Counted from the first letter of the stretch, positions 1 to 64,000 are shown. The stretch: DNA of 64,000 nucleotides from Oligoflexia bacterium (GCA_011087955.1 JAALKR010000006.1:15661-79660); one strand, 5' to 3'. Made by a program: numbers and translations. Notes: generated from the letters alone by a model not told the origin.

Positions 1-3000
1 CCTTTCAATTCCGGTCGTATCCTCATCAGCTTCTAACTTCAAGATAGCATCATGGAATTCGAAAATTCGATTGAATTCATTATCCACTGCTGACTGAACA
101 TCATCTAATAGTATTTGACGAATTTTTGAAGCAATCGGCATCATTAGTAATTTCTCATCTTGAAATTCATACACAAACGAGCGCGCTCGCATCAGTGGCA
201 TATATGGCGGTGCTTGATAACCTTCAAAAGATGTAGACCAAGGCAGTTGGAATGAAATATTCCAACCTATATTTTCCATATTCAAAACATAGTTATGATA
301 ATCAAAGAAGCCCATTAAGCCTCGATCTTTAGGATGGTATAGATATTTAGCCACAGACCCGTACATTACAGTCTCGCCCTCACCACTGAATCGATCAATC
401 ACTGTATAGTTAGTTTCCTGTCCGCGGTCTGACATGCCCAAAAGATTTAGTGCTGCACGATCAGCATCAGATACAGTCAAGAGCTCATAAGCTCTGAATG
501 TATCGCGAATAATTAAGTCTATCTCCATTTCGGTTGTAACTACTTTTGATTCACAGCTCAAGTCATACTCTTCAAATTGACACTCTGGAGCTGTCTCGTC
601 ATAAATTTCCAATTTTCCAACCTTATAAACATTAAGGTACATATCCAACTGCTCTTTAATAAAGAACTGCCCCCACCAAGTATGACCTTTATTCCAAAAA
701 ACTAAGAATTTTGATTGGTTGCTTAAATCAAACCCTCGATAATATCGCATTGCTTTCTTAGCAAACTCCTCTTCATTTCGAGCATCTTGAAATTTAATTC
801 GCTGTGGATGATCGATATAATCTTGAAGCTTAATCATTCCCGCAACTGGCATGATTAAGCGAATACCATTATTAACTGGGCCGGTATCAAATGTATCTGA
901 TTTATATCCTTTCGCCAGAAATTCACTAAAACGAATTAATGAATCTAACATGTGTACTACGAACTCTCCACTCTCCCAGTCAAAATAATCTGTGCCGTTA
1001 TAGCCTGGCAAGTCCGGGTGAGTAACTTTATAGCGAGTTGTAATATTTTTAATTTTTGCATAACCTGCTTCCTCGGACAGATCACTTTCGGCCACCTTGC
1101 CCTGAATTATTTTTATCTGGCCATAGTCACGATACATCTGTTTATAAAACTCGTACATTACCCAATAGAGCGCATTCTGTATATCAAGTTCTCGGCGAAT
1201 AAGTAGGGTCCCACAATCTTTAAATAGACTGCGAATTTCCATCATTATTTTTGAAAAGAAACGACGCTTAAAATGATTAGCACGTGCAATCTGATTTGTA
1301 ATTGGACTTAAAATCCTATCAATTTTTCTCTCATCTTCTAGCAACTGGAGATCATCGACCAAGTAACGTTTATAAATTTCCATTATGTTTTTCAGAATTT
1401 TAATTTTACTTTGCAAAGATAAACGCACAAGATTAATTGCATTCTGGTGCGTAGTCGAGTTGTAGCGAAAATAAAGCCGCAACGGTGAATTTGACTGTAC
1501 ATTTTGATTGTGTGTAGAAAAATCATAAAAAATTTGACCAAAACTAGAGTAAAGCAGCGTCGCTAATCGGAAGTCTTTTGGTGTAGTCGTTACAGAATAA
1601 TTTCGGTGCCTGCGTTTCTTAAAAATCTGCTGCGGCGTTAATTCCCACTCCGAAAAACGGCGCTCTTCTGCACAAACATTTAGGAGCTCCTCGTATTGAG
1701 TTTTATACACACGAGCTGGCATCGTGAAAAGCGTCAAACGATCCCGAGCCGCTTCTAAATCGGCATCCATCAATTGTTTTGAAATTAAGCTAAAGAACTC
1801 TGTAGGCTCCACTTTAAAGAACTTAAAGGCTTCCATACGGAGAGCAAAATGCATTCCTAAAGTTAAACTAGTCTGGTTTAACCACTGGTAATACATTCCG
1901 TCTGCTCGATAATCGAACCAAGAAGCTGTACCTTTCATAAAAATATGATTAAAAATTTTTTTCCCAGAAATAGAACCAAACCAGTTCTGAGTCTCGAATT
2001 TGTCTTTGAGCATTTTATAGGCGAGCATAAGCATATGCGGCGTAGATACGTATAACTTCACTGTCTGATTTATGTTCTCTACATCAATCTTCAGTTCTTT
2101 AAGGAGATTAATGTTTTCATCCAGTGCATACATAGAAAAATCGCGCACCCGAGCAATGCGATCATAGTAGTCTTTCCAATAGCTCCGAATTTCATTTGCT
2201 ACATCTAAGGCCCTACGGTGCATATCATTCTGCATATATGCTCGGCCTTTTTTTGTGCTACTGTCGTAGAAATCACCCATTCTCTGGTGAGACCGAACAA
2301 CTACACTTAAGAACTGAACTTGCACATAGTCTTTAATCACCCTTACTAATTGATCTTTATCCTGCTTAGATCCTCCCCAAATTGATCGAACTGAATCCAC
2401 GTCCCATACCCGCATATAAAGACTATTGATGATATAATAAACTGAATCTTTTTCTAATTTCTTCTTTAGCCCGTGAACCCTCAGTGCATGTTTAGTGTTT
2501 TTATTTACGTTATCATAGGCTGCGGTATACGAGCTTGGGTTGGAGGCAAGGTTCTCTTCAATTACCGATTGAAACCAAGGCTCTTCAATTATACCTCGTT
2601 CACCTAGTTCTTTCAGCGCTACCTTTTGCACTCGGGATCGTTTTGTAGCCGCTCGAGCAACGGATTGCTCCACTAAGTAACGAATATAAGATCGATAGTC
2701 TTCCGTCGTACCAAGCATATCCGGAATTCTAACTAAACGCTCCATTTGTCGATAGTGAAACTCTTCCTCTTCTTCATCAAAGTGTAGTAGATTTCCTCGA
2801 CTGATTTTCCGCCTTCTATTAAATTTTTTCTCAATTTCTGGTGCCAGGGCTAGCAGCATTCGCTCGAAGCGAATACTACGTTGCCCTTTCGCAATACCTA
2901 TACCAGTGTAGATTCGCTGCTTCTTGAGTTCGAGGTCATTCGTCTCTAATTGAGCCACACGCGCCCAAACATCAATAGAGCTAGACGTATCACGGAAAAT

Positions 3001-3471
3001 TTCAATTAAAGCACAACCTTTCATATAAGCTTCACAGCCATGTCGCACTAAAGACTCGTAATCAAGGAGTAGAGACATACAACGGCTGCCCTTGGGCTCA
3101 ATTTCACAAAGATCAAGTAGAGCATTATTATAGAGACGAATGATCTCCATAAGCTGCGCTCCTCGATTCATCTGTAACGTCAAGGTATTTAGATTAAAGC
3201 TCGCCACTTGTAGCGGCTTGATTCTCTGCTTGTAAATCTCCTCTGCTGACTGAATGCTATTATTACCTTCAGCTAACACCTGAAATCTCTCTATCGTAGC
3301 ATCTGGAACAATTTTCGGACTCAACACGAAAGAAGATGGAGCTGGTTCGACTGTGCGTTCACCTGTCTTGTGTACAGAGCTAGGGATAGACTTGCCAGTA
3401 CACGCAGAAAGACCGAAACTCATAACGAGTATTAGAGTAATTATAATCTGTCTTCGTACGGCACTCAGCAT
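1..3471 (-). CDS. Giant lipoprotein, function unknown. N-terminus is at 3471 and the C-terminus runs off the window start. Paralogue of 4420..8433
   Basis: Absent from the supplied ORF track (no stop inside the window). The minus-strand frame is open for all 1,157 codons from ATG 3471..3469 (spot-checked about 15 sequence lines for in-frame stops; none found). N-terminus MLSAVRRQIIITLILVMSFGLSAC is a signal peptide plus canonical lipobox (LSAC). Collinear similarity to the 4420..8433 product. Confidence 0.75.
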   Translation of the reverse strand, partial: MLSAVRRQIIITLILVMSFGLSACTGKSIPSSVHKTGERTVEPAPSSFVLSPKIVPDATIERFQVLAEGNNSIQSAEEIYKQRIKPLQVASFNLNTLTLQMNRGAQLMEIIRLYNNALLDLCEIEPKGSRCMSLLLDYESLVRHGCEAYMKGCALIEIFRDTSSSIDVWARVAQLETNDLELKKQRIYTGIGIAKGQRSIRFERMLLALAPEIEKKFNRRRKISRGNLLHFDEEEEEFHYRQMERLVRIPDMLGTTEDYRSYIRYLVEQSVARAATKRSRVQKVALKELGERGIIEEPWFQSVIEENLASNPSSYTAAYDNVNKNTKHALRVHGLKKKLEKDSVYYIINSLYMRVWDVDSVRSIWGGSKQDKDQLVRVIKDYVQVQFLSVVVRSHQRMGDFYDSSTKKGRAYMQNDMHRRALDVANEIRSYWKDYYDRIARVRDFSMYALDENINLLKELKIDVENINQTVKLYVSTPHMLMLAYKMLKDKFETQNWFGSISGKKIFNHIFMKGTASWFDYRADGMYYQWLNQTSLTLGMHFALRMEAFKFFKVEPTEFFSLISKQLMDADLEAARDRLTLFTMPARVYKTQYEELLNVCAEERRFSEWELTPQQIFKKRRHRNYSVTTTPKDFRLATLLYSSFGQIFYDFSTHNQNVQSNSPLRLYFRYNSTTHQNAINLVRLSLQSKIKILKNIMEIYKRYLVDDLQLLEDERKIDRILSPITNQIARANHFKRRFFSKIMMEIRSLFKDCGTLLIRRELDIQNALYWVMYEFYKQMYRDYGQIKIIQGKVAESDLSEEAGYAKIKNITTRYKVTHPDLPGYNGTDYFDWESGEFVVHMLDSLIRFSEFLAKGYKSDTFDTGPVNNGIRLIMPVAGMIKLQDYIDHPQRIKFQDARNEEEFAKKAMRYYRGFDLSNQSKFLVFWNKGHTWWGQFFIKEQLDMYLNVYKVGKLEIYDETAPECQFEEYDLSCESKVVTTEMEIDLIIRDTFRAYELLTVSDADRAALNLLGMSDRGQETNYTVIDRFSGEGETVMYGSVAKYLYHPKDRGLMGFFDYHNYVLNMENIGWNISFQLPWSTSFEGYQAPPYMPLMRARSFVYEFQDEKLLMMPIASKIRQILLDDVQSAVDNEFNRIFEFHDAILKLEADEDTTGIER

Positions 3472-3514
3472 TTTCACTACACTCCAGTTACCAGACCACA
3501 GGAACAATTAATAA

Positions 3515-4402
3515 CTAAAAACTATACGCAAGAGTTGCTTTCACAAGACGGCGGTACTTGTCGACATACCAAAGTTCGACCGTACCATCATCCGTATAGC
3601 CACCATTGCTATGAGAAACAGACATACTTAGGCTGCCCAAAGAATAGCTAAGGCTCTGCGAATTACTATAAGAGAAAGAATGAAATCCATCGCTATAACG
3701 CGTACGACGAATACCAAAGCCTAAACCAGCAGAAAGCTCACCAACAATTGGAATGGAAGAATCAACAGTCCAACCATAAGCTCCATTCGCCGTTGGCTCA
3801 TTAGAAACAGGTGAAAAATCAAATTTATTGAAAATAAATTGATAGTACACCCGGTTAGAGATCGAGAATAATCTATCGAAAAATTTCGAGTTAAGCTTTG
3901 GAGCAAGTTCCACGGAACCATGAGCACCTTCAATGCGATCCTCTTCCATCATTGGTAAAGAACCACTGGCGCCAGCTGATATGCTATGTTCAGCTCCTAC
4001 GAATTTCCCCAATTTTCTGGAAAAATTCCGCGATATACCCAAGCTTATGTGTGAAATTCCTGAATCTTCTTCATAACCTGAAATCGATGAACTTAGAGTT
4101 TTAAAAAAATAGCCTGTAGAGAAAGACATCGAAAAATAATCTCTAAATTTATATGAGGCATCAACAGCAACCTTATGTTGATAAAGCCGAGGTTCAAGCT
4201 TTTCAGCAAAATCTGTGCTAATCGAGTAACCAACGCTAGCACCAAACGGTGCTTTAGCTTCTTTATCCTCCTTTCGAGCTTCTATTTTACCCTCAGCAGA
4301 CTGTTCAGCTTTCACTGGCTTTGCTTCCGTCTCTGCAGAGTATGCGTTCCCAGAAACAACGGCCAGAGTGGCGATTATTGCTAATACTGTAACGTTCTTC
4401 AT
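3515..4402 (-). CDS. Outer-membrane beta-barrel protein, unknown family
   Basis: 295 aa. Signal peptide MKNVTVLAIIATLAVVSGNAYS, then a Lys/Glu-rich linker, then S/G/Y-rich alternating strands. C-terminus ...ATLAYSF ends in Phe as in BAM substrates. It lies 17 nt after the upstream gene and 43 nt before the downstream gene. Confidence 0.7.
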   Translation of the reverse strand: MKNVTVLAIIATLAVVSGNAYSAETEAKPVKAEQSAEGKIEARKEDKEAKAPFGASVGYSISTDFAEKLEPRLYQHKVAVDASYKFRDYFSMSFSTGYFFKTLSSSISGYEEDSGISHISLGISRNFSRKLGKFVGAEHSISAGASGSLPMMEEDRIEGAHGSVELAPKLNSKFFDRLFSISNRVYYQFIFNKFDFSPVSNEPTANGAYGWTVDSSIPIVGELSAGLGFGIRRTRYSDGFHSFSYSNSQSLSYSLGSLSMSVSHSNGGYTDDGTVELWYVDKYRRLVKATLAYSF

Positions 4403-4419
4403 AATATCTACTCCGCCAT

Positions 4420-7400
4420 TTATTCCACTTGCCCGAGAATCTTCTTACAGTCGCCTGCCGTAACCGAAATCTGTGCAAATTCTGTATAATCCTTACCAGC
4501 TACAAAGCCTTCATCGCCTTCTTTCGGCAGGAATACACCTTTAGTATCTTGAATAAAGGAACTACGCTTAGCTAACCAATTATCAATATCTTTAGAATCT
4601 AAATAGACCGTAGGCGAAGTCATAGATTCCTTAGGGTACATATAGAGTCGATTCACGCGACCGCGATCATCCACTTCAAGCTTATACAAAACCTTAAGAT
4701 CATCTACACTTAGGCTTTGGTCTGCTAATTCATAGCATTTTACCGTTTCTTCAAACTCCCTAACTGCGCGCTCCGCTACTAATACAGATGGTCGGTACAC
4801 TTCTCGCGTATTACTCCGAACCGTATCGTGCTTCGCTAAGAACAATAGTTCTCTGGCTTCTTGGTTCTTCCAGTCCACAATCGTTAGGTCTTGCGTATCT
4901 TCTGAGTTTCTATCCTTAAACATGGAATTAAAGGTGGAAGCCGCTTTTGCCGCCTGATGATAAAGATTTAACGCCTTGCCTGTCGAGTACGTCTTATAAA
5001 ATTGTTCAAACAGAGAGCGCGGTACGTTCTGCTCGTCTAAAAACAAGGCATTGACCTGAGACTCAATAATCTTAGTCGATTTACCAAGGCGCATTAGCAA
5101 GCCTTCATCTTCTGGCGTAATATCCAGAAAATCTACAATATAGAAAATTTCGTCTGTAATCTGATGCATTTTGATCGGATCGTGATCTTTCCATTCAGTA
5201 CACGAAAACCTTCCAGCCTCTCTAACAGAAGCTCGATTGCAATTTTCTTTCGCATTCTCCACAATGCCGAGTTGTTCCACCTGGTACAAATCCTGCTTCA
5301 GCTCACGGCGATAGTGGTAGAATAGTGCTGTACGACGATCCCACCAGCCGACAAACTCAAAATTTTCTGCTGCAGTCATCGCCTTACGAATAAACTCTTC
5401 CTTCGAACGGTCCGCACCAGACCCCAAAGATACTTTGACTCGGAATTTCTCATCCTTCGCTTTCTCATAGAAAGCGCTTATTTCAAATGCAGACGGCAAT
5501 GATACTTTAATTCTTCGGTTTACTACCTGTTGTAAGTTATTGCGCGCTCGAAGCACATAGTTAAACCTAGAATAGATGAACGATCCAGACTCATTGAATT
5601 CATCAAACCCAGGGACATCGCCAACCTCTGCTTTATACACTTTTGATTGTTCGGAGAGCTGGGTTAAGATTGGTAGATTTAACTTAGCACGGTCCTCTGT
5701 GCCATACTGTCCGTTCAATGCAATATTGAAAATTTCTAGCACATCCCCTTTCCTTAAACCCATGGCTGCAATTCGTTCTTTGTCCTCCATGATCTCTACA
5801 AGCTGATTGAGAGCATCATACACATTGCCTAGGAACTCGCTTTCCAAATCATAGAGTGACCGCTGTTGTTCGAATTCAATCTTATGAATGATATCAATGC
5901 AATCGTCTGCTTCTGCAGAGCGGTTACGCGCCAACTGATACGAACGACGAACTGAATCGTAGTACACATCAAAATTTGATTTCACTTGGTCTAACTTCTT
6001 CTGTATTGTTTCGTAATCTTCAATACGTTTCAAAGCACCACTTGGTAATGTTGAATGCGATTTGAGTTTTTGGTTCATGGCCCAGTGATCTTCTAAAATT
6101 TCGATCATAGTACGTACGAAAAGCACCTTGGGATAGAATTCATTATGAATTTCGCTCAAGGTCTCTTCCAGGTCACCCGTATAAACCTCACCGATCATTC
6201 CACCGAAGTCATGGGAGTTTAATCCCATATAGGTTCGCTTCATAAATGCATCTAACGTTAAATCAATCTGATAATCGGCAGTTTCTCTAGCTCTCACGAA
6301 AGCTCGGCCGTTCTCTGCTTTTTCGTGAGCAGCTAGTTCCTTATGACAAACCGAAATTGAGTCGTTATATTTCGGAGAATCATTGAACTTACGCTCTATA
6401 GCCTTCAGATTCTCAGAAATTGTGACTACATCACTAGAAATATAGCGCTTAATCACTTGATTGAAAAAACCTACTACATTTAGTTCAAACTTATTAACAT
6501 CGACCTTAGAAAAATTTTCAAATGTATTCGTTTTCAATGCATAGAAGAATGCATACAAATTCTCAAAGCGCTTAATTCGTCGACTGTCATTACCAAAATT
6601 GAACCACGGACGAGCTGGCTCTCCTGTTGTACCTCCGAATAACCAGTTAATAATTGTTTTTGCTATGAGCTTAAATTTATAGCCCCAGAAAGTTGTAATC
6701 TCTACCTCGAACTCTCGTGCAGCTAGGTAATAAGCTAAAAGCAGCATATTCGGGTAAACCGAGACAAGCTTGATATTCGTCTTAATCGAAGTGAAAATTC
6801 GATCTAGGCGCTCAAATTCTACGCTTTGCTCCCCATCCTCATTGCCCAGGCTCTGCATATTCGTCTTCACAAATCCACGAATCTCTTCAAAAGATCGAAT
6901 CATACGATCCCAGTCCGACTTCAATAAGCGAGATTCTTCGATGGCTTGCAAAAACAATCGGTCACGCTCGATGGAAGTATTGCTTCCATCATCGGACTCG
7001 AAAATACCACGAATAAATTCATTAGTAGCAATTGTGCGGCGAAGGAATTCTACTTTGATATAGCGTTCAATCAGAAGCATCATTGCCTTATTGCGAGCCT
7101 CAATCGCTGCTCGAGACTTGCCTTCTAAAGAAGCCTCCCAACACTCTTGCATGATTCCTCTGTTCCAGTGGCCGCGATAGAGTTGATCAAGGTAAAAGAG
7201 TTCTTCAGTTGCTTCAAAGGGCTCGAGCAATCGCATATTAGCCAGCGTTAAGCCAGCCTTTTCGCTTGCACGTAGGTCATTAACTGTTTTTACAAAACCA
7301 TCTCGACCCCAAGCATCTTTTTCGTTGAGACTACTTTGAACTGCTTTATCAAAACCAGATTCTTCATCCCGAAAGAATCGACAAGATATTTTCATCACTT

Positions 7401-8433
7401 CAATAGCAGTACGAATGGAACCCATACTCATCCGCTGTTCGATTGGATTCCGCAAGGTAAATCGAGTCCAAACAGTTTTCTCATCGAAGTATGGCTTAAT
7501 CTTGGTGCGATAGTTTTCGTTGTCCAAGCGATCATGAAGCTCACGAGTCACTCGTTCCGCGTTTCGCTCATGCTGCTCGCGGTCTGACGTACTCCAAAAT
7601 CGATTTGGCAGCTCAATGAGTTCATTCGTACTGACTAAATACAGCAAAGAGAGTGTGGAGTCTTCATGGCGACTACCTGTACGCATTCCTAAAGCAAAAT
7701 GAATCACATTCTTTTTCTTTACAATCACTTCATGTAATCGGTCATGGGCATGCTTCATTTCTTCTGGAATCTCTGAAGAAGAATTTGAATTGATTTTTAG
7801 ATTACTTTTTTGAAGCGCCAATACAGTCTCATGCAAGCTCCAGCCGTAAGCTTCTAGGAGACGAGTTGTGCGTGCTCCATCAGATTTACCTAACTTTTTC
7901 GCATACTCACAACCTTGAAGATTGTTAGCACAACGAGCAGCTAAAGAGTCCCAATAGCGTGAAAGGACCAGTTTCTGTTTCACAAATTCAGGGTTTAATT
8001 TTTGCATGAGATCAATTGCTTTGTTAATTTCACGGAATTTCCGTTTAAAATCAGGCTCTGTACTATAGAGTGGGTCGTACATATAATTCGAATTGAGAAC
8101 AATCTCTTTCAACGGAGTATAAACTTCATCGAATATTTGCTGGACTAAGGAAGAGTCTTTACCAAATAGATCTTTGGATTCCGCTTCCGCTTTTAACAAG
8201 CGATTCTTCCTTCTCATTTCGCTTAAACCAGAACGAATGCTATCCAGGCCAGCTGCTGTGGCAGTACTGTACGAAAATTGTGGTTCCACTTCTTCAAAAA
8301 TTTTGGGGGCGCCGCTTTGGTGCTTTGTAGATATCTTATGATCACTACTACAAGCAGTTAGTGTAAAGACCAGTGCTACATTCAGAATTTTAAAATATTT
8401 GACATATTTAAAATATTTTATCACGTCATCCAT
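4420..8433 (-). CDS. Giant lipoprotein (1,337 aa), function unknown; paralogue of 1..3471
   Basis: Long uninterrupted ORF. N-terminus ...ILNVALVFTLTAC is a signal peptide plus lipobox (LTAC). Charged, apparently helix-rich sequence with scattered Cys. No catalytic or repeat motif that I recognise. It starts 12 nt after the stop of the metalloprotease gene. Confidence 0.75.
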   Translation of the reverse strand: MDDVIKYFKYVKYFKILNVALVFTLTACSSDHKISTKHQSGAPKIFEEVEPQFSYSTATAAGLDSIRSGLSEMRRKNRLLKAEAESKDLFGKDSSLVQQIFDEVYTPLKEIVLNSNYMYDPLYSTEPDFKRKFREINKAIDLMQKLNPEFVKQKLVLSRYWDSLAARCANNLQGCEYAKKLGKSDGARTTRLLEAYGWSLHETVLALQKSNLKINSNSSSEIPEEMKHAHDRLHEVIVKKKNVIHFALGMRTGSRHEDSTLSLLYLVSTNELIELPNRFWSTSDREQHERNAERVTRELHDRLDNENYRTKIKPYFDEKTVWTRFTLRNPIEQRMSMGSIRTAIEVMKISCRFFRDEESGFDKAVQSSLNEKDAWGRDGFVKTVNDLRASEKAGLTLANMRLLEPFEATEELFYLDQLYRGHWNRGIMQECWEASLEGKSRAAIEARNKAMMLLIERYIKVEFLRRTIATNEFIRGIFESDDGSNTSIERDRLFLQAIEESRLLKSDWDRMIRSFEEIRGFVKTNMQSLGNEDGEQSVEFERLDRIFTSIKTNIKLVSVYPNMLLLAYYLAAREFEVEITTFWGYKFKLIAKTIINWLFGGTTGEPARPWFNFGNDSRRIKRFENLYAFFYALKTNTFENFSKVDVNKFELNVVGFFNQVIKRYISSDVVTISENLKAIERKFNDSPKYNDSISVCHKELAAHEKAENGRAFVRARETADYQIDLTLDAFMKRTYMGLNSHDFGGMIGEVYTGDLEETLSEIHNEFYPKVLFVRTMIEILEDHWAMNQKLKSHSTLPSGALKRIEDYETIQKKLDQVKSNFDVYYDSVRRSYQLARNRSAEADDCIDIIHKIEFEQQRSLYDLESEFLGNVYDALNQLVEIMEDKERIAAMGLRKGDVLEIFNIALNGQYGTEDRAKLNLPILTQLSEQSKVYKAEVGDVPGFDEFNESGSFIYSRFNYVLRARNNLQQVVNRRIKVSLPSAFEISAFYEKAKDEKFRVKVSLGSGADRSKEEFIRKAMTAAENFEFVGWWDRRTALFYHYRRELKQDLYQVEQLGIVENAKENCNRASVREAGRFSCTEWKDHDPIKMHQITDEIFYIVDFLDITPEDEGLLMRLGKSTKIIESQVNALFLDEQNVPRSLFEQFYKTYSTGKALNLYHQAAKAASTFNSMFKDRNSEDTQDLTIVDWKNQEARELLFLAKHDTVRSNTREVYRPSVLVAERAVREFEETVKCYELADQSLSVDDLKVLYKLEVDDRGRVNRLYMYPKESMTSPTVYLDSKDIDNWLAKRSSFIQDTKGVFLPKEGDEGFVAGKDYTEFAQISVTAGDCKKILGQVE

Positions 8434-8445
8434 CCAATCTACGGA

Positions 8446-11400
8446 TTAATGCACCATGTACCTAAAGACCATTGGCAAAAATATATTGTTCAGGGCTAAC
8501 GCCTGACTCACAACCAAACCAACGTCATCTAGCGCTTTTGTACAAACAGTTCCATTCTCGGAGTACCCCGGCTCCTCGAGGTACTTATCAAATTGCTTAC
8601 GAACAGAGTCTGTAAATTCTCGATAGCGAGTATCATTTCCGGCGATACCGTATGGAATATAGAAGCCACCAAATTTTTTGTTACTAGTGGAGAAATAAGA
8701 GCTCAAACCAGCCTTCTCTCGACAAGTTGTGCCAATATCTTCGTAGGTAGTGAATAGGTTGTGCTTAATCCCTTCTACCCAAAGAGCTGAATAATCCGAT
8801 TTGTTATATTGAACTCGAATACCCCAGGCGAGAGCAATATTGTCTGAGAGGAAAATCAAGTTTGAAATTGGATATACGAAAGTTTCTGCGGTTGTGCCAA
8901 AGAATACCTTACCTTCTGGAAGCATGTAAGCATTACCAAGCTCTTTAATTTCTTGACCCCATTCATAGATGAAAGCAATGAAATTAGAAATTTTTTCCGG
9001 ATCCTTACCACCGCCATTTGGCCGTTTAATGCGAACGAACACAGGAACAAACGGGTATCTAGCATTAAAGATAAATTGCGATTGCTGTTTGATATTCTCC
9101 ATATAGTCGCCATCGAACTCATGGAAATCGTTTGTCGATTGGAATGGGTAACCAAAAGTCTGCATTAAAAAGCTTCCCATGAACAAGGCAATTCGCCCCA
9201 TTTTGGGCTCATTGCCCGTATCCTTATTCAACTTGATATTGGAAAGAACTGAGGAAGTAATATTTTTAGTAAACTCTTCTGGATATAAAGAAGCATACAC
9301 ATACTTATTGTTCATACCACTCTTTGAATACTTATAGTTCGGGATAACATAATGTCCGTATGTAAAGAATGATTGCGCTGTAGTTAATGCAAAGAGCGCA
9401 GACATCTTGATCGGCAAGACACCAACTTCCTTCCATGTGCCCCATACACGAGACCAATCCTCAAAACCAGAGCCCCATTCGTTCGTAGGAACAGACCAAT
9501 CGGAATCATCAAATACAGAGAAATCGTTACCAGGATCTGTAATGAAACTACCTAACTCCTTCACTATTTCTCGGTTTAGATTACAGAGTTCCTCGAACTC
9601 TGGATCAGCACTCTGGATGACTGTACGAACAATATTTTTGTCCTGGTCTTTATTAGCGCATTTTGAGAAAGAAAGTAGATTCTTTGGATCATTTTCTGCA
9701 ATTTTCAAAATTTCATCGCGATACTCTCTACGCATATAATCGTAGAAAATACGTACACGAGAAAAAGTGCGAAGCGACCCACGCCATAAATAGTAACGAA
9801 CTAGCCACAGGTTATTGCGAACTTTAGCAAAGTTATTTAACTTACTCAGCCAGTTATTTTTATAGTCGTCAAAATAGCTCTTCACGATGGATGTTGCATC
9901 CCAACCCATATCCCAGCGGTTGCAATATGGATCCAATGCCAGCATGGCCATCATATCGGTACAGCTTGGAAAATAAGAAACCTTATACCCTTTAAGACTT
10001 GGGCTATATCTTCCAAGGTCTTCATCCTTGCCAGGAATACGGCCATCTCGACCTACGGGAATCTCATCGACCAAACGAACATATTCAAAGTCCACATCTT
10101 TGCCGTTATAAATTGGAATTTGGTTATTATAGATGAAGCGTAATACAAGCTTATCCTGTTCTCCAATTTTCACCTCTTCCGGACGACGAGCCATTACTTG
10201 ATAGGCATGTGGGTAGCCCATTATTGTCGTGAAGTTCAGATTTACTGTATTCTGCTTCTTTCGATCTTTTTCCAAAGCATCCCAGTGTGCATCCGGAATA
10301 GATCCCTTTATGGGCATAATATTATCTTTGAAGTTATGGCCAAGGCCCAGCATATGGCCAAACTCATGAAGCATTGTCTTCTTCAGGCTGGTCTTAACCA
10401 AATCTTCCACATCGATATCGTCTTGTAGTTCTGCTGGCGCTGCCGCTGCTTGCATTGCAAAACGGCCGATGGTGTGGTCTAAATCAACAACGCCAGTATT
10501 ATGCATACGTTTAAGGTTCTGCTCTACCTTTTGATTACGATGAGCCGTTTGTAAACCTGGAGCCATGTCTCCGTAATCTCGCCCCAGCATCACTGAGCGC
10601 ATTAGCTGATCTTCACGATAAGCATGGGCACCAAGCATCCAAGAATGCCACTTTTCCCCATCAAGCATTGAGCTAGAATCAGTGCTCATTGCATTTACTT
10701 CAGCAATACAGACCCCTATAGCTTTACCGTAGAGGAGGGATTCATCTTTCAGTAGAAACCTATTACCAGGCATCATGGTGTCACCACGAACTTCAGCGAT
10801 CATTGTCGCTAGTTTCTTGCCTAGAAACTCCCATGAATGAGCTGTTGGATTTGTGCTACCATTGGCATAAAATTTCTTTGCCATTTCTGCAAATCGACCA
10901 TCTCTAATCATGGCGTCAATGCCTTGCTCATCCAAGCCCTCAAATTGTTGTAGATCCTGAATAAATCCGTCATAACCTTTGTGTGCAATCAAATGCTTAC
11001 CGCGGTAGAGACTCTTAATCGTGTCTTCCACATTAAATACATTTGCAGAACCTTCTCGAAATGGCATACTCGTGATGTCTACTGGTGAAACCATGTGGCC
11101 AAATGGATTGCCACCAAGGATTGGACGATTGTATTCTTCACTATAGCCCGCCTCGCTTGGCATGTGCATAAACGCATCACCAGTACCGAAATTTGAACCA
11201 CGGTAGTGTTCAACCCACTCCTCTAAAGCACCGCCATAGTTGGTAGAACCAGCCCAAAGAATCTTTCCTGTTTTTACGTCCATTTGTGCTTGCGCAATCC
11301 CTAGTGGAGATCGAGCTGAAATGCGCTTATCAGACACATAAGAAATTGAGCTACAGCGAAGGTCAAAAAGATGATTCATCTCTTGCGAACTTACGACGAA

Positions 11401-12480
11401 AGCCTTCTTTCCTCGTGGAACGACCTCAGCCTCTACCAAAGCCTCATTCCATTGCTCTAAAGTCTCAATGGCAATTTCTCGAGCTTCCAGGCTTCCTGCA
11501 AAGCCGTTCAAGCAAATTTCATGAGGAATTACGGATTCACGAAAATCCCAACGCGCTAGATACTTGATTTGGTGAATGCCATTCAACTTCGAACCTAATC
11601 CCCAAAGTGTTCCAAAATGATTCGAATTGTCTTGGTGAGACAAGCGCTTTTCGAAAGTAGTGTCAGAATCAAACTCTAAGAAATTAAATCTAAACTGTGC
11701 TTGGTGATGGGCTCCAAAATAAGAGGAAGAGACAGATGATGTAAACGCAATATAGCTCTTGCCTTTGTATAGAGTACGTTCAAAATCATTTACAGATACG
11801 GTGAGAGTACCACCATAGAGTAATCTATAGGCCCAGTCATGAACGGATAGTTCGCGCCAATTTACAGACATGGAAGTTCGCGCTTCCCAAGAGTGGCGAT
11901 CCGTACGGTGAACCCACTCATTTTTTGGGCGATTATACTTGTCTGTACTCCGTACAAAATCAAAATGAGAATTGATCGGAACCGTAATAAGTGTCGGCCA
12001 GTCTTTGCGTGGAACGCCCGGAGTAACCTGCTTACCAACAAGCTCTGTTTCTTCAATGTCGAATTGAATATTACAAGCTGGCAGCAGATGTGCGCCATGC
12101 ACCTGAGTCCATTCAGAAATGTAACCAACTTCTGAAATCGGTGCCCAACCACAAACAAATGTTTTTGGAACTAGTACGTTGCGAGTAATAATCTTCCAGG
12201 CACCAGCTGCTCGGCCTTGGCCTGAGAGTGTAAATAGGCCTCCGCTTTGCGCGTGATAGAGTTTTTTGAATTCTGGTTTATGTTCCGCTTCGGCAACAGA
12301 GACTTCAAAACCGGTCTGTTTGTTTTGCAAGAAGGAACGGGACTCCATTTTTTGGAAAAACGCTTTGTCCGTTGCTTGGTCTGTTGGGGATGGAAACTTC
12401 TCTGGAGGTGTCGTATAGGAACAGGCAGCTTGGAAAATAAGCGCCAGAATCGGCAACATGATAGGTGACAAATATTTCAT
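8446..12480 (-). CDS. Large zinc metalloprotease (metzincin-type HEXXHXXGXXH; resembles the DUF4953-type 'zinc-dependent metalloprotease' family); probable lipoprotein
   Basis: HEFGHMLGLGHNF is encoded at 10330..10368 (minus). Track start 12498 is TTG. I prefer ATG 12480, which has GAGG about 11 nt upstream, giving MKYLSPIMLPILALIFQAAC (signal peptide, lipobox-like AAC). An AT-rich promoter-like region lies upstream (12499..12730). Confidence 0.8.
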   Translation of the reverse strand: MKYLSPIMLPILALIFQAACSYTTPPEKFPSPTDQATDKAFFQKMESRSFLQNKQTGFEVSVAEAEHKPEFKKLYHAQSGGLFTLSGQGRAAGAWKIITRNVLVPKTFVCGWAPISEVGYISEWTQVHGAHLLPACNIQFDIEETELVGKQVTPGVPRKDWPTLITVPINSHFDFVRSTDKYNRPKNEWVHRTDRHSWEARTSMSVNWRELSVHDWAYRLLYGGTLTVSVNDFERTLYKGKSYIAFTSSVSSSYFGAHHQAQFRFNFLEFDSDTTFEKRLSHQDNSNHFGTLWGLGSKLNGIHQIKYLARWDFRESVIPHEICLNGFAGSLEAREIAIETLEQWNEALVEAEVVPRGKKAFVVSSQEMNHLFDLRCSSISYVSDKRISARSPLGIAQAQMDVKTGKILWAGSTNYGGALEEWVEHYRGSNFGTGDAFMHMPSEAGYSEEYNRPILGGNPFGHMVSPVDITSMPFREGSANVFNVEDTIKSLYRGKHLIAHKGYDGFIQDLQQFEGLDEQGIDAMIRDGRFAEMAKKFYANGSTNPTAHSWEFLGKKLATMIAEVRGDTMMPGNRFLLKDESLLYGKAIGVCIAEVNAMSTDSSSMLDGEKWHSWMLGAHAYREDQLMRSVMLGRDYGDMAPGLQTAHRNQKVEQNLKRMHNTGVVDLDHTIGRFAMQAAAAPAELQDDIDVEDLVKTSLKKTMLHEFGHMLGLGHNFKDNIMPIKGSIPDAHWDALEKDRKKQNTVNLNFTTIMGYPHAYQVMARRPEEVKIGEQDKLVLRFIYNNQIPIYNGKDVDFEYVRLVDEIPVGRDGRIPGKDEDLGRYSPSLKGYKVSYFPSCTDMMAMLALDPYCNRWDMGWDATSIVKSYFDDYKNNWLSKLNNFAKVRNNLWLVRYYLWRGSLRTFSRVRIFYDYMRREYRDEILKIAENDPKNLLSFSKCANKDQDKNIVRTVIQSADPEFEELCNLNREIVKELGSFITDPGNDFSVFDDSDWSVPTNEWGSGFEDWSRVWGTWKEVGVLPIKMSALFALTTAQSFFTYGHYVIPNYKYSKSGMNNKYVYASLYPEEFTKNITSSVLSNIKLNKDTGNEPKMGRIALFMGSFLMQTFGYPFQSTNDFHEFDGDYMENIKQQSQFIFNARYPFVPVFVRIKRPNGGGKDPEKISNFIAFIYEWGQEIKELGNAYMLPEGKVFFGTTAETFVYPISNLIFLSDNIALAWGIRVQYNKSDYSALWVEGIKHNLFTTYEDIGTTCREKAGLSSYFSTSNKKFGGFYIPYGIAGNDTRYREFTDSVRKQFDKYLEEPGYSENGTVCTKALDDVGLVVSQALALNNIFLPMVFRYMVH

Positions 12481-12823
12481 ACGCACAAGCCTCAACAACT
12501 AAATCAACTTCAACACCCACGCACACCCTTCTACCGTTTTAATCCTCCGGATTGTACCAAAAATGACGCGTAGAATCAATACGGAGTTTAACTATAAAAA
12601 TGTATATTTTACGCTCTATTAAGTAGCTGAAATAATTGATTAAACTGCTTATTTATCTAAAGAAATTACGACTTTCAGTCAAATAATTACAAAATTTCTA
12701 CATACATATAGGAAGACAACAATATAATATTTGCTTACTCTTCACCCTCATTTGACCTCTTGGCAACCGCCTATTAACGCCACGGCGATGATTTGTCACC
12801 CTAGAAGTGGTAGAAAGAGGACT

Positions 12824-13951
12824 ATGAACTTTCGCAATGTCGGGTTTCTCGGTGGTGGTCAATTAGCCTATATGGCGGCTCCTTATGCGGAGAAGCTTGG
12901 TATCAACCTATACTCTCTCGACAAGGCGGGGGCTCCAGCTGAATCTATTCTCAAACACTTCGTACCCGGCTCGATTCAAAGCTTTGATGATATTGTCCAG
13001 TTTGGAAAGACTTTGGATCTCATTTCGATCGAAGTGGAAAGTATTAACGTAGATGCCCTGGCCGAACTTGAAAAATCCGGAGTTCCGGTACGGCCGAGTT
13101 CAGAAGTTATTCGCTTAATTCAAGATAAGGGCACGCAGAAGCAGTTCTTTGCAGATAATTCGATTCCTACTAGCCCATTCCGTCTGATTCATTCAAAGAA
13201 AGATCTACCCAAGCATGTCGATTTTTTGCCTGCCTTCCAGAAACTGCGCAAAGGCGGATACGATGGAAAGGGTGTGCAGTCGATCCACTCGGAAAGTGAC
13301 TTTCATAAAGCCTTCACTGCTCCATCTGTGTTAGAAAAAACAGTTTCAATAGATAAAGAAATTGCCATCATCGTTGTAAGAAATAGCCAAGGTGATATTG
13401 TCGTTTACCCACCTGTAGAAATGATTTTCGATGAGAAGCTAAATTTAATTGATTTCTTATTTTGTCCGGCCGACATAACTAATGTACAAGCGGAGAGAGC
13501 GATAGAGATTAGTAAATCCGTTGCCGAGAAGCTCTGTGTTATTGGACTTCTTGCGGTTGAATTGTTTATCGACGAGAGTGGAGAGATTTTAGTAAATGAA
13601 TTAGCTCCACGGACTCATAACAGTGGACACCACACTATAGAGTCGGCCAGCATTTCACAGTTTGAAATGCACTTACGTGCTATCGCTGAGCTTCCTTTGA
13701 GTCCACCGAAAATCGAACGCCCAGCGCTGATGATGAATCTGTTAGGGACCGACGGCCATACGGGGACAGCCTATTTAGAAGGCAAAGAAAAAGCCGACTC
13801 AATAGATAACGTGTATCTCCATTGGTACGGGAAGAAAGAAACAAAGCCTGGCCGTAAAATGGGACATGTTACAATTACAGACAGGTCCAGAGAAGAGGCA
13901 ATCGCCTTAGCCAAGAATATTCGTTCATGGTTAAGAGTCATTTCCAAATAA
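12824..13951 (+). CDS. purK: N5-carboxyaminoimidazole ribonucleotide synthase (ATP-grasp)
   Basis: Motifs VGFLGGGQLAYM and NELAPRTHNSGHHT; followed by purE. Track start 12731 is TTG. ATG 12824 is preceded by AAGAGG and matches the usual PurK N-terminus. Confidence 0.9.
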   Translation: MNFRNVGFLGGGQLAYMAAPYAEKLGINLYSLDKAGAPAESILKHFVPGSIQSFDDIVQFGKTLDLISIEVESINVDALAELEKSGVPVRPSSEVIRLIQDKGTQKQFFADNSIPTSPFRLIHSKKDLPKHVDFLPAFQKLRKGGYDGKGVQSIHSESDFHKAFTAPSVLEKTVSIDKEIAIIVVRNSQGDIVVYPPVEMIFDEKLNLIDFLFCPADITNVQAERAIEISKSVAEKLCVIGLLAVELFIDESGEILVNELAPRTHNSGHHTIESASISQFEMHLRAIAELPLSPPKIERPALMMNLLGTDGHTGTAYLEGKEKADSIDNVYLHWYGKKETKPGRKMGHVTITDRSREEAIALAKNIRSWLRVISK

Positions 13952-13983
13952 AGATCTGCTGTGGGCCAAAATAGGAATTTGCT

Positions 13984-14484
13984 ATGGATGACGAGAGTCC
14001 GGCTTTAGTAAGTGTTGTAATGGGAAGCAAAAGCGACTTGCCAGTTATGCAGGACGCAGAAGATATCTTAAAGAAGTTTTCAATTCCCTATGAAATACAA
14101 ATCGTCTCTGCCCACCGCACTCCACAAGGGATGATCAAGTTTGCAGAAAAATGCCAAAATCGTGGAATTAAAGTGATTATAGCAGCCGCCGGGGGTGCTG
14201 CCCATCTTCCGGGAATGATCGCTAGTGTTACGATTTGCCCAGTCATTGGTGTTCCAATTCACTCGCAAAACTCAATTCAAGGCTGGGACTCTGTTCTTTC
14301 GATACTACAAATGCCTCGGGGCGTGCCAGTGGCAACTGTGGCTCTCAATGGAGCCACAAATGCCGGCGTATTAGCCGCACAAATATTAGCCTGCGATTCT
14401 GATTCAGTACGTACCAAGCTAGAAGAGTACAAGAAAGAACTACAAGAGCACGTAGCCAAGCAAAATGCCAATTTCAAAAAATAA
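13984..14484 (+). CDS. purE: N5-CAIR mutase
   Basis: VVMGSKSDLPVM, VSAHRTP and AGGAAHLPGM signatures; 166 aa; adjacent to purK. Confidence 0.92.
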   Translation: MDDESPALVSVVMGSKSDLPVMQDAEDILKKFSIPYEIQIVSAHRTPQGMIKFAEKCQNRGIKVIIAAAGGAAHLPGMIASVTICPVIGVPIHSQNSIQGWDSVLSILQMPRGVPVATVALNGATNAGVLAAQILACDSDSVRTKLEEYKKELQEHVAKQNANFKK

Positions 14485-15631
14485 CTCTACTGGACTCATT
14501 CTTTCTGGCGGCGGCGCTCGAGGAGCCTACCAAGCTGGTGTCCTTCGAGGCATTTCGGAAATATTTGCAGAGCAACCTCCAAAGCTGGATATCATTACTG
14601 GGGTTAGTGCGGGTGCGATCAATGCTGCTTATCTTGCGGCGGAAATTGATACGTTTCAAAAATGTACAAAGAATTTATGGGACTTTTGGTCGGAGCTTAA
14701 ACCAGACGATATATTTCACACAAACTTCAGACACCTGACAGGCAACATGTTTCGACTTGTGAAAAACTTTACCGTTGGGGCTTGGCGAGATGATTTGAAC
14801 GAACGTAACCTAGGGCTCCTAAGTCCGCTCCCACTGAACGAACTTTTGCGTGCACGAATCGACTTTTCTGGCATATCGAGAAACATTGAATCAGGCATGC
14901 TCGACGTACTAGCCATCTCGGCCTTTGACTATGAAAGCCGCTTAGGAATCACCTATTATCAAGGTGCAAATGATAAGAACAGTTGGCGAAGGTCGCATCG
15001 CCTATCAAAACCTGAGATAATTACTGCTGACCATATAATGGCATCTGCCTCAATTCCGCTTTTTTTTCCTGCCCATAAAATTGAAAATCGTCATTTGGGG
15101 GACGGTTGCTTGCGCAATACTGCACCATTGTCTCCAGCCATTCGCCTTGGCGCTAATAAGCTACTTATCATTGGCGTGCGACAATCCCTGAAGGACAATA
15201 TTGATTTATCTGGAAGCACTAACACCCCCTCCTGGGGTCAAATCCTAAGCACAGTTATTTCTGCAATTTTCTTCGATGGACTAGAAATGGACTTAGAGCG
15301 ACTCGATCGAATTAATCAAAATATAGCTGGCGATTCTCTGAGAATATCTGAGCCTACAGAGAATGAAAATAACGGTGCACATCCACTTAAAAAAGTAGAA
15401 TTACTGTATATTCATCCGTCTAAGAATCTAGCCGATTTAGCTACAAAGCACTTTGATACTCTGCCAAGATCGTTGAAGTTACTCTTTCGCACGCTTGGAG
15501 CATCAAAAGATAGTGGTGATTTAATTTCCTATTTTCTGTTTCAAAAGGAGTATTGCCAGGAGCTTCTGGAGCTAGGCAAAGCTGATGCTATCAAAAGAGC
15601 CTCTGACCTGAAAGCTACCTTCTCTCCTTAG
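14465..15631 (+). CDS. Patatin-like phospholipase
   Basis: GGGARGAYQAG oxyanion motif, GVSAGA nucleophile elbow (GXSXG) and a DG(C) Asp motif (LGDGCLRN). 20-nt overlap with the purE end. Confidence 0.85.
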   Translation: MPISKNNSTGLILSGGGARGAYQAGVLRGISEIFAEQPPKLDIITGVSAGAINAAYLAAEIDTFQKCTKNLWDFWSELKPDDIFHTNFRHLTGNMFRLVKNFTVGAWRDDLNERNLGLLSPLPLNELLRARIDFSGISRNIESGMLDVLAISAFDYESRLGITYYQGANDKNSWRRSHRLSKPEIITADHIMASASIPLFFPAHKIENRHLGDGCLRNTAPLSPAIRLGANKLLIIGVRQSLKDNIDLSGSTNTPSWGQILSTVISAIFFDGLEMDLERLDRINQNIAGDSLRISEPTENENNGAHPLKKVELLYIHPSKNLADLATKHFDTLPRSLKLLFRTLGASKDSGDLISYFLFQKEYCQELLELGKADAIKRASDLKATFSP

Positions 15632-15698
15632 GCAGGTATCCATAAATAGCTTTGCGATCCTTGCACAAAATGCTAAATCAGGTAGCAGAGGAAAAACC

Positions 15699-16769
15699 GT
15701 GTCGGATTGCTGCCCACCAGTCGAAGACCATTGCGCACTACAAAATCGCCGGACTGACTATCTTTTTTGGTCTTGTGGCCTAGCGATCTTTTTCGGCTAC
15801 ATGCTTGTCCTTACAACAGACTATTTTTCCATAGGCCTGGGAGTTAAATGGCTACATGAATTTTCTACCTCTATATACAAATTATTCAACACAATGTGGT
15901 TTGGGATCCTGCTAGGAATTATATTTGTTGGCCTACTGACAAAAGTACCACGCGAATATGTTGAATCTAGTCTAAACGGAAAGACTCGACTTCGCGGCCT
16001 CTTACGGGCAACATTTGCTGGTCTGCTACTAGATCTCTGCAGTCATGGAATCTTGCTTGTTGGCATGAAATTATATGGACGAGGCGCCAGCCTAGGACAA
16101 ACAATGGCCTTTCTGATTGCTAGCCCATGGAACTCTTTATCACTGACGGTGATTCTGATTAGCATGATTGGTTGGACTTGGACTCTGGTCTTCATCGCTT
16201 TGTCCGGATTAATTGCACTAGCATCAGGCTACATTTTTGAGTTGTTAGTTGAGCGAAAGGTATTGCCAGAAAATCCTAACCGAGGTCATTCGCAGTTAGC
16301 TGACTTTAAATTTTGGCAAAAAGCCCGAGAAGATATTCGCCAAGTTCGCTTTGATCTAGAATTTCTCCAGTCTATTTTTGTACGCGGTGTTCAAGATTCA
16401 AAAATGATCCTTCGCTGGCTACTGTTTGGGATTGTACTCGCAGCACTAATTCGAACGTTTGTTCCAATTGACATCTTTCAAAACTATTTTGGTGCAACAG
16501 CAGCTGGGTTAGCCCTTACCCTATTGGCTGCTACGGTAATTGAAGTCTGTTCTGAAGGCTCTGCTCCGCTGGGAGCCGATATTTTGACTCGTGCAAATGC
16601 TCCTGGAAATTCTTTTGCCTTTCTGATGACAGGTGTATCTACGGACTACACTGAAATCCTAGCCTTAAAAGAAACTACAAAGTCTTGGAAAATAGCCTTC
16701 ATGCTACCACTCATTACGGTTCCGCAAATTATTCTACTGTCATGGATATTGAATCGATTCGCACAATGA
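15699..16769 (+). CDS. Predicted permease (UPF0718/ArsP-like family) with Cys-rich N-terminus
   Basis: About 8-10 hydrophobic segments. Conserved-looking VCSEGSAPL segment. N-terminus MSDCCPPVEDHC. GTG start preceded by AGAGGA. Confidence 0.6.
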   Translation: MSDCCPPVEDHCALQNRRTDYLFWSCGLAIFFGYMLVLTTDYFSIGLGVKWLHEFSTSIYKLFNTMWFGILLGIIFVGLLTKVPREYVESSLNGKTRLRGLLRATFAGLLLDLCSHGILLVGMKLYGRGASLGQTMAFLIASPWNSLSLTVILISMIGWTWTLVFIALSGLIALASGYIFELLVERKVLPENPNRGHSQLADFKFWQKAREDIRQVRFDLEFLQSIFVRGVQDSKMILRWLLFGIVLAALIRTFVPIDIFQNYFGATAAGLALTLLAATVIEVCSEGSAPLGADILTRANAPGNSFAFLMTGVSTDYTEILALKETTKSWKIAFMLPLITVPQIILLSWILNRFAQ

Positions 16770-17081
16770 AGTGAAATTAAATGAAAGAATAAGTGTGTTA
16801 CCTTCTCTCCTAGAGCGACAAATAAAACACCTTGAACCTCACTAAAATCTTTTAATTTCAGTTATTTGCACCAAATCATGCATGCATTCCCATCGATGGA
16901 GCACGAAAAACACATAAGAAAATAGCAAAATATTTCATTGCCTTATGCCAGAAAAGAGCCTACTTATATCCGATGAAAACTTGGGTTTACTGCATAAATC
17001 AGTTCTCCAGAACTGAGACAGGTGGTACCTTACTGGAGTCGCAAATAGGCGACCGTAACTTTATTGAGAAACCTTATAATA

Positions 17082-17411
17082 ATGAAGAAACTATACGTTG
17101 GAAATTTGCCTTACTCAGTTGACGAAGGTCAGTTGAATGAAATCTTCTCTGAGGAAGGGAGCATACTTTCGGCGAAGCTGATCGTCGATCGTGACTCTGG
17201 GCGCTCGAAGGGCTTTGGCTTTGTCGAGTTTGAAAGTGTTGAGGATGCGGAGCGTGCTATCGAGAACCTAAATGGTTCTGAGGTAAGCGGACGTACCATT
17301 ACTGTTAACATCGCTAAAGAGAAAACTGGCGGCGGCGGCGGCGGTGGACGTCGCGGTGGACGTGATTTCCGTGGCGGCGGCGGCGGTCGCGGCGGCTATC
17401 GCAGAGACTAA
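17082..17411 (+). CDS. RRM-type RNA-binding protein with Arg/Gly-rich tail
   Basis: RNP-2 LYVGNL and RNP-1 KGFGFVEF motifs. C-terminal GGGGGGRRGGRDFRGGGGGRGGY is encoded by GGC repeats. ATG 17082 is preferred over track TTG 17064. Confidence 0.9.
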   Translation: MKKLYVGNLPYSVDEGQLNEIFSEEGSILSAKLIVDRDSGRSKGFGFVEFESVEDAERAIENLNGSEVSGRTITVNIAKEKTGGGGGGGRRGGRDFRGGGGGRGGYRRD

Positions 17412-17796
17412 TTCATCTCGCATAATTTAATTTTCTAGCAGGGCGTTGTGAACTCAGTGTTTTTTTCGGCTTGTTAAGGAAGTTCAAATTGCTCCTCACA
17501 ACTATATAAAGCACCTCAAGGATCCCACTCAGTGCAGCTGCTTGCGTCGGCTTCAGCCTCTGCTTATGAGTGGTGCGGCCTTCGCTTTGGCACCGCAGTC
17601 CTTATGCTCGACTCCCTGGGCGCCGAGAGTGACTGAAAAAATTTTGATTGGTTCGCAGGATACCTTTTATGTCGGCACGCTCAAGGGCGTGGCTCGGATG
17701 TATCAGAAAACCTTTGTGGACACTATTCGAAAGTAGTATTCTGCAAGCTCTACAACATGAAAACAGCAATCACTGCAGCAATATGGAGGACTTGGC

Positions 17797-18204
17797 ATGT
17801 ACAAGAAAATTGCTTTTACTGTGTATCCCGTTTTAGACATAAAGCGAGCGAGAAAGTTTTATGAAGATACTCTTGGACTCAAAGTAACCCAAGAGTATCA
17901 GGATGGACGATGGGTTGAGTTTGATCTGGCCCATGGTGGTTGTTTTGCAATGTCTGATATGATGCCGCAGTTTAAGCCTAGCGCGAGCGAAGGTGGAACG
18001 ATTGCCCTAGAGGTCGAAGATATCGATTCTGTTATGACAAGCCTCAAAGAGAAAGGTGTTGAAGTTCTTATGGATACTTTTGAGTCACCAGTTTGCCGTA
18101 TGTCTTTGATAAAAGACTCTGAAGGGAATTCTCTAATCCTCCATCAGGTTCACAATAAAGTAAGCGCGCTAACTACACCATCTTCCCAGACCAAAGAATT
18201 TTAA
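17797..18204 (+). CDS. VOC/glyoxalase-bleomycin resistance family protein
   Basis: 135 aa. The N-terminal pattern ...VYPVLDIKRARKFYEDTLGLKV... and the size are typical of single-domain VOC proteins. GGAGGA RBS upstream. Confidence 0.75.
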   Translation: MYKKIAFTVYPVLDIKRARKFYEDTLGLKVTQEYQDGRWVEFDLAHGGCFAMSDMMPQFKPSASEGGTIALEVEDIDSVMTSLKEKGVEVLMDTFESPVCRMSLIKDSEGNSLILHQVHNKVSALTTPSSQTKEF

Positions 18205-18357
18205 GTAGACTCCGCGCCAAACTAACGCATGGAGTGTAAATATGGAAAACAAAGAAATTGGCCCGGCAGAATATCGACAGCATGTAAGTTAGCACGCTTA
18301 CGAATAATCGAATGCCCCTGGTGTTTTTTTTAATGTTTTTCGTATTTTAAGTGCGTG

Positions 18358-18376
18358 GCTGCAATGCAGCTTTTTT
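18358..18376 (+). terminator. Weak candidate intrinsic terminator after the VOC gene
   Basis: GCTGCA-A-TGCAGC palindrome followed by TTTTTT. The stem is short, so this is a low-confidence call. Confidence 0.3.
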
Positions 18377-18410
18377 GATTTGTGTTTTGACTCTAGATTT
18401 TGAAGAAAAT

Positions 18411-18487
<77 letters not shown>

Positions 18488-18508
18488 GTTATAACGAAAT
18501 TAGGACAA

Positions 18509-18628
18509 TTAGTTAGCAGAAGTGGTGCTCTTGCCCCCAGCTCTTGCAGTACGCTCGCGCGCTTTCTTTTTTTCCTGATTGCGACGCATCTTCATTTTAT
18601 GCGTAGATTTTTTGCGACCTTTACCCAT
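18509..18628 (-). CDS. Candidate small highly basic protein (39 aa), not in ORF track
   Basis: ATG 18628..18626 is preceded by AAGGAAC (SD-like, 4-nt spacer). Product MGKGRKKSTHKMKMRRNQEKKKARERTARAGGKSTTSAN, stop TAA. It is below the 60-aa track cut-off and lies 21 nt upstream of tRNA-Asp on the same strand. Confidence 0.45.
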   Translation of the reverse strand: MGKGRKKSTHKMKMRRNQEKKKARERTARAGGKSTTSAN

Positions 18629-18680
18629 GTAAGTTCCTTATATTACAGGATTTTTAACCCTACCTCTAAAACAGACCACC

Positions 18681-18709
18681 TTAATATCAGGTACACTAGA
18701 TCCCGGCAA
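18681..18709 (-). promoter_or_regulatory. Candidate sigma70-type promoter for the small basic ORF / tRNA-Asp
   Basis: On the minus strand: TTGCCG (18709..18704), a 17-nt spacer, then TATTAA (18686..18681). This is about 50 nt upstream of the ATG at 18628. Confidence 0.35.
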
Positions 18710-18738
18710 GACTTTTTTTGCTCCAGGGATTCTATAGT

Positions 18739-19401
18739 TTACAACGCTGGTGGACCTAGAAGATTGCAAGCTACCCGAGAACCACCAGACAATTGCGGAG
18801 AATTACTACTCTGCAGATTCAGCGAGCCCTGTTCCGAAGTTGAGTGACAACGACGGTAGAGCTTTTGTGTAGATTCGCGCTGAATAGTGCCTCTGTCTAG
18901 ATGCTCGACTGTACGATGAACACTTTCTAAGAGCAGGAAATAATTTACGTATTCAAAAGTATGTATTTTGGACTCAATCCGGTCCTCATAAACATGTCGA
19001 GTAACCATGACCATCGCTGTACCATGGCTCAATGAGTTCCAAGCATGGCGAGCCGTGCCTGTATAATCACCACTAGTAACCTCACGCTCTTTATTATCCA
19101 GAACTATGTCGATCCTATCACTAACGTCGGTATCATTTTGCAACGCAATGATTGCGTGCTCACACTTTTCCTGCTCAATCTTGTAGAGCTCACCGGTATC
19201 ACTCCTCCATTTACCCGAAAAGCTTACACAGTAGTGAGGAAACGCGTCTCCACCGCCGCTGCTGCCGCTGTATGAAGTATTAGCAGAGCCAATGCTTGCC
19301 ACCCCAATCATCGTTGTTATAGCCACCAAAAACGAAATTATGCTCAGGCAAGCTCGGCCCTCAATCAAACAATCCGTATTTTTCATCCTTGTCCCCATCA
19401 A
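18739..19401 (-). CDS. Hypothetical secreted/membrane-anchored protein
   Basis: N-terminal hydrophobic segment ACLSIISFLVAITTMIGVASIGSA, then a Ser/Gly linker. No recognisable motif. The start is uncertain (M1 or M6). Confidence 0.5.
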   Translation of the reverse strand: MMGTRMKNTDCLIEGRACLSIISFLVAITTMIGVASIGSANTSYSGSSGGGDAFPHYCVSFSGKWRSDTGELYKIEQEKCEHAIIALQNDTDVSDRIDIVLDNKEREVTSGDYTGTARHAWNSLSHGTAMVMVTRHVYEDRIESKIHTFEYVNYFLLLESVHRTVEHLDRGTIQRESTQKLYRRCHSTSEQGSLNLQSSNSPQLSGGSRVACNLLGPPAL

Positions 19402-19430
19402 TTAATACCGCGAATGTGCAGCTCCTACTC

Positions 19431-20726
19431 CTACGTCGCTATTTTTTCCAATGTCCCCGGCGGGCTGCCAGCCATATCTTTCCGCCAATTACCTAGTTCT
19501 TCTACTTGAACTACAGGATTTAAGGAGTAACCATCTCTCTCATTTAAAATATACCGAGGCCGCTTGAAATCCGGCTCAATGAGTCTACGCAAACGACTGA
19601 TACTTGTATAAACTTTTGAATCGTGAATCATCGGATTGTAAGATTCTCTCCAAATCCGCTCAACCAAAATATCTTTAGTAAAGACTTCTCCAGGCTCCGA
19701 CGCCAACAGATAAAGAATTTCTAAAAGGATAAAGCGTCGTTCGAAGTGTATTTCACCTTTCTCTTTTTCAATTACGATCTTACGTTCACGATCGATGACT
19801 AGCCTGGCAGCTCCGTTATTCACTTTATTAGTTTCCTGATCAAGCACTTGCTTTAGTGCCTTTAGTTCTAGCGAATTTGCTGCATCACGAATCAAGTCAA
19901 AGAAAATTCCCGCTCGACTATGGTCATCCATATCTAGATATATTCGACCTAGTCCCAGAAGAACGTAATAGTAGTAGTACCAAACCTTCTTTGACTTCAG
20001 ATTGGAGTGAGCCTTCCAAAGCATTTCTAGCGCTTTCTGATACTCACCTTGCACTCGGTAAATATTGCCCTTGGTAATCAGGATCGAACAATCAATGTTC
20101 TCGGCATGGTAGCCTTGGCTTTTAGCCTCCTCCGTAGATTCAAATTCATGAATTTTTCGCTCTAAGGCGTCAATGCGCTCCATCGCTTCATCGAATTTTC
20201 GTATGTTGGAGCAAACAGTAATCAGGCCAAATAGCGCGTAAAAGCGATCTTGTTCAAGCCCCACATGCATCCTGTTGTCCACTTCATGGTTAGCAAGAAA
20301 ATTATCTACCGCCTGTTCCGCTCTTTGGAAGTGCGCTTCCGCTTGCATATAGTCGCTCTTGTAAGAGGCAAATACACCTTGTGTATATTCCACCTTCGAC
20401 AAATAGCGATCATATTGGGGCAAGCTCTTACCAAGGCCACTGGTCTCTCCGACCAACTTCTCCAATGGACCCTGCTCCAAGCGCTCAGCATGAATTCGTA
20501 ATAAAATCGTCAACGAGCGAAAATAATTGTCATAGAGCTGTAATCGCCACGCTTCGTGCTTAACAGCCTCCAGCTTTTCAACTGCATTCTTAAAGTCACA
20601 TTTTTCGTAATAGAGCACAGCCAGTTCCAGAAATGACTCATTCCGAAAAATTAAATCATCTTCAGTACCTGAAGATATCTTGGCAAATACCTTCTTAGGT
20701 ACCTGTGGCTCTTGTGTCTGATCCAA
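19431..20726 (-). CDS. Transcriptional regulator: TPR-like N-terminal region plus C-terminal OmpR/PhoB-type winged helix
   Basis: The C-terminus FTKDILVERIWRESYNPMIHDSKVYTSISRLRRLIEP...GYSLN matches the trans_reg_C pattern. The N-terminal about 300 aa are helical-repeat-like. TTG start with GGGAGGG 4 nt upstream. Confidence 0.7.
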   Translation of the reverse strand: MDQTQEPQVPKKVFAKISSGTEDDLIFRNESFLELAVLYYEKCDFKNAVEKLEAVKHEAWRLQLYDNYFRSLTILLRIHAERLEQGPLEKLVGETSGLGKSLPQYDRYLSKVEYTQGVFASYKSDYMQAEAHFQRAEQAVDNFLANHEVDNRMHVGLEQDRFYALFGLITVCSNIRKFDEAMERIDALERKIHEFESTEEAKSQGYHAENIDCSILITKGNIYRVQGEYQKALEMLWKAHSNLKSKKVWYYYYYVLLGLGRIYLDMDDHSRAGIFFDLIRDAANSLELKALKQVLDQETNKVNNGAARLVIDRERKIVIEKEKGEIHFERRFILLEILYLLASEPGEVFTKDILVERIWRESYNPMIHDSKVYTSISRLRRLIEPDFKRPRYILNERDGYSLNPVVQVEELGNWRKDMAGSPPGTLEKIAT

Positions 20727-21133
20727 GCACCCTCCCCCCCACGGTCAATGGGTAACCACTTACACACGTGTCTGTTTAATTTTTGGCTGATCTGGACCAC
20801 CACTTCCGGATCGTCATAGCCATCTAGCTTGAAGTCAGTCCCAGCAAAATAAACCTCAAGCGTGCTCCCGCCGGCTAGGGTATCGATTTTTCAACCCAAT
20901 ACCTTAAAGGTGGGTACCGTGTCATGGCTTCAGGCTTCCCAAATTAGATCTGGGCGTGCTCACCACCACAAGTGACCGTCCCCTGAGTTGAATACCATCG
21001 GAGAAAAAACGATTAACCCCAATCTAATCCCCGGTCAGGAACACACGGAACTATAACCTAGGTCTCACTGACTAACAAAGCCTAAAATTTGGTATCTTTT
21101 TCTCGGTGTGCTAAGCTCAAGTTAGGGGACTGG

Positions 21134-22369
21134 ATGGCTCTCTCACTCTTACTAGCAGACGATCAACCAGCGATAGAAAAGATCATTTCTCTTTCTTTAC
21201 CGAGGGAAGAGTATGAAATTCGATCAGTTACTTCAGTAAAAGAAGCGATGGATCATATTGCTGCGGAACGACCTGATTTTTTCTTAGTCGATGTCTCCTT
21301 GCGCTTTGACGTGTCGCTAGACCCCGCAATGAATCCTGATCACCCAGATATAAAGAAGGATGGGACATACCTAACTCGATATATCAAAGAGCATGAGCGG
21401 TTAAAGTCAATCCAAGTAATAATGCTAACGAATGCGTTTGAGCCGATCGATGAAGACACACGCAATCAATATCTTGCAGATGCTGTTCTAGTAAAGCCAT
21501 TTGACCCTAACGAACTTCGAACCGCTCTTCGCAACCTAATGAGCGATTCTCATCACACGAAATTGCAATCTGGTCCTGCTACACCGGATGCAACTCCGGA
21601 AGATGCGCCCGACAAATTCATGCAAGCCACTTCGGAGGTGCTCGATAGGCCGATAAAAATCGAGACTTCTGACCAAACTGATTCCGACTTTTCAGACGTG
21701 CCTGATATTGACATTTCTCAGTTAAGTAAAGAAGCTCAGGAGTTGTCCGCGTTCTTTAGTGACGAAATTGCAGCAGCTAATGACCCGGTGACGGCTAGTG
21801 ATCCGGTGGCAAGCGCTAATCCAGATCCATTAGCTGTATTACCTGACTCCATAGACTCTGCGGCTGAAGAATGGAAACCTATCCACCCAACAGTTGAGGA
21901 GGACCTGTCTGCTTGGCAACAAGCCGATAATAAATCGGGCGACGCTCTGTTTGACACCGGTGGATCCAACTTTAGTTTCCAGAGCGACTATATTCAGAAG
22001 GTTAAAAAGCTTGAAGAAGCCCGTGAAGAGTGCGCGGAACAGAGCCGACTAGCGGAGCATGCCCTATTAACTGAAAACGAATTCTCTTCATCAGAGACTT
22101 TTTCGGAGACCTTCTCAGAGGCTTCTCCAGAGGTTTCTTCAGAAGCCTCTCCATCACCTGCTTCAATGATCACGCAACAAGAGGAGATCACGAAATGGAT
22201 ACATGAATCTGAAGACAAACTAGAAGCCTTGATTCGTGAAGAAATACGCAAGCATTGCGTTAAACTCATAGAAAAGGTTGCCTGGGACATTATTCCCGAA
22301 CTTGCAGAAAACATCATCCGTAAAGAACTCAAAAAAATTCTTACAGCCTTAGAGAAAGATCCTGAGTAA
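21134..22369 (+). CDS. Response-regulator receiver protein with an acidic low-complexity linker and a C-terminal helical domain of unknown function
   Basis: REC features: LLLADDQ, FFLVDVSL (phospho-acceptor Asp) and VKPFDPNELRTAL. ATG 21134 (AGGGGA RBS) is preferred over track start 21089. No known output domain recognised. Confidence 0.75.
   Translation: MALSLLLADDQPAIEKIISLSLPREEYEIRSVTSVKEAMDHIAAERPDFFLVDVSLRFDVSLDPAMNPDHPDIKKDGTYLTRYIKEHERLKSIQVIMLTNAFEPIDEDTRNQYLADAVLVKPFDPNELRTALRNLMSDSHHTKLQSGPATPDATPEDAPDKFMQATSEVLDRPIKIETSDQTDSDFSDVPDIDISQLSKEAQELSAFFSDEIAAANDPVTASDPVASANPDPLAVLPDSIDSAAEEWKPIHPTVEEDLSAWQQADNKSGDALFDTGGSNFSFQSDYIQKVKKLEEAREECAEQSRLAEHALLTENEFSSSETFSETFSEASPEVSSEASPSPASMITQQEEITKWIHESEDKLEALIREEIRKHCVKLIEKVAWDIIPELAENIIRKELKKILTALEKDPE
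22088..22159 (+). repeat. Degenerate 12-nt in-frame tandem repeat (about 6 units) inside the response-regulator linker
   Basis: Units: tcagagactttt / tcggagaccttc / tcagaggcttct / ccagaggtttct / tcagaagcctct / ccatcacctgct. They encode SETF SETF SEAS PEVS SEAS PSPA. Confidence 0.8.
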
Positions 22370-23099
22370 GCAATGCTTCTTTTTGCCCGTCAGCAAACTC
22401 AACAATCAGCGAACCATTTTTATCTAATCCGATTGCTTTTGCTGACTGCATATTTGCTTCCTCTTCCAGCAATCCAAACCGTATCTCTTTCCCAAGATAA
22501 GTAACTCGATCTTCCCATAATTCTTTTAATCTTGTGTAATCATTCCAAGTGGCCAAGTGGGATTTCATAGAGTTTAACAAAATCTCTAAAAATTCATGGT
22601 TAGTTGGACAATCAGCTCTCAACGGTAAGTCTTGTAATGAAATGGCTGGTAAACCTTCGGGCGCCCAACATACATTCAATCCGATGCCTATCGACAAATA
22701 TAGTTTTCCATTCTGGATTCTAGACTGGCTCAAAACTCCCATCAATTTCTGTTGGTCATACACTAGATCATTGGGCCACTTAATTGTCAGCTTTTGCTTA
22801 CACTGAGGATCTAAGATCGAATTTACCGCATCGTAGGCACAAATGCCGACTAACAGAGGAGCTGTAGCAACCCGGTCTTTTTCATCAGCACCAAACACAA
22901 AGCCAATGCTGCAGGCAATATTGCCTTCCGCCGTAAACCACGTGCGACCACGGCGTCCTTTGCCTGCCGTCTGTCGATGTGCGGCTATAACTGTATGGTG
23001 AAAGTCACCGGAGCCGACACGCTCTAATAGCAGTGCCGACGTGGAGGGGGTTTCTTCTAACCATTCAACGTTAAAGGGGTGAGTCATTGCTAAGCTCAA
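22341..23099 (-). CDS. birA: Biotin--[acetyl-CoA-carboxylase] ligase (class I, no N-terminal HTH)
   Basis: GKGRRGRTW biotin-binding loop; KWPNDL motif; 252 aa. Confidence 0.85.
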   Translation of the reverse strand: MSLAMTHPFNVEWLEETPSTSALLLERVGSGDFHHTVIAAHRQTAGKGRRGRTWFTAEGNIACSIGFVFGADEKDRVATAPLLVGICAYDAVNSILDPQCKQKLTIKWPNDLVYDQQKLMGVLSQSRIQNGKLYLSIGIGLNVCWAPEGLPAISLQDLPLRADCPTNHEFLEILLNSMKSHLATWNDYTRLKELWEDRVTYLGKEIRFGLLEEEANMQSAKAIGLDKNGSLIVEFADGQKEALLTQDLSLRL

Positions 23100-23934
23100 A
23101 AAGCATGGATATATCCGCAGCGCTTACGGAATGTGTGAGCGCGCCAACTGATATAATATCCACATCTAGATCGATTAATTCATCCAGTTTTTCTAAAGTG
23201 ACATTACCTGACAGCTCTAAAACCACATCCGGCTTTTGTTTGCGCAACACTGGAATCGCGGCTTCTAAATCAGGCTTTGAAAAATTGTCTAGCAATATTA
23301 TGTTTACACCAGCCTGAATCACCTGCTCTGCTTCTGGCAATGACTGCACCTCAACCTCAATTTCCACTCCATGAGAAACCTGGGAACGAACATTCTCTAT
23401 CGCTTTTGCAATTCCGCCCGCCGCACGGATATGATTTTCTTTGAGCAAAATTCCACTATCCAAGCCGAATCGGTGATTCCAAAGACCACCGTGGCGCACA
23501 GCCATTTTATCCAAGTAACGCCAACCAGGAGCCGTCTTACGCGTATCTACAACGCGCAGCTTTCGATCACCAATTCGCTTCTTAAATTCTGCCGCCTGAG
23601 TTGCAACACCAAACGTCCGTTGCAGGAAGTTTAGGATCGTGCGCTCGACACCTAAGATTGCCCGGGCATTAGCCTTGATGTTAGCAATCTCAGTCCCTGC
23701 TTTTACTTGCGCTCCGTCTTTCCAGTCAATTTCAAGCCAGTCGACTGGGACACGGGCCTCTTCTAAAATTGTCGAAATTAAGTCAGTCCCACTTACGATA
23801 AGGTCTGACTTCGCAACAATTTTTGCCCGAGCACTTGCATCTGCGGGAACAGCGAGAGCAGAAAGGTCACCACGACCCAGATCTTCCTCTAGAGCCAAAC
23901 AAATCAAGGACCTTACGCCAGGGGGTAAAAGCAT
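23071..23934 (-). CDS. nadC: Nicotinate-nucleotide diphosphorylase (quinolinate phosphoribosyltransferase)
   Basis: 287 aa. ERTILNFLQ, DTRKT.PG.R and HR.GL.D..L.KENH patterns are typical of NadC. Confidence 0.9.
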   Translation of the reverse strand: MLLPPGVRSLICLALEEDLGRGDLSALAVPADASARAKIVAKSDLIVSGTDLISTILEEARVPVDWLEIDWKDGAQVKAGTEIANIKANARAILGVERTILNFLQRTFGVATQAAEFKKRIGDRKLRVVDTRKTAPGWRYLDKMAVRHGGLWNHRFGLDSGILLKENHIRAAGGIAKAIENVRSQVSHGVEIEVEVQSLPEAEQVIQAGVNIILLDNFSKPDLEAAIPVLRKQKPDVVLELSGNVTLEKLDELIDLDVDIISVGALTHSVSAADISMLFELSNDSPL

Positions 23935-24160
23935 GGTCCCACTATAGCTCTGCTTTTACAACCGAAGCAAGATAAGAGCTGGCTTGCGCCACCGCCTGAA
24001 TCTTCTGAAAGAAGGCAGCATAAAAAAAGCAACGTTATACTGCTCTTATTTCAGGCTCTTATAAAAATTTGAAAATAAACCCTCAACTTAAAATATAAGG
24101 CACCGATACCTATCTTAAATAACGAACTAAAACGGTATTTAATTAAAAGAGGTCATTATA

Positions 24161-24943
24161 ATGATACTAAAAAATCTTGTAACACTTTCATTTATCCTAC
24201 TCATAACTTGTTTTAGCTCCTCTACGACTGCCCAGGGATACACGCTCTCTGCACCAGATGCGGTCTCTTCATCAGATGTAGTTCAATACTTAAGTGAAGA
24301 AGAGCTGATTGAAATAAGCCAGGAGGCAGTAGAAGAGAGGCTCCAAAGGGCAACTGATCCAAGAGGTCGGCTAGATAGTAGGCGGGATTCTCCAAGAGTC
24401 ACCCAGTTCTTTGTCTACGGCACGGCGAACTCAAATTCCCCAAACAGGAGGAGTAAGACTAGCGATGACTCATTCACAACTAGGGCTTCACAGCTCCCAT
24501 GGGTTGGCACGATCAATTGCTATAGGCATAGCACCGCATTGCGTGTAGATCACCCCCACGCAACTAATTATTGGGATTTCCCTGATGGACAAACAAGGAG
24601 GGTTGTCAAAGCCAAGTCTAGTGGTCAATGTGTTTACTCCCATATTCAAGGAACGCCACCATCCTTCATAACCTATCACTATCTAATGCTCCTCGCCCGC
24701 ATCCGCGGCGAGAGAATAGATCGAATCTTCTCTAAGCTTCATACGAAAACGGCCATCAGCCCTGCCTTCCGGGCAGAGTGGCGTAGTGGACGAACTGATG
24801 TCGTGTCTAACCGCTGTATCGACGGAGACTGGCTCGCTGCAGGCGTTATGTACATTGGCCTACCTCAAGGATACCGCTGGGCTGGACCAGCTCCCTGGGT
24901 CAATCCCTCTTTCCGAGAGGCTAACGTTTACAACTGCTTCTAG
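24161..24943 (+). CDS. Hypothetical secreted Cys-containing protein
   Basis: Signal peptide MILKNLVTLSFILLITCFSSSTTAQG. AGAGG RBS. No recognisable motif. Several Cys in the mature part. Ends ...NVYNCF. Confidence 0.55.
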   Translation: MILKNLVTLSFILLITCFSSSTTAQGYTLSAPDAVSSSDVVQYLSEEELIEISQEAVEERLQRATDPRGRLDSRRDSPRVTQFFVYGTANSNSPNRRSKTSDDSFTTRASQLPWVGTINCYRHSTALRVDHPHATNYWDFPDGQTRRVVKAKSSGQCVYSHIQGTPPSFITYHYLMLLARIRGERIDRIFSKLHTKTAISPAFRAEWRSGRTDVVSNRCIDGDWLAAGVMYIGLPQGYRWAGPAPWVNPSFREANVYNCF

Positions 24944-24981
24944 AATAAAAAAATGGGTTATAGTGGTTATAATTCTACTCT

Positions 24982-25866
24982 ATGAAACGGAAAGCACTCG
25001 TCGTAATCTACTGGGAGAACCCTAAATCCCACGACTTACAAATACTCCTGCTACGGCGGCCAAATACCGATGGCGGGTATTGGCAGCCAGTCACGGGTGG
25101 AGTCGATCAGGGAGAAGATTTTATCGACGGTGCTTTGCGAGAGGCGAAAGAAGAAAGTGGGTTTCGCTTTTCAAAGAAGCCAAAGTCCATTGGGCTAAAC
25201 TATGCATTTAAAGGCCGCTGGGGGCCAGCAGAAGAAGTGGCATTTTCCCTAGAAGTGTTGTCACAGGATAATAATGCCAATCCAGGAGCCCCCCCTACCC
25301 CGACCCTAGACCCAAAGGAACATTCTGACTTCCAATGGACGGACCCCATTTCCGCTCACAAATTGGTTCCATTCGAGAAAAATAAGGAAGCCATTTTTCG
25401 AACGGCGTTTCGGCCTAGCCCAATATTTATCGATGCAGAAGGTAAATTATTCCAAGAAGGGGAAGAGATTACCCATGGCCGAACGCTGGAACTCCTTTAC
25501 CGATCTATAGAGCGCAATGACAATCGTTTTGACCATATAGATTCTGAATTTGTCATTCATGTTGGGGGGTCAGCCCTCCCGCTCGAAGTAGACGACACCG
25601 CTCTCCACATACGGCATGTGGATCTAGAAAAGGAAACTATATCCGTAATGAGTGGGGAACCTCTTCCATTAGAGCCCTCGACCTTAGAAATTGGGGCAAG
25701 CAATGTCCTATATTGCCAAATTTCAGGGATCCGAGCCCGTTTCCTACGTCCCGCCTACTATCAGATCGCAAATAATATGTCGCTAGTCAACCACGGTGTG
25801 AACCGCGGTAGCGAATATACCCTTAAGTGGGGCGGGCGGACTTATCCGATTCGCGTTACGACGTAA
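24982..25866 (+). CDS. Nudix hydrolase fused to a C-terminal DUF1285-like domain
   Basis: Nudix box GGVDQGEDFIDGALREAKEESG. The C-terminal half (IFIDAEGKLFQEGEEITHGRTLELLYRSIERND...) resembles the DUF1285 pattern, judged from memory only. Confidence 0.7.
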   Translation: MKRKALVVIYWENPKSHDLQILLLRRPNTDGGYWQPVTGGVDQGEDFIDGALREAKEESGFRFSKKPKSIGLNYAFKGRWGPAEEVAFSLEVLSQDNNANPGAPPTPTLDPKEHSDFQWTDPISAHKLVPFEKNKEAIFRTAFRPSPIFIDAEGKLFQEGEEITHGRTLELLYRSIERNDNRFDHIDSEFVIHVGGSALPLEVDDTALHIRHVDLEKETISVMSGEPLPLEPSTLEIGASNVLYCQISGIRARFLRPAYYQIANNMSLVNHGVNRGSEYTLKWGGRTYPIRVTT

Positions 25867-26547
25867 TGAAAATACGAAGCTCGACTCACTCTTTTTAAAA
25901 AACATCTTCTCAAACGGAGTTGCTGGAAATGTAGACCAAATCTGATCCGCGTCAGTCTCAGGAAAACTCTCAAAACAATCTGCCTCTTTTAGCTCATCGG
26001 CAATGAAGGCTGCATAATCGCAATGATCTGTTTTAATCATCACCTCCTTGCCTTCGTTCAAACTAAGGCCTACGGACCGAAAAAAGTCTGCATGTAAAAC
26101 GCGCCATTTGTGGTGAGTAAATTTTGGCCACGGGTCGGGGAAAAGAATCCAAACTCGATCAAGTTCCCCTGGAGCAAACATCCATGGTAGCCTGGCAATA
26201 TTCGCGCGGAGAAATACCAAATTCCGCATTTTAGAGCGGACCGCCTTCTCCGAAGCCTTATAAGCTTCTTTAAATTTCCACTCCACACCGATAAAAAATT
26301 CATTCGAGTTTTGCCTGGCCATCTCTAAAAGTGATTCTCCATGGTAGCAGCCAATCTCTAGATGCAATTTAGCATCACCTCTGGCACCGAAAAAATCACG
26401 CCATTGACCTCGGTATTTTTCCGTTTGGGCACAAGTAAAACCTGTAGGAGCATGCACGGGTAATTCATCAAATCTCCTCGCATAGGAGTGCCCAGAAGGT
26501 CGGTATGGCTCATAGTTATTTACTGGGTACGGTTTCCTGGTGTCCAT
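25783..26547 (-). CDS. trmB: tRNA (guanine-N7)-methyltransferase
   Basis: LEIGCYHGE and ILFPDPWPKFTHHKWR motifs. 254 aa. Confidence 0.85.
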   Translation of the reverse strand: MDTRKPYPVNNYEPYRPSGHSYARRFDELPVHAPTGFTCAQTEKYRGQWRDFFGARGDAKLHLEIGCYHGESLLEMARQNSNEFFIGVEWKFKEAYKASEKAVRSKMRNLVFLRANIARLPWMFAPGELDRVWILFPDPWPKFTHHKWRVLHADFFRSVGLSLNEGKEVMIKTDHCDYAAFIADELKEADCFESFPETDADQIWSTFPATPFEKMFFKKSESSFVFSLRRNANRISPPAPLKGIFATAVHTVVD

Positions 26548-26569
26548 GATGAGTCAGATAAGTAACTGG

Positions 26570-28555
26570 TTAGTAAGAAATGGGATAATCAGTAAAACTA
26601 ATCCCCCTCCTATCATAGGTCTTTCGACACTCTTCTAAATCAAGTGGGTTGCTGGAAGCAACTCCCTGAGTACTGGACAAGCTAGAGTTGATTTTTTCGC
26701 TAAAGCAAGAAACCAAATGAACTGGCTCTCCACACTGGCTGATACCTGGCCTCCCAGGATAGTCTTTACAACCGGAATTAAATAACGGCACCATAAAATC
26801 GTTGGCATCATAACCAGCAGCCAGCAGCATTAACGCTCTTCCTGTGGAGCGCGGAGCAATTCCAGAGCCGCCGACATAGTGAACAATACCGAGAATTTCA
26901 TTACCGTCTCCACGAATATCCACGGGGAAGCCCTCTCCGGGATAGTTGGCAAGAATTCCTGGCACGACATCACCTCTAACTCTAGCTCGCATACTATGCA
27001 TTGAATCGTTAAATATGGCAGTTGAAAGCTTAGCTTGAAAGAGAATACTGTTATCTATTGCCCACTTCACTCGCGATTTCTTACTAAGCCCTGCCGGCAT
27101 GCCTGAAGGATATTCGATCTTATACGCTTGTGCAACTCGCTCCAAATAACCCGAATTATCGAGGTTTAATTGGAAAAGCCCGTAGGACTCACCATGCCCA
27201 ATACCATCGTAGCGGCTTGGCTTCATAGTCGATTCACGATAGAGATTAGCCAGTGCCATATCTGTCGACATAAGCCCTCTCTCATGAGATGCCACTAGCC
27301 CGACTGCTAAATCTTTTACATCTTTCTCTGTCCAACCGCCTATCATGCGAGTACCAGTTTTTTCGTCCACGACCACTTGTCTAGGGAACGTTTCTAGGAG
27401 CATTTTTTCAATGACTTTTTCTGTATCCACCACAGACGGAGCAGCACTAAATACTATGCGATCCTTAGCGTCTGGAATAAACTTCCAATCTTCGTCAATA
27501 AGCCCTTTTTTGGGATTATCTTTGATGCCCGAATGGTGCGAGCCGACGCTCAGGATAGGAGCGTCACCATCGCCATAATCCTCCCAAGAGAATATCGCCA
27601 TTTTTTTTATAGTTTCATCATCTAAGCTGTCTGGAAGAGCTGGAAGAGTTAGTTCAGGAAACTCAGCCTCCCATTTAACTACTGCCCTAACGAACTCTGT
27701 TTCTGAAGCCTCGTTCTGATTTAAATTGAGACTATCAGCTTCTTCATTGAACGCAAAAGATGCCATATTTTCTAGATACTGAGTTCTCAAGGCTTTGAGC
27801 TCTGGAATTTGTTCAATTGCCACTTCCAGTTCTCGCATCTTTTGTCGAATTGGAGCAGTATGCGTTTTATATAAGCTATTTTTCCTGCGATTTAACTCAA
27901 CGCGAAGTTCATTCAATGTATTGTGAACGACTTTAATCATTTGCTCTTTTTCCCCCTTGAGCTCATTCATTACGACACAATCGGTTATCTCGACCAGATT
28001 TCCCCTTAGTTGCTTGGATTGAATGACATATTTTCGTGCATGCTCAGCGAGATATCGTCGTGCCCGATCTAGCCGGTCATTCATAATTCGAAGGTTATGG
28101 TACTCGCCCATTATAACTGTCTTTTCTCTATCGATCCCCTTAATGCCCACTGCCTGCAAACTTCCTCGCATCTGCTCAACATCCTCCTCTGTGCGTAAAG
28201 CTAAGGTGTCTCCAATTTTTCGAGAATAAAAGTCCTTATTTTTTCTCAGCTGTAACTCAAGCTTCACTGAGCCTATGCAAATCGCCGTACCCTGCTTGAT
28301 ACTTTGGCTAAAGGAACTGCAATGTTGATAGGCAATATGAGCCATTGAGTGTTTTCTACAAGCAAACTTAAGCGATAGATATTTTGGTCGCTTGGGCGGA
28401 ATCGGAAATTTTTCTGGAAGCCCATTTGCAATCGATTCCGTTGGGAAAACCAGGCCCCATGCGAGTAAGCATATACCCAAAAGCCAGGCAAACAAGCATA
28501 CACCCAGGGCCCATACGGACGAGTGCATACAAAAATTTTTCCTAATCAGACTCAT
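26570..28555 (-). CDS. Membrane-anchored protein with a coiled-coil middle and a C-terminal lysozyme-like (lytic transglycosylase-like) region
   Basis: N-terminal hydrophobic segment VWALGVCLFAWLLGICLLAWGLVF. The central region is rich in heptad-like charged sequence. GHGESYGLFQLN resembles the catalytic Glu-Ser ... G-L-x-Q motif of SLT/lysozyme-like folds. Confidence 0.5.
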   Translation of the reverse strand: MSLIRKNFCMHSSVWALGVCLFAWLLGICLLAWGLVFPTESIANGLPEKFPIPPKRPKYLSLKFACRKHSMAHIAYQHCSSFSQSIKQGTAICIGSVKLELQLRKNKDFYSRKIGDTLALRTEEDVEQMRGSLQAVGIKGIDREKTVIMGEYHNLRIMNDRLDRARRYLAEHARKYVIQSKQLRGNLVEITDCVVMNELKGEKEQMIKVVHNTLNELRVELNRRKNSLYKTHTAPIRQKMRELEVAIEQIPELKALRTQYLENMASFAFNEEADSLNLNQNEASETEFVRAVVKWEAEFPELTLPALPDSLDDETIKKMAIFSWEDYGDGDAPILSVGSHHSGIKDNPKKGLIDEDWKFIPDAKDRIVFSAAPSVVDTEKVIEKMLLETFPRQVVVDEKTGTRMIGGWTEKDVKDLAVGLVASHERGLMSTDMALANLYRESTMKPSRYDGIGHGESYGLFQLNLDNSGYLERVAQAYKIEYPSGMPAGLSKKSRVKWAIDNSILFQAKLSTAIFNDSMHSMRARVRGDVVPGILANYPGEGFPVDIRGDGNEILGIVHYVGGSGIAPRSTGRALMLLAAGYDANDFMVPLFNSGCKDYPGRPGISQCGEPVHLVSCFSEKINSSLSSTQGVASSNPLDLEECRKTYDRRGISFTDYPISY

Positions 28556-28630
28556 TACACAACCTCTGGCCTCAGTCCCCCATCGGATAGCATGAGGATT
28601 TAGTTTAATGTTTTCCAGGACGTTAAGGAC

Positions 28631-28672
28631 AAAAAAAAGCCCCGGTATCTCCGGGGCTTTCTCTCTTTTTTT
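28631..28672 (-). terminator. Intrinsic terminator downstream of groEL (possibly bidirectional)
   Basis: AAAAAAAAGCCCCGG-tatct-CCGGGGCTTTCTCTCTTTTTTT. A GC-rich 7-8 bp stem is flanked by an A-run and a T-run, about 50 nt after the groEL stop. Confidence 0.8.
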
Positions 28673-28717
28673 GAGTGTTTTTGATGTTTTAGAGCGCCGC
28701 AGGGGCAGCGCCTATTG

Positions 28718-30373
<1,656 letters not shown>

Positions 30374-30401
30374 TTATTTCTCCTTATAGCTGTCTAAATT
30401 T

Positions 30402-30695
30402 TTATTGGATGATGCCGAGGATATCGTCTTCACGCATGATTAGATAGTCTTCGTCTTCAAATTTAACCTCTGTGCCTGAGTACTTACCGAAAAGAACTTT
30501 ATCGCCTCTTTTCACTGTAAGTGGGGTGACGGTGCCACTGTCGGCCACGCGGCCCGCGCCCGCTGAAACCACTTCACCCTGAGCTGGCTTTTCTTTCGCC
30601 GTGTCAGGAACGATGATTCCACCCTTTGTCTTTTCTTCTTCGCTAGAGCGCCTCACCAAAAGACGATCATATAAAGGTGTCACTTGCATGTTCAC
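30402..30695 (-). CDS. groS: Co-chaperonin GroES
   Basis: 97 aa. [10 protein letters not shown]...[19 protein letters not shown] is typical of GroES. 31 nt upstream of groEL. Confidence 0.95.
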
Positions 30696-30850
30696 TCCTT
30701 AGTTATTAGGTTTATATTAGTTCAACAAATCATACAGATCCCTTGGATCCACCCCCAAGCTGTATTCGATTACCGGACTGTCAAGGAAAAGAAAGTCATT
30801 TTTTTTCTGAAAAATCCATAACTTATTAAAATTAAAAAGAAAATACTTTC

Positions 30851-31390
30851 TTAGGAAAAGCGTTTTATAAGCACAATCCGTGCTTCATTGAGCTGCTCGG
30901 CTCGCTGGTTGGCCTGTTTGACGTAGGCGGGGCCAAGGTGCTGCACTCGGTCCGGATGATAGCGCTTGATCCAATGTTTATAGGCCCCCATGATCTGTGC
31001 TTTCGTAGCGTTCTGAGTAACGCCAAGCACCTCGTGCGGGCGGCCAGAGAAGTTTGGAGTACGGTATATTTTATACGTGTCCTCATTGGGGCCGGCGGTT
31101 CGATGTCGACGGGGAGCCGATTGGTGGCGGCGTTTTTTTTTCGTCGGTTTTTCTGAGGCTTCTTCCAAGACCTCTTCCGGGGCCTCCAAGGCAATGTAAT
31201 CGACGGTCTTCTGACGCTGCTCGTCTGTGATCTGATGCCTATCACTACCCCAAAGCGGGTCCTCCCACATGTCTTCACGAAACCGACTCGCTTCTCTTCC
31301 TCTCAGGAAACCTGCCGCCCGAATAACGACAATGAGGCAAATGACTCCACTAATGAACAGAAAATTTTCGTGAGTGAAGAGTGTTTTCAT
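30851..31390 (-). CDS. Membrane-anchored J-domain protein
   Basis: N-terminal TM segment (FLFISGVICLIVVIRAAGF). C-terminal J domain with YKHWIKRYHPDRV (HPD motif). Confidence 0.75.
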   Translation of the reverse strand: MKTLFTHENFLFISGVICLIVVIRAAGFLRGREASRFREDMWEDPLWGSDRHQITDEQRQKTVDYIALEAPEEVLEEASEKPTKKKRRHQSAPRRHRTAGPNEDTYKIYRTPNFSGRPHEVLGVTQNATKAQIMGAYKHWIKRYHPDRVQHLGPAYVKQANQRAEQLNEARIVLIKRFS

Positions 31391-31519
31391 TCCTCCATCA
31401 ATCTTGAAGCCTTTTAGTAATAATGTACCGTATTCGAATTAAGCACTGCGAACTAAATTCGGAATAATCTCAGCTAATTCAAGATTTTACTTTCGCCGGA
31501 TTCTTGCATCTAGTCTGGA

Positions 31520-33265
31520 ATGCCTTCCATGACAAATTTTGAGGAACGACAATTGTTATTAGCTCTTTTGAGTGGAAGCTCCGGTGACCTCCCTCCCGAT
31601 TGGCATTTTACCTTTTCGCAGGTCGGACTATTGCATCTCTTCTGTGTCTCTGGATTTCATATTGGCTGCCTAAACTTCTTTCTGCTGCGAATCTGCTTTT
31701 GGAGTAGCCAACTCCTCCCAGTGCAAGCCCTCAAGAATCGAATGCTATTGGTTTGGGGCTTAGGCCCATCCCTATTGCTCTTACCCTATCTAGTTTTTCT
31801 CGACTTCAGCTTCCCCGCCGTTCGCGCCCTGTTTGCTGCAGGATTAGTTCTATGGATCCGGATTCTTGGGCTCAAATTTTCTAATTGGTTTACTTTCCTA
31901 GTTTCCATTTTTTTAGCAAGCATTCTGAGTAACTCCTCCCTTCTATCTATCCAACTATCTATTGCTGCAGTATCCGGGTTCTATTTGTTCCGCTCAAACC
32001 TACAAAAAGGCAGTAAGTCGAATCCAAAGGCGGGCAGTAAAAAAGCAATTCTGAAAAACGGGCTCGCCATATCTGCCGCACCATGGCTGGCCAGTTTGCC
32101 AATCGTCATCTATTGGTTTCATCACTTGCCTCTACTCGCACCTCTAATAAACATGGCATTACTAATTCCAATCGCGTTTTCAGTCTTTACTCCCCTAGTA
32201 CTTTGGGTTTTGTTTTATTCATTGAAGATATCTGTTCTCGAAGAATACTTCCGGAGTCTCTGCCTTGACGCTCTAGAGTTTTTCGTTAACCTTTTGAATC
32301 CACTTGCATTAATTCCTGGAGTAGCCCTATGGGTTCCCAGAGACACTTGGATCACTTACTCCATCGCTGCCTTTGCTACCTTAGTTATTCTGAACAGGAT
32401 CCTCGATAAAATAAGGATAAAAATCCACAACTACTCCTTGGTCCTCATTGTTCTTGCCATCAGCAAAATTTTACCCCCCTCAATTGAAGTCACCAAAGCG
32501 TATCAATTGAACGTCGGGCAAGGAGACGCTTCCTTAGTTATTCATCCCGGCAATGAGGTTTTAGCGATCGATGTCGGACCACCATCCTATGGCGGATACC
32601 CTGCGCGGGCTTCACAAGCCTGGGCCCAGCTTGGCATAAGCGAGTTTCAAAAAATTCTCCTCAGTCATGCGGACGCAGATCATATTGGTGGTCTGGATTC
32701 CGTTCTTCTTCGTCATCGTTTTAAGACAACCAGCTCAGTCGATGGAATTTGGTTACCACTTGCCAGCCTCTATTATCGAAAACTAAGTCCGGCAATTCAG
32801 AGTGCCATCGAATTTGGAGTTCCAATACACATCTTTCCTGAATATACATGGGCGCAAATGAGTCCGTCCGTATCTTGCTATTCTGAATCCCTGGGCTTTC
32901 TATCTAGGAGCAACGACCACTCGCCCTTCTGTTTGATTGAAATGGAAGGACTTCGATTTGCCAGCGGCGGCGATATGAGCAAAAGAAAGGAGAAACTATT
33001 GAGATGGCGCCTTGGAAAGAAAATGCGAGCGGACATTCTCAAATTGAATCATCACGGTTCAAAATCCAGTACAAGTATTCAGTTCCTTGAAGCGGTTCAG
33101 CCTAGTACCGTCATCGTCAGTGCCGCTCGGAAAAATCGCTATTCCCACCCACACCAGGATATAATCAACAGAGTTCGGGAAAAGAATTTACAACTGCTCC
33201 ACACTAAAAATTTCGCTTCCATTCCAGTCCATAATCTCACCTTGAGACAAGTTTTCAGAGATTAA
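31520..33265 (+). CDS. comEC: ComEC/Rec2-family DNA internalisation protein (competence domain plus metallo-beta-lactamase domain), N-terminally short
   Basis: GLLHLFCVSGFHIG competence-domain motif, multiple TM segments, and a C-terminal MBL motif (LSHADADHIGG ... LNHHGS). An in-frame TAG lies just upstream of the ATG. Confidence 0.85.
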   Translation: MPSMTNFEERQLLLALLSGSSGDLPPDWHFTFSQVGLLHLFCVSGFHIGCLNFFLLRICFWSSQLLPVQALKNRMLLVWGLGPSLLLLPYLVFLDFSFPAVRALFAAGLVLWIRILGLKFSNWFTFLVSIFLASILSNSSLLSIQLSIAAVSGFYLFRSNLQKGSKSNPKAGSKKAILKNGLAISAAPWLASLPIVIYWFHHLPLLAPLINMALLIPIAFSVFTPLVLWVLFYSLKISVLEEYFRSLCLDALEFFVNLLNPLALIPGVALWVPRDTWITYSIAAFATLVILNRILDKIRIKIHNYSLVLIVLAISKILPPSIEVTKAYQLNVGQGDASLVIHPGNEVLAIDVGPPSYGGYPARASQAWAQLGISEFQKILLSHADADHIGGLDSVLLRHRFKTTSSVDGIWLPLASLYYRKLSPAIQSAIEFGVPIHIFPEYTWAQMSPSVSCYSESLGFLSRSNDHSPFCLIEMEGLRFASGGDMSKRKEKLLRWRLGKKMRADILKLNHHGSKSSTSIQFLEAVQPSTVIVSAARKNRYSHPHQDIINRVREKNLQLLHTKNFASIPVHNLTLRQVFRD

Positions 33266-33469
33266 AAGAGGAATTTCTGCAGAGACGTTACATAAAACTG
33301 AGCGTAAAACCGAATCTAAGGACTCAGAGTAAGCCAGCTCAAGATCGCGAAAAGAATCCTGTTTTTGTCCTGGCAATGTCGTATAGGTCGTCAGACCTTC
33401 ATAGGACTCTAGTAATTGATACAAATAGACCGCATCAGCCTTGTTTACACGCAAACGGATTGTGCTCAC
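33188..33469 (-). CDS. DUF4911-like small protein
   Basis: 93 aa, GTG start with GAGG upstream. IRLRVNKADAVYLYQLLESYEGLTTYTTL matches my recollection of the DUF4911 N-terminal pattern (R.....i.yl.fllE.YdGl). The 3' end overlaps comEC by 78 nt. Confidence 0.5.
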   Translation of the reverse strand: MSTIRLRVNKADAVYLYQLLESYEGLTTYTTLPGQKQDSFRDLELAYSESLDSVLRSVLCNVSAEIPLLISENLSQGEIMDWNGSEIFSVEQL

Positions 33470-33550
33470 AGTTCTTGACCTCGATTCCCCTCGTTCTTAT
33501 CATATGCTTAAGGGGTTTTGGCAGCTTATATTTAAGGGGAGACTTTATTT

Positions 33551-34474
33551 GTGAAACACTACTTCTTTGGTTCTTGGCTTCGGAAAATTATGCTTCTCAC
33601 ACCATACTTCATCCTTACCCTAACATTGAGTGGATGTGCAATATTCGAGAGGGGCGAAGAGGACATGGATAACGCTCCTCCGTTTCCTCCTTCAAATATT
33701 GAAAACTCTGCGTTCCTTAGCGCTGAAGAGCACGCGGCAGCCAAGAAAGCTTCCAAACTAGTTGGTGAAGACTCCAAATTGCTTGGCGAAAACAAAATCC
33801 TCCAGGATCCGAAAGCACGCCCTGGCTCTGCAGCCGAACAAGAAATTGCACAATTAAATTCCAAAGTCGAAGCCCTGGAAACAAAAATAGAAGTAATACG
33901 AGAGGAAATGCGCCGGATGCAGATTCGCGGCATACAACCAAAGCTTCAAGCCGAACCCAGTCCACAAACGGCTACCGCGACAATACGATCAGCTGGAAAA
34001 GTTCGTGATACAACAAATATTGCGAGTGCAGCTCACACGAAAGCACCCGTTGCTTTGCCTATATCTATAATTAAACAAAAACCAAAGACTATTGAAAGAG
34101 TTGAAAGAGATTTTCAAAATGCAATGAAATTGTTGCGTGAAGGTGACAATCAAGAATCAGCAAATATGTTTTACTCCTTAGCAAAGACGAACCCCGATCA
34201 TGCACTCTCCTCCCATGCTCTGTTTTGGGCTGGTGAAGCCGGTGCCCGAGCAAGGAACTGGAAGATCTCGATCCGCCACTGGACGAAAATAGAGCGAGAA
34301 TATCCTCGTAGTAATTATATGCCTGAAGTCCTTGCCGGCTTATCGCGGGCATATGCGGCGTCGGGCAATCTATCGATGGCAAAAAAATACCGTGAGACCT
34401 TAGTGCAAGCATTTCCGGACTCACCTGCCACCTTGAACTTTATGTCTGGAGATGTCCACAGACGGAAGGAATAA
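33551..34474 (+). CDS. CpoB/YbgF-like lipoprotein (coiled coil plus C-terminal TPR)
   Basis: Lipobox LTLSGC. Coiled-coil segment (QEIAQLNSKVEALETKIEVIREEMRRM). The C-terminal TPR-like FQNAMKLL..G....A...F......P.H.L...A.FW.GEA pattern is typical of YbgF. GTG start with AAGGGGAG RBS. Confidence 0.6.
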   Translation: MKHYFFGSWLRKIMLLTPYFILTLTLSGCAIFERGEEDMDNAPPFPPSNIENSAFLSAEEHAAAKKASKLVGEDSKLLGENKILQDPKARPGSAAEQEIAQLNSKVEALETKIEVIREEMRRMQIRGIQPKLQAEPSPQTATATIRSAGKVRDTTNIASAAHTKAPVALPISIIKQKPKTIERVERDFQNAMKLLREGDNQESANMFYSLAKTNPDHALSSHALFWAGEAGARARNWKISIRHWTKIEREYPRSNYMPEVLAGLSRAYAASGNLSMAKKYRETLVQAFPDSPATLNFMSGDVHRRKE

Positions 34475-34477
34475 TCG

Positions 34478-35794
34478 ATGAGCTGGAGCGCAAAAACTGC
34501 GATTATTTTGAGCGCAATTCTAATTTTTGGGATTGTTGCCACAGTTGAAGCAGGGAAAATAGGCGGCACTTCCACATTGCTTCGCTCAAAAGAAGATATT
34601 GAAGACGAACTTGAGAAAGCTCGTGGAGCCGATCCTTTTAAAATTATCGGACGTAACTTACTTAAAGACTTACTCAGGAAAATGAGTAGCCGTATTGAAG
34701 TAGCAGGATTCATATCGGTGAGAATAAATCGAAGTCTCGGTGAGATAGTGGGGCCTGTATCAGAAGTATCTGTTATTCAGAAAAATTCTGAGGTGTATAT
34801 CCGTTGGAGAGGACAAAACCGACCAGCGTTAGGACAAATTTACTCCCTCTACACTCCAGGTGTTGTGCTTCAAAAACGCACTGACTTTACCGATTTCATG
34901 GTGAAGGAAAATACCTATCACGCCAAAAAGGAGCTAGATAATTATTCCCTCGCCGGATATTTGTATGAATCAAACGGTGATATCAAGATCCTCGATATTT
35001 CTCGCGGTATTGTTAAGGCACGAGTGGTAAAAGCGATTAAGCAAATCTCTGTCGGGGATCAACTCATGAGAGCATTGCCTCGCTATTCGGACATTGAGCC
35101 GGTAGCAACCCCGATTCGAATGACAGCAGCCATCGTAGCTGGATCGCCTCACAACAATATCAACGTAACGCAAGGATCAATGTTATATTTAAACCGAGGT
35201 AAACGAGACGGAATAAAGGTCGGTACACTATTCCACACGCTCGAACCAATTCATTTGACTGATGCTCCTCCCATCAAGAAGGCCGACGGACTCGGAATCG
35301 CAATGGTGATCTATGCTTCGGACGCCTATTCAACAGCTCTGATTTTGCGACAATTCAATGTAATTCGAATTGGGTCACTGATGGAGACAATGCAGGTTGG
35401 GCCTAATCGGCCTTCTCAATTCAATTTAATCTCCGTTAGTGGCGCCCGGCGAGCAAAAAAAGCCGCTATCGACCCGGATTTGTACCTGTCTGAGCTTGAT
35501 AAGATTGAGCGCGACTCGGATATTCTTGCGTTGAGTCCGGAAGAACGCAAACGCCTGGAGCGGCTTCACCTCCAAGAATTGCGCCGCCGCAATCGCTCTT
35601 TGCCTGGCGGTGGCGAAAGCACAGCCCTACCCAATCCGAGAATCGATGAAGGTGCTGCACCACAAACACCAGCCGCCTCCGATCTATTCCGCAGTAGTAA
35701 GAAGCGCCGTAACAACCGAGCTCGTCGATTACGTAAGAAGCAAAAAGAGAAAAAGCTCTCCGATGAGGAAGAGCTCAATCAACTCTTTGAATAG
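34478..35794 (+). CDS. Hypothetical exported protein with an Arg/Lys-rich C-terminal tail
   Basis: Signal/anchor sequence AIILSAILIFGIVATVEA. 438 aa. Starts 3 nt after the cpoB-like stop. No motif recognised. Confidence 0.5.
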   Translation: MSWSAKTAIILSAILIFGIVATVEAGKIGGTSTLLRSKEDIEDELEKARGADPFKIIGRNLLKDLLRKMSSRIEVAGFISVRINRSLGEIVGPVSEVSVIQKNSEVYIRWRGQNRPALGQIYSLYTPGVVLQKRTDFTDFMVKENTYHAKKELDNYSLAGYLYESNGDIKILDISRGIVKARVVKAIKQISVGDQLMRALPRYSDIEPVATPIRMTAAIVAGSPHNNINVTQGSMLYLNRGKRDGIKVGTLFHTLEPIHLTDAPPIKKADGLGIAMVIYASDAYSTALILRQFNVIRIGSLMETMQVGPNRPSQFNLISVSGARRAKKAAIDPDLYLSELDKIERDSDILALSPEERKRLERLHLQELRRRNRSLPGGGESTALPNPRIDEGAAPQTPAASDLFRSSKKRRNNRARRLRKKQKEKKLSDEEELNQLFE

Positions 35795-35880
35795 ATCGAT
35801 TGAGAGGTCACAGGCGCAAAGCAACCTGCTTATAATATCAGATTCGAACTGCGCAAAGCTAATATCATAAAAAATTCAAT

Positions 35881-35918
35881 AGTTATGCATCACATATTGG
35901 CATTTGTGATGCATAACT
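35881..35918. promoter_or_regulatory. Perfect 14-bp inverted repeat with a 10-nt spacer, 8 nt upstream of the dprA start
   Basis: AGTTATGCATCACA (35881..35894), then tattggcatt, then TGTGATGCATAACT (35905..35918). No T-run follows the repeat. Confidence 0.6.
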
Positions 35919-35925
35919 TCCAGGT

Positions 35926-37017
35926 ATGGAAAACAACGAGAAACGATCCAAGCTTCAATTCCTCCACTTCTTCTATGATTTTTCGATTGGCTATTTCAAA
36001 AAAATCGAATCGCTGCCTTTGGCAACTGCATGGAACAGAATAAGGCTAGACAATAAGTCGCTTTGGCCACGTTGGAAAAAAGAAGAAGTAACGAACATTC
36101 ATACTGCACAAACTCTGTTCGCAAAGCATAACTCCCCAGACAGTGCCTCCTTTTCCTGTTATTTTGAAAATGATTTCCCCGAGTCGATTCGGCAGAATAA
36201 ATCATTATCGCCCGTTCTATATTACCTTGGAAATATAGCACTATTTAGCGGCACAAGCGTTTGTGTGGTCGGATCTCGAAACCCCTCAGCCTTTGGGATT
36301 GCCACCACTCGAAATGCGGTCAAATCAATTGTCGAGCTCTCTCAAGCCACCATCGTTAGCGGGTTTGCCCGCGGCATTGATATCGAGGCACACAAGCAAG
36401 CTTTAAGGTCAGGTGGCCGCACCATTGCCATTATCGGCTCTGGCCTAAGTAACCTATATCCTCGGGAGCATTTAAACTATGTAACAAAATTTTCTGGAGA
36501 TAGGTTTCTCCTCTCTAGCCCCTTCCCCTCGCACTGCCCCCCATTACCTAAAAATTTTCCCCGTCGAAATCGACTCCTCACCCATCTATCTGTTGGTACA
36601 GCCTGCGTTGAAGGCGGTCCTAAGAGCGGGTCGTTAATCACAGGCAAGCATAGTTTGGATTTGGGTAAAACAACTTGCGTTTTTATCCAAGACTACCGCA
36701 GTGATTTCGGTCGCGGCTGCATTGAGCTTATTCGATTAGGTGCAGAACCAGTCACAGATATGGAGGATATGCTGGAAAAACTCGCTTTCCCCCTAGGAGG
36801 GCAACTCGGCCTATTTCCCCATTCTCGAAAAGCAATACCCTCAACAAGAAAAGCAACGCCCCCAGAAAAATATGAAGAATTCTCGATCGAGGAATATGCG
36901 AAAAAGAAATGCATCGCCATACCACAAGCTATTTGTGAAATTCAGGAACAAATTGAATCTAACACAATATCTAGAGTGCCCGGCAGGCAAACGCTCTTCA
37001 TAAAAAATTCTTCCTAA
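35926..37017 (+). CDS. dprA: DNA-processing protein DprA (Smf)
   Basis: VVGSRNPSAFG......IVSGFARGIDIEAH..AL..GG.TIAIIGSGL...YP.EH is the Rossmann-like DprA core. Confidence 0.9.
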   Translation: MENNEKRSKLQFLHFFYDFSIGYFKKIESLPLATAWNRIRLDNKSLWPRWKKEEVTNIHTAQTLFAKHNSPDSASFSCYFENDFPESIRQNKSLSPVLYYLGNIALFSGTSVCVVGSRNPSAFGIATTRNAVKSIVELSQATIVSGFARGIDIEAHKQALRSGGRTIAIIGSGLSNLYPREHLNYVTKFSGDRFLLSSPFPSHCPPLPKNFPRRNRLLTHLSVGTACVEGGPKSGSLITGKHSLDLGKTTCVFIQDYRSDFGRGCIELIRLGAEPVTDMEDMLEKLAFPLGGQLGLFPHSRKAIPSTRKATPPEKYEEFSIEEYAKKKCIAIPQAICEIQEQIESNTISRVPGRQTLFIKNSS

Positions 37018-37883
37018 TCATCGACCGCATTGCTATCGGCCACTTGGGCAAGCTTTATGGACAAACGCTTTGCTAATAAGGAGCTCATGTCACTCTCGTA
37101 TTTCAACCCAAGCTTCAACAACGCCGAACCCCAACCACAAAACCCAACTCTAAACCCTCGATGAGTATCAATTTCTGGTTTAGTCGACCCCTTCCATGGC
37201 AAGAGCAGTTGGTGCAGAGTACGAACTCCCGCCCTTAAATCAGCCCAACGGAACTTCTGCGTGAGCGGATCGATAAAAGCAGCTAGGTTGAGATGAGCCC
37301 AAACCGCGTCGCCCAATTGTAGTTCTCCTCGGAATCTCCGGGCCTGGCTAAAATAAAGCGTGTGCAAATCCGTATTGCCAATTAACGCCTCCCAGACCTC
37401 ACCTATGCTTGAACGATATACATCCCCTTGTTCCTCAAAATTTTTTGAAAATAAAACGCCTGCAGAACGCCGCCAACGACTCCTCTGACTCGGACTCTTG
37501 CGCTTTAAGAATTGAGGCGCAGCTGGATGATCTAAAGCACAAATTGTATGTAAATGTGGATAAGGTTTCTCTCGAAAAGCCATACAACGATCTAAAACTC
37601 GACTAATTTGTTCTGTCCACTCGATCGGATCAGGCTCATTTACTTCAGAGAAACAAAAGGAGCGCCTAGAAATTGCTCCACTTTTTACCAGCATTTCGTA
37701 AATTTCTCGAAACGCTGTGTCCTCAGACTTACCAAACCCATTCGTAGCCGTTTCCATTTTTTTGTCTAAGACACCAATATTTTTTATTTTTTGCTGTTTA
37801 GAGATTCTGTTAGAGTGCTGACCACAAATAGGCGCGGGGGCTGCGTGAATCACTGAAAAAGGCGCCTTAAAATCTAACGGCAA
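37014..37883 (-). CDS. Hypothetical protein resembling the central core of ribonucleotide reductase alpha/NrdJ but lacking the catalytic Cys residues (pseudoenzyme or relic)
   Basis: The segments [36 protein letters not shown] and [24 protein letters not shown] are collinear with RNR motifs (R)VDHPDI.EFI, NPCGE...C.LGS.NL and R.GLG..G.AD.L..LG..Y.S. TTG start at 37883; an alternative start is ATG 37757. Confidence 0.4.
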   Translation of the reverse strand: [289 protein letters not shown]

Positions 37884-37981
37884 CGCATGTTGCCGAGTCG
37901 ATTTGCCTTTACACCCATGCCGACGATTATGCCTAGAGAAGCTGAATTCGTTGAGAGGAAAGAGTTTTGGAGGGTTATAGA

Positions 37982-39565
37982 ATGCCAGTTTTATCCTCGC
38001 GAGTACAAAAGAACTCGCCAGACTTTACTAATAATACTGCCCACCACAAAACACTTTGCGATAAATTAACGCAAAGAGTTAATACGAACGCTAAGGGCGG
38101 TGGAGAGAAAGCACTAAAAAAACATACGAATCGAGGAAAATTATTTGTACGTGATCGAATTACAAAACTTATTGATCCAAAAACTCATTTTTTAGAGCTT
38201 TCCGAACTTGCTGGCTATGGCATGTATGACAATCAGGCTCCTGGTGGAGGCATTGTTACCGGCATTGGTCGAGTTAGTGGAAGAGAAGTAATGATCGTAG
38301 CTAACGATGCTACAGTTAAGGGCGGAACCTACTTTCCAATCACCGTGAAAAAGCATTTACGAGCACAAGAAATCGCTCATGAAAATCGATTGCCTTGTAT
38401 TTATCTCGTGGACTCTGGTGGAGCTTTCTTGCCTTTACAAAGCGAAGTTTTCCCCGACAAAGAGCATTTCGGCAGAATTTTTTTCAACCAAGCCAATATG
38501 AGCGCAGACGGAATTCCACAAATATCTGCAGTCATGGGTTCTTGCACCGCCGGTGGCGCCTATGTTCCAGCCATGAGTGATGAAACTGTAATGGTAAAAA
38601 ATCAAGCAACAATTTTCCTTGCTGGACCGCCACTAGTGAAAGCCGCCACTGGAGAAGAAATCTCTGCAGAAGAATTAGGTGGCGCCGACACACACTGCAA
38701 AATTTCCGGCGTAGCTGATCATTATGCGGACGACGACGCTCATGCCTTAGAGATTGTACGAGATATCGTCGATAATTTAGGCCCGAGAACACCTGCATGT
38801 TTTGATCGGCAAGCGCCAGAAGAACCTGCAGTTCCAATTGAAGATATTTATGGAGTGATTCCTAGTGATTTGCGTAAACCCTATGATTCACGAGAAGTGA
38901 TCGCAAGAATCGTTGACGGTTCTCGCTTTCATGAGTTTAAAGCAAACTACGGCACAACTATTGTTTGTGGATTTGCCCATATTGAGGGTTATCCGGTAGG
39001 GATTATTGCCAATAATGGTGTACTCTTGTCTGAAAGTTCACAAAAAACGGCTCATTTCGTAGGGCTTTGTGGCAAGCGTGGCACGCCAATTCTCTTTCTA
39101 CAAAACATCACCGGATTTATGGTCGGCGGCAAAGCGGAAAAAGGTGGAATTGCCAAGGACGGCGCTAAGATGGTGATGGCTGTTGCGAATGCTAAAGTTC
39201 CAAAGTTCACGATAATTATTGGCGGTTCCTTTGGAGCAGGAAATTATGGTATGTGCGGGCGCGCCTACTCACCTAGACTGCTTTGGATGTGGCCAAACGC
39301 CAGAATTTCCGTCATGGGTGGCGAGCAAGCTGCGGGTGTTCTCACAACTATCCATTCTGGCTCAGATGCAGAAAAAAATAAGCTGCGAGCAGAAATTCTT
39401 GAAAAGTACGAAGAGGAAGGAAGCCCGTATACTAGTTCTGCAAGACTTTGGGACGATGGCGTCATCGACCCAAAAGAAACGCGTAAAGTTCTAGCCTTAT
39501 CCTTGGCAATGAGCTTAGAAAATCAGACCACGCCGGAAACAACCCACGGTATATTCCGAATGTAA
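37982..39565 (+). CDS. mccB: Methylcrotonyl-CoA carboxylase beta (carboxyltransferase) subunit
   Basis: The N-terminal [26 protein letters not shown]...FLELSELAG pattern and two carboxyltransferase halves. Sits in a cluster with hydratase, biotin carboxylase and HMG-CoA lyase. ATG 37982 has a GGAGGG RBS. Confidence 0.9.
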
Positions 39566-39594
39566 TTGAAGAAATAGATGATGAAGAGGAGTAG

Positions 39595-40413
39595 ATGATG
39601 GAATTGAAACATATAAATCTAGAGCTAAAAGAAGCCGGAAAAATTCTTTCTCTACAGTTGAATCGCCCAAAGAAACGAAATGCATTTAATGATGAATTAA
39701 TTTCTGAATTTCAGCAGGTCTTCGACGGACCAGCCCTTTCCAAAGGGGATAGCTATGAAAGCGTTCGGCTTATTCTCCTCCATGGCGCAGGAAAAGCATT
39801 TTGTGCTGGCGGTGATTTAAATTGGATGAAAGCATCTTTGGACCTAAGTGAAGAAGACAACTTCAAGGACTGTCAGAAACTCACCAAAATGTTTCAAACC
39901 ATGGACACCTGCCCGAACCCGGTTGTCGGCGTAGTACATGGCTATGCCATTGGAGGCGGTGTAGGGTTAGCTTCCATCTGTGACCATTTAATTGCAGAGA
40001 CGGAAACAGTTTTTAGTTTGTCGGAAGTCAAATTGGGTTTGATTCCAGCTTGCATCGCCCCCTTCGTCCTAGGAAAAGTAGGGTACTCCCAGTGTCGTTC
40101 GCTTTTTGTTTCTGGTGAGCGGTTTAAGGCAGAAAAGGCACAGAAAATTGGGCTCGTTCATGAAATAGCTAATAAGGACGAATTATGGGAAGTAGCGAAC
40201 AAAAGAATTCAATTGATTCTCGAAGGCGGACCGCGTGCCATTGGTGTGGCAAAGTCACTTCTACACAAACTCAAAGGTGAGCTAGCCAATGCCCCACTTC
40301 AGGAGCAATTAGGCTTTGCCGCTGGCCAATTAGCACAACTTCGAGTTTCTCAAGAGGGCCAAGAGGGTCTGCGTTCGTTTTTGGAAAAGCGTAGCCCAGC
40401 CTGGAGAGCATAA
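39595..40413 (+). CDS. Enoyl-CoA hydratase family (methylglutaconyl-CoA hydratase by context)
   Basis: Crotonase fold motifs (NRPKKRNAF, FCAGGDL, GYAIGGG). Located between the MCC subunit genes. Confidence 0.85.
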   Translation: MMELKHINLELKEAGKILSLQLNRPKKRNAFNDELISEFQQVFDGPALSKGDSYESVRLILLHGAGKAFCAGGDLNWMKASLDLSEEDNFKDCQKLTKMFQTMDTCPNPVVGVVHGYAIGGGVGLASICDHLIAETETVFSLSEVKLGLIPACIAPFVLGKVGYSQCRSLFVSGERFKAEKAQKIGLVHEIANKDELWEVANKRIQLILEGGPRAIGVAKSLLHKLKGELANAPLQEQLGFAAGQLAQLRVSQEGQEGLRSFLEKRSPAWRA

Positions 40414-40418
40414 CAAAA

Positions 40419-41924
40419 ATGAGTCTACAGCGGATTATGGTTCTGAATCGCGGGGAAATTGCTTGTCGTATTATTCAAGCTATTCAAGAAATGGGAAAAA
40501 CCGCCATCACCGTTTATAGTGATGTGGACGCCAATGCCCGGCATGTGCAACTGGCAGACGAAGCCTACCCTCTCCCTGGAACCTCCGCTACGGAGACCTA
40601 TTTGAACTTTGCCTTGCTCTTAAAAATTGCGGCCACTCAAAATGTCGAGGCTGTGCACCCTGGTTACGGATTTTTATCCGAGCGCTCGGTCGCAGCAAAA
40701 TCGTTTACGGACGCAGGCGTAAAGTGGATTGGGCCGAGCGCAGAGGCGATTGAGAAGCTAGGAAACAAACTTTCCGCCAAACGCTTATTAGATAAAGCGA
40801 AGGTTCCTTCCCTCCCCTGGGCTGAAGTAAACCTCAGCAATCTTGACCTGGCTGCTAGTAAAGCAAAGGAGATTGCCTACCCCCTTCTGCTTAAGGCCGC
40901 TGCTGGCGGTGGCGGTAAAGGAATGCGCCTGGTTCACACATCCGAGGATTTAGAGGCTGGTATTCAAGCTGCCGCTAGTGAAGGAAAGAATTTTTTCGGA
41001 GACCCCACTGTCTTTATGGAGAAATTTATTAAACGCCCACGACATGTGGAAGTACAGATCATCGGCGATGAGCAGGGAATGATATATGACCTTGGCGAGC
41101 GTGATTGCTCCGCTCAGCGCCGACACCAGAAAATTATTGAAGAATCTCCTGCCCCCAATTTTTCCAATGCTTCGAGACTTGCTATTGCCAAAGCAGCCTG
41201 TGATCTCGCCAAATCCGTGGGCTACGCCAGCGCCGGAACCATAGAGTTTCTCGTCGATGAGGATGAAAATTTCTACTTCCTTGAATTAAACTCACGCCTG
41301 CAAGTTGAGCATTGTGTAACCGAACAGGTTTGGGGAGTAGACTTGGTAAAAGCTCAAATCAGTATCTCAGAAGGCAAAAGCTGCAAGGACATATTCGGTC
41401 CTAGGGAAGCAATGCATGCGCGCGGACACTCGATAGAAATGCGCATCTACGCAGAAGACCCTCGCAATGAGTTCATGCCGGCACCGGGAAAAATCATACG
41501 CTTGAAGTGGCCTAGTGGTACTGGAATTCGTATTGAAACAGGAATTTGTGAAGGCGATGAGGTTGGCCTGGATTATGATCCAATGATTGCAAAGCTAGTG
41601 GTGACCGCTCCGAACCGAAAAGCAGCAATCGACCGGTCGATCTGGGCTTTACAACACACCGTTGTCTTTGGTGTGACCACAAATATCAACTACCTCCAAG
41701 ATATTCTTACCCACGAAGCATTCCGAAAGAAAGGTATGTACGTGAAATTTTTAGAAAATGAGTTTAGTCCTTGGGAGGACCCGCTCCCAGATTACATCCT
41801 TGAAAATGAGGTAGAAATTCGGCGATCGGCTGATATTGCTGGAGCAAGCAACGGAAACTCGAAGGTTGGGATGAATGCGGATGTTGAAACGAATGCCTAT
41901 GCCAGTCCTTGGGAGCTTAGATGA
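40419..41924 (+). CDS. mccA: Biotin carboxylase part of MCC alpha subunit (no BCCP domain)
   Basis: ATP-grasp biotin carboxylase motifs (NRGEIACRII, GGGGKGMR, ELNSRLQVEH). 501 aa. The stop overlaps the next ATG (ATGA at 41921..41924). Confidence 0.9.
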   Translation: MSLQRIMVLNRGEIACRIIQAIQEMGKTAITVYSDVDANARHVQLADEAYPLPGTSATETYLNFALLLKIAATQNVEAVHPGYGFLSERSVAAKSFTDAGVKWIGPSAEAIEKLGNKLSAKRLLDKAKVPSLPWAEVNLSNLDLAASKAKEIAYPLLLKAAAGGGGKGMRLVHTSEDLEAGIQAAASEGKNFFGDPTVFMEKFIKRPRHVEVQIIGDEQGMIYDLGERDCSAQRRHQKIIEESPAPNFSNASRLAIAKAACDLAKSVGYASAGTIEFLVDEDENFYFLELNSRLQVEHCVTEQVWGVDLVKAQISISEGKSCKDIFGPREAMHARGHSIEMRIYAEDPRNEFMPAPGKIIRLKWPSGTGIRIETGICEGDEVGLDYDPMIAKLVVTAPNRKAAIDRSIWALQHTVVFGVTTNINYLQDILTHEAFRKKGMYVKFLENEFSPWEDPLPDYILENEVEIRRSADIAGASNGNSKVGMNADVETNAYASPWELR

Positions 41925-42265
41925 CTCAGGAATCCTTACGAATGGGGCGCAAGACTTGGCTCCAGTATAACGGCCGAATTTACTGTTTAGAAGAAAGTGT
42001 CCGTGGAGTATCGAACAAAGAAACTACAAGTGATTTGATTGCACCTTTTTCCTGTAAGATATTGAAGCTAATGGTCGAACCGGGAGCGGATGTAAAGACT
42101 GGTGATCCAGTGCTCAGCGTAGAAGCTATGAAAATGGAGCATACTTTTACGAGCCCCAAGAATGGTAAAATCAAAACCTTCTTAGTCGCCGAATCAGCCA
42201 TAGTTGAAGATGGAACAAAGTTTGTAGAGTGGGAAGAGCAATGTGGGAAGAGTAATGGCAGTTGA
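41921..42265 (+). CDS. Biotin carboxyl carrier (biotinyl domain) part of MCC alpha, as a separate ORF
   Basis: 114 aa with VEAMKMEH (AMKM biotinylation motif). Translationally coupled to the biotin carboxylase ORF. Confidence 0.8.
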   Translation: MTQESLRMGRKTWLQYNGRIYCLEESVRGVSNKETTSDLIAPFSCKILKLMVEPGADVKTGDPVLSVEAMKMEHTFTSPKNGKIKTFLVAESAIVEDGTKFVEWEEQCGKSNGS

Positions 42266-43196
42266 TATCCGCGTGGTTGAAGTTGGAGCACGAGACGGGC
42301 TACAAAATGAGCCAAGCTTTAAGTCTTTACCTGAAGAGAATCTCGCGCGAGTGCGTGCGGACTTCGTTATTGCGTTAGCTGACGCTGGGATAATTGACGT
42401 AGAAGCCGGTGCTTTTGTCCGACCGGATAAAATTCCGCAAATGGCCGCAACTGATAAGGTTCTTTCGCTTTTACAATCTGAACGCCCCGATCTTTGGAAT
42501 ACTCGAAGATTTTGGGTCTTAGTCCCCAATATGAAAGGGTTAGAACTTGCGATGCAAGCAGGTGCTAAGCATATTTCTGTATTTACCGCTACGAGCAATG
42601 CTTTCAACGAACGCAATATTAAGATGTCGATTGAGGATTCATTGTCAGTTATCGCCGATATAACCTCTTCTGCAAAGGAGGCAGGGGTTGAAGTGCGTGG
42701 CTATGTGTCGACCGTGTGGGGATGTCCGTACACCGGTGACACTGATCCCAAAAAAGCTATTTTCATAACAGAAAAATTGCTGGAATATGGAGTTTCAGAA
42801 GTTTCTTTAGGTGACACCATTGGGGTTGCAACCCCGAACCGAGTAAACACTATACTTCGGGAGTTTCAAAAGGACTGGCCGCTTGCAGTGCATTTTCATG
42901 ACACAAGAGGTACCGCGATTGCTAATTGTTTACGTGCTATCGACGAAGGAATACGTGTAGTGGACTCCTCTGCTGGTGGTCTTGGCGGATGTCCATATGC
43001 GAAAGGTGCTTCTGGCAACCTGGCAACGGAAGATTTACTATATATGCTGCATGGAATGGAATACAATACTCGTGTGGGCAACACTCGAATAGACACGGAT
43101 CGCATATGCGAGGCTGGAGAAGTTATTGCAGAAAGATTGCAACTCCATCTTCCTTCGCGATTCCATTCTGCATGGAAAGCAGCCCAGAGGAAGTAG
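42255..43196 (+). CDS. Hydroxymethylglutaryl-CoA lyase
   Basis: VEVGARDGLQNE, HFHDTRG and GGCPYA motifs. ATG 42255 is preferred over track GTG 42243. Confidence 0.9.
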   Translation: MAVDIRVVEVGARDGLQNEPSFKSLPEENLARVRADFVIALADAGIIDVEAGAFVRPDKIPQMAATDKVLSLLQSERPDLWNTRRFWVLVPNMKGLELAMQAGAKHISVFTATSNAFNERNIKMSIEDSLSVIADITSSAKEAGVEVRGYVSTVWGCPYTGDTDPKKAIFITEKLLEYGVSEVSLGDTIGVATPNRVNTILREFQKDWPLAVHFHDTRGTAIANCLRAIDEGIRVVDSSAGGLGGCPYAKGASGNLATEDLLYMLHGMEYNTRVGNTRIDTDRICEAGEVIAERLQLHLPSRFHSAWKAAQRK

Positions 43197-43236
43197 CCTA
43201 GAGATCGAAGAGTTAACCGAAATTAGAGACGGCAAG

Positions 43237-43704
43237 ATGGTTACAATCTGCTATATTTTGCGGAATAACGCAGATAAAGTAATTGATGAGGTCGAAAAAA
43301 AAGACCCTCTCGAGTATTTGCACGGCGGAGCTCAATTAATTCCTGGACTGGAAACTGCGCTTACGGGGCTACGTGCCGGTGATCGCAAGAAAGTTACCGT
43401 ACAACCGGAGCATGCCTATGGTCACCCGGACTCAGACCTAGAATTTGAAGTTAGTAAGGAAGCCTTTCCAGAAGATATGAAAATTGAAGAAGGCATGACC
43501 TTTGAGAACCCAGCCCTCTCAGAAGACGAGCTGATGCTTTTCACTGTAAAATCTATTAAAAATGGATCAGTTGTATTGGATGGAAACCACCCTTTATCTG
43601 GGCAAGTATTGCATTTCACCGTAGATATACTTAGTGTCCGCGACCCGGACCCAGAAGACTTAATGCTGCTAGAGCCAAATGATGGCCCCGAAACGGTACA
43701 CTAA
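43237..43704 (+). CDS. FKBP-type peptidyl-prolyl isomerase, SlyD-like (with insert-in-flap region)
   Basis: EYLHGGAQLIPGLETAL.G...GD and LDGNHPLSGQ.L.F.V.I patterns match SlyD. The first ATG is 43237; the track ORF start 43126 lies inside the lyase gene. The true start could be slightly upstream at a non-ATG codon. Confidence 0.8.
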   Translation: MVTICYILRNNADKVIDEVEKKDPLEYLHGGAQLIPGLETALTGLRAGDRKKVTVQPEHAYGHPDSDLEFEVSKEAFPEDMKIEEGMTFENPALSEDELMLFTVKSIKNGSVVLDGNHPLSGQVLHFTVDILSVRDPDPEDLMLLEPNDGPETVH

Positions 43705-43758
43705 ACTCTAAAATCACATAGATTCTAAGATTCAATGCAATACAGCGCTTTTTGTGCA

Positions 43759-43792
43759 TGCAATTAGTTGCAGAGCATGCATATATATTGCA
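43759..43792 (+). promoter_or_regulatory. Two TGCA-ended AT-rich palindromic elements upstream of argG (candidate operator, ARG-box-like)
   Basis: TGCAATTAGTTGCA (43759..43772; 6 of 7 palindromic pairs) and TGCATATATATTGCA (43778..43792), about 80 nt upstream of the argG start. Confidence 0.25.
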
Positions 43793-43870
43793 TATAAAAG
43801 GAGGAATTCATCAACGCATAAAACCTGCGAAGGCGTGAAAATTGTGAGCGAATGAAAGGATAGGAACGAA

Positions 43871-45211
43871 GTGCAACTAGGAACTGAAAAGAAAAAGATA
43901 CTCCTCGCTTTCTCTGGCGGGCTCGATACCTCTGCTATCATCCCCTGGCTAAAGGAGCAATATGATGCGGATGTAATCGCCTATTGCTCGGACCTTGGGA
44001 ACTCTCCGGATGGCACTTATTTAAAGCAATGGGCCAAAGAGCTTGGAGCTTGTGATTTTATTTTTGATGACCTTCGCAATGAGTTTGCAGCTAATTATGT
44101 TTTTCCAGCCGTGCGAGCTGGCGCTACTTACCAGGATGATTACCTCCTCGGAACTGCACTTGCTCGCCCATTGATTGCAGAACGAGTAACCTATTATGCA
44201 AAGCAGTTTGGTGCCTCCGCCATTGCCCACGGTGCTACAGGAAAAGGAAATGACCAAATTCGTTTTGAAAAGTCTTGGGCCTATTTGGCCCCCGATGTGG
44301 AAATCATCGCGCCTTGGAAGATTTGGAATTTTAAAGGGCGTGCTGACCTTGCTGACTATTTAACTAAGAAGGGCTATCCAACTAATGCGGAAGAGAAAAT
44401 CTATTCCATCGACGTAAACCTAATGCACCGATCTTGCGAAGGCGGTGTCCTGGAAGACCTTGCCCAAGCCTATAATCCAAATGAAATTTACGAGTGGGTA
44501 AGCCCACCTGAGGTCGTAAAAACATTAGACGATTGCACGGACGTAACGATTCAATTCCAAAATGGCATTCCTATTGCCATCAATAGTCCCCCAAATGATC
44601 ATCAAGAAAAGAGCCCCAGAAACAGCCTAAAATACGAGCCGGCAGAGCTATTATCTGTTTTGAACGACCTAGCAGGGAACGCAGGGTTTGGCGTGCTTGA
44701 TTTAGTTGAAGAGCGTAGCATTGGAATGAAGGGTCGCGGAATCTACGAAACTCCAGGTGCATCCCTATTAATGCTTGCAATAAAGTCATTAAAGCATGTC
44801 TGCTGGGACCGCGCTTTACTCACTACTAGTCGCTCACTTGCCAATCAATACGGCGATTTGATCTATGATGGCGCCTGGCATTCAGATGTACGTTCCGCTA
44901 TCGAAGCCTTCTTTGAATCCGCCTCTAGTTACTTAACTGGTGAAGTAAGTATTCGCTTAGAAAGTGGCATTGCTCGAATTAATAGCCGTAAGTCACCTTA
45001 CGCACTCTATGATGCAGAGTCAGTAACCTTTGAAGAAGATCACGATGGGATCCATCACGCCGCACTTGGGTATTGCAAAATTATTAATGCAAACCAAAAA
45101 CGACAAGGAAAACGAGCCCAGAAATTTGCCCTAGACCAGGCTACAATGGGAGTGGCGAAAAATAGAGACAGGAAATTTTATGGCCACAATTACAATGAAT
45201 CAAAGATTTGA
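43871..45211 (+). CDS. argG: Argininosuccinate synthase
   Basis: AFSGGLDTS ATP-pyrophosphatase motif, and GATGKGNDQ.RFE. GTG start with an AGGA-containing RBS. Confidence 0.95.
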   Translation: MQLGTEKKKILLAFSGGLDTSAIIPWLKEQYDADVIAYCSDLGNSPDGTYLKQWAKELGACDFIFDDLRNEFAANYVFPAVRAGATYQDDYLLGTALARPLIAERVTYYAKQFGASAIAHGATGKGNDQIRFEKSWAYLAPDVEIIAPWKIWNFKGRADLADYLTKKGYPTNAEEKIYSIDVNLMHRSCEGGVLEDLAQAYNPNEIYEWVSPPEVVKTLDDCTDVTIQFQNGIPIAINSPPNDHQEKSPRNSLKYEPAELLSVLNDLAGNAGFGVLDLVEERSIGMKGRGIYETPGASLLMLAIKSLKHVCWDRALLTTSRSLANQYGDLIYDGAWHSDVRSAIEAFFESASSYLTGEVSIRLESGIARINSRKSPYALYDAESVTFEEDHDGIHHAALGYCKIINANQKRQGKRAQKFALDQATMGVAKNRDRKFYGHNYNESKI

Positions 45212-46595
45212 CCCAAGCTCAGAAAAGTCTATCTATGATCTTACTCAAGGGATTCAGGTCGATAGCCAAATTGCCGCCCAAGAAGTAGCGGTGCAGAAGG
45301 AGTGGGCCAGATCCTTAGCAAAAGCAGGTATACTGAGTGTGGAAGAAGCAGATCAGATTTGCCAAAATCTAGAAAAAGCCTTCGTACAGATCCAAGCCGG
45401 GACCTTTGATTGGTCGATTGAGGACGAAGATATTCATATGAATCTAGAATCCTTTCTCACTAAGCATCTGGGCGAATTGGGCAAACGTCTCCACATCGGG
45501 CGTTCGAGAAATGATTTAATCGCTACAACTTTGCGCCTCTTTACCCGTGATGAGTTGACAGAAGTTATTCAAGCATTGTACGAATTTGCCTTAGTGATTG
45601 CGGAACGCGCAGAAAAAGATCTGAACTGCATTCTTCCTGGCTTTACACATTTGCAAGCGGGGCAACCACTACGCCATGGCCATGTCCTCGCCTCTCATGG
45701 CTGGTCACTCGTTCGTGATTTGAAGCGATTACAAAGAGCTCGTGAACACGCAATGGAAGAAATGCCCTTGGGTGCGGCCGCACTGACAGGAACTACGTTG
45801 AATATTGATTTGACTGCTCTGGCAAAAGCACTTGGATTCACAAGCCCAAACTGGAACTCCTATAATGCAGTTGGAAATCGCGATTTTATCGTGGAGGCGT
45901 TGGACGCTCTTGCATCTATTGCCATTCACTGTTCACGCCTGGCGGAGGATTGTATTATCTGGTCTTCGACGGCCTTCGCAATTGTAAAGCTACCGTATGA
46001 ATGGTCAACCGGGTCTTCTATAATGCCAAATAAGCGTAATCCTGATGTAGCGGAGCTTGTTCGTGCAAAATCGGCTCATATCGTATCTGCTGCCACAAAC
46101 GCACATAACTTGCTCAAAGGTTTACCCAGCTCCTATGTCTCGGACCTGCATGAGATTAAGTCCGTATTCTTACGCTCACTTAAAGAGACAAAAGAAATTT
46201 TAAAATTCTTTCCAGAATTGATCTCTCGCCTGGAGCCGAATCGCGAGCGTATGCAGGAATTATTGTCACAAGGAAATATTCTCGCCACTGAGATTGCAAA
46301 CCATCTAACAGGTAATGGCGAAACTTTCCGTGACGCCTACGACCAGACCGCTATGCTTGTAAAATGCGCCAAAGAGTTAAAAACTTCTGTGGAAGACTTA
46401 CCAAAAGCTACGTGGCAAAAAATTGCGCCAAGACTAGATTCTAAATTTATGCAGGATCTAAGTTTCGAAGCCGCTGTCGAACGACGCGATTTGCAAGGCG
46501 GCACTTCACTAGCTACTGCTAAAGCAGGAATTAAGCAGTTGAAGCAAAATTTGAACCAAGAGCTGGCCTGGCAGAAAAAGGGTACGCGGGCGTGA
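45180..46595 (+). CDS. argH: Argininosuccinate lyase
   Basis: GRSRNDLIAT and GSSIMPNKRNPD signature. Overlaps the argG end by 32 nt. Confidence 0.95.
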   Translation: MATITMNQRFDPSSEKSIYDLTQGIQVDSQIAAQEVAVQKEWARSLAKAGILSVEEADQICQNLEKAFVQIQAGTFDWSIEDEDIHMNLESFLTKHLGELGKRLHIGRSRNDLIATTLRLFTRDELTEVIQALYEFALVIAERAEKDLNCILPGFTHLQAGQPLRHGHVLASHGWSLVRDLKRLQRAREHAMEEMPLGAAALTGTTLNIDLTALAKALGFTSPNWNSYNAVGNRDFIVEALDALASIAIHCSRLAEDCIIWSSTAFAIVKLPYEWSTGSSIMPNKRNPDVAELVRAKSAHIVSAATNAHNLLKGLPSSYVSDLHEIKSVFLRSLKETKEILKFFPELISRLEPNRERMQELLSQGNILATEIANHLTGNGETFRDAYDQTAMLVKCAKELKTSVEDLPKATWQKIAPRLDSKFMQDLSFEAAVERRDLQGGTSLATAKAGIKQLKQNLNQELAWQKKGTRA

Positions 46596-46632
46596 GAGTA
46601 AGCAGGCTTTTCAAGCCTTAACCGAGAAATTT

Positions 46633-47790
46633 TTAGCCACGAAACTCTTTCGTCACTGCTGAACCAATTACGATCCGTTGCACTTCACTTGTGCCTTCGT
46701 AGATCTCGGTAATTCTTTGGTCTCGATAATGCCGCTCGACTGGATATTCTTTACAGAAACCATAGCCGCCGTGCAGCTGCAACGCTTTATCAGTGATGAA
46801 GTTAGATGCTTCCGAAGCGAAGAGCTTTGCCATAGCTGCTTCTTTGAAGAATGGCTCGCCTCGATCCTGTAAAACCGCAGCTTGCCAGGTTAAAAGCCGC
46901 GCAGCTTCGAGCTTAGTGGCCATATCAGCGATCATAAATTGCGGGCCTTGGTGACGAGATACTGGTTTACCAAAAGTTTCTCGTTCTTGAGAAAAGCGAA
47001 GCGCAGCTTCTAAGGCCGCACGCCCAATTCCCAAGGCTTGAGCTGCAATGCCGATGCGCCCTCCGTCGAGGGTGACCATTGCTATTTTGAAACCATCCCC
47101 TTCTTTGCCAAGGAGATTCTCCTTTGGGACCTTAACGCCTTCAAAAATCAATTGCGAAGTGCCGGACCCTTTGATCCCCATTTTACCTTCAACTTTACCG
47201 ACTGAAATGCCTTCCAATTGGCGATCTACAATAAAGGCTGATACGCCCCTATGCTTAAGCTCCATGTCTTTCGTAGCTAGTAAGACTACGACGTCACACT
47301 CAGGGCCATTCGTGATAAAGTTTTTTGTTCCGTTCACTACAAAGTGATCGCCCTTATCTTCGTACTTACAAATCAAAGCACCAGCGTCCGAACCAGATAC
47401 AGGCTCAGACAATGCAAAGGCTCCCAAGCGCTTGCCAGAGCACATTTCCGGTAAATATTTTTTCTTTTGCTCTTCCGTGCCAAATTTATTGATTGGGCCA
47501 AGGGCTAGAGAATTGTGGGCTGAAAAAATCACGCCTGTGGAGGCGCAAGCCGCATTTAGCTCCTCGCCCACAATCGCGTACGTAAGATAGTCCAGACCTG
47601 AGCCACCATATTCCGGGTCAATCACTAGACCCATTAAGCCCATTTCACCCAACTTCTGGATGATCTCTCTCGGAAATTTTTCCTCCTGATCAATGGCTTC
47701 CGCTTTTGGCGCGATCTCCTTCTTAGCGAGGCTCGCTACTTGATTCCAGATAATCTGTTGCTCTTCAGTCAATTTAATAATTTTAGACAT
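46633..47790 (-). CDS. Acyl-CoA dehydrogenase (short/branched-chain type)
   Basis: Full-length ACAD pattern (ALSEP.SGSDA, GKMGI.GS.TS.L.FE.V.VP, QLHGGYG, RITEIYEGTSE.QR). Confidence 0.9.
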   Translation of the reverse strand: MSKIIKLTEEQQIIWNQVASLAKKEIAPKAEAIDQEEKFPREIIQKLGEMGLMGLVIDPEYGGSGLDYLTYAIVGEELNAACASTGVIFSAHNSLALGPINKFGTEEQKKKYLPEMCSGKRLGAFALSEPVSGSDAGALICKYEDKGDHFVVNGTKNFITNGPECDVVVLLATKDMELKHRGVSAFIVDRQLEGISVGKVEGKMGIKGSGTSQLIFEGVKVPKENLLGKEGDGFKIAMVTLDGGRIGIAAQALGIGRAALEAALRFSQERETFGKPVSRHQGPQFMIADMATKLEAARLLTWQAAVLQDRGEPFFKEAAMAKLFASEASNFITDKALQLHGGYGFCKEYPVERHYRDQRITEIYEGTSEVQRIVIGSAVTKEFRG

Positions 47791-47796
47791 TTTAAT

Positions 47797-48672
47797 TTAA
47801 TCCGCCTTATACACCACGGGAGTGTCACCACGGTAATCGTAGAAGCCAATGCCTACCTTCCGTCCATACAATCCAGCATCGACATATTTTTTCAGTAGTG
47901 GACACGGACGATATTTGGAGTCACCCAAGCCATCATAGAGAACGTCCATAATGGCAAGGCAGGTATCAAGCCCAATGAAATCCGCAAGAGTTAATGGCCC
48001 CATTGGTTGGTTTGTACCAAGTTTCATCGCAGTATCAATATCCTCAACTCCAGCCACACCTTCGAATAATGTATAAACCGCTTCATTAATCATTGGCATT
48101 AGGATTCGATTCACTGCAAATCCTGGAAAATCTTCTGCTTCAACTAAAGTCTTACCTATTTTTTCTATCAGCTTCTTCATTTTGCCGAAAGTTTCTGCTG
48201 ACGTTTGCAAGCCGCGGATACCTTCTACCAACTTCATCACTGGCACTGGATTCATAAAATGCATACCAATAATTTTTTCTGGGCGACGCGTCTGTGCGGC
48301 AATCTTTGTGATTGAAATACTAGAAGTGTTGGTTGCTAAGACTACACCATCTTTTGCAACTTCATCCATTTGCTGAAAAATTTTAAATTTTAGATCTACA
48401 TTTTCCGTAGCCGCTTCGATGATAAAGTCAGCATCTTTTTGTGCTTCGACGCTACCCGCAGTGCCAATCTTATCCAAGGTTGCTTTTTTGTTAGCCTCTG
48501 TAATCTTCTCTTTAGAAACCGCACGGGAAAGAATTTTATCGATGTTCGTTTTGCCTTTATCCGCGCTCTCTTGGGAAATATCACTCAAGATGACATCGTA
48601 TCCGGCTTGCGCTACCACTTGTGCAATTCCGTTACCCATCTGACCTGCGCCAACCACGCCAATTGTTTTCAT
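47797..48672 (-). CDS. hbd: 3-hydroxybutyryl-CoA dehydrogenase
   Basis: N-terminal [15 protein letters not shown] Rossmann motif, and the FPGF.VNRIL...NEA pattern. 291 aa. Confidence 0.9.
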
Positions 48673-48734
48673 TTCAACCCCCTTTTACGACGCACTCTAG
48701 CAGATATGATGGACTGGGGAAAGATTAATGCCCC

Positions 48735-49655
48735 CTATTTGGCTTTTGGATGGCTACGAGAATAGGACCGAATAATATCGGCAAGCTCGACTTGAGTATA
48801 TTGTTGCGTCGTCGACAAGGAACTATGTCCTAGAAACTCCTGAATTACTCTTAAGTCCGCGCCGTTGCTTAAAAGATGAGTTGCAAAGCTATGGCGCAGC
48901 ATGTGCGGGTGAATGTCCCGCCCAAGATCTGCCGCCGGAGCATATTTATCGAAAAGCCGCTCAACCCCTCGGTCACTCAACCGACGACCAAAACGATTTA
49001 CAAAAAGAGCTGGTTCTGAAAGCGCTGCATCTATATTTTTAAAAAACTGATGTCGTTTTTCCATGTAAGTGTCTAAAGCCTTACCTGCAGCTCCGCCGAA
49101 AATTACCAAGCGCTCTTTATTGCCCTTCCCGACAACTCGGATCGACCCACCTTCTGTATCTCGAAACCAGTCTAAGGAATCACAGTTTAGCTGCGTTAGC
49201 TCGCTCAGTCGTAAACCGGAAGAATAAAGTAACTCAAAAACAGCCTTATCCCGTAGTCCCGCAGCAGAGTTAACCGGAGGAGCCTCCAACAATCGACAAA
49301 CCTCTGTCTCCGATAAAATTTTTGGGATTTGTTTTTCTTGTTTTGGTGAAGGAATTTGCTTTCCAACATCTCTATCGAGAAAGCCTTGTCGGTACATCCA
49401 ACGAAATAGTGAGCGAATTGCAGAAAGTTTTCTCGCGATAGTGCGCTTGGAGTTTTCACCGTATAGATGAGCCAAGTATTCTCTCACTTCAATAGCCTTT
49501 GGCGGCTCCAATCCATCACGCACACTGTCTGGCATATAATTGATGAAGCTAGAAATATCAGAACGATAATTACGAACCGTGTGTGTGCTCGCATTTCGTT
49601 CAACCTGTAAATACTCAATAAATCCATTGAGCGTCTGCCGTAAACTCTTCTCCAT
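48735..49655 (-). CDS. Tyrosine recombinase, XerC/XerD family
   Basis: N-terminal SAM-like domain (FIEYLQVERNAS.HTVRNYRSD). Catalytic HMLRHSFATHLL and LGHSSLSTTQQYT (R-H-R-Y set). ATG 49655 is preferred; the track start 49859 would overlap trmFO. Confidence 0.85.
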   Translation of the reverse strand: MEKSLRQTLNGFIEYLQVERNASTHTVRNYRSDISSFINYMPDSVRDGLEPPKAIEVREYLAHLYGENSKRTIARKLSAIRSLFRWMYRQGFLDRDVGKQIPSPKQEKQIPKILSETEVCRLLEAPPVNSAAGLRDKAVFELLYSSGLRLSELTQLNCDSLDWFRDTEGGSIRVVGKGNKERLVIFGGAAGKALDTYMEKRHQFFKNIDAALSEPALFVNRFGRRLSDRGVERLFDKYAPAADLGRDIHPHMLRHSFATHLLSNGADLRVIQEFLGHSSLSTTQQYTQVELADIIRSYSRSHPKAK

Positions 49656-49699
49656 GCTTTCATTATATGATAGATAATGGAACCAGAGGACTCTCAGGA

Positions 49700-51097
49700 A
49701 TGAAAATACGAGTAGCCGGTGGCGGATTGGCCGGAACAGAGGTGGCTTATACCCTAGCGAAGGCCGGGGTTTCCGTATCTCTCTTTGAAATGCGTCCCCA
49801 GCGTGAGACAGAAGCCCATAAGACTGGGAACTTAGCAGAGCTGGTTTGCTCGAATTCATTCAAAAGCCTCTCCCCAGTCACGGCCTCTGGAATCCTCAAG
49901 GAGGAAATGGAGCTACTGGGATCGCTCTCCATTGCAGCGGCTCGCAAAAGCCAGGTTGGTGCGGGTGAGGCTCTTGCCGTTGATCGAGACCTGTTTTCGC
50001 AGGAAGTTACTGATCGAATCGAAGCCCATCCCAATATCGAGATTATCCGAGAAGAGATTGTTGGCTTAGAGGCTCCGAGCGAATTTGATTTCACTATTGT
50101 CGCGACCGGGCCACTGACGAGCCCGAGCCTTAGCGAAAGCTTGCAAAAAATTTCGAGAGAAGCTGAATTTTATTTCTACGATGCGATTAGCCCAGTCGTT
50201 CAATCGGAATCAATCAATACAGAGATCGTCTTTCGAGGCAATCGACATGGAAAAGAGAGTCGCTTTGCTTCGGACGCTAATGACTCAAAGGGCGATTATC
50301 TAAACTGTCCTCTGAATGAAGCAGAATACAATCGATTTCTCGACGCTCTCGATGCAGCAGAAAAGATTGAAGCCAAAAGTTTTGAACGACTAAAGCATTT
50401 TGAAGGCTGTATGCCCATTGAGGAAATGCTCAAACGCGGAAGAGACACTCTTCGCTTTGGTCCAATGCGACCAATCGGTTTCGATGATCCAAGAACCGGT
50501 CGCTGGCCCCACGCCCTCGTGCAATTGCGTGCCGAAAATCGTGAAGGCACTGCCTATAATATGGTCGGTTTCCAGACGCGCATGAAATATGGAGCACAAA
50601 AAGAAGTCTTTCGACTAATTCCTGGACTGGAGTCAGCACAATTCTATCGCTTAGGAAGCATGCACCGAAACGCTTTTGTAAATGCACCGAAGGTATTGAA
50701 TGATGACCTTTCTCTCGTCCATCAACCGAATATTTTCCTTGCCGGTCAAGTAACCGGAGTTGAAGGCTATATGGAGTCCGCAGCCATTGGTATGCTTGTG
50801 GCTCGATTCGCTTTAGCTCGAATTCATGGTAGAACGGTGGAATCTGTGCGGCCTCCGCGCGCCTCCGCATTTGGTGCCTTGCATAGCCACCTCCGCAATA
50901 TGGAATCACCGGATTTTCAGCCAATGGGGATTAATTTTGGTCTATTTTCCGATCTCGCGTTTGAGCCAGCACTGGCCCCGTTGCGAAAGAGGTTCTTTAA
51001 ACGGAAGAAAATTCCTAAAACAGATAAACGTGCCATGATTGCAGAGTGGTCGCTGGCTCAGATTCGTCGCTATCGGGCAAAGGAGACTGCAATATGA
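49700..51097 (+). CDS. trmFO: Methylenetetrahydrofolate--tRNA-(uracil-5-)-methyltransferase TrmFO
   Basis: [11 protein letters not shown] motif, [23 protein letters not shown] 49700 has GAGGA upstream. Confidence 0.9.
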
Positions 51098-52428
51098 ATA
51101 CGGCCAAGATTCAAAATGTTATAGCACGACAAATTCTCGACTCGCGAGGAAACCCAACTGTGGAAGCGGAAGTGTACTTAGAAGACGGGTCCTTTGGCCG
51201 AGCATCCGTACCTAGTGGAGCCTCGACTGGTTCACGGGAAGCCCTGGAGCTACGGGACGGTGAAAAGTCTTGCTATCTCGGTAAAGGCGTACAAACGGCC
51301 GTATCCAATATTTGCGAACATATTGCTCCCATCCTGCTCGGTGAGGACCCGATAGACTTCCCTGCTTTAGATAAGAAAATGCTCGAAGCCGACGGCACAG
51401 AAAATAAATCAAAGCTCGGCGCAAATGCTTTGCTAGGCGTATCGATGGCGACAGCCCGAGCGGGAGCACTTGCCAAAGGCCAACCGCTTTATCAATTCTT
51501 GCGAGATATATACTACCGAGAATTTTTGAAATTAGATGAGAGCCTTGAGTTTAAGGGCGTCACACTGCCAACTCCACTAATGAACATACTTAACGGTGGT
51601 GAACACGCTGACAACGACCTCTCCATCCAAGAGTTTATGATCCTGCCAAGCTGTGGCGATTCTTTTTCTGAAGCACTACGCGCTGGAGTGGAAATTTTCC
51701 ACAATCTTAAAAAAATTCTGAAAAAAAATGGTCATGCAACGAATGTTGGAGATGAAGGTGGTTTTGCACCGAACCTAAAGACCAATAAAGAGGCCTTTGA
51801 TCTAATCACTGAAGCGATTTCTATAGCAGGCTACCGACCTGGTCAGGACATTCACTTGGCAATCGATGCAGCGGCCACTGAATTTCAGCTCAAAGAAGGC
51901 GATAAAGGTGATTATATTATGAATGGGGCGCCGGAGCCGAAAATGAGCTCCACTGCCATGGCTGAGTATTACGCAGAACTTGTGAAAAAATATCCCATTG
52001 TCTCCATTGAAGACGGAATGGGTGAAAGTGACTGGGACGGCTGGAAGACACTAACAGAAAAGCAAGGTAAACAAACAATGTTGGTTGGCGACGATCTGTT
52101 TGTAACGAATGCAGGAATTCTGCGCAGGGGTATTGACGAAGGTATTGCTAGCTCGATCCTCATCAAATTGAATCAGATTGGAACCGTGTCCGAGACCCTA
52201 GAGACGATTGCTCTCGCTAGAAATAATAGTTACAATACAGTTATCTCGCATCGAAGTGGAGAAACAGAGGATGTTTTTTTGGCCGACTTAGCTGTGGCAA
52301 CCGACGCGGGACTGGTAAAGACTGGTTCAGCTTCCCGTGGTGAGCGAATGGCTAAGTACAATCAGCTCCTCCGCATTGAAGAAGAACTTGGTTCTAAAGC
52401 AAAGTTTTTGGGATTGCACGCTTTATAA
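51094..52428 (+). CDS. eno: Enolase
   Basis: [40 protein letters not shown] 51094 overlaps the trmFO stop (ATGA). AAGGAG RBS. Confidence 0.97.
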
Positions 52429-52437
52429 GAGAGAGTC

Positions 52438-52716
52438 ATGAATTTTCGCCGTTTTTTAACGATAATTTTTCTACTCGCCTTCACCACATCCTTTGTCATG
52501 GTGATTTTCGGTGAAGCGGGTTTACTGACCGCATTTGAAAAGAGTCAAAAAAAGATCCAGATCAAAGCCTCTATAGAGCAGATTCGACTGGAAAACTCTA
52601 CCCTTAAAGCACGCATTGAGTCTCTAACAAAGAACCGCTACGACCTAGAATATTACGTCCGTAAAGTGGCAAACCTCGCTGCCAAAGACGAGATCATTTT
52701 TGAATTCACTGAATAA
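52438..52716 (+). CDS. ftsB: Septum formation initiator FtsB/DivIC-like
   Basis: 92 aa, one N-terminal TM segment followed by a coiled coil. Classic position directly downstream of eno. Confidence 0.7.
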   Translation: MNFRRFLTIIFLLAFTTSFVMVIFGEAGLLTAFEKSQKKIQIKASIEQIRLENSTLKARIESLTKNRYDLEYYVRKVANLAAKDEIIFEFTE

Positions 52717-52773
52717 AAGCTCGTAAGCCCGCTCAGGTAGTCACGGGCTGTATAGCTGAATCTATGTTGCAGT

Positions 52774-53901
52774 TCAGCCTTTTAAGCCCTCATAGACCGA
52801 AGTAAAGTCCTTTGCCATTTTTGTTATTGAAAAATTATTTTCCGCAAATTTTCTAGCTCTCGCGGCAATAGCACAAAGCTCTTTTCGATCATCTATATAT
52901 ACTTTAAGGTGACGAATAAAGTCTTCAATCTCTGGACAAAGGTGTCCTGACTCGCCATCCGTAATCATTTCAGGAACGCCCCCTCTTGGCCGTGCTAATA
53001 CAGGAGTCCCTGAAAAATTCGCTTCCATAATCACAGTCGGATATGGGTCTTGACGACTCGGTACCAATAAGACTTCAAATCGTTGCATCCACTCAGAAAC
53101 ATTCTCCTGACGCCCCACAAATTTCAGAATCCCTTTATCCACCCAAGGCTGAAGTTCTCGTCGAATACGATGACCAAACTCAATATCCGACTGGGCTTCC
53201 CCCACGATCGTACATCGGTAGGAATCCCCATAGTCCTCATCTAGAGCTTTGAATATTTCAGGCAACCAATCTAGACCTTTTCGCGGTGAAAGTTCACCCA
53301 CATATCCAATATGTAACTTCTCTGCTTCCATGTGCAATGCCTTTGCGTCCGAACCCTTTGGCAGCTGGCAAGGCCAATCCTCTGGATTGAGGCCATTACG
53401 AATGACTAGGATCTTTTGCCCAGGAACTCCAGCCAAAGTCATCGCATCTTTTGCCGCCTGGGAAACTACTATTATCTTAGTCGCCCCCAGAGCAATGGCT
53501 TTCAACCAAAGTTGGTTAGAAAACTTAACAGGCATAATATCGTGGTGATGCCAAATGATAGGTACGCACTGCTTGTAACCCAGCATCCATGCATAGACCA
53601 TGGACTTTAGCGATGTTGCATGAATCAATCCATAATTTCGCCCCCGACTAAGAGTGCGTAGCGTTTCATTCGTGGATACCCATGAAGCAAGAAAGGACCA
53701 AAGAATCCAAATGTTGCGAGAAAATTCCATTGAAGGAATCAGCTGAACGGGCGCAACTTCCTTCGCCGCTTCCGCATACGGACCATCCGGCATAGCGAAT
53801 TCCGGCTCATAATCCCCACTCAGCCCTTTGGCCAAAGCTATCGTTACCTTTTCACCACCGTAAATGAAATTTGACTGATGAGAAAGAAAGCAAACTCTCA
53901 A
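52774..53901 (-). CDS. Glycosyltransferase, GT4 (group 1) family
   Basis: C-terminal LLVPSRQDPYPTVIMEANFSGTPVLA..GG.PE (E-x7-E type motif). 375 aa. Confidence 0.85.
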   Translation of the reverse strand: MRVCFLSHQSNFIYGGEKVTIALAKGLSGDYEPEFAMPDGPYAEAAKEVAPVQLIPSMEFSRNIWILWSFLASWVSTNETLRTLSRGRNYGLIHATSLKSMVYAWMLGYKQCVPIIWHHHDIMPVKFSNQLWLKAIALGATKIIVVSQAAKDAMTLAGVPGQKILVIRNGLNPEDWPCQLPKGSDAKALHMEAEKLHIGYVGELSPRKGLDWLPEIFKALDEDYGDSYRCTIVGEAQSDIEFGHRIRRELQPWVDKGILKFVGRQENVSEWMQRFEVLLVPSRQDPYPTVIMEANFSGTPVLARPRGGVPEMITDGESGHLCPEIEDFIRHLKVYIDDRKELCAIAARARKFAENNFSITKMAKDFTSVYEGLKG

Positions 53902-53931
53902 AAACCTAAACCTATTCCTCTCAAAAACCTA

Positions 53932-55188
53932 TTAATTCTTTACTAACCGAAGCTCCGCCATCGCTGGCAGCTGAAGCTCAAATTGCTCTGTCTTCTTCCG
54001 TCGCGCGGACCCAAAGAGCCCCCATAGAGCATACCAGACCCAGATCGTTAAGCTATATGGATTTGGTGGATAATGAGAGCCGAAGATCACAAAAATCATC
54101 AGCGATATAAATGCAACATTGGAGACCACAATTTCATTAGAGCGACGAATCAAAATCAAGTGACGAATCAAGGAGACTAAGAATGCTACATACAGACCTA
54201 AACCGACAATTCCTACTTCACCAAAAATCTGAAACCAAATCCCCCGCTTCACATCACTATTGCCTACTCCCACGCCTAGGAAACTTGATTTTTTCGCCGC
54301 CTTCCATGATTTTCTCGCTTCCGTTAGTTTTTGAGAAATTTGATTTTCTAGAAACTGGGGCCTTGGAGTGCGAGAATAGATATAGATGCAATTGATCGAT
54401 AGCAGGCTTAACATGAATAGAGCAAAAAAAGACCGCTGCAACGGAATCCGCTTGATTAGCGCAACCACTGCAAGAGCAATGGGGGCTGCCATTGCCGCTG
54501 CAATAAAAACCTGAATTTCCATCAATAGCAGAGTAGATATGATTACGATTACTCCGAGCGCATTCCAAATTCGAGGCAATAAATGCCGCTTTGGATTAAT
54601 ATAATCCCAAATTAGAAACGGCAACCCAGCAATAAAATACAATGCTAGGTCTGAGTTAATTTGAACCAACGGCGAAAGCTTCCAGTCAGGAATTAAGTGA
54701 AAGAAAATGAACGATAGCCCAAGAATTGTGGCAGAGACAATATAACAGCGAAAGGCGATTACAAGACGAGAAGGAATCAAGGCTAAACCACGCACATTGC
54801 GTTCGCAGAACAGGAACTGAGCGGAAAGCGCCACCACAGCTAATGAAAACCATCCACCCATCGCATAGACAATTGACCGCACCGGGTTCTCCGTTGCTCC
54901 TGCAAACAGATTCACCCAAAGAAAGAATAACAACAGGAAACACCAAGGCACCGAAACGGCAATGTCATGCAATCGATACAAAGAAACTCGAGTACCAAAT
55001 TCCCTTTTTTCTGCCCACGCCGCTAAGCATCCTGCTAAAAAAAAGGAGACATACGCAATACGAACCTGAAGATCTGAAAAAAGACTGAACAAAGACACCT
55101 GGTCAAATGGCACAAGTGCGAGCCCCAAACTCCAGAACCATACCGCTGCCCCTCGAATATCTTGTGACTTCATCTTCAAGAATGCCAT
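53932..55188 (-). CDS. O-antigen ligase/polymerase-like integral membrane protein
   Basis: About 10-12 TM segments with one larger loop. Located inside a polysaccharide cluster. No strict motif verified. Confidence 0.6.
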   Translation of the reverse strand: MAFLKMKSQDIRGAAVWFWSLGLALVPFDQVSLFSLFSDLQVRIAYVSFFLAGCLAAWAEKREFGTRVSLYRLHDIAVSVPWCFLLLFFLWVNLFAGATENPVRSIVYAMGGWFSLAVVALSAQFLFCERNVRGLALIPSRLVIAFRCYIVSATILGLSFIFFHLIPDWKLSPLVQINSDLALYFIAGLPFLIWDYINPKRHLLPRIWNALGVIVIISTLLLMEIQVFIAAAMAAPIALAVVALIKRIPLQRSFFALFMLSLLSINCIYIYSRTPRPQFLENQISQKLTEARKSWKAAKKSSFLGVGVGNSDVKRGIWFQIFGEVGIVGLGLYVAFLVSLIRHLILIRRSNEIVVSNVAFISLMIFVIFGSHYPPNPYSLTIWVWYALWGLFGSARRKKTEQFELQLPAMAELRLVKN

Positions 55189-55241
55189 AACCCGTTCTAT
55201 CAGCCTTGCCAGGCGAAGGCAATTCTCGTAGCTTTAAAGAG

Positions 55242-56357
55242 ATGAGCACCATTCCTGTAGCGAATACAATTTCTGTAGCGAATGCGATTTCTGTAGTCAT
55301 TCCAAGTTGGGACGGGGGCGAGCTTCTGCGTCGAACTCTACCATCGGTCCTCGCACAAACGGGCGTGGCATTTGAAGTGATTGTAGTCGATAACGGATCC
55401 GAATCCGATGAAACAAAGACTCTGGTCCGCAAGTTCCAAGAAGAACATAAAAACCTACGGTTGGTGAGCCTGAAACATAATGCAGGCTATACCGGTGGCG
55501 TAAATGTTGGTGCCCAGGAAGCTCAGTACACATTGGTTGCCGTTCTAGGAAACGACAATGTTGTAGAGCCAAACTGGTTAAAATCCCTATTAGATTGCTG
55601 GGGTGACGGCATCTGTCGTGAAACTGGAAAAATGATCGGTGCGGTGATGAGCCAAACAATCGTGAATCATCAAATCCCCTATGGTCCTTGCTCTTTAAAT
55701 CTTTTTGGGCGGAATATCTTTTATACGGATGATACTTGGATTAAGGAGAATTTTTTAACTTTTTATCCTGGTGGAAATGCTTTCCTCTATGACAAATTCA
55801 CCTATGATCTCCCGTTTACAGAGTTTTATTATACCTACCAAGAGGACGTTTCTTTAGGTTGGCGAATCCAAAATCGTGAATCAATAGTCATTCAGACGCA
55901 TACTCCTTATGTTCACTCTTTTGATGGCGGCACGACAAAGAGGAAGCGAGTACGATTTAAATCACTAATGCTAACGGAAAGAAATCGTTGGATCAATCTA
56001 CTTACATTCCCTGAAAGCTCAACATTGCTTAAACTTTTTTGGCTGTGGTTCTTCGATTTTTGCTTTTCTGTTCTTGTTAGCAGTAACCGAATTGCCAAAA
56101 TCTCAGGGCTAGTCTGGGTAATTTGTAATTATAAGCTGGTCAACTCTCTGAGAGTTCGACGACAGATAGAGCGAACAATTGATGATGGAACGGTCTTTCT
56201 CTACATGAGTCCAGACTATTTTTCTACAGCCTCAGATCCATTTTCCTTCAGTGGTCAAATAAAAAAATCAGTGAATCGAATTTTTAAAATCTACTGGGCC
56301 TTAGTTGGGCTGGACGTAGGCTCTGGCCTACGTACGAACAAAGGGCAAAAACCCTAA
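55242..56357 (+). CDS. Glycosyltransferase, GT2 family
   Basis: ISVVIPSWDGGELLRRTLPSVLAQT...EVIVVDNGS is the GT2 N-terminal pattern. ATG 55242 is preferred over TTG 55206. Confidence 0.8.
   Translation: MSTIPVANTISVANAISVVIPSWDGGELLRRTLPSVLAQTGVAFEVIVVDNGSESDETKTLVRKFQEEHKNLRLVSLKHNAGYTGGVNVGAQEAQYTLVAVLGNDNVVEPNWLKSLLDCWGDGICRETGKMIGAVMSQTIVNHQIPYGPCSLNLFGRNIFYTDDTWIKENFLTFYPGGNAFLYDKFTYDLPFTEFYYTYQEDVSLGWRIQNRESIVIQTHTPYVHSFDGGTTKRKRVRFKSLMLTERNRWINLLTFPESSTLLKLFWLWFFDFCFSVLVSSNRIAKISGLVWVICNYKLVNSLRVRRQIERTIDDGTVFLYMSPDYFSTASDPFSFSGQIKKSVNRIFKIYWALVGLDVGSGLRTNKGQKP
55251..55304 (+). repeat. 18-nt in-frame tandem repeat x3 at codons 4-21 of the GT2 gene
   Basis: attcctgtagcgaataca / atttctgtagcgaatgcg / atttctgtagtcattcca, encoding IPVANT ISVANA ISVVIP. 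Confidence 0.85.
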
Positions 56358-57800
56358 GGACTTTCTCTTGACTTCCATAACCATGCGTGCCTCTTGATAC
56401 GTATAAGAGCCAGAGATCCGAAAATCTTTTGGTAAAATTTCATAACGTTTAGCCACTTGATACACACAAATGAAAAGTACTATAGGGAAGGTATTGGAAG
56501 CCAACGCCACCCCTACCAGGCCAAATAGTTTAGTAAGAGGAATCAGAACCAGCAAATAGACACAAGCAGCAGTGATATAAGACAAGACAACATCTCGATA
56601 GCGGCGAAGACTAAATAATCCTCCCACTATAAAACTATGCAACCAATAGGCCCAAATACCAGGAAGGAACCAAGGCAACAGTTCGAGAGCTACCTTATAC
56701 TTGGGAAAAAACGGATAAATCAATCCACTTAAGAAAAGTAAAATTCCAGCTCCGATCAATACCCCATAACGAAACAGGAATTTTGTGAATGCACCAATGT
56801 AGATAACGACTTTCGCAGGTGCATCCCTCCCAACTCTTTGCAAATCAGGGAAAATCGCATGCCCTACCGACGTCGCCATCAAAATTGGGACAGCGGAAAG
56901 TCGAACTGCCAAAACATAAAGCCCTGCCTCTGCAAAGCCAAGAAGGTGGGAGGCAGTGATTAAGTCGAGCCTTTGCCATAAAACAACAGCACCAAATGTG
57001 ATTGCGTAAGGCCATGCGTCCTTAGTTAGTGCGTGCCAAGCAGTGATTCCCCAAGAAGAGCTGAAACTCAATTTACGAGATATCCGTCGTGATTCTCTGC
57101 AATTAGTCGCTGACTCCGCAAGGTTTTCTGAAAGAGGCCGGGTCGGTGTTAGAAAAAATGTAACCCAGATAATAAACGCAGAAAGAATTCCACCCCAGGA
57201 CTGAGCCAGTAAAAGATATGTAATTCCATAACCTTGAAAGGCTAAATAAGCTGGCAGCAACACTGTAGCTAGTACACCGATCAAAACAGAAACAACTCCT
57301 AACCCCTGGCGCCCACGAAACTTGCAGTAGGCATCCGCCGTTAGCATAAGGGCAACTGAAAACAGGTAGGGCACATAGGCCATAGCCTGCCAAAAAATTT
57401 CTTCGTTAAACACTCCATCTACATCGGTAGCGTGTTGCCACGAAAATATGTAGATAAAAATTGATCCAACGCTAGCACCGACTAATCGAATGAAAAGCAC
57501 ACGGTTTATCAAGTCTTGTGTGCGAAAGCCTTGCCGAGCTAATTCTGAACTTTCACCTTCTGTCAATGTTTCACCTTCTGCCAATGTAAGTGCAGAGATC
57601 AAAGCACTCGAAAGACCAAGGTCAACAAGTGTAACCCAAATCAATACTTGCGCTTGCGAGGTTGAAAGATCACCGAGTCCTTCGGGACCAAGTAGATGAG
57701 CATAAATTAGTATTAAAATGAAATTTAAACCAGTAATCGTGAACGCACCGAAGGTCTGGAAAAAAGAGTTACGTAGCGTATTTTTTACCGACTTTGGCAT
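56328..57800 (-). CDS. Polysaccharide flippase (MOP/Wzx-like)
   Basis: About 12-14 TM segments. The N-terminus KNTLRNSFFQTFGAFTITGLNFILILIYAHLLGPEGLG is typical of Wzx-type proteins. ATG 57800 is preferred over the track start 57842. Confidence 0.8.
   Translation of the reverse strand: MPKSVKNTLRNSFFQTFGAFTITGLNFILILIYAHLLGPEGLGDLSTSQAQVLIWVTLVDLGLSSALISALTLAEGETLTEGESSELARQGFRTQDLINRVLFIRLVGASVGSIFIYIFSWQHATDVDGVFNEEIFWQAMAYVPYLFSVALMLTADAYCKFRGRQGLGVVSVLIGVLATVLLPAYLAFQGYGITYLLLAQSWGGILSAFIIWVTFFLTPTRPLSENLAESATNCRESRRISRKLSFSSSWGITAWHALTKDAWPYAITFGAVVLWQRLDLITASHLLGFAEAGLYVLAVRLSAVPILMATSVGHAIFPDLQRVGRDAPAKVVIYIGAFTKFLFRYGVLIGAGILLFLSGLIYPFFPKYKVALELLPWFLPGIWAYWLHSFIVGGLFSLRRYRDVVLSYITAACVYLLVLIPLTKLFGLVGVALASNTFPIVLFICVYQVAKRYEILPKDFRISGSYTYQEARMVMEVKRKSLGFLPFVRT
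57551..57586 (-). repeat. 18-nt in-frame tandem duplication (17/18 identical) inside the flippase gene
   Basis: Plus strand tttcaccttctgtcaatg / tttcaccttctgccaatg. It encodes TLAEGE TLTEGE in a predicted loop. Confidence 0.85.
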
Positions 57801-57895
57801 AAGTTCAATGTAACATGGAACGAAATAAGAATAACGAAACAAGAATCATGACAGAGTCATGTATTCGCGTGCGGACGCTCAGGGAGGAACGACTC

Positions 57896-58732
57896 ATGAA
57901 GAAGTTACTTTTATCATTGATGTGTGGATTAATCTTGTCGACACAAACCCAAGCGGCAACCTTTAGCTTTGACTCCGTTCTAGACCTCGGTGACTTCGAG
58001 GCCGTGATGAAAGAATTTTCGACGAACTTTTTGAACTCGTCTGTAACTCCACCTTCAACTTTTGGAAAGAAAATCATTCCAATGTTTAGCTTCCAAGCGG
58101 GATTATCTGGTGGTGTGACAAAATCGCCAGAGATTAATAGACTGATCTCCACCGAAGAAGTTACATTAATTCCACATGCCGGAGTTCTTTTTGGCATAAC
58201 GGGGCCTTATGGCATCACCTTAGATGGACTTTTTCTTCCAAGCATCGACATAGATGATGTCGACATGAACATTTACGGCTTTGGTGCAAAATGGACTGTG
58301 ACGAATGTCTTCTGGGAGTGGCTACCTATCACACTAGCTACTCGAGCCCATTATAATTCTGTGAAAATAAAGTACTCACAAACAATTAACAACGAATCGA
58401 GTGCGAATATAGACGTAGATGCGAGTGTAGCCGTAGGAAATACGGTTTGGGGGATCAACGCTTACGTCGGTTACCCATTGCTAGGCTTCCTAGAGCCGTA
58501 TGTTGGAGCTGGCTTTGCCGATAGCGAAGGAGATTTAACAATTGAGGCTGCTGGTGGTGCTACGTTCCTTGGAAAAGATATTACAATTTCCAACACAGCC
58601 TCCGTGAGCAATACAAGTCTTCATCTCTTTGCAGGCCTGGGGATCCACCTTTTCATTATGAGCTTAGGCTTAGAGTATAACCAAGTATTTGGTAATACGC
58701 GCTACTCCGGGAAGGTCGCCCTGGAGTTCTAA
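57896..58732 (+). CDS. Outer-membrane beta-barrel protein, unknown family
   Basis: Signal peptide MKKLLLSLMCGLILSTQTQA (ATG 57896, AGGGAGGA RBS). Alternating beta-strand pattern. C-terminal ...KVALEF. Confidence 0.6.
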   Translation: MKKLLLSLMCGLILSTQTQAATFSFDSVLDLGDFEAVMKEFSTNFLNSSVTPPSTFGKKIIPMFSFQAGLSGGVTKSPEINRLISTEEVTLIPHAGVLFGITGPYGITLDGLFLPSIDIDDVDMNIYGFGAKWTVTNVFWEWLPITLATRAHYNSVKIKYSQTINNESSANIDVDASVAVGNTVWGINAYVGYPLLGFLEPYVGAGFADSEGDLTIEAAGGATFLGKDITISNTASVSNTSLHLFAGLGIHLFIMSLGLEYNQVFGNTRYSGKVALEF

Positions 58733-58733
58733 A

Positions 58734-59789
58734 CTATTCCGGTGGTTTCCATTCTGCATAGGCCTCCTCCAGGCTCCAAATGGGCACTCCCTCTGCCTTT
58801 GCCTTGTCTGTGTTAAGGCCTGCCGTTAACGGTCGCCGAGCCGTCTGATGGAGGTCCTTAGTCGCTACGAACTCAAGCTCTGCCTCTGCATCGGCTTGCG
58901 AAAAGCCAAATACACGAATCAATTGTTTTGCGAATTCCGACCTTGCAACAGAATCCGAACCCGTTAAATGATAGATTCCTGGGGCCTTGCGTGCGGCAAG
59001 CTCCAAAGTCGCTTCCGCTAAAATCGGGGCATAGGTCGGGCTTGAAACCTGGTCTGTAGGAATCCGAAAACGATCTGGAACACCAGGGTAGTTCTTCCCA
59101 GATAGCCGATTGGCCAAATATCTATATAGTTGCATTGCAAAATTTTTATCTCGACTATCCCAAGAGAAGATCACGGTAGTTCGGATGATAGTGGCGGATA
59201 AAGCCTTAGTCTTTTCTAATACGCTATTTTCTAGGATATAAGACTCTGAGTCCACCTTGGCCTGTGCATAAGCTGAACAGGGCGCTACTGGGTCGCTCTC
59301 CTTAAAAGGTCCAACAATGCTCGGGTCCTCATATTCGGCCCCACCATACACATATTCAGACGAATAAAAGACAAAATGGTGGCCAAGCTCGGTACATAGA
59401 TCAGTCACGGTTTTCGTTGCTTCAAAATTCACCTGGCGACACTTTTGCTGGTCTTCTTCGCAGGCGTCCACATGAGTGAAAGCACCACTCAGAATCACCG
59501 TACCTTTTCCTTGCCCTGCTTCCTTTGTAAATTTGCGGATACATGCTTCTATACTGGCCGGATTTGCTAACTCTAACTCTATCTCTCGTGCACTACTCGG
59601 CTGCTTGCGGCTTGAAAACCAAACTTGTTTATTAAGCCCTCTGGCCTCTAAAGCCCGGCGAAGGCACCTGCCGACTTGGCCATTAGCCCCTAGAATGAGA
59701 ATTGGTCCTTGTAGTTCTGAGCCTTGCAGTTTTGAGCCTTGCGGTTTGAGCCCCCATAGTTTAGCCAACTCAGACTTCTTCTTTTTCAT
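58734..59789 (-). CDS. SDR-family NAD(P)-dependent reductase, dTDP-4-dehydrorhamnose reductase (RmlD)-like
   Basis: ILILGANGQVGRCL glycine-rich motif and YAQAKVDSE (YxxxK). The N-terminal extension carries a repeat. Confidence 0.7.
   Translation of the reverse strand: MKKKKSELAKLWGLKPQGSKLQGSELQGPILILGANGQVGRCLRRALEARGLNKQVWFSSRKQPSSAREIELELANPASIEACIRKFTKEAGQGKGTVILSGAFTHVDACEEDQQKCRQVNFEATKTVTDLCTELGHHFVFYSSEYVYGGAEYEDPSIVGPFKESDPVAPCSAYAQAKVDSESYILENSVLEKTKALSATIIRTTVIFSWDSRDKNFAMQLYRYLANRLSGKNYPGVPDRFRIPTDQVSSPTYAPILAEATLELAARKAPGIYHLTGSDSVARSEFAKQLIRVFGFSQADAEAELEFVATKDLHQTARRPLTAGLNTDKAKAEGVPIWSLEEAYAEWKPPE
59706..59750 (-). repeat. 15-nt in-frame tandem repeat x3 near the 5' end of the RmlD-like gene
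   Basis: Minus strand ctcaaaccgcaaggc / tcaaaactgcaaggc / tcagaactacaagga, encoding LKPQG SKLQG SELQG. Confidence 0.85.
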
Positions 59790-60420
59790 TCACCATGGAT
59801 ACCGCTGTCCACATATCAAAGAGGTTCACCTTGCGGGTACATTTTACCTTCAAGTTGGCCGCAGTTAGTAGCTCCTGAAGGTCCAAGGCCGAATCAAACC
59901 CTATTTGCTTGGCGAGTGGCCCAATAAGGGCTTCCACCTTCGCAACCAAACGATTCTTGCTACGAAAATGATTCATTAGAACTAAATGCCCACCAGGCTT
60001 ACAGACTCGCTTCATCTCATTTAGTGCTCCAACTGGATTGGAAGTAGCTGATATAAATAAATTTCCCAGAACTCTATCAAAATGATTATCGGAAAACTCT
60101 AAGCGGTTAGCGTTCATCACCTGCACTGTCGAGTTCTCAATATGCTGCTTGCGGATTAGGTCCTCCGCCTCTTCCAACATGCTTTTGGACAAGTCGATAC
60201 CAATCACTTCACAGTCCGAAGGGTATATTGGCAAGGTCAATCCGGTGCCAACCCCCACCTCTAGGACGCGATTACCTGATTCAATCTCTAAAAGGTCAAT
60301 CGCAGTCCTACGCCCCTCGTTAAAAAGAACCTTTCCATAGATGAAGTTGTAGACTGGGCCCACTCGGCTGTAGATCTGCTCGATCGGCCTGCGCGATTTC
60401 TTACTCATTACTTCCCTCAT
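59770..60420 (-). CDS. Class I SAM-dependent methyltransferase
   Basis: VLEVGVGTG (motif I) and later GGHLVLMN. 216 aa. The 3' end overlaps the RmlD-like start by 20 nt. Confidence 0.85.
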   Translation of the reverse strand: MREVMSKKSRRPIEQIYSRVGPVYNFIYGKVLFNEGRRTAIDLLEIESGNRVLEVGVGTGLTLPIYPSDCEVIGIDLSKSMLEEAEDLIRKQHIENSTVQVMNANRLEFSDNHFDRVLGNLFISATSNPVGALNEMKRVCKPGGHLVLMNHFRSKNRLVAKVEALIGPLAKQIGFDSALDLQELLTAANLKVKCTRKVNLFDMWTAVSMVNEKEEV

Positions 60421-60468
60421 GCAGCGTTGGATACCACTTTTTTTACCTTACGTCGTTGACAGTTTGAC

Positions 60469-60810
60469 CTAAAACTCAAAAAACCGAACCGAGCATTGTT
60501 CGTCTCGATCGCTCGTGCCGACGTTGTCAATCTTGCAGTCCACAACTTTGTTCTTTTTTTGTAAAAAATGAGGACTATCGGTTTTGTGTAATACACCTGG
60601 AACCCTACCCTTTGCTTTGGGTTTAGATGTTGCGGATGCGGGCCCGCGGTTTTGGGAAGTATCTCTTTTCATTCTTTTGTTGCTGTAGTTATCGCCGTAG
60701 AGCACTTTCTCTTTCATATTGTAGCGAATTCGCTTCTTGGCCTCTGCTTGGAGCGTAACCATGCAGAAACCTAATACCAGCGCAGCTAAGATTGCGTGTG
60801 CGTATTTCAT
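60469..60810 (-). CDS. Small basic secreted protein, hypothetical
   Basis: Signal peptide MKYAHAILAALVLGFCMVTLQAEA. GGAGGG RBS. Lys/Arg-rich mature part. Confidence 0.45.
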   Translation of the reverse strand: MKYAHAILAALVLGFCMVTLQAEAKKRIRYNMKEKVLYGDNYSNKRMKRDTSQNRGPASATSKPKAKGRVPGVLHKTDSPHFLQKKNKVVDCKIDNVGTSDRDEQCSVRFFEF

Positions 60811-60978
60811 CCCCCTCCTAGAACTACTTACCTGTTAATTTTCTCATAATTGACTTATTTAATCAAAAACTCTCCATTTCCATGAGCTGGATAGGCTTAA
60901 TTGACACTAAATTAGCAACAGTCTCTTGGTTCTATATCAATCACAAACCACGAAGCGTGAATATAGACTAGCGTAAAT

Positions 60979-61911
60979 TTAATGCACTGATTTCGGTATT
61001 TCCCTCCGCAGATACTCCATAACAAATGAGGCTGCTGGCGTGAACGTCCTCTCTTTAATCCATGCCAGGGAAATACTGTTCTTCAGTGCTTTACCTGACC
61101 CTTTGAGTGCATAGAGATTATGCCCCATATCCTGCAGTTTCTTTAAAAGCGATCCAGGCAATACACCAGCCCCTGCTCCACCTATGACTAGCTGGGATAC
61201 GCAATAGGCATCTTCGACATAGGCCCGTACGTCTAGCTTAAAATTTGATTTACACAGATGATGCTGAAACCAGGAACGTAAAAGTGGCTCCCCCGTTTTG
61301 TACCCCACATAAGGCAGGGTCTCTAAATAGGACTGGCCCTGTTTCCTGGCTGTATTCTTTTTAAAATGATCGGCAGAAATACAAAGCTCTAAGACCTCAT
61401 CATAGACTCGTTCCGTGCATACGCGACGATCTCCGATGAATTCATCAATGAAAGCAAAATCAAGCTGACCCTTCAGGATGAGTTCGTTCATCCGCGATGC
61501 AAGACCAACTTCAAATTTAAAACAAATTTCCGAACTCTCCTGCTGCAAATGACTTAGAAGCGGCAAAACTATATCATGGCCAAATTCTAACGGAACCCCA
61601 ATAGCCACAGTCCCCGTTAAGGATTTCTCTTTCCCGGTAACTGAGCACAGCCCATGCTCGATTTCCATTAAGGCTTTCGAGCTTTGCTGATATAGCATGT
61701 CTGCATCCGCAGTCGGGACTAGCTTCTGTTTAATACGATCGAATAGTTTCACCCCTAAGACATTTTCCAAACTACGCATATGTTGCGAGACGCCTGATTG
61801 GGTTAAATGCAACTCTTGTGCGGCGGACGTCATCGAACGTGTCGTATAGACAACCTCGAAGATACGGAGCTGATTTAAATTTACTCGATCAATAAACATG
61901 AGCCACTTCAC
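60979..61911 (-). CDS. LysR-family transcriptional regulator
   Basis: N-terminal HTH LNQLRIFEVVYTTRSMTSAAQELHLTQSGVSQHMRSLE plus a substrate-binding domain of the usual length. Confidence 0.9.
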   Translation of the reverse strand: MKWLMFIDRVNLNQLRIFEVVYTTRSMTSAAQELHLTQSGVSQHMRSLENVLGVKLFDRIKQKLVPTADADMLYQQSSKALMEIEHGLCSVTGKEKSLTGTVAIGVPLEFGHDIVLPLLSHLQQESSEICFKFEVGLASRMNELILKGQLDFAFIDEFIGDRRVCTERVYDEVLELCISADHFKKNTARKQGQSYLETLPYVGYKTGEPLLRSWFQHHLCKSNFKLDVRAYVEDAYCVSQLVIGGAGAGVLPGSLLKKLQDMGHNLYALKGSGKALKNSISLAWIKERTFTPAASFVMEYLRREIPKSVH

Positions 61912-61927
61912 TTATGCCATAACTCAC

Positions 61928-62518
61928 TTACTTAGTTAGATCACTAATTGTTATCCAATCCGAAGGCTCAACCTGGTAAGTATACCAGTAGAAAATATCC
62001 CACGGCCCAAATTCATCATAGTCATAGTCCACAGCTTGGAATTCTAAGAATAACTCTGGGTTGCCTCCTCCAATGCTGTAGATAGACATCCCAGTAACCC
62101 AGACACGCCGACCATGGATATCAGTAACGATTAGGTCATTTAAGTTTGATACAAGTGAGTAATAATTTAAATAGTTTCCACTAAATCCGTAGAAATTTGC
62201 GGAGAAGCTCAAGTCTTGATCCATATCCGAATGGGAGATAGTTACCGAAATGTCCAGCTGCCTATTCGCATATACCGTTACAGTAGCCTCCCCACGGTTA
62301 TGACTGTGGTGAGTAAAAAGAGTCCCTTCATATGTGCCTGAAACTTCCTCCGCTATATCAACCCACGCCCTACCATTAACCGGATTTGCTGGAAAAATTC
62401 CTGCCGCTGAATTTGTCGAGGCTGGGGCATCGGCTTCCTTTTTGCCACATGCGGAAACTGTTATTAATATAACAAATACCGCACTTAACTTGATTGTAAT
62501 CAGCTTCAACTTCTTCAT
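61928..62518 (-). CDS. Lipoprotein, hypothetical
   Basis: Signal peptide with lipobox ILITVSAC. 196 aa. 16 nt upstream of the LysR gene. Confidence 0.6.
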   Translation of the reverse strand: MKKLKLITIKLSAVFVILITVSACGKKEADAPASTNSAAGIFPANPVNGRAWVDIAEEVSGTYEGTLFTHHSHNRGEATVTVYANRQLDISVTISHSDMDQDLSFSANFYGFSGNYLNYYSLVSNLNDLIVTDIHGRRVWVTGMSIYSIGGGNPELFLEFQAVDYDYDEFGPWDIFYWYTYQVEPSDWITISDLTK

Positions 62519-62669
62519 AACTGCATCCTTTACTTTCGCACCTCACAAAGCCCATTACTTACTGCATCCACATAAGAGCAAAAGGTGTGCCAGAGATACA
62601 GTCCTTTAAAGCCCGTCCTGAAAGAAGTTTTTGTTGAACTTTTTGACAGCCGTTTAAAAATTTAGAGCT

Positions 62670-64000
62670 TTAAAAATTTAGACTCGTATGAAATCCATAA
62701 ACCCAGATGTTACCGCCCGCCTTATAGCCGGGAGCACCGATATGTGTAGCGCTAGACTTCGTCACATCTCGTGTTACTAAATAATTAAGTTGCAAAAATA
62801 AATCAAAATCAATCCAGCTATTTTTCGGCCCTGCAATTGACCCTATCTGCGGTTCTACAGGTGATTCTATCCACGGATTAGAAATTGAAGTACCTAAACC
62901 AAAACTAATTCCATGGCGATCACTATCGACAAAATTCGAATCTAACGTCTGGTCTGGAACGGGAGATTTCGAATAGAAATAACCGGAACGAATCGCCCAC
63001 TGCTTAAATGCAGCCCTCCTTGTCTGCCAAGAATATTCTCCTCCAATCTTCGGCACAACCCTATCTTTAAAACCGGTAGCTTCACGACCAGAACCAAAAA
63101 TAAAAGAATTAATATTACCATCCCCAAACGGGTTTTTATACGCACTCCACTCCACATACAATACGTCCGCTGCTAACACGAGTGATGGAGAAACTCTCTT
63201 ACTCGCAGAAAACGTAAGTTCTGCTGGCGAAAATTGTGGAGAACTATTCAATTCCCCTGAGAATGGAACTGCAGAAACGTTCACATCGGCCGTAAGTTTT
63301 GTATTAAGCTCTGACTTTGGCTTATACATAAGACCAAAGAGCCAGCCATAAGGATCCGATCTGCCACCGCAACCGCAACCGCAACCGCAACCATCATAAT
63401 CCGCATTATAGACTAATGCGAAACCAGGGCGAAAAATGGTTCGCACCTCAATCGCTGAGGCAGAAAACGATACACTGTCATTCGATGTCAGCTGATAGTC
63501 TGCCAAAGAAACTAAGGAAGTAGTCCCTATAAAGCCAAGTGAGAGCCCCTGCCAAATTCTGTAACCTAGACTGACGGTGTAGGAAGTATTGCGGCTGACA
63601 TCTTGGTACAGCGGATAGAAGGGGTGGTTGATAGGCGGACCAGAAACGCGAGACAAAGAATTACTCGATAAATAGAGGTTAATTCCGATAGCTAATGGGC
63701 GAGACTTATTCCCCAATGGGAGTAAAATTCCTACACTCTGTCCTCTTCCTCCTAGAACCCCTGATGAATCAAATACCCCCACCGTACCAGACTCATCTAC
63801 AACAACCGTACCAAATCCCTTTAGGTGTGGGTCCATATTGACTAGACCAACAGAAATCTCTGAGTCCCTTGCATATCCTAGCATTGCTGGATTTTGGTGC
63901 GCATGAAAAACAGAGACCTTTCCCTTTCGAAGACTTGTTGTTCCCATGGACACCGAAACGGGCCCCATTCCAAATACGTTCCCGTAGCCGGCATAAATAG
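62670..64000 (-). CDS. FadL/TodX-family outer-membrane transport protein (N-terminus beyond the window end)
   Basis: The frame stays open from 63968 to the window edge, and the listed Met has no signal peptide. Motifs: ...FKDRVVPKIGGEYSW..., AIRSGYFYSKSPVPD, SDRHGISFGLG. The C-terminal ...GFHTSLNF is typical of this family. Confidence 0.65.
   Translation of the reverse strand, partial: IYAGYGNVFGMGPVSVSMGTTSLRKGKVSVFHAHQNPAMLGYARDSEISVGLVNMDPHLKGFGTVVVDESGTVGVFDSSGVLGGRGQSVGILLPLGNKSRPLAIGINLYLSSNSLSRVSGPPINHPFYPLYQDVSRNTSYTVSLGYRIWQGLSLGFIGTTSLVSLADYQLTSNDSVSFSASAIEVRTIFRPGFALVYNADYDGCGCGCGCGGRSDPYGWLFGLMYKPKSELNTKLTADVNVSAVPFSGELNSSPQFSPAELTFSASKRVSPSLVLAADVLYVEWSAYKNPFGDGNINSFIFGSGREATGFKDRVVPKIGGEYSWQTRRAAFKQWAIRSGYFYSKSPVPDQTLDSNFVDSDRHGISFGLGTSISNPWIESPVEPQIGSIAGPKNSWIDFDLFLQLNYLVTRDVTKSSATHIGAPGYKAGGNIWVYGFHTSLNF
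63363..63392 (-). repeat. Hexanucleotide repeat (GGTTGC)x4 plus one degenerate unit, encoding GCGCGCGCGG
   Basis: Plus strand gccacc gcaacc gcaacc gcaacc gcaacc. Minus-strand translation is D-Y-D-G-C-G-C-G-C-G-C-G-G-R. Confidence 0.9.

Follow-up and report, generated by a model that had tools for sequence, protein, structure and literature searches.

Helical-repeat outer-membrane lipoproteins that act as adaptors of envelope proteases are an established design, as in NlpI-Prc and LbcA-CtpA, the known protease adaptors being small TPR proteins (about 30-60 kDa) whose partners are S41 serine proteases. The locus reported here lies at the start of a 64,000-nt stretch of Oligoflexia DNA (the whole stretch is called the window below) and consists of four genes, g1 to g4. 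It resembles the above pairs in that helical lipoproteins, g2 and g4, are encoded alongside a putative extracytoplasmic protease, g1, which makes a functional analogy plausible. It differs from NlpI and LbcA in that g2 and g4 are of about 140-150 kDa, show neither a TPR signature nor a fold match and form a paralogous pair, and from Prc and CtpA in that the predicted protease is itself a lipoprotein metzincin. As regards metzincins, g1 shares a signature of the form HExGHxLGLxHN(F/N), followed by a downstream conserved Met, with EcxA/DUF4953 (PF16313; 4l63), the reprolysins and M10; unlike the EcxA-type enzymes, however, it is a 1344-aa lipoprotein whose large flanking domains have no known counterpart, and not an AB5 toxin subunit. 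For the barrel encoded by g3 the nearest precedents are Slam (type 11 secretion), which has an N-terminal TPR domain and a C-terminal 14-stranded DUF560 barrel and whose genes adjoin those of their substrates (PMC7857515), and the interlocked lipoprotein/barrel complexes of RcsF-OMP (PMC4942254). The likeness is that g3 also adjoins lipoprotein genes, and a tether on their products may be recognised or threaded. Yet g3, at 295 aa, falls far short of a protein with both a TPR domain and a 14-stranded barrel, and its mature form of about 270 aa could not accommodate a TPR domain. TbpB-type substrates are several times smaller than the cargo would be here, and the K..R..HE tether motif of g2 and g4 is not a described signal.

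Layout and conservation of the four genes

The sequence-only reading had described four minus-strand genes separated by 12, 17 and 43 nt, and the ORF list of the window gives the same spacing in the order g1-g2-g3-g4. All on the minus strand, these are g1 at 8446-12480 (a 1344-aa lipoprotein, predicted lipidated Cys20, with a metzincin-type zinc site), g2 at 4420-8433 (a 1337-aa lipoprotein, Cys28, predicted to be nearly all alpha-helical), g3 at 3515-4402 (a 295-aa predicted outer-membrane beta-barrel with a plain signal peptide) and g4 at <1-3471 (a lipoprotein, Cys24, and paralog of g2, of which the first 1157 of 1208 aa lie in the window). It had also been suggested that the last gene continues beyond the window and that the operon may be larger. 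The first part is correct, as g4 ends 156 nt past window position 1 (full length taken from contig L004 of the same organism, 14215-17841); as to the second, the conserved unit is of four genes and ends at g4. On the 3′ side of g4 the source genome has only a lineage-specific DTW-domain gene. The longest ORF of g1 (8446..12498, 1350 aa) begins with TTG, but the ATG at 12480, which gives 1344 aa, is the more likely start because GAGG is present 10 nt upstream and public gene calls use it.

The divergent intergenic region between g1 and purK (12481..12823) is AT-rich. Thus the AT-richness claimed for a 230-320 nt upstream region was right, while its length measured either 232 nt between the longest ORFs (12499-12730, GC 0.30) or 343 nt with the purK start of the gene caller (GC 0.36); GC outside the cassette is 0.45 in the window. 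A promoter-like site, TTGATT-17 nt-(TG)TACAAT, is located at ~12551-12579 on the minus strand (L004 5107-5135) and is a candidate only, because the promoter and terminator scans returned site counts equal to those of shuffled sequence. Rfam gave no family inside the cassette or in its upstream region. The ribosome-binding sites, spacing and order count toward the proposed protease complex discussed below. It may be noted that the neighbours of the cassette are housekeeping genes (pur genes and the ATP synthase operon).

A word-index protein search, with g2 alone or with a g2+g3 alignment of five loci, returned only the query, an exact sequence look-up of g2 found no record, and the orthologs were gathered from contigs. 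Of the genome loci, all 12 with enough length to include four genes have the order g1-g2-g3-g4, and so do 5 further metagenome loci. Besides the source, at least 14 complete cassettes were found on related contigs of sufficient length. Across loci the cassette proteins have 20-45% identity and the flanking genes differ, from which it follows that selection acts on the block. The four genes are shown to be inherited as one block, an arrangement that is far beyond chance. Whether this order is kept in other genomes had been raised with the original claim, and across Bdellovibrionales it is. All carriers are Bdellovibrionales MAGs or metagenomes, that is, uncultured organisms only, which gives the lineage of the cassette. 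It is also rare, with 19 matches on searching one genome each for 185,579 species, all confined to one order. In nearly all loci the barrel gene sits between the paralogs g2 and g4. L031, the most distant variant, has g1, g2 and a divergent g4 with no intervening barrel gene, which means that the barrel may be dispensable. No relatives were found in a scan of viral contigs or by tblastn against plasmids, and a mobile-element origin was rejected on this ground.

The zinc site of g1

The motif HEFGHMLGLGHNF was found in g1, and a zinc-binding motif of the HExxHxxGxxH type, H705-E-F-G-H709-M-L-G712-L-G-H715, is encoded at 10336..10368 on the minus strand. Its H, E, H, G and H are invariant across 16 homologs, in agreement with the metzincin assignment made for g1 at the outset. 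A putative Met-turn, M754-G-Y756 (TTIMGYPH; 10213..10221, minus strand), has M754 and Y756 invariant in the same number of homologs and lies 39 residues past the third His (H715), a spacing which we take to fit metzincin topology. At the level of sequence, g1 is shown to retain an intact metzincin zinc site. The zinc motif is the only stretch of g1 with an alignment to metzincins of known structure (EcxA 4l63 and leucurolysin 4q1l, E ~0.01-0.02). The match to Pfam PF16313 (DUF4953) scored 21.8 bits, below the gathering threshold of 24.2, and covered profile positions 6-32 of 316 (27 positions). DUF4953 was weakly matched by 16 of 16 g1 homologs (best E 2.7e-6) and appears among the precomputed annotations of three of them. 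Beyond such sub-threshold matches to the zinc helix, Pfam, NCBIfam and PADLOC gave nothing for g1, and a literature search on DUF4953 and on metzincins in Bdellovibrio found nothing relevant.

In architecture, g1 combines a conserved, Pro-rich tether with a beta-rich N-terminal part, an insert that is variable and of low confidence, the zinc site and a mixed C-terminal part; 8 of its non-lipid cysteines are invariant. The insert, 170-260 aa long, seems to interrupt the catalytic core. An AF2 model of the g1 ortholog P0014 (pLDDT 71.6) has a helix at 281-299, four strands at 312-368, the insert and then the active-site helix at 567-586. As far as the model goes, this order would suit a metzincin catalytic domain (a five-stranded sheet with helices A, B and C) that is interrupted by the insert. 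On searching this model against the PDB by Foldseek, no metzincin and no match at E<0.1 was obtained, the best E being 0.11.

Lipid-anchor signals, the g2/g4 family and the predicted barrel

The N-termini of the three large products end in ...ALIFQAAC (g1), ...VFTLTAC (g2) and ...SFGLSAC (g4), as the sequence-only reading had noted for FQAAC, LTAC and LSAC. Every complete locus keeps the lipobox Cys, as do 116 of the 124 full-length representatives of the g2/g4 family. These features show g1, g2 and g4 to carry lipoprotein signal peptides, and lipidation is predicted; none of the 3 has Asp at +2. After the lipidated Cys, g2 and g4 have a common tether, C-x2-K-x3-R-x2-H-E-G. It is encoded on the minus strand at 8305..8352 in g2 (predicted lipidated Cys28 with tether, CSSDHKISTKHQSGAP) and at 3355..3402 in g4 (Cys24, CTGKSIPSSVHKTGER), with His at +10 in both. 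Of the 116 lipobox-bearing representatives, 60 have His at exactly +10 and 90 at +7 to +12, the background of His being 1.4%. Such a motif in a normally unconserved region is a sign of specific docking or sorting.

The two giant lipoproteins, g2 and g4, had been described as belonging to no recognisable family. This holds in that Pfam, NCBIfam, PADLOC, PDB profiles and Foldseek place them in no studied family, but they are not unrelated to each other. BLASTP between them gives 19% identity over 882 aa (E=4e-11) and hhalign of the ortholog profiles gives E=4.7e-72 over 1018 columns. These alignments make g2 and g4 ancient paralogs of one new family, for which a search of 1.84 billion proteins gave 199 representative clusters. 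In g2, its founding member, the conserved cysteines are C168/C175 and C696/C845, all four invariant, and the conserved motifs are ExxFxxDxLxRGH (residues 410-422), NIKxxSVYPNM (553-563) and PWFxFGND (609-616); the RGH motif is absent from g4. The invariant cysteines, four in g2 and eight in g1, would fit an oxidising, extracytoplasmic location. Against Pfam, NCBIfam and PADLOC, g4 had no assignment and g2 nothing except one chance-level lipoprotein-signal match; 39 distant members of the family gave nothing consistent in family-profile searches, and PDB sequence profiles had no match with g2 or with the 61-sequence family.

AF2 of g2 residues 90-1289 from the 61-sequence alignment gave a nearly all-helical model (pLDDT 89.8, pTM 0.80). 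Foldseek against the PDB and viral libraries returned generic helical-repeat matches only. The top matches were eukaryotic alpha-solenoids (karyopherins, Nup192, CAND1, cohesin SA2), with which stacked helices are common; fold kinship was rejected on TM values of 0.08-0.14 and an rmsd above 30 A, and g2, as opposed to these, would be bacterial, secreted and lipidated, and has predicted disulfides.

The small product, g3, starts with a cleavable signal peptide that lacks a lipobox. It also has a charged stretch of some 30 aa in its N-terminal region and about 12-14 amphipathic beta segments, and it ends in ...LAYSF, the terminal Phe being kept in 13 of 15 orthologs. The earlier view of a small beta-barrel outer-membrane protein is thus upheld, its features being kept in the orthologs. 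Judged by its sequence, g3 is shown to bear outer-membrane barrel hallmarks, and BAM would insert it. For g3 itself Pfam, NCBIfam, PADLOC and the PDB had no match, and its 15 orthologs gave nothing consistent in Pfam or the PDB; single orthologs gave isolated weak matches to generic barrels (OMP_b-brl 0.18, AcfA family 8e-4, TorF 0.01). TPR or DUF560 was detected in none of these 16 proteins at E up to 5, and Slam identity was rejected on the lack of both. A metagenome scan with a 5-sequence g3 alignment reached only 3 loci.

Outside the g1 zinc site, the cassette proteins match no described family or solved structure, where the collections covered are Pfam, NCBIfam, PADLOC, PDB (sequence and fold) and viral and plasmid sets. 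Other described systems were also rejected: Sus-like or TonB-dependent uptake, as none of the four proteins has a receptor (Plug plus barrel) or SusD-like match in Pfam or NCBIfam; Tc toxin or RHS, with no Pfam match and no such structure by Foldseek of the g1-ortholog and g2 models against the PDB; and anti-phage defence, with no PADLOC match for all four. For Sus-like systems, Tc toxins and RHS the sequence-only reading had come to the same view, with which the lack of matching domains or folds is consistent. Myxococcus-type gliding (Glt) was set aside since no TPR or other Glt-type domain was detected.

A predicted protease complex and competing readings

We infer, with a probability of roughly 0.4, that the four products form a self-contained protease complex, anchored in the outer membrane and restricted to Bdellovibrionales, both function and orientation being part of what is inferred. 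In such a complex g2 and g4 would come together in a pseudo-symmetric helical scaffold or adaptor, by which substrates are held, gated or fed to g1. The g3 barrel would be the membrane-embedded partner that docks the conserved N-terminal tethers, and it may thread them as porins thread RcsF or help the lipoproteins to reach the cell surface. Extracytoplasmic proteins would be the substrates of the complex; in view of the Bdellovibrionales lineage they would most likely come from the prey envelope or the environment and be encountered at the predator surface. Interlocked lipoprotein/barrel complexes and Slam-type translocons are precedents (PMC4942254, PMC7857515). The absence of a metzincin among the Foldseek matches of the g1 model counts against this reading, as do the absence of a link between g3 and Slam/DUF560 or any lipoprotein-handling barrel, the cassette of L031 with its missing barrel gene and the uninformative promoter and terminator scans. 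Surface display is weakened because a barrel of 12-14 strands is small for exporting disulfide-bonded proteins of 130-150 kDa.

If the products form one complex, it would be a lineage-specific envelope machine with three of its four parts from no described family, amounting to about 3,900 residues of confidently structured protein (4,180 counting the barrel), in a lineage of bacterial predators that is studied with prey-killing enzymes in view. Metzincins would gain a new architecture and lipoproteins a new giant helical fold, and perhaps also a new tether signal, with a bearing on how Gram-negatives place or orient large outer-membrane lipoproteins.

The same proteins could instead face the periplasm for envelope maintenance, which we consider a possible but rather less probable account. 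The lipoproteins would then lie on the inner leaflet of the outer membrane and g2/g4, as giant helical adaptors, would hand over the cell's own envelope proteins to g1, which would degrade them in a regulated manner as in NlpI-Prc or LbcA-CtpA, with g3 as a scaffold in the manner of MipA for MltA. Proteobacterial outer-membrane lipoproteins face the periplasm by default, which counts for this account, as do the difficulty of exporting very large disulfide-bonded proteins through a small barrel, the location among housekeeping genes and the established use of helical lipoproteins as adaptors of periplasmic proteases. However, the cassette proteins have no TPR, S41 or M48 signatures, the known adaptor-protease pairs need no conserved tether or dedicated barrel, and general housekeeping should be widespread, whereas the cassette is rare and found in one order. 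An ordinary periplasmic housekeeping protease with its adaptors would still mean two new protein families, of narrower interest.

It is unlikely, though worth weighing, that g2 and g4 are themselves the payload, as a surface coat, an adhesin or a prey-directed effector pair, which g1 matures or releases and for which g3 is a dedicated translocon, Slam-like without relatedness. The K..R..HE tether could then be an export or cleavage signal, and the position of the barrel gene between both paralogs, the restriction of their family to a predatory lineage and the adjoining of Slam genes to their substrates (PMC7857515) would agree with it. Against this, g3 has neither domain of Slam, L031 has no barrel in its cassette, and g2 is strongly conserved internally, with polar motifs (E410, D416, H422), which is more like a working protein than a coat.

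Bolder than the protease complex proper, and more doubtful than either of these alternatives, is an outer-membrane machine of predatory Bdellovibrionales in which g3 and the C-x2-K-x3-R-x2-H-E-G tether would form a new, Slam-unrelated surface route for very large lipoproteins, and a g2/g4 heterodimer of novel fold would present or gate g1 against the prey envelope. Conceivably, the His-Glu of the tether might also act as a latency switch by reaching the zinc site of g1.

That the four genes are mere neighbours with unrelated functions, or mis-called ORFs, would suit the promoter and terminator scans but is highly improbable and already effectively refuted by synteny, as proteins, order and short gaps or overlaps are kept in 14 or more independent loci whose flanks differ, and the AF2 models of the g1 ortholog and g2 are confident.

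Gene layout, boundaries and distribution of the cassette

On the minus strand at the start of the window lie g1 (a lipoprotein with a metzincin site), g2 and g4 (giant helical lipoproteins) and, between these two, g3 (a small predicted beta-barrel). The 1344 aa of g1 (8446-12480) are counted from the ATG at 12480, with GAGG 10 nt before it, as in public gene calls; the longest ORF begins with a TTG at 12498. It is followed by g2 (4420-8433, 1337 aa), g3 (3515-4402, 295 aa) and g4, which starts at 3471 and runs past position 1, being partial in the window. The gaps are 12, 17 and 43 nt, GGAG-type ribosome-binding sites are present upstream of g3 and g4, and an AT-rich spacer of 232-343 nt (GC 0.30-0.36 as against 0.45 in the rest of the window) lies 5' of the cassette, common to g1 and the divergent purK-purE (12731-14484). 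The sequence-only reading, which had reported an envelope operon here, described arrangement, gaps and upstream region accurately, as judged from gene coordinates, gap lengths and spacer GC. The cassette (1-12480) has a GC of 0.41 against 0.45 for 12824-64000, declining along the operon (g1 0.43, g2 0.41, g3 0.41, g4 0.40). That reading also had the last gene continuing beyond the window, and a same-organism contig (L004) shows that g4 is 1208 aa in full and ends 156 nt further on; the larger operon also suggested is not conserved. The 3' neighbour of g4 in L004 is a DTW-domain gene of tRNA-modification type (17841-18494, 217 aa, minus in the window orientation), followed by a convergent gene. 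Because its start coincides with the final base of g4's stop codon (a 1-base overlap), it may be transcribed together with the cassette here; none of the other loci examined has this gene after the cassette.

Searching a 5.8-billion-protein collection gave 16 full-length homologs of g1, all unnamed or hypothetical. Four of their contigs (28-42% identity to g1) carry four genes in cassette order with entirely different flanks and similar sizes for g1/g2/g3/g4 (1344/1334/300/1188, 1195/1134/277/1082, 1207/1140/282/1094 and 1314/1302/308/1208 aa). With a g2 profile run on one genome per species (185,579 species), 19 loci were found, all in MAGs named Bdellovibrionales, Bdellovibrionaceae, Pseudobdellovibrionaceae, Bdellovibrionota or 'Proteobacteria bacterium SG_bin7'. 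The four-gene order recurs in all 12 loci of sufficient length (2 of them with assembly frameshifts). A still more distant member (L030) has the full cassette adjoining the ATP synthase operon. The most distant locus examined (L031) has a variant cassette (13761-18165) consisting of g1, g2, a very divergent g4 of 1227 aa (hhalign E=4e-21) and then a 217-aa secreted protein, with no barrel gene between g2 and g4. Upstream of it, on the opposite strand, is an OMP_b-brl gene of 249 aa. The L031 locus (1-23741) places the variant within a purine cluster (purM and purN upstream; purB, purC, purS, purQ, purL and purF downstream), and the pur neighbours there and in the window may reflect ancient synteny or mere chance. 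In another relative's locus (L020) the cassette is preceded by a second, divergently oriented g1-like ORF (3-4055, minus, 1351 aa), a very distant match to the g1 HMM (E=1.7e-9) that may belong to a second paralogous module truncated at the locus end. Protein clusters of cassette members are small (one to four members) and purely environmental. Viral contigs and plasmids yielded no relatives, and from this together with the distribution of loci the cassette is a rare chromosomal module, conserved by vertical descent within one bacterial order.

The paralogous giant lipoproteins and the tethers

The g2 and g4 proteins share 19% identity over 882 residues by BLASTP (E=4e-11), and profile-profile alignment, with five orthologs on each side, covers 1018 columns (E=4.7e-72); by these alignments they are paralogs of one new family. 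Searched exhaustively by HMMER with g2 residues 90-1289, a set of 1.84 billion representative proteins yielded 199 at E<=1e-3 and 126 at <=1e-10. The 150 matches listed are about 1000-1400 aa long, some fragments aside, and cassette HMMs label the listed representatives as 92 g2-type, 29 g4-type and 30 ambiguous. The members examined have no Pfam domain, and PDB profile searches with g2 and the family gave no match. An AlphaFold2 model of g2 (residues 90-1289, alignment of 61 family members; pLDDT 89.8, pTM 0.80) is nearly all helix with few short hairpins. Foldseek against the PDB returned eukaryotic helical-repeat proteins only, at TM-scores of 0.08-0.14 and rmsd >30 A, too poor for a real match; the viral library gave nothing. 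As modelled, the paralog pair has a novel helical architecture, and the earlier statement that the giant lipoproteins fall in no studied family stands after Pfam, NCBIfam and PDB sequence and fold searches. Four family-wide invariant cysteines (C168/C175 and C696/C845 in g2) probably form two disulfides, which would fit an extracytoplasmic location. The polar motif ExxFxxDxLxRGH is kept in g2-type members and lost in g4, so g2 may be the 'active' member of the pair and g4 a degenerate one.

Signal peptides with a lipobox are present in g1 (FQAAC), g2 (LTAC) and g4 (LSAC); all complete loci keep the lipobox Cys in these three genes, as do 116 of 124 full-length g2/g4 family members. Since position +2 is not Asp in any of the window's three lipoproteins, sorting to the outer membrane is predicted by the E. 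coli rule, which may not hold in this phylum. Lipoprotein linkers directly after the lipidated Cys usually lack conservation. Here, g2- and g4-type proteins carry a family-wide tether motif in this position, C-[TSNP]-x-[KR]-x3-[RK]-x2-H-E-[GA] or, in short, C-x2-K-x3-R-x2-H-E-G, located in the window at 8305-8352 (g2) and 3355-3402 (g4). Among 116 g2/g4 representatives, 60 have the His at +10 precisely and 90 at +7 to +12 (background His 1.4%). To our knowledge, lipoprotein signals of such a form have not been described. The g1 tether is distinct, Pro-rich and conserved (CSYxTPxxxTPxP), and we infer that both types are docking or sorting elements.

The putative protease and the predicted barrel

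Residues H705, E706, H709, G712 and H715 of the g1 zinc site, M754 and Y756 downstream in TTIMGYPH, and eight other cysteines are invariant across the 16 homologs, so that g1, judged by its residues, carries an intact metzincin site. The best Pfam match is a sub-threshold DUF4953 (21.8 bits, below the 24.2-bit cut-off, and covering 27 of 316 profile positions), those to M10, M43 and reprolysin being weaker, and PDB profiles match leucurolysin and EcxA at E ~0.01-0.02; the resemblance to known proteins is confined to the zinc helix. We modelled the 1195-aa ortholog of the SG_bin7 cassette with AlphaFold2 (pLDDT 71.6). A beta-rich N-terminal region is followed by a helix, four strands, a low-confidence variable insert of ~170 residues, the active-site helix and a mixed C-terminal region, an order that fits a putative metzincin core split by an insert. 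Past the motif the fold assignment is unproven, because Foldseek found no solved relative of this model (best E 0.11). The corresponding segment of g1 (~430-690, window ~10411-11190), which separates the strands of the putative catalytic core from its active-site helix, is variable and poorly conserved, has low confidence in the ortholog model, differs by ~150 aa in length among clades and could be a regulatory or latency insert.

The g3 protein starts with a plain signal peptide and a charged segment, has ~12-14 amphipathic strands, ends in Phe (as do 13 of 15 orthologs) and is predicted to be an outer-membrane barrel. These features and the lipobox signal peptides are kept in orthologs; the sequence-only reading had already noted the signal peptides, lipoboxes, beta-strand pattern and C-terminal Phe. 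The window protein and 15 orthologs have no Pfam family or PDB sequence match; single orthologs gave isolated weak matches to generic barrel models (OMP_b-brl, AcfA family, TorF). Slam translocons are defined by a TPR domain and a DUF560 barrel (PMC7857515), whereas g3 has neither.

Possible role of the cassette

The cassette is a conserved block of four genes for three predicted outer-membrane lipoproteins and a predicted barrel. The interpretation given in the sequence-only reading withstood two of its own refutation tests, on family assignment and on synteny. New in this analysis are the g2/g4 paralogy, the lineage, the tether motif and the point where the operon ends. In the most economical mechanism, the products would form an outer-membrane-anchored protease complex in which a pseudo-dimer of g2 and g4 scaffolds or gates g1, with g3 as the membrane-embedded partner that docks the tethers. 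We tentatively favour a surface-directed role against prey or environmental proteins (probability about 0.4), a leaning that comes from the predatory lineage. By analogy with NlpI-Prc or LbcA-CtpA, the same proteins might instead work as a periplasm-facing adaptor-protease module, which we consider rather unlikely; plain housekeeping sits poorly with a dedicated barrel, a tether motif and so narrow a taxonomic range. Somewhat less likely still is a payload-plus-translocon system, with g1 doing no more than processing g2 and g4. Lipoprotein size, disulfide content and the barrel-less L031 variant speak against passage through a small barrel. That the cassette is a truly new kind of outer-membrane machine appears improbable.

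Pfam, NCBIfam, PADLOC and PDB sequence and fold searches did not place the cassette, and membership tests exclude Sus-like loci, Slam, Tc/RHS and catalogued defence systems. It is of the same general kind as envelope lipoprotein-protease modules, but its composition is without described counterpart, making it a new, rare, lineage-restricted module. Elsewhere in the window, two minus-strand ORFs (26570-28555, 661 aa; 18739-19401, 220 aa) have no Pfam match at E<=1e-3, and the same strand carries a tRNA-Asp(GTC) (18411-18487) and a 6S RNA (20861-21044; Rfam RF00013, 58.4 bits).
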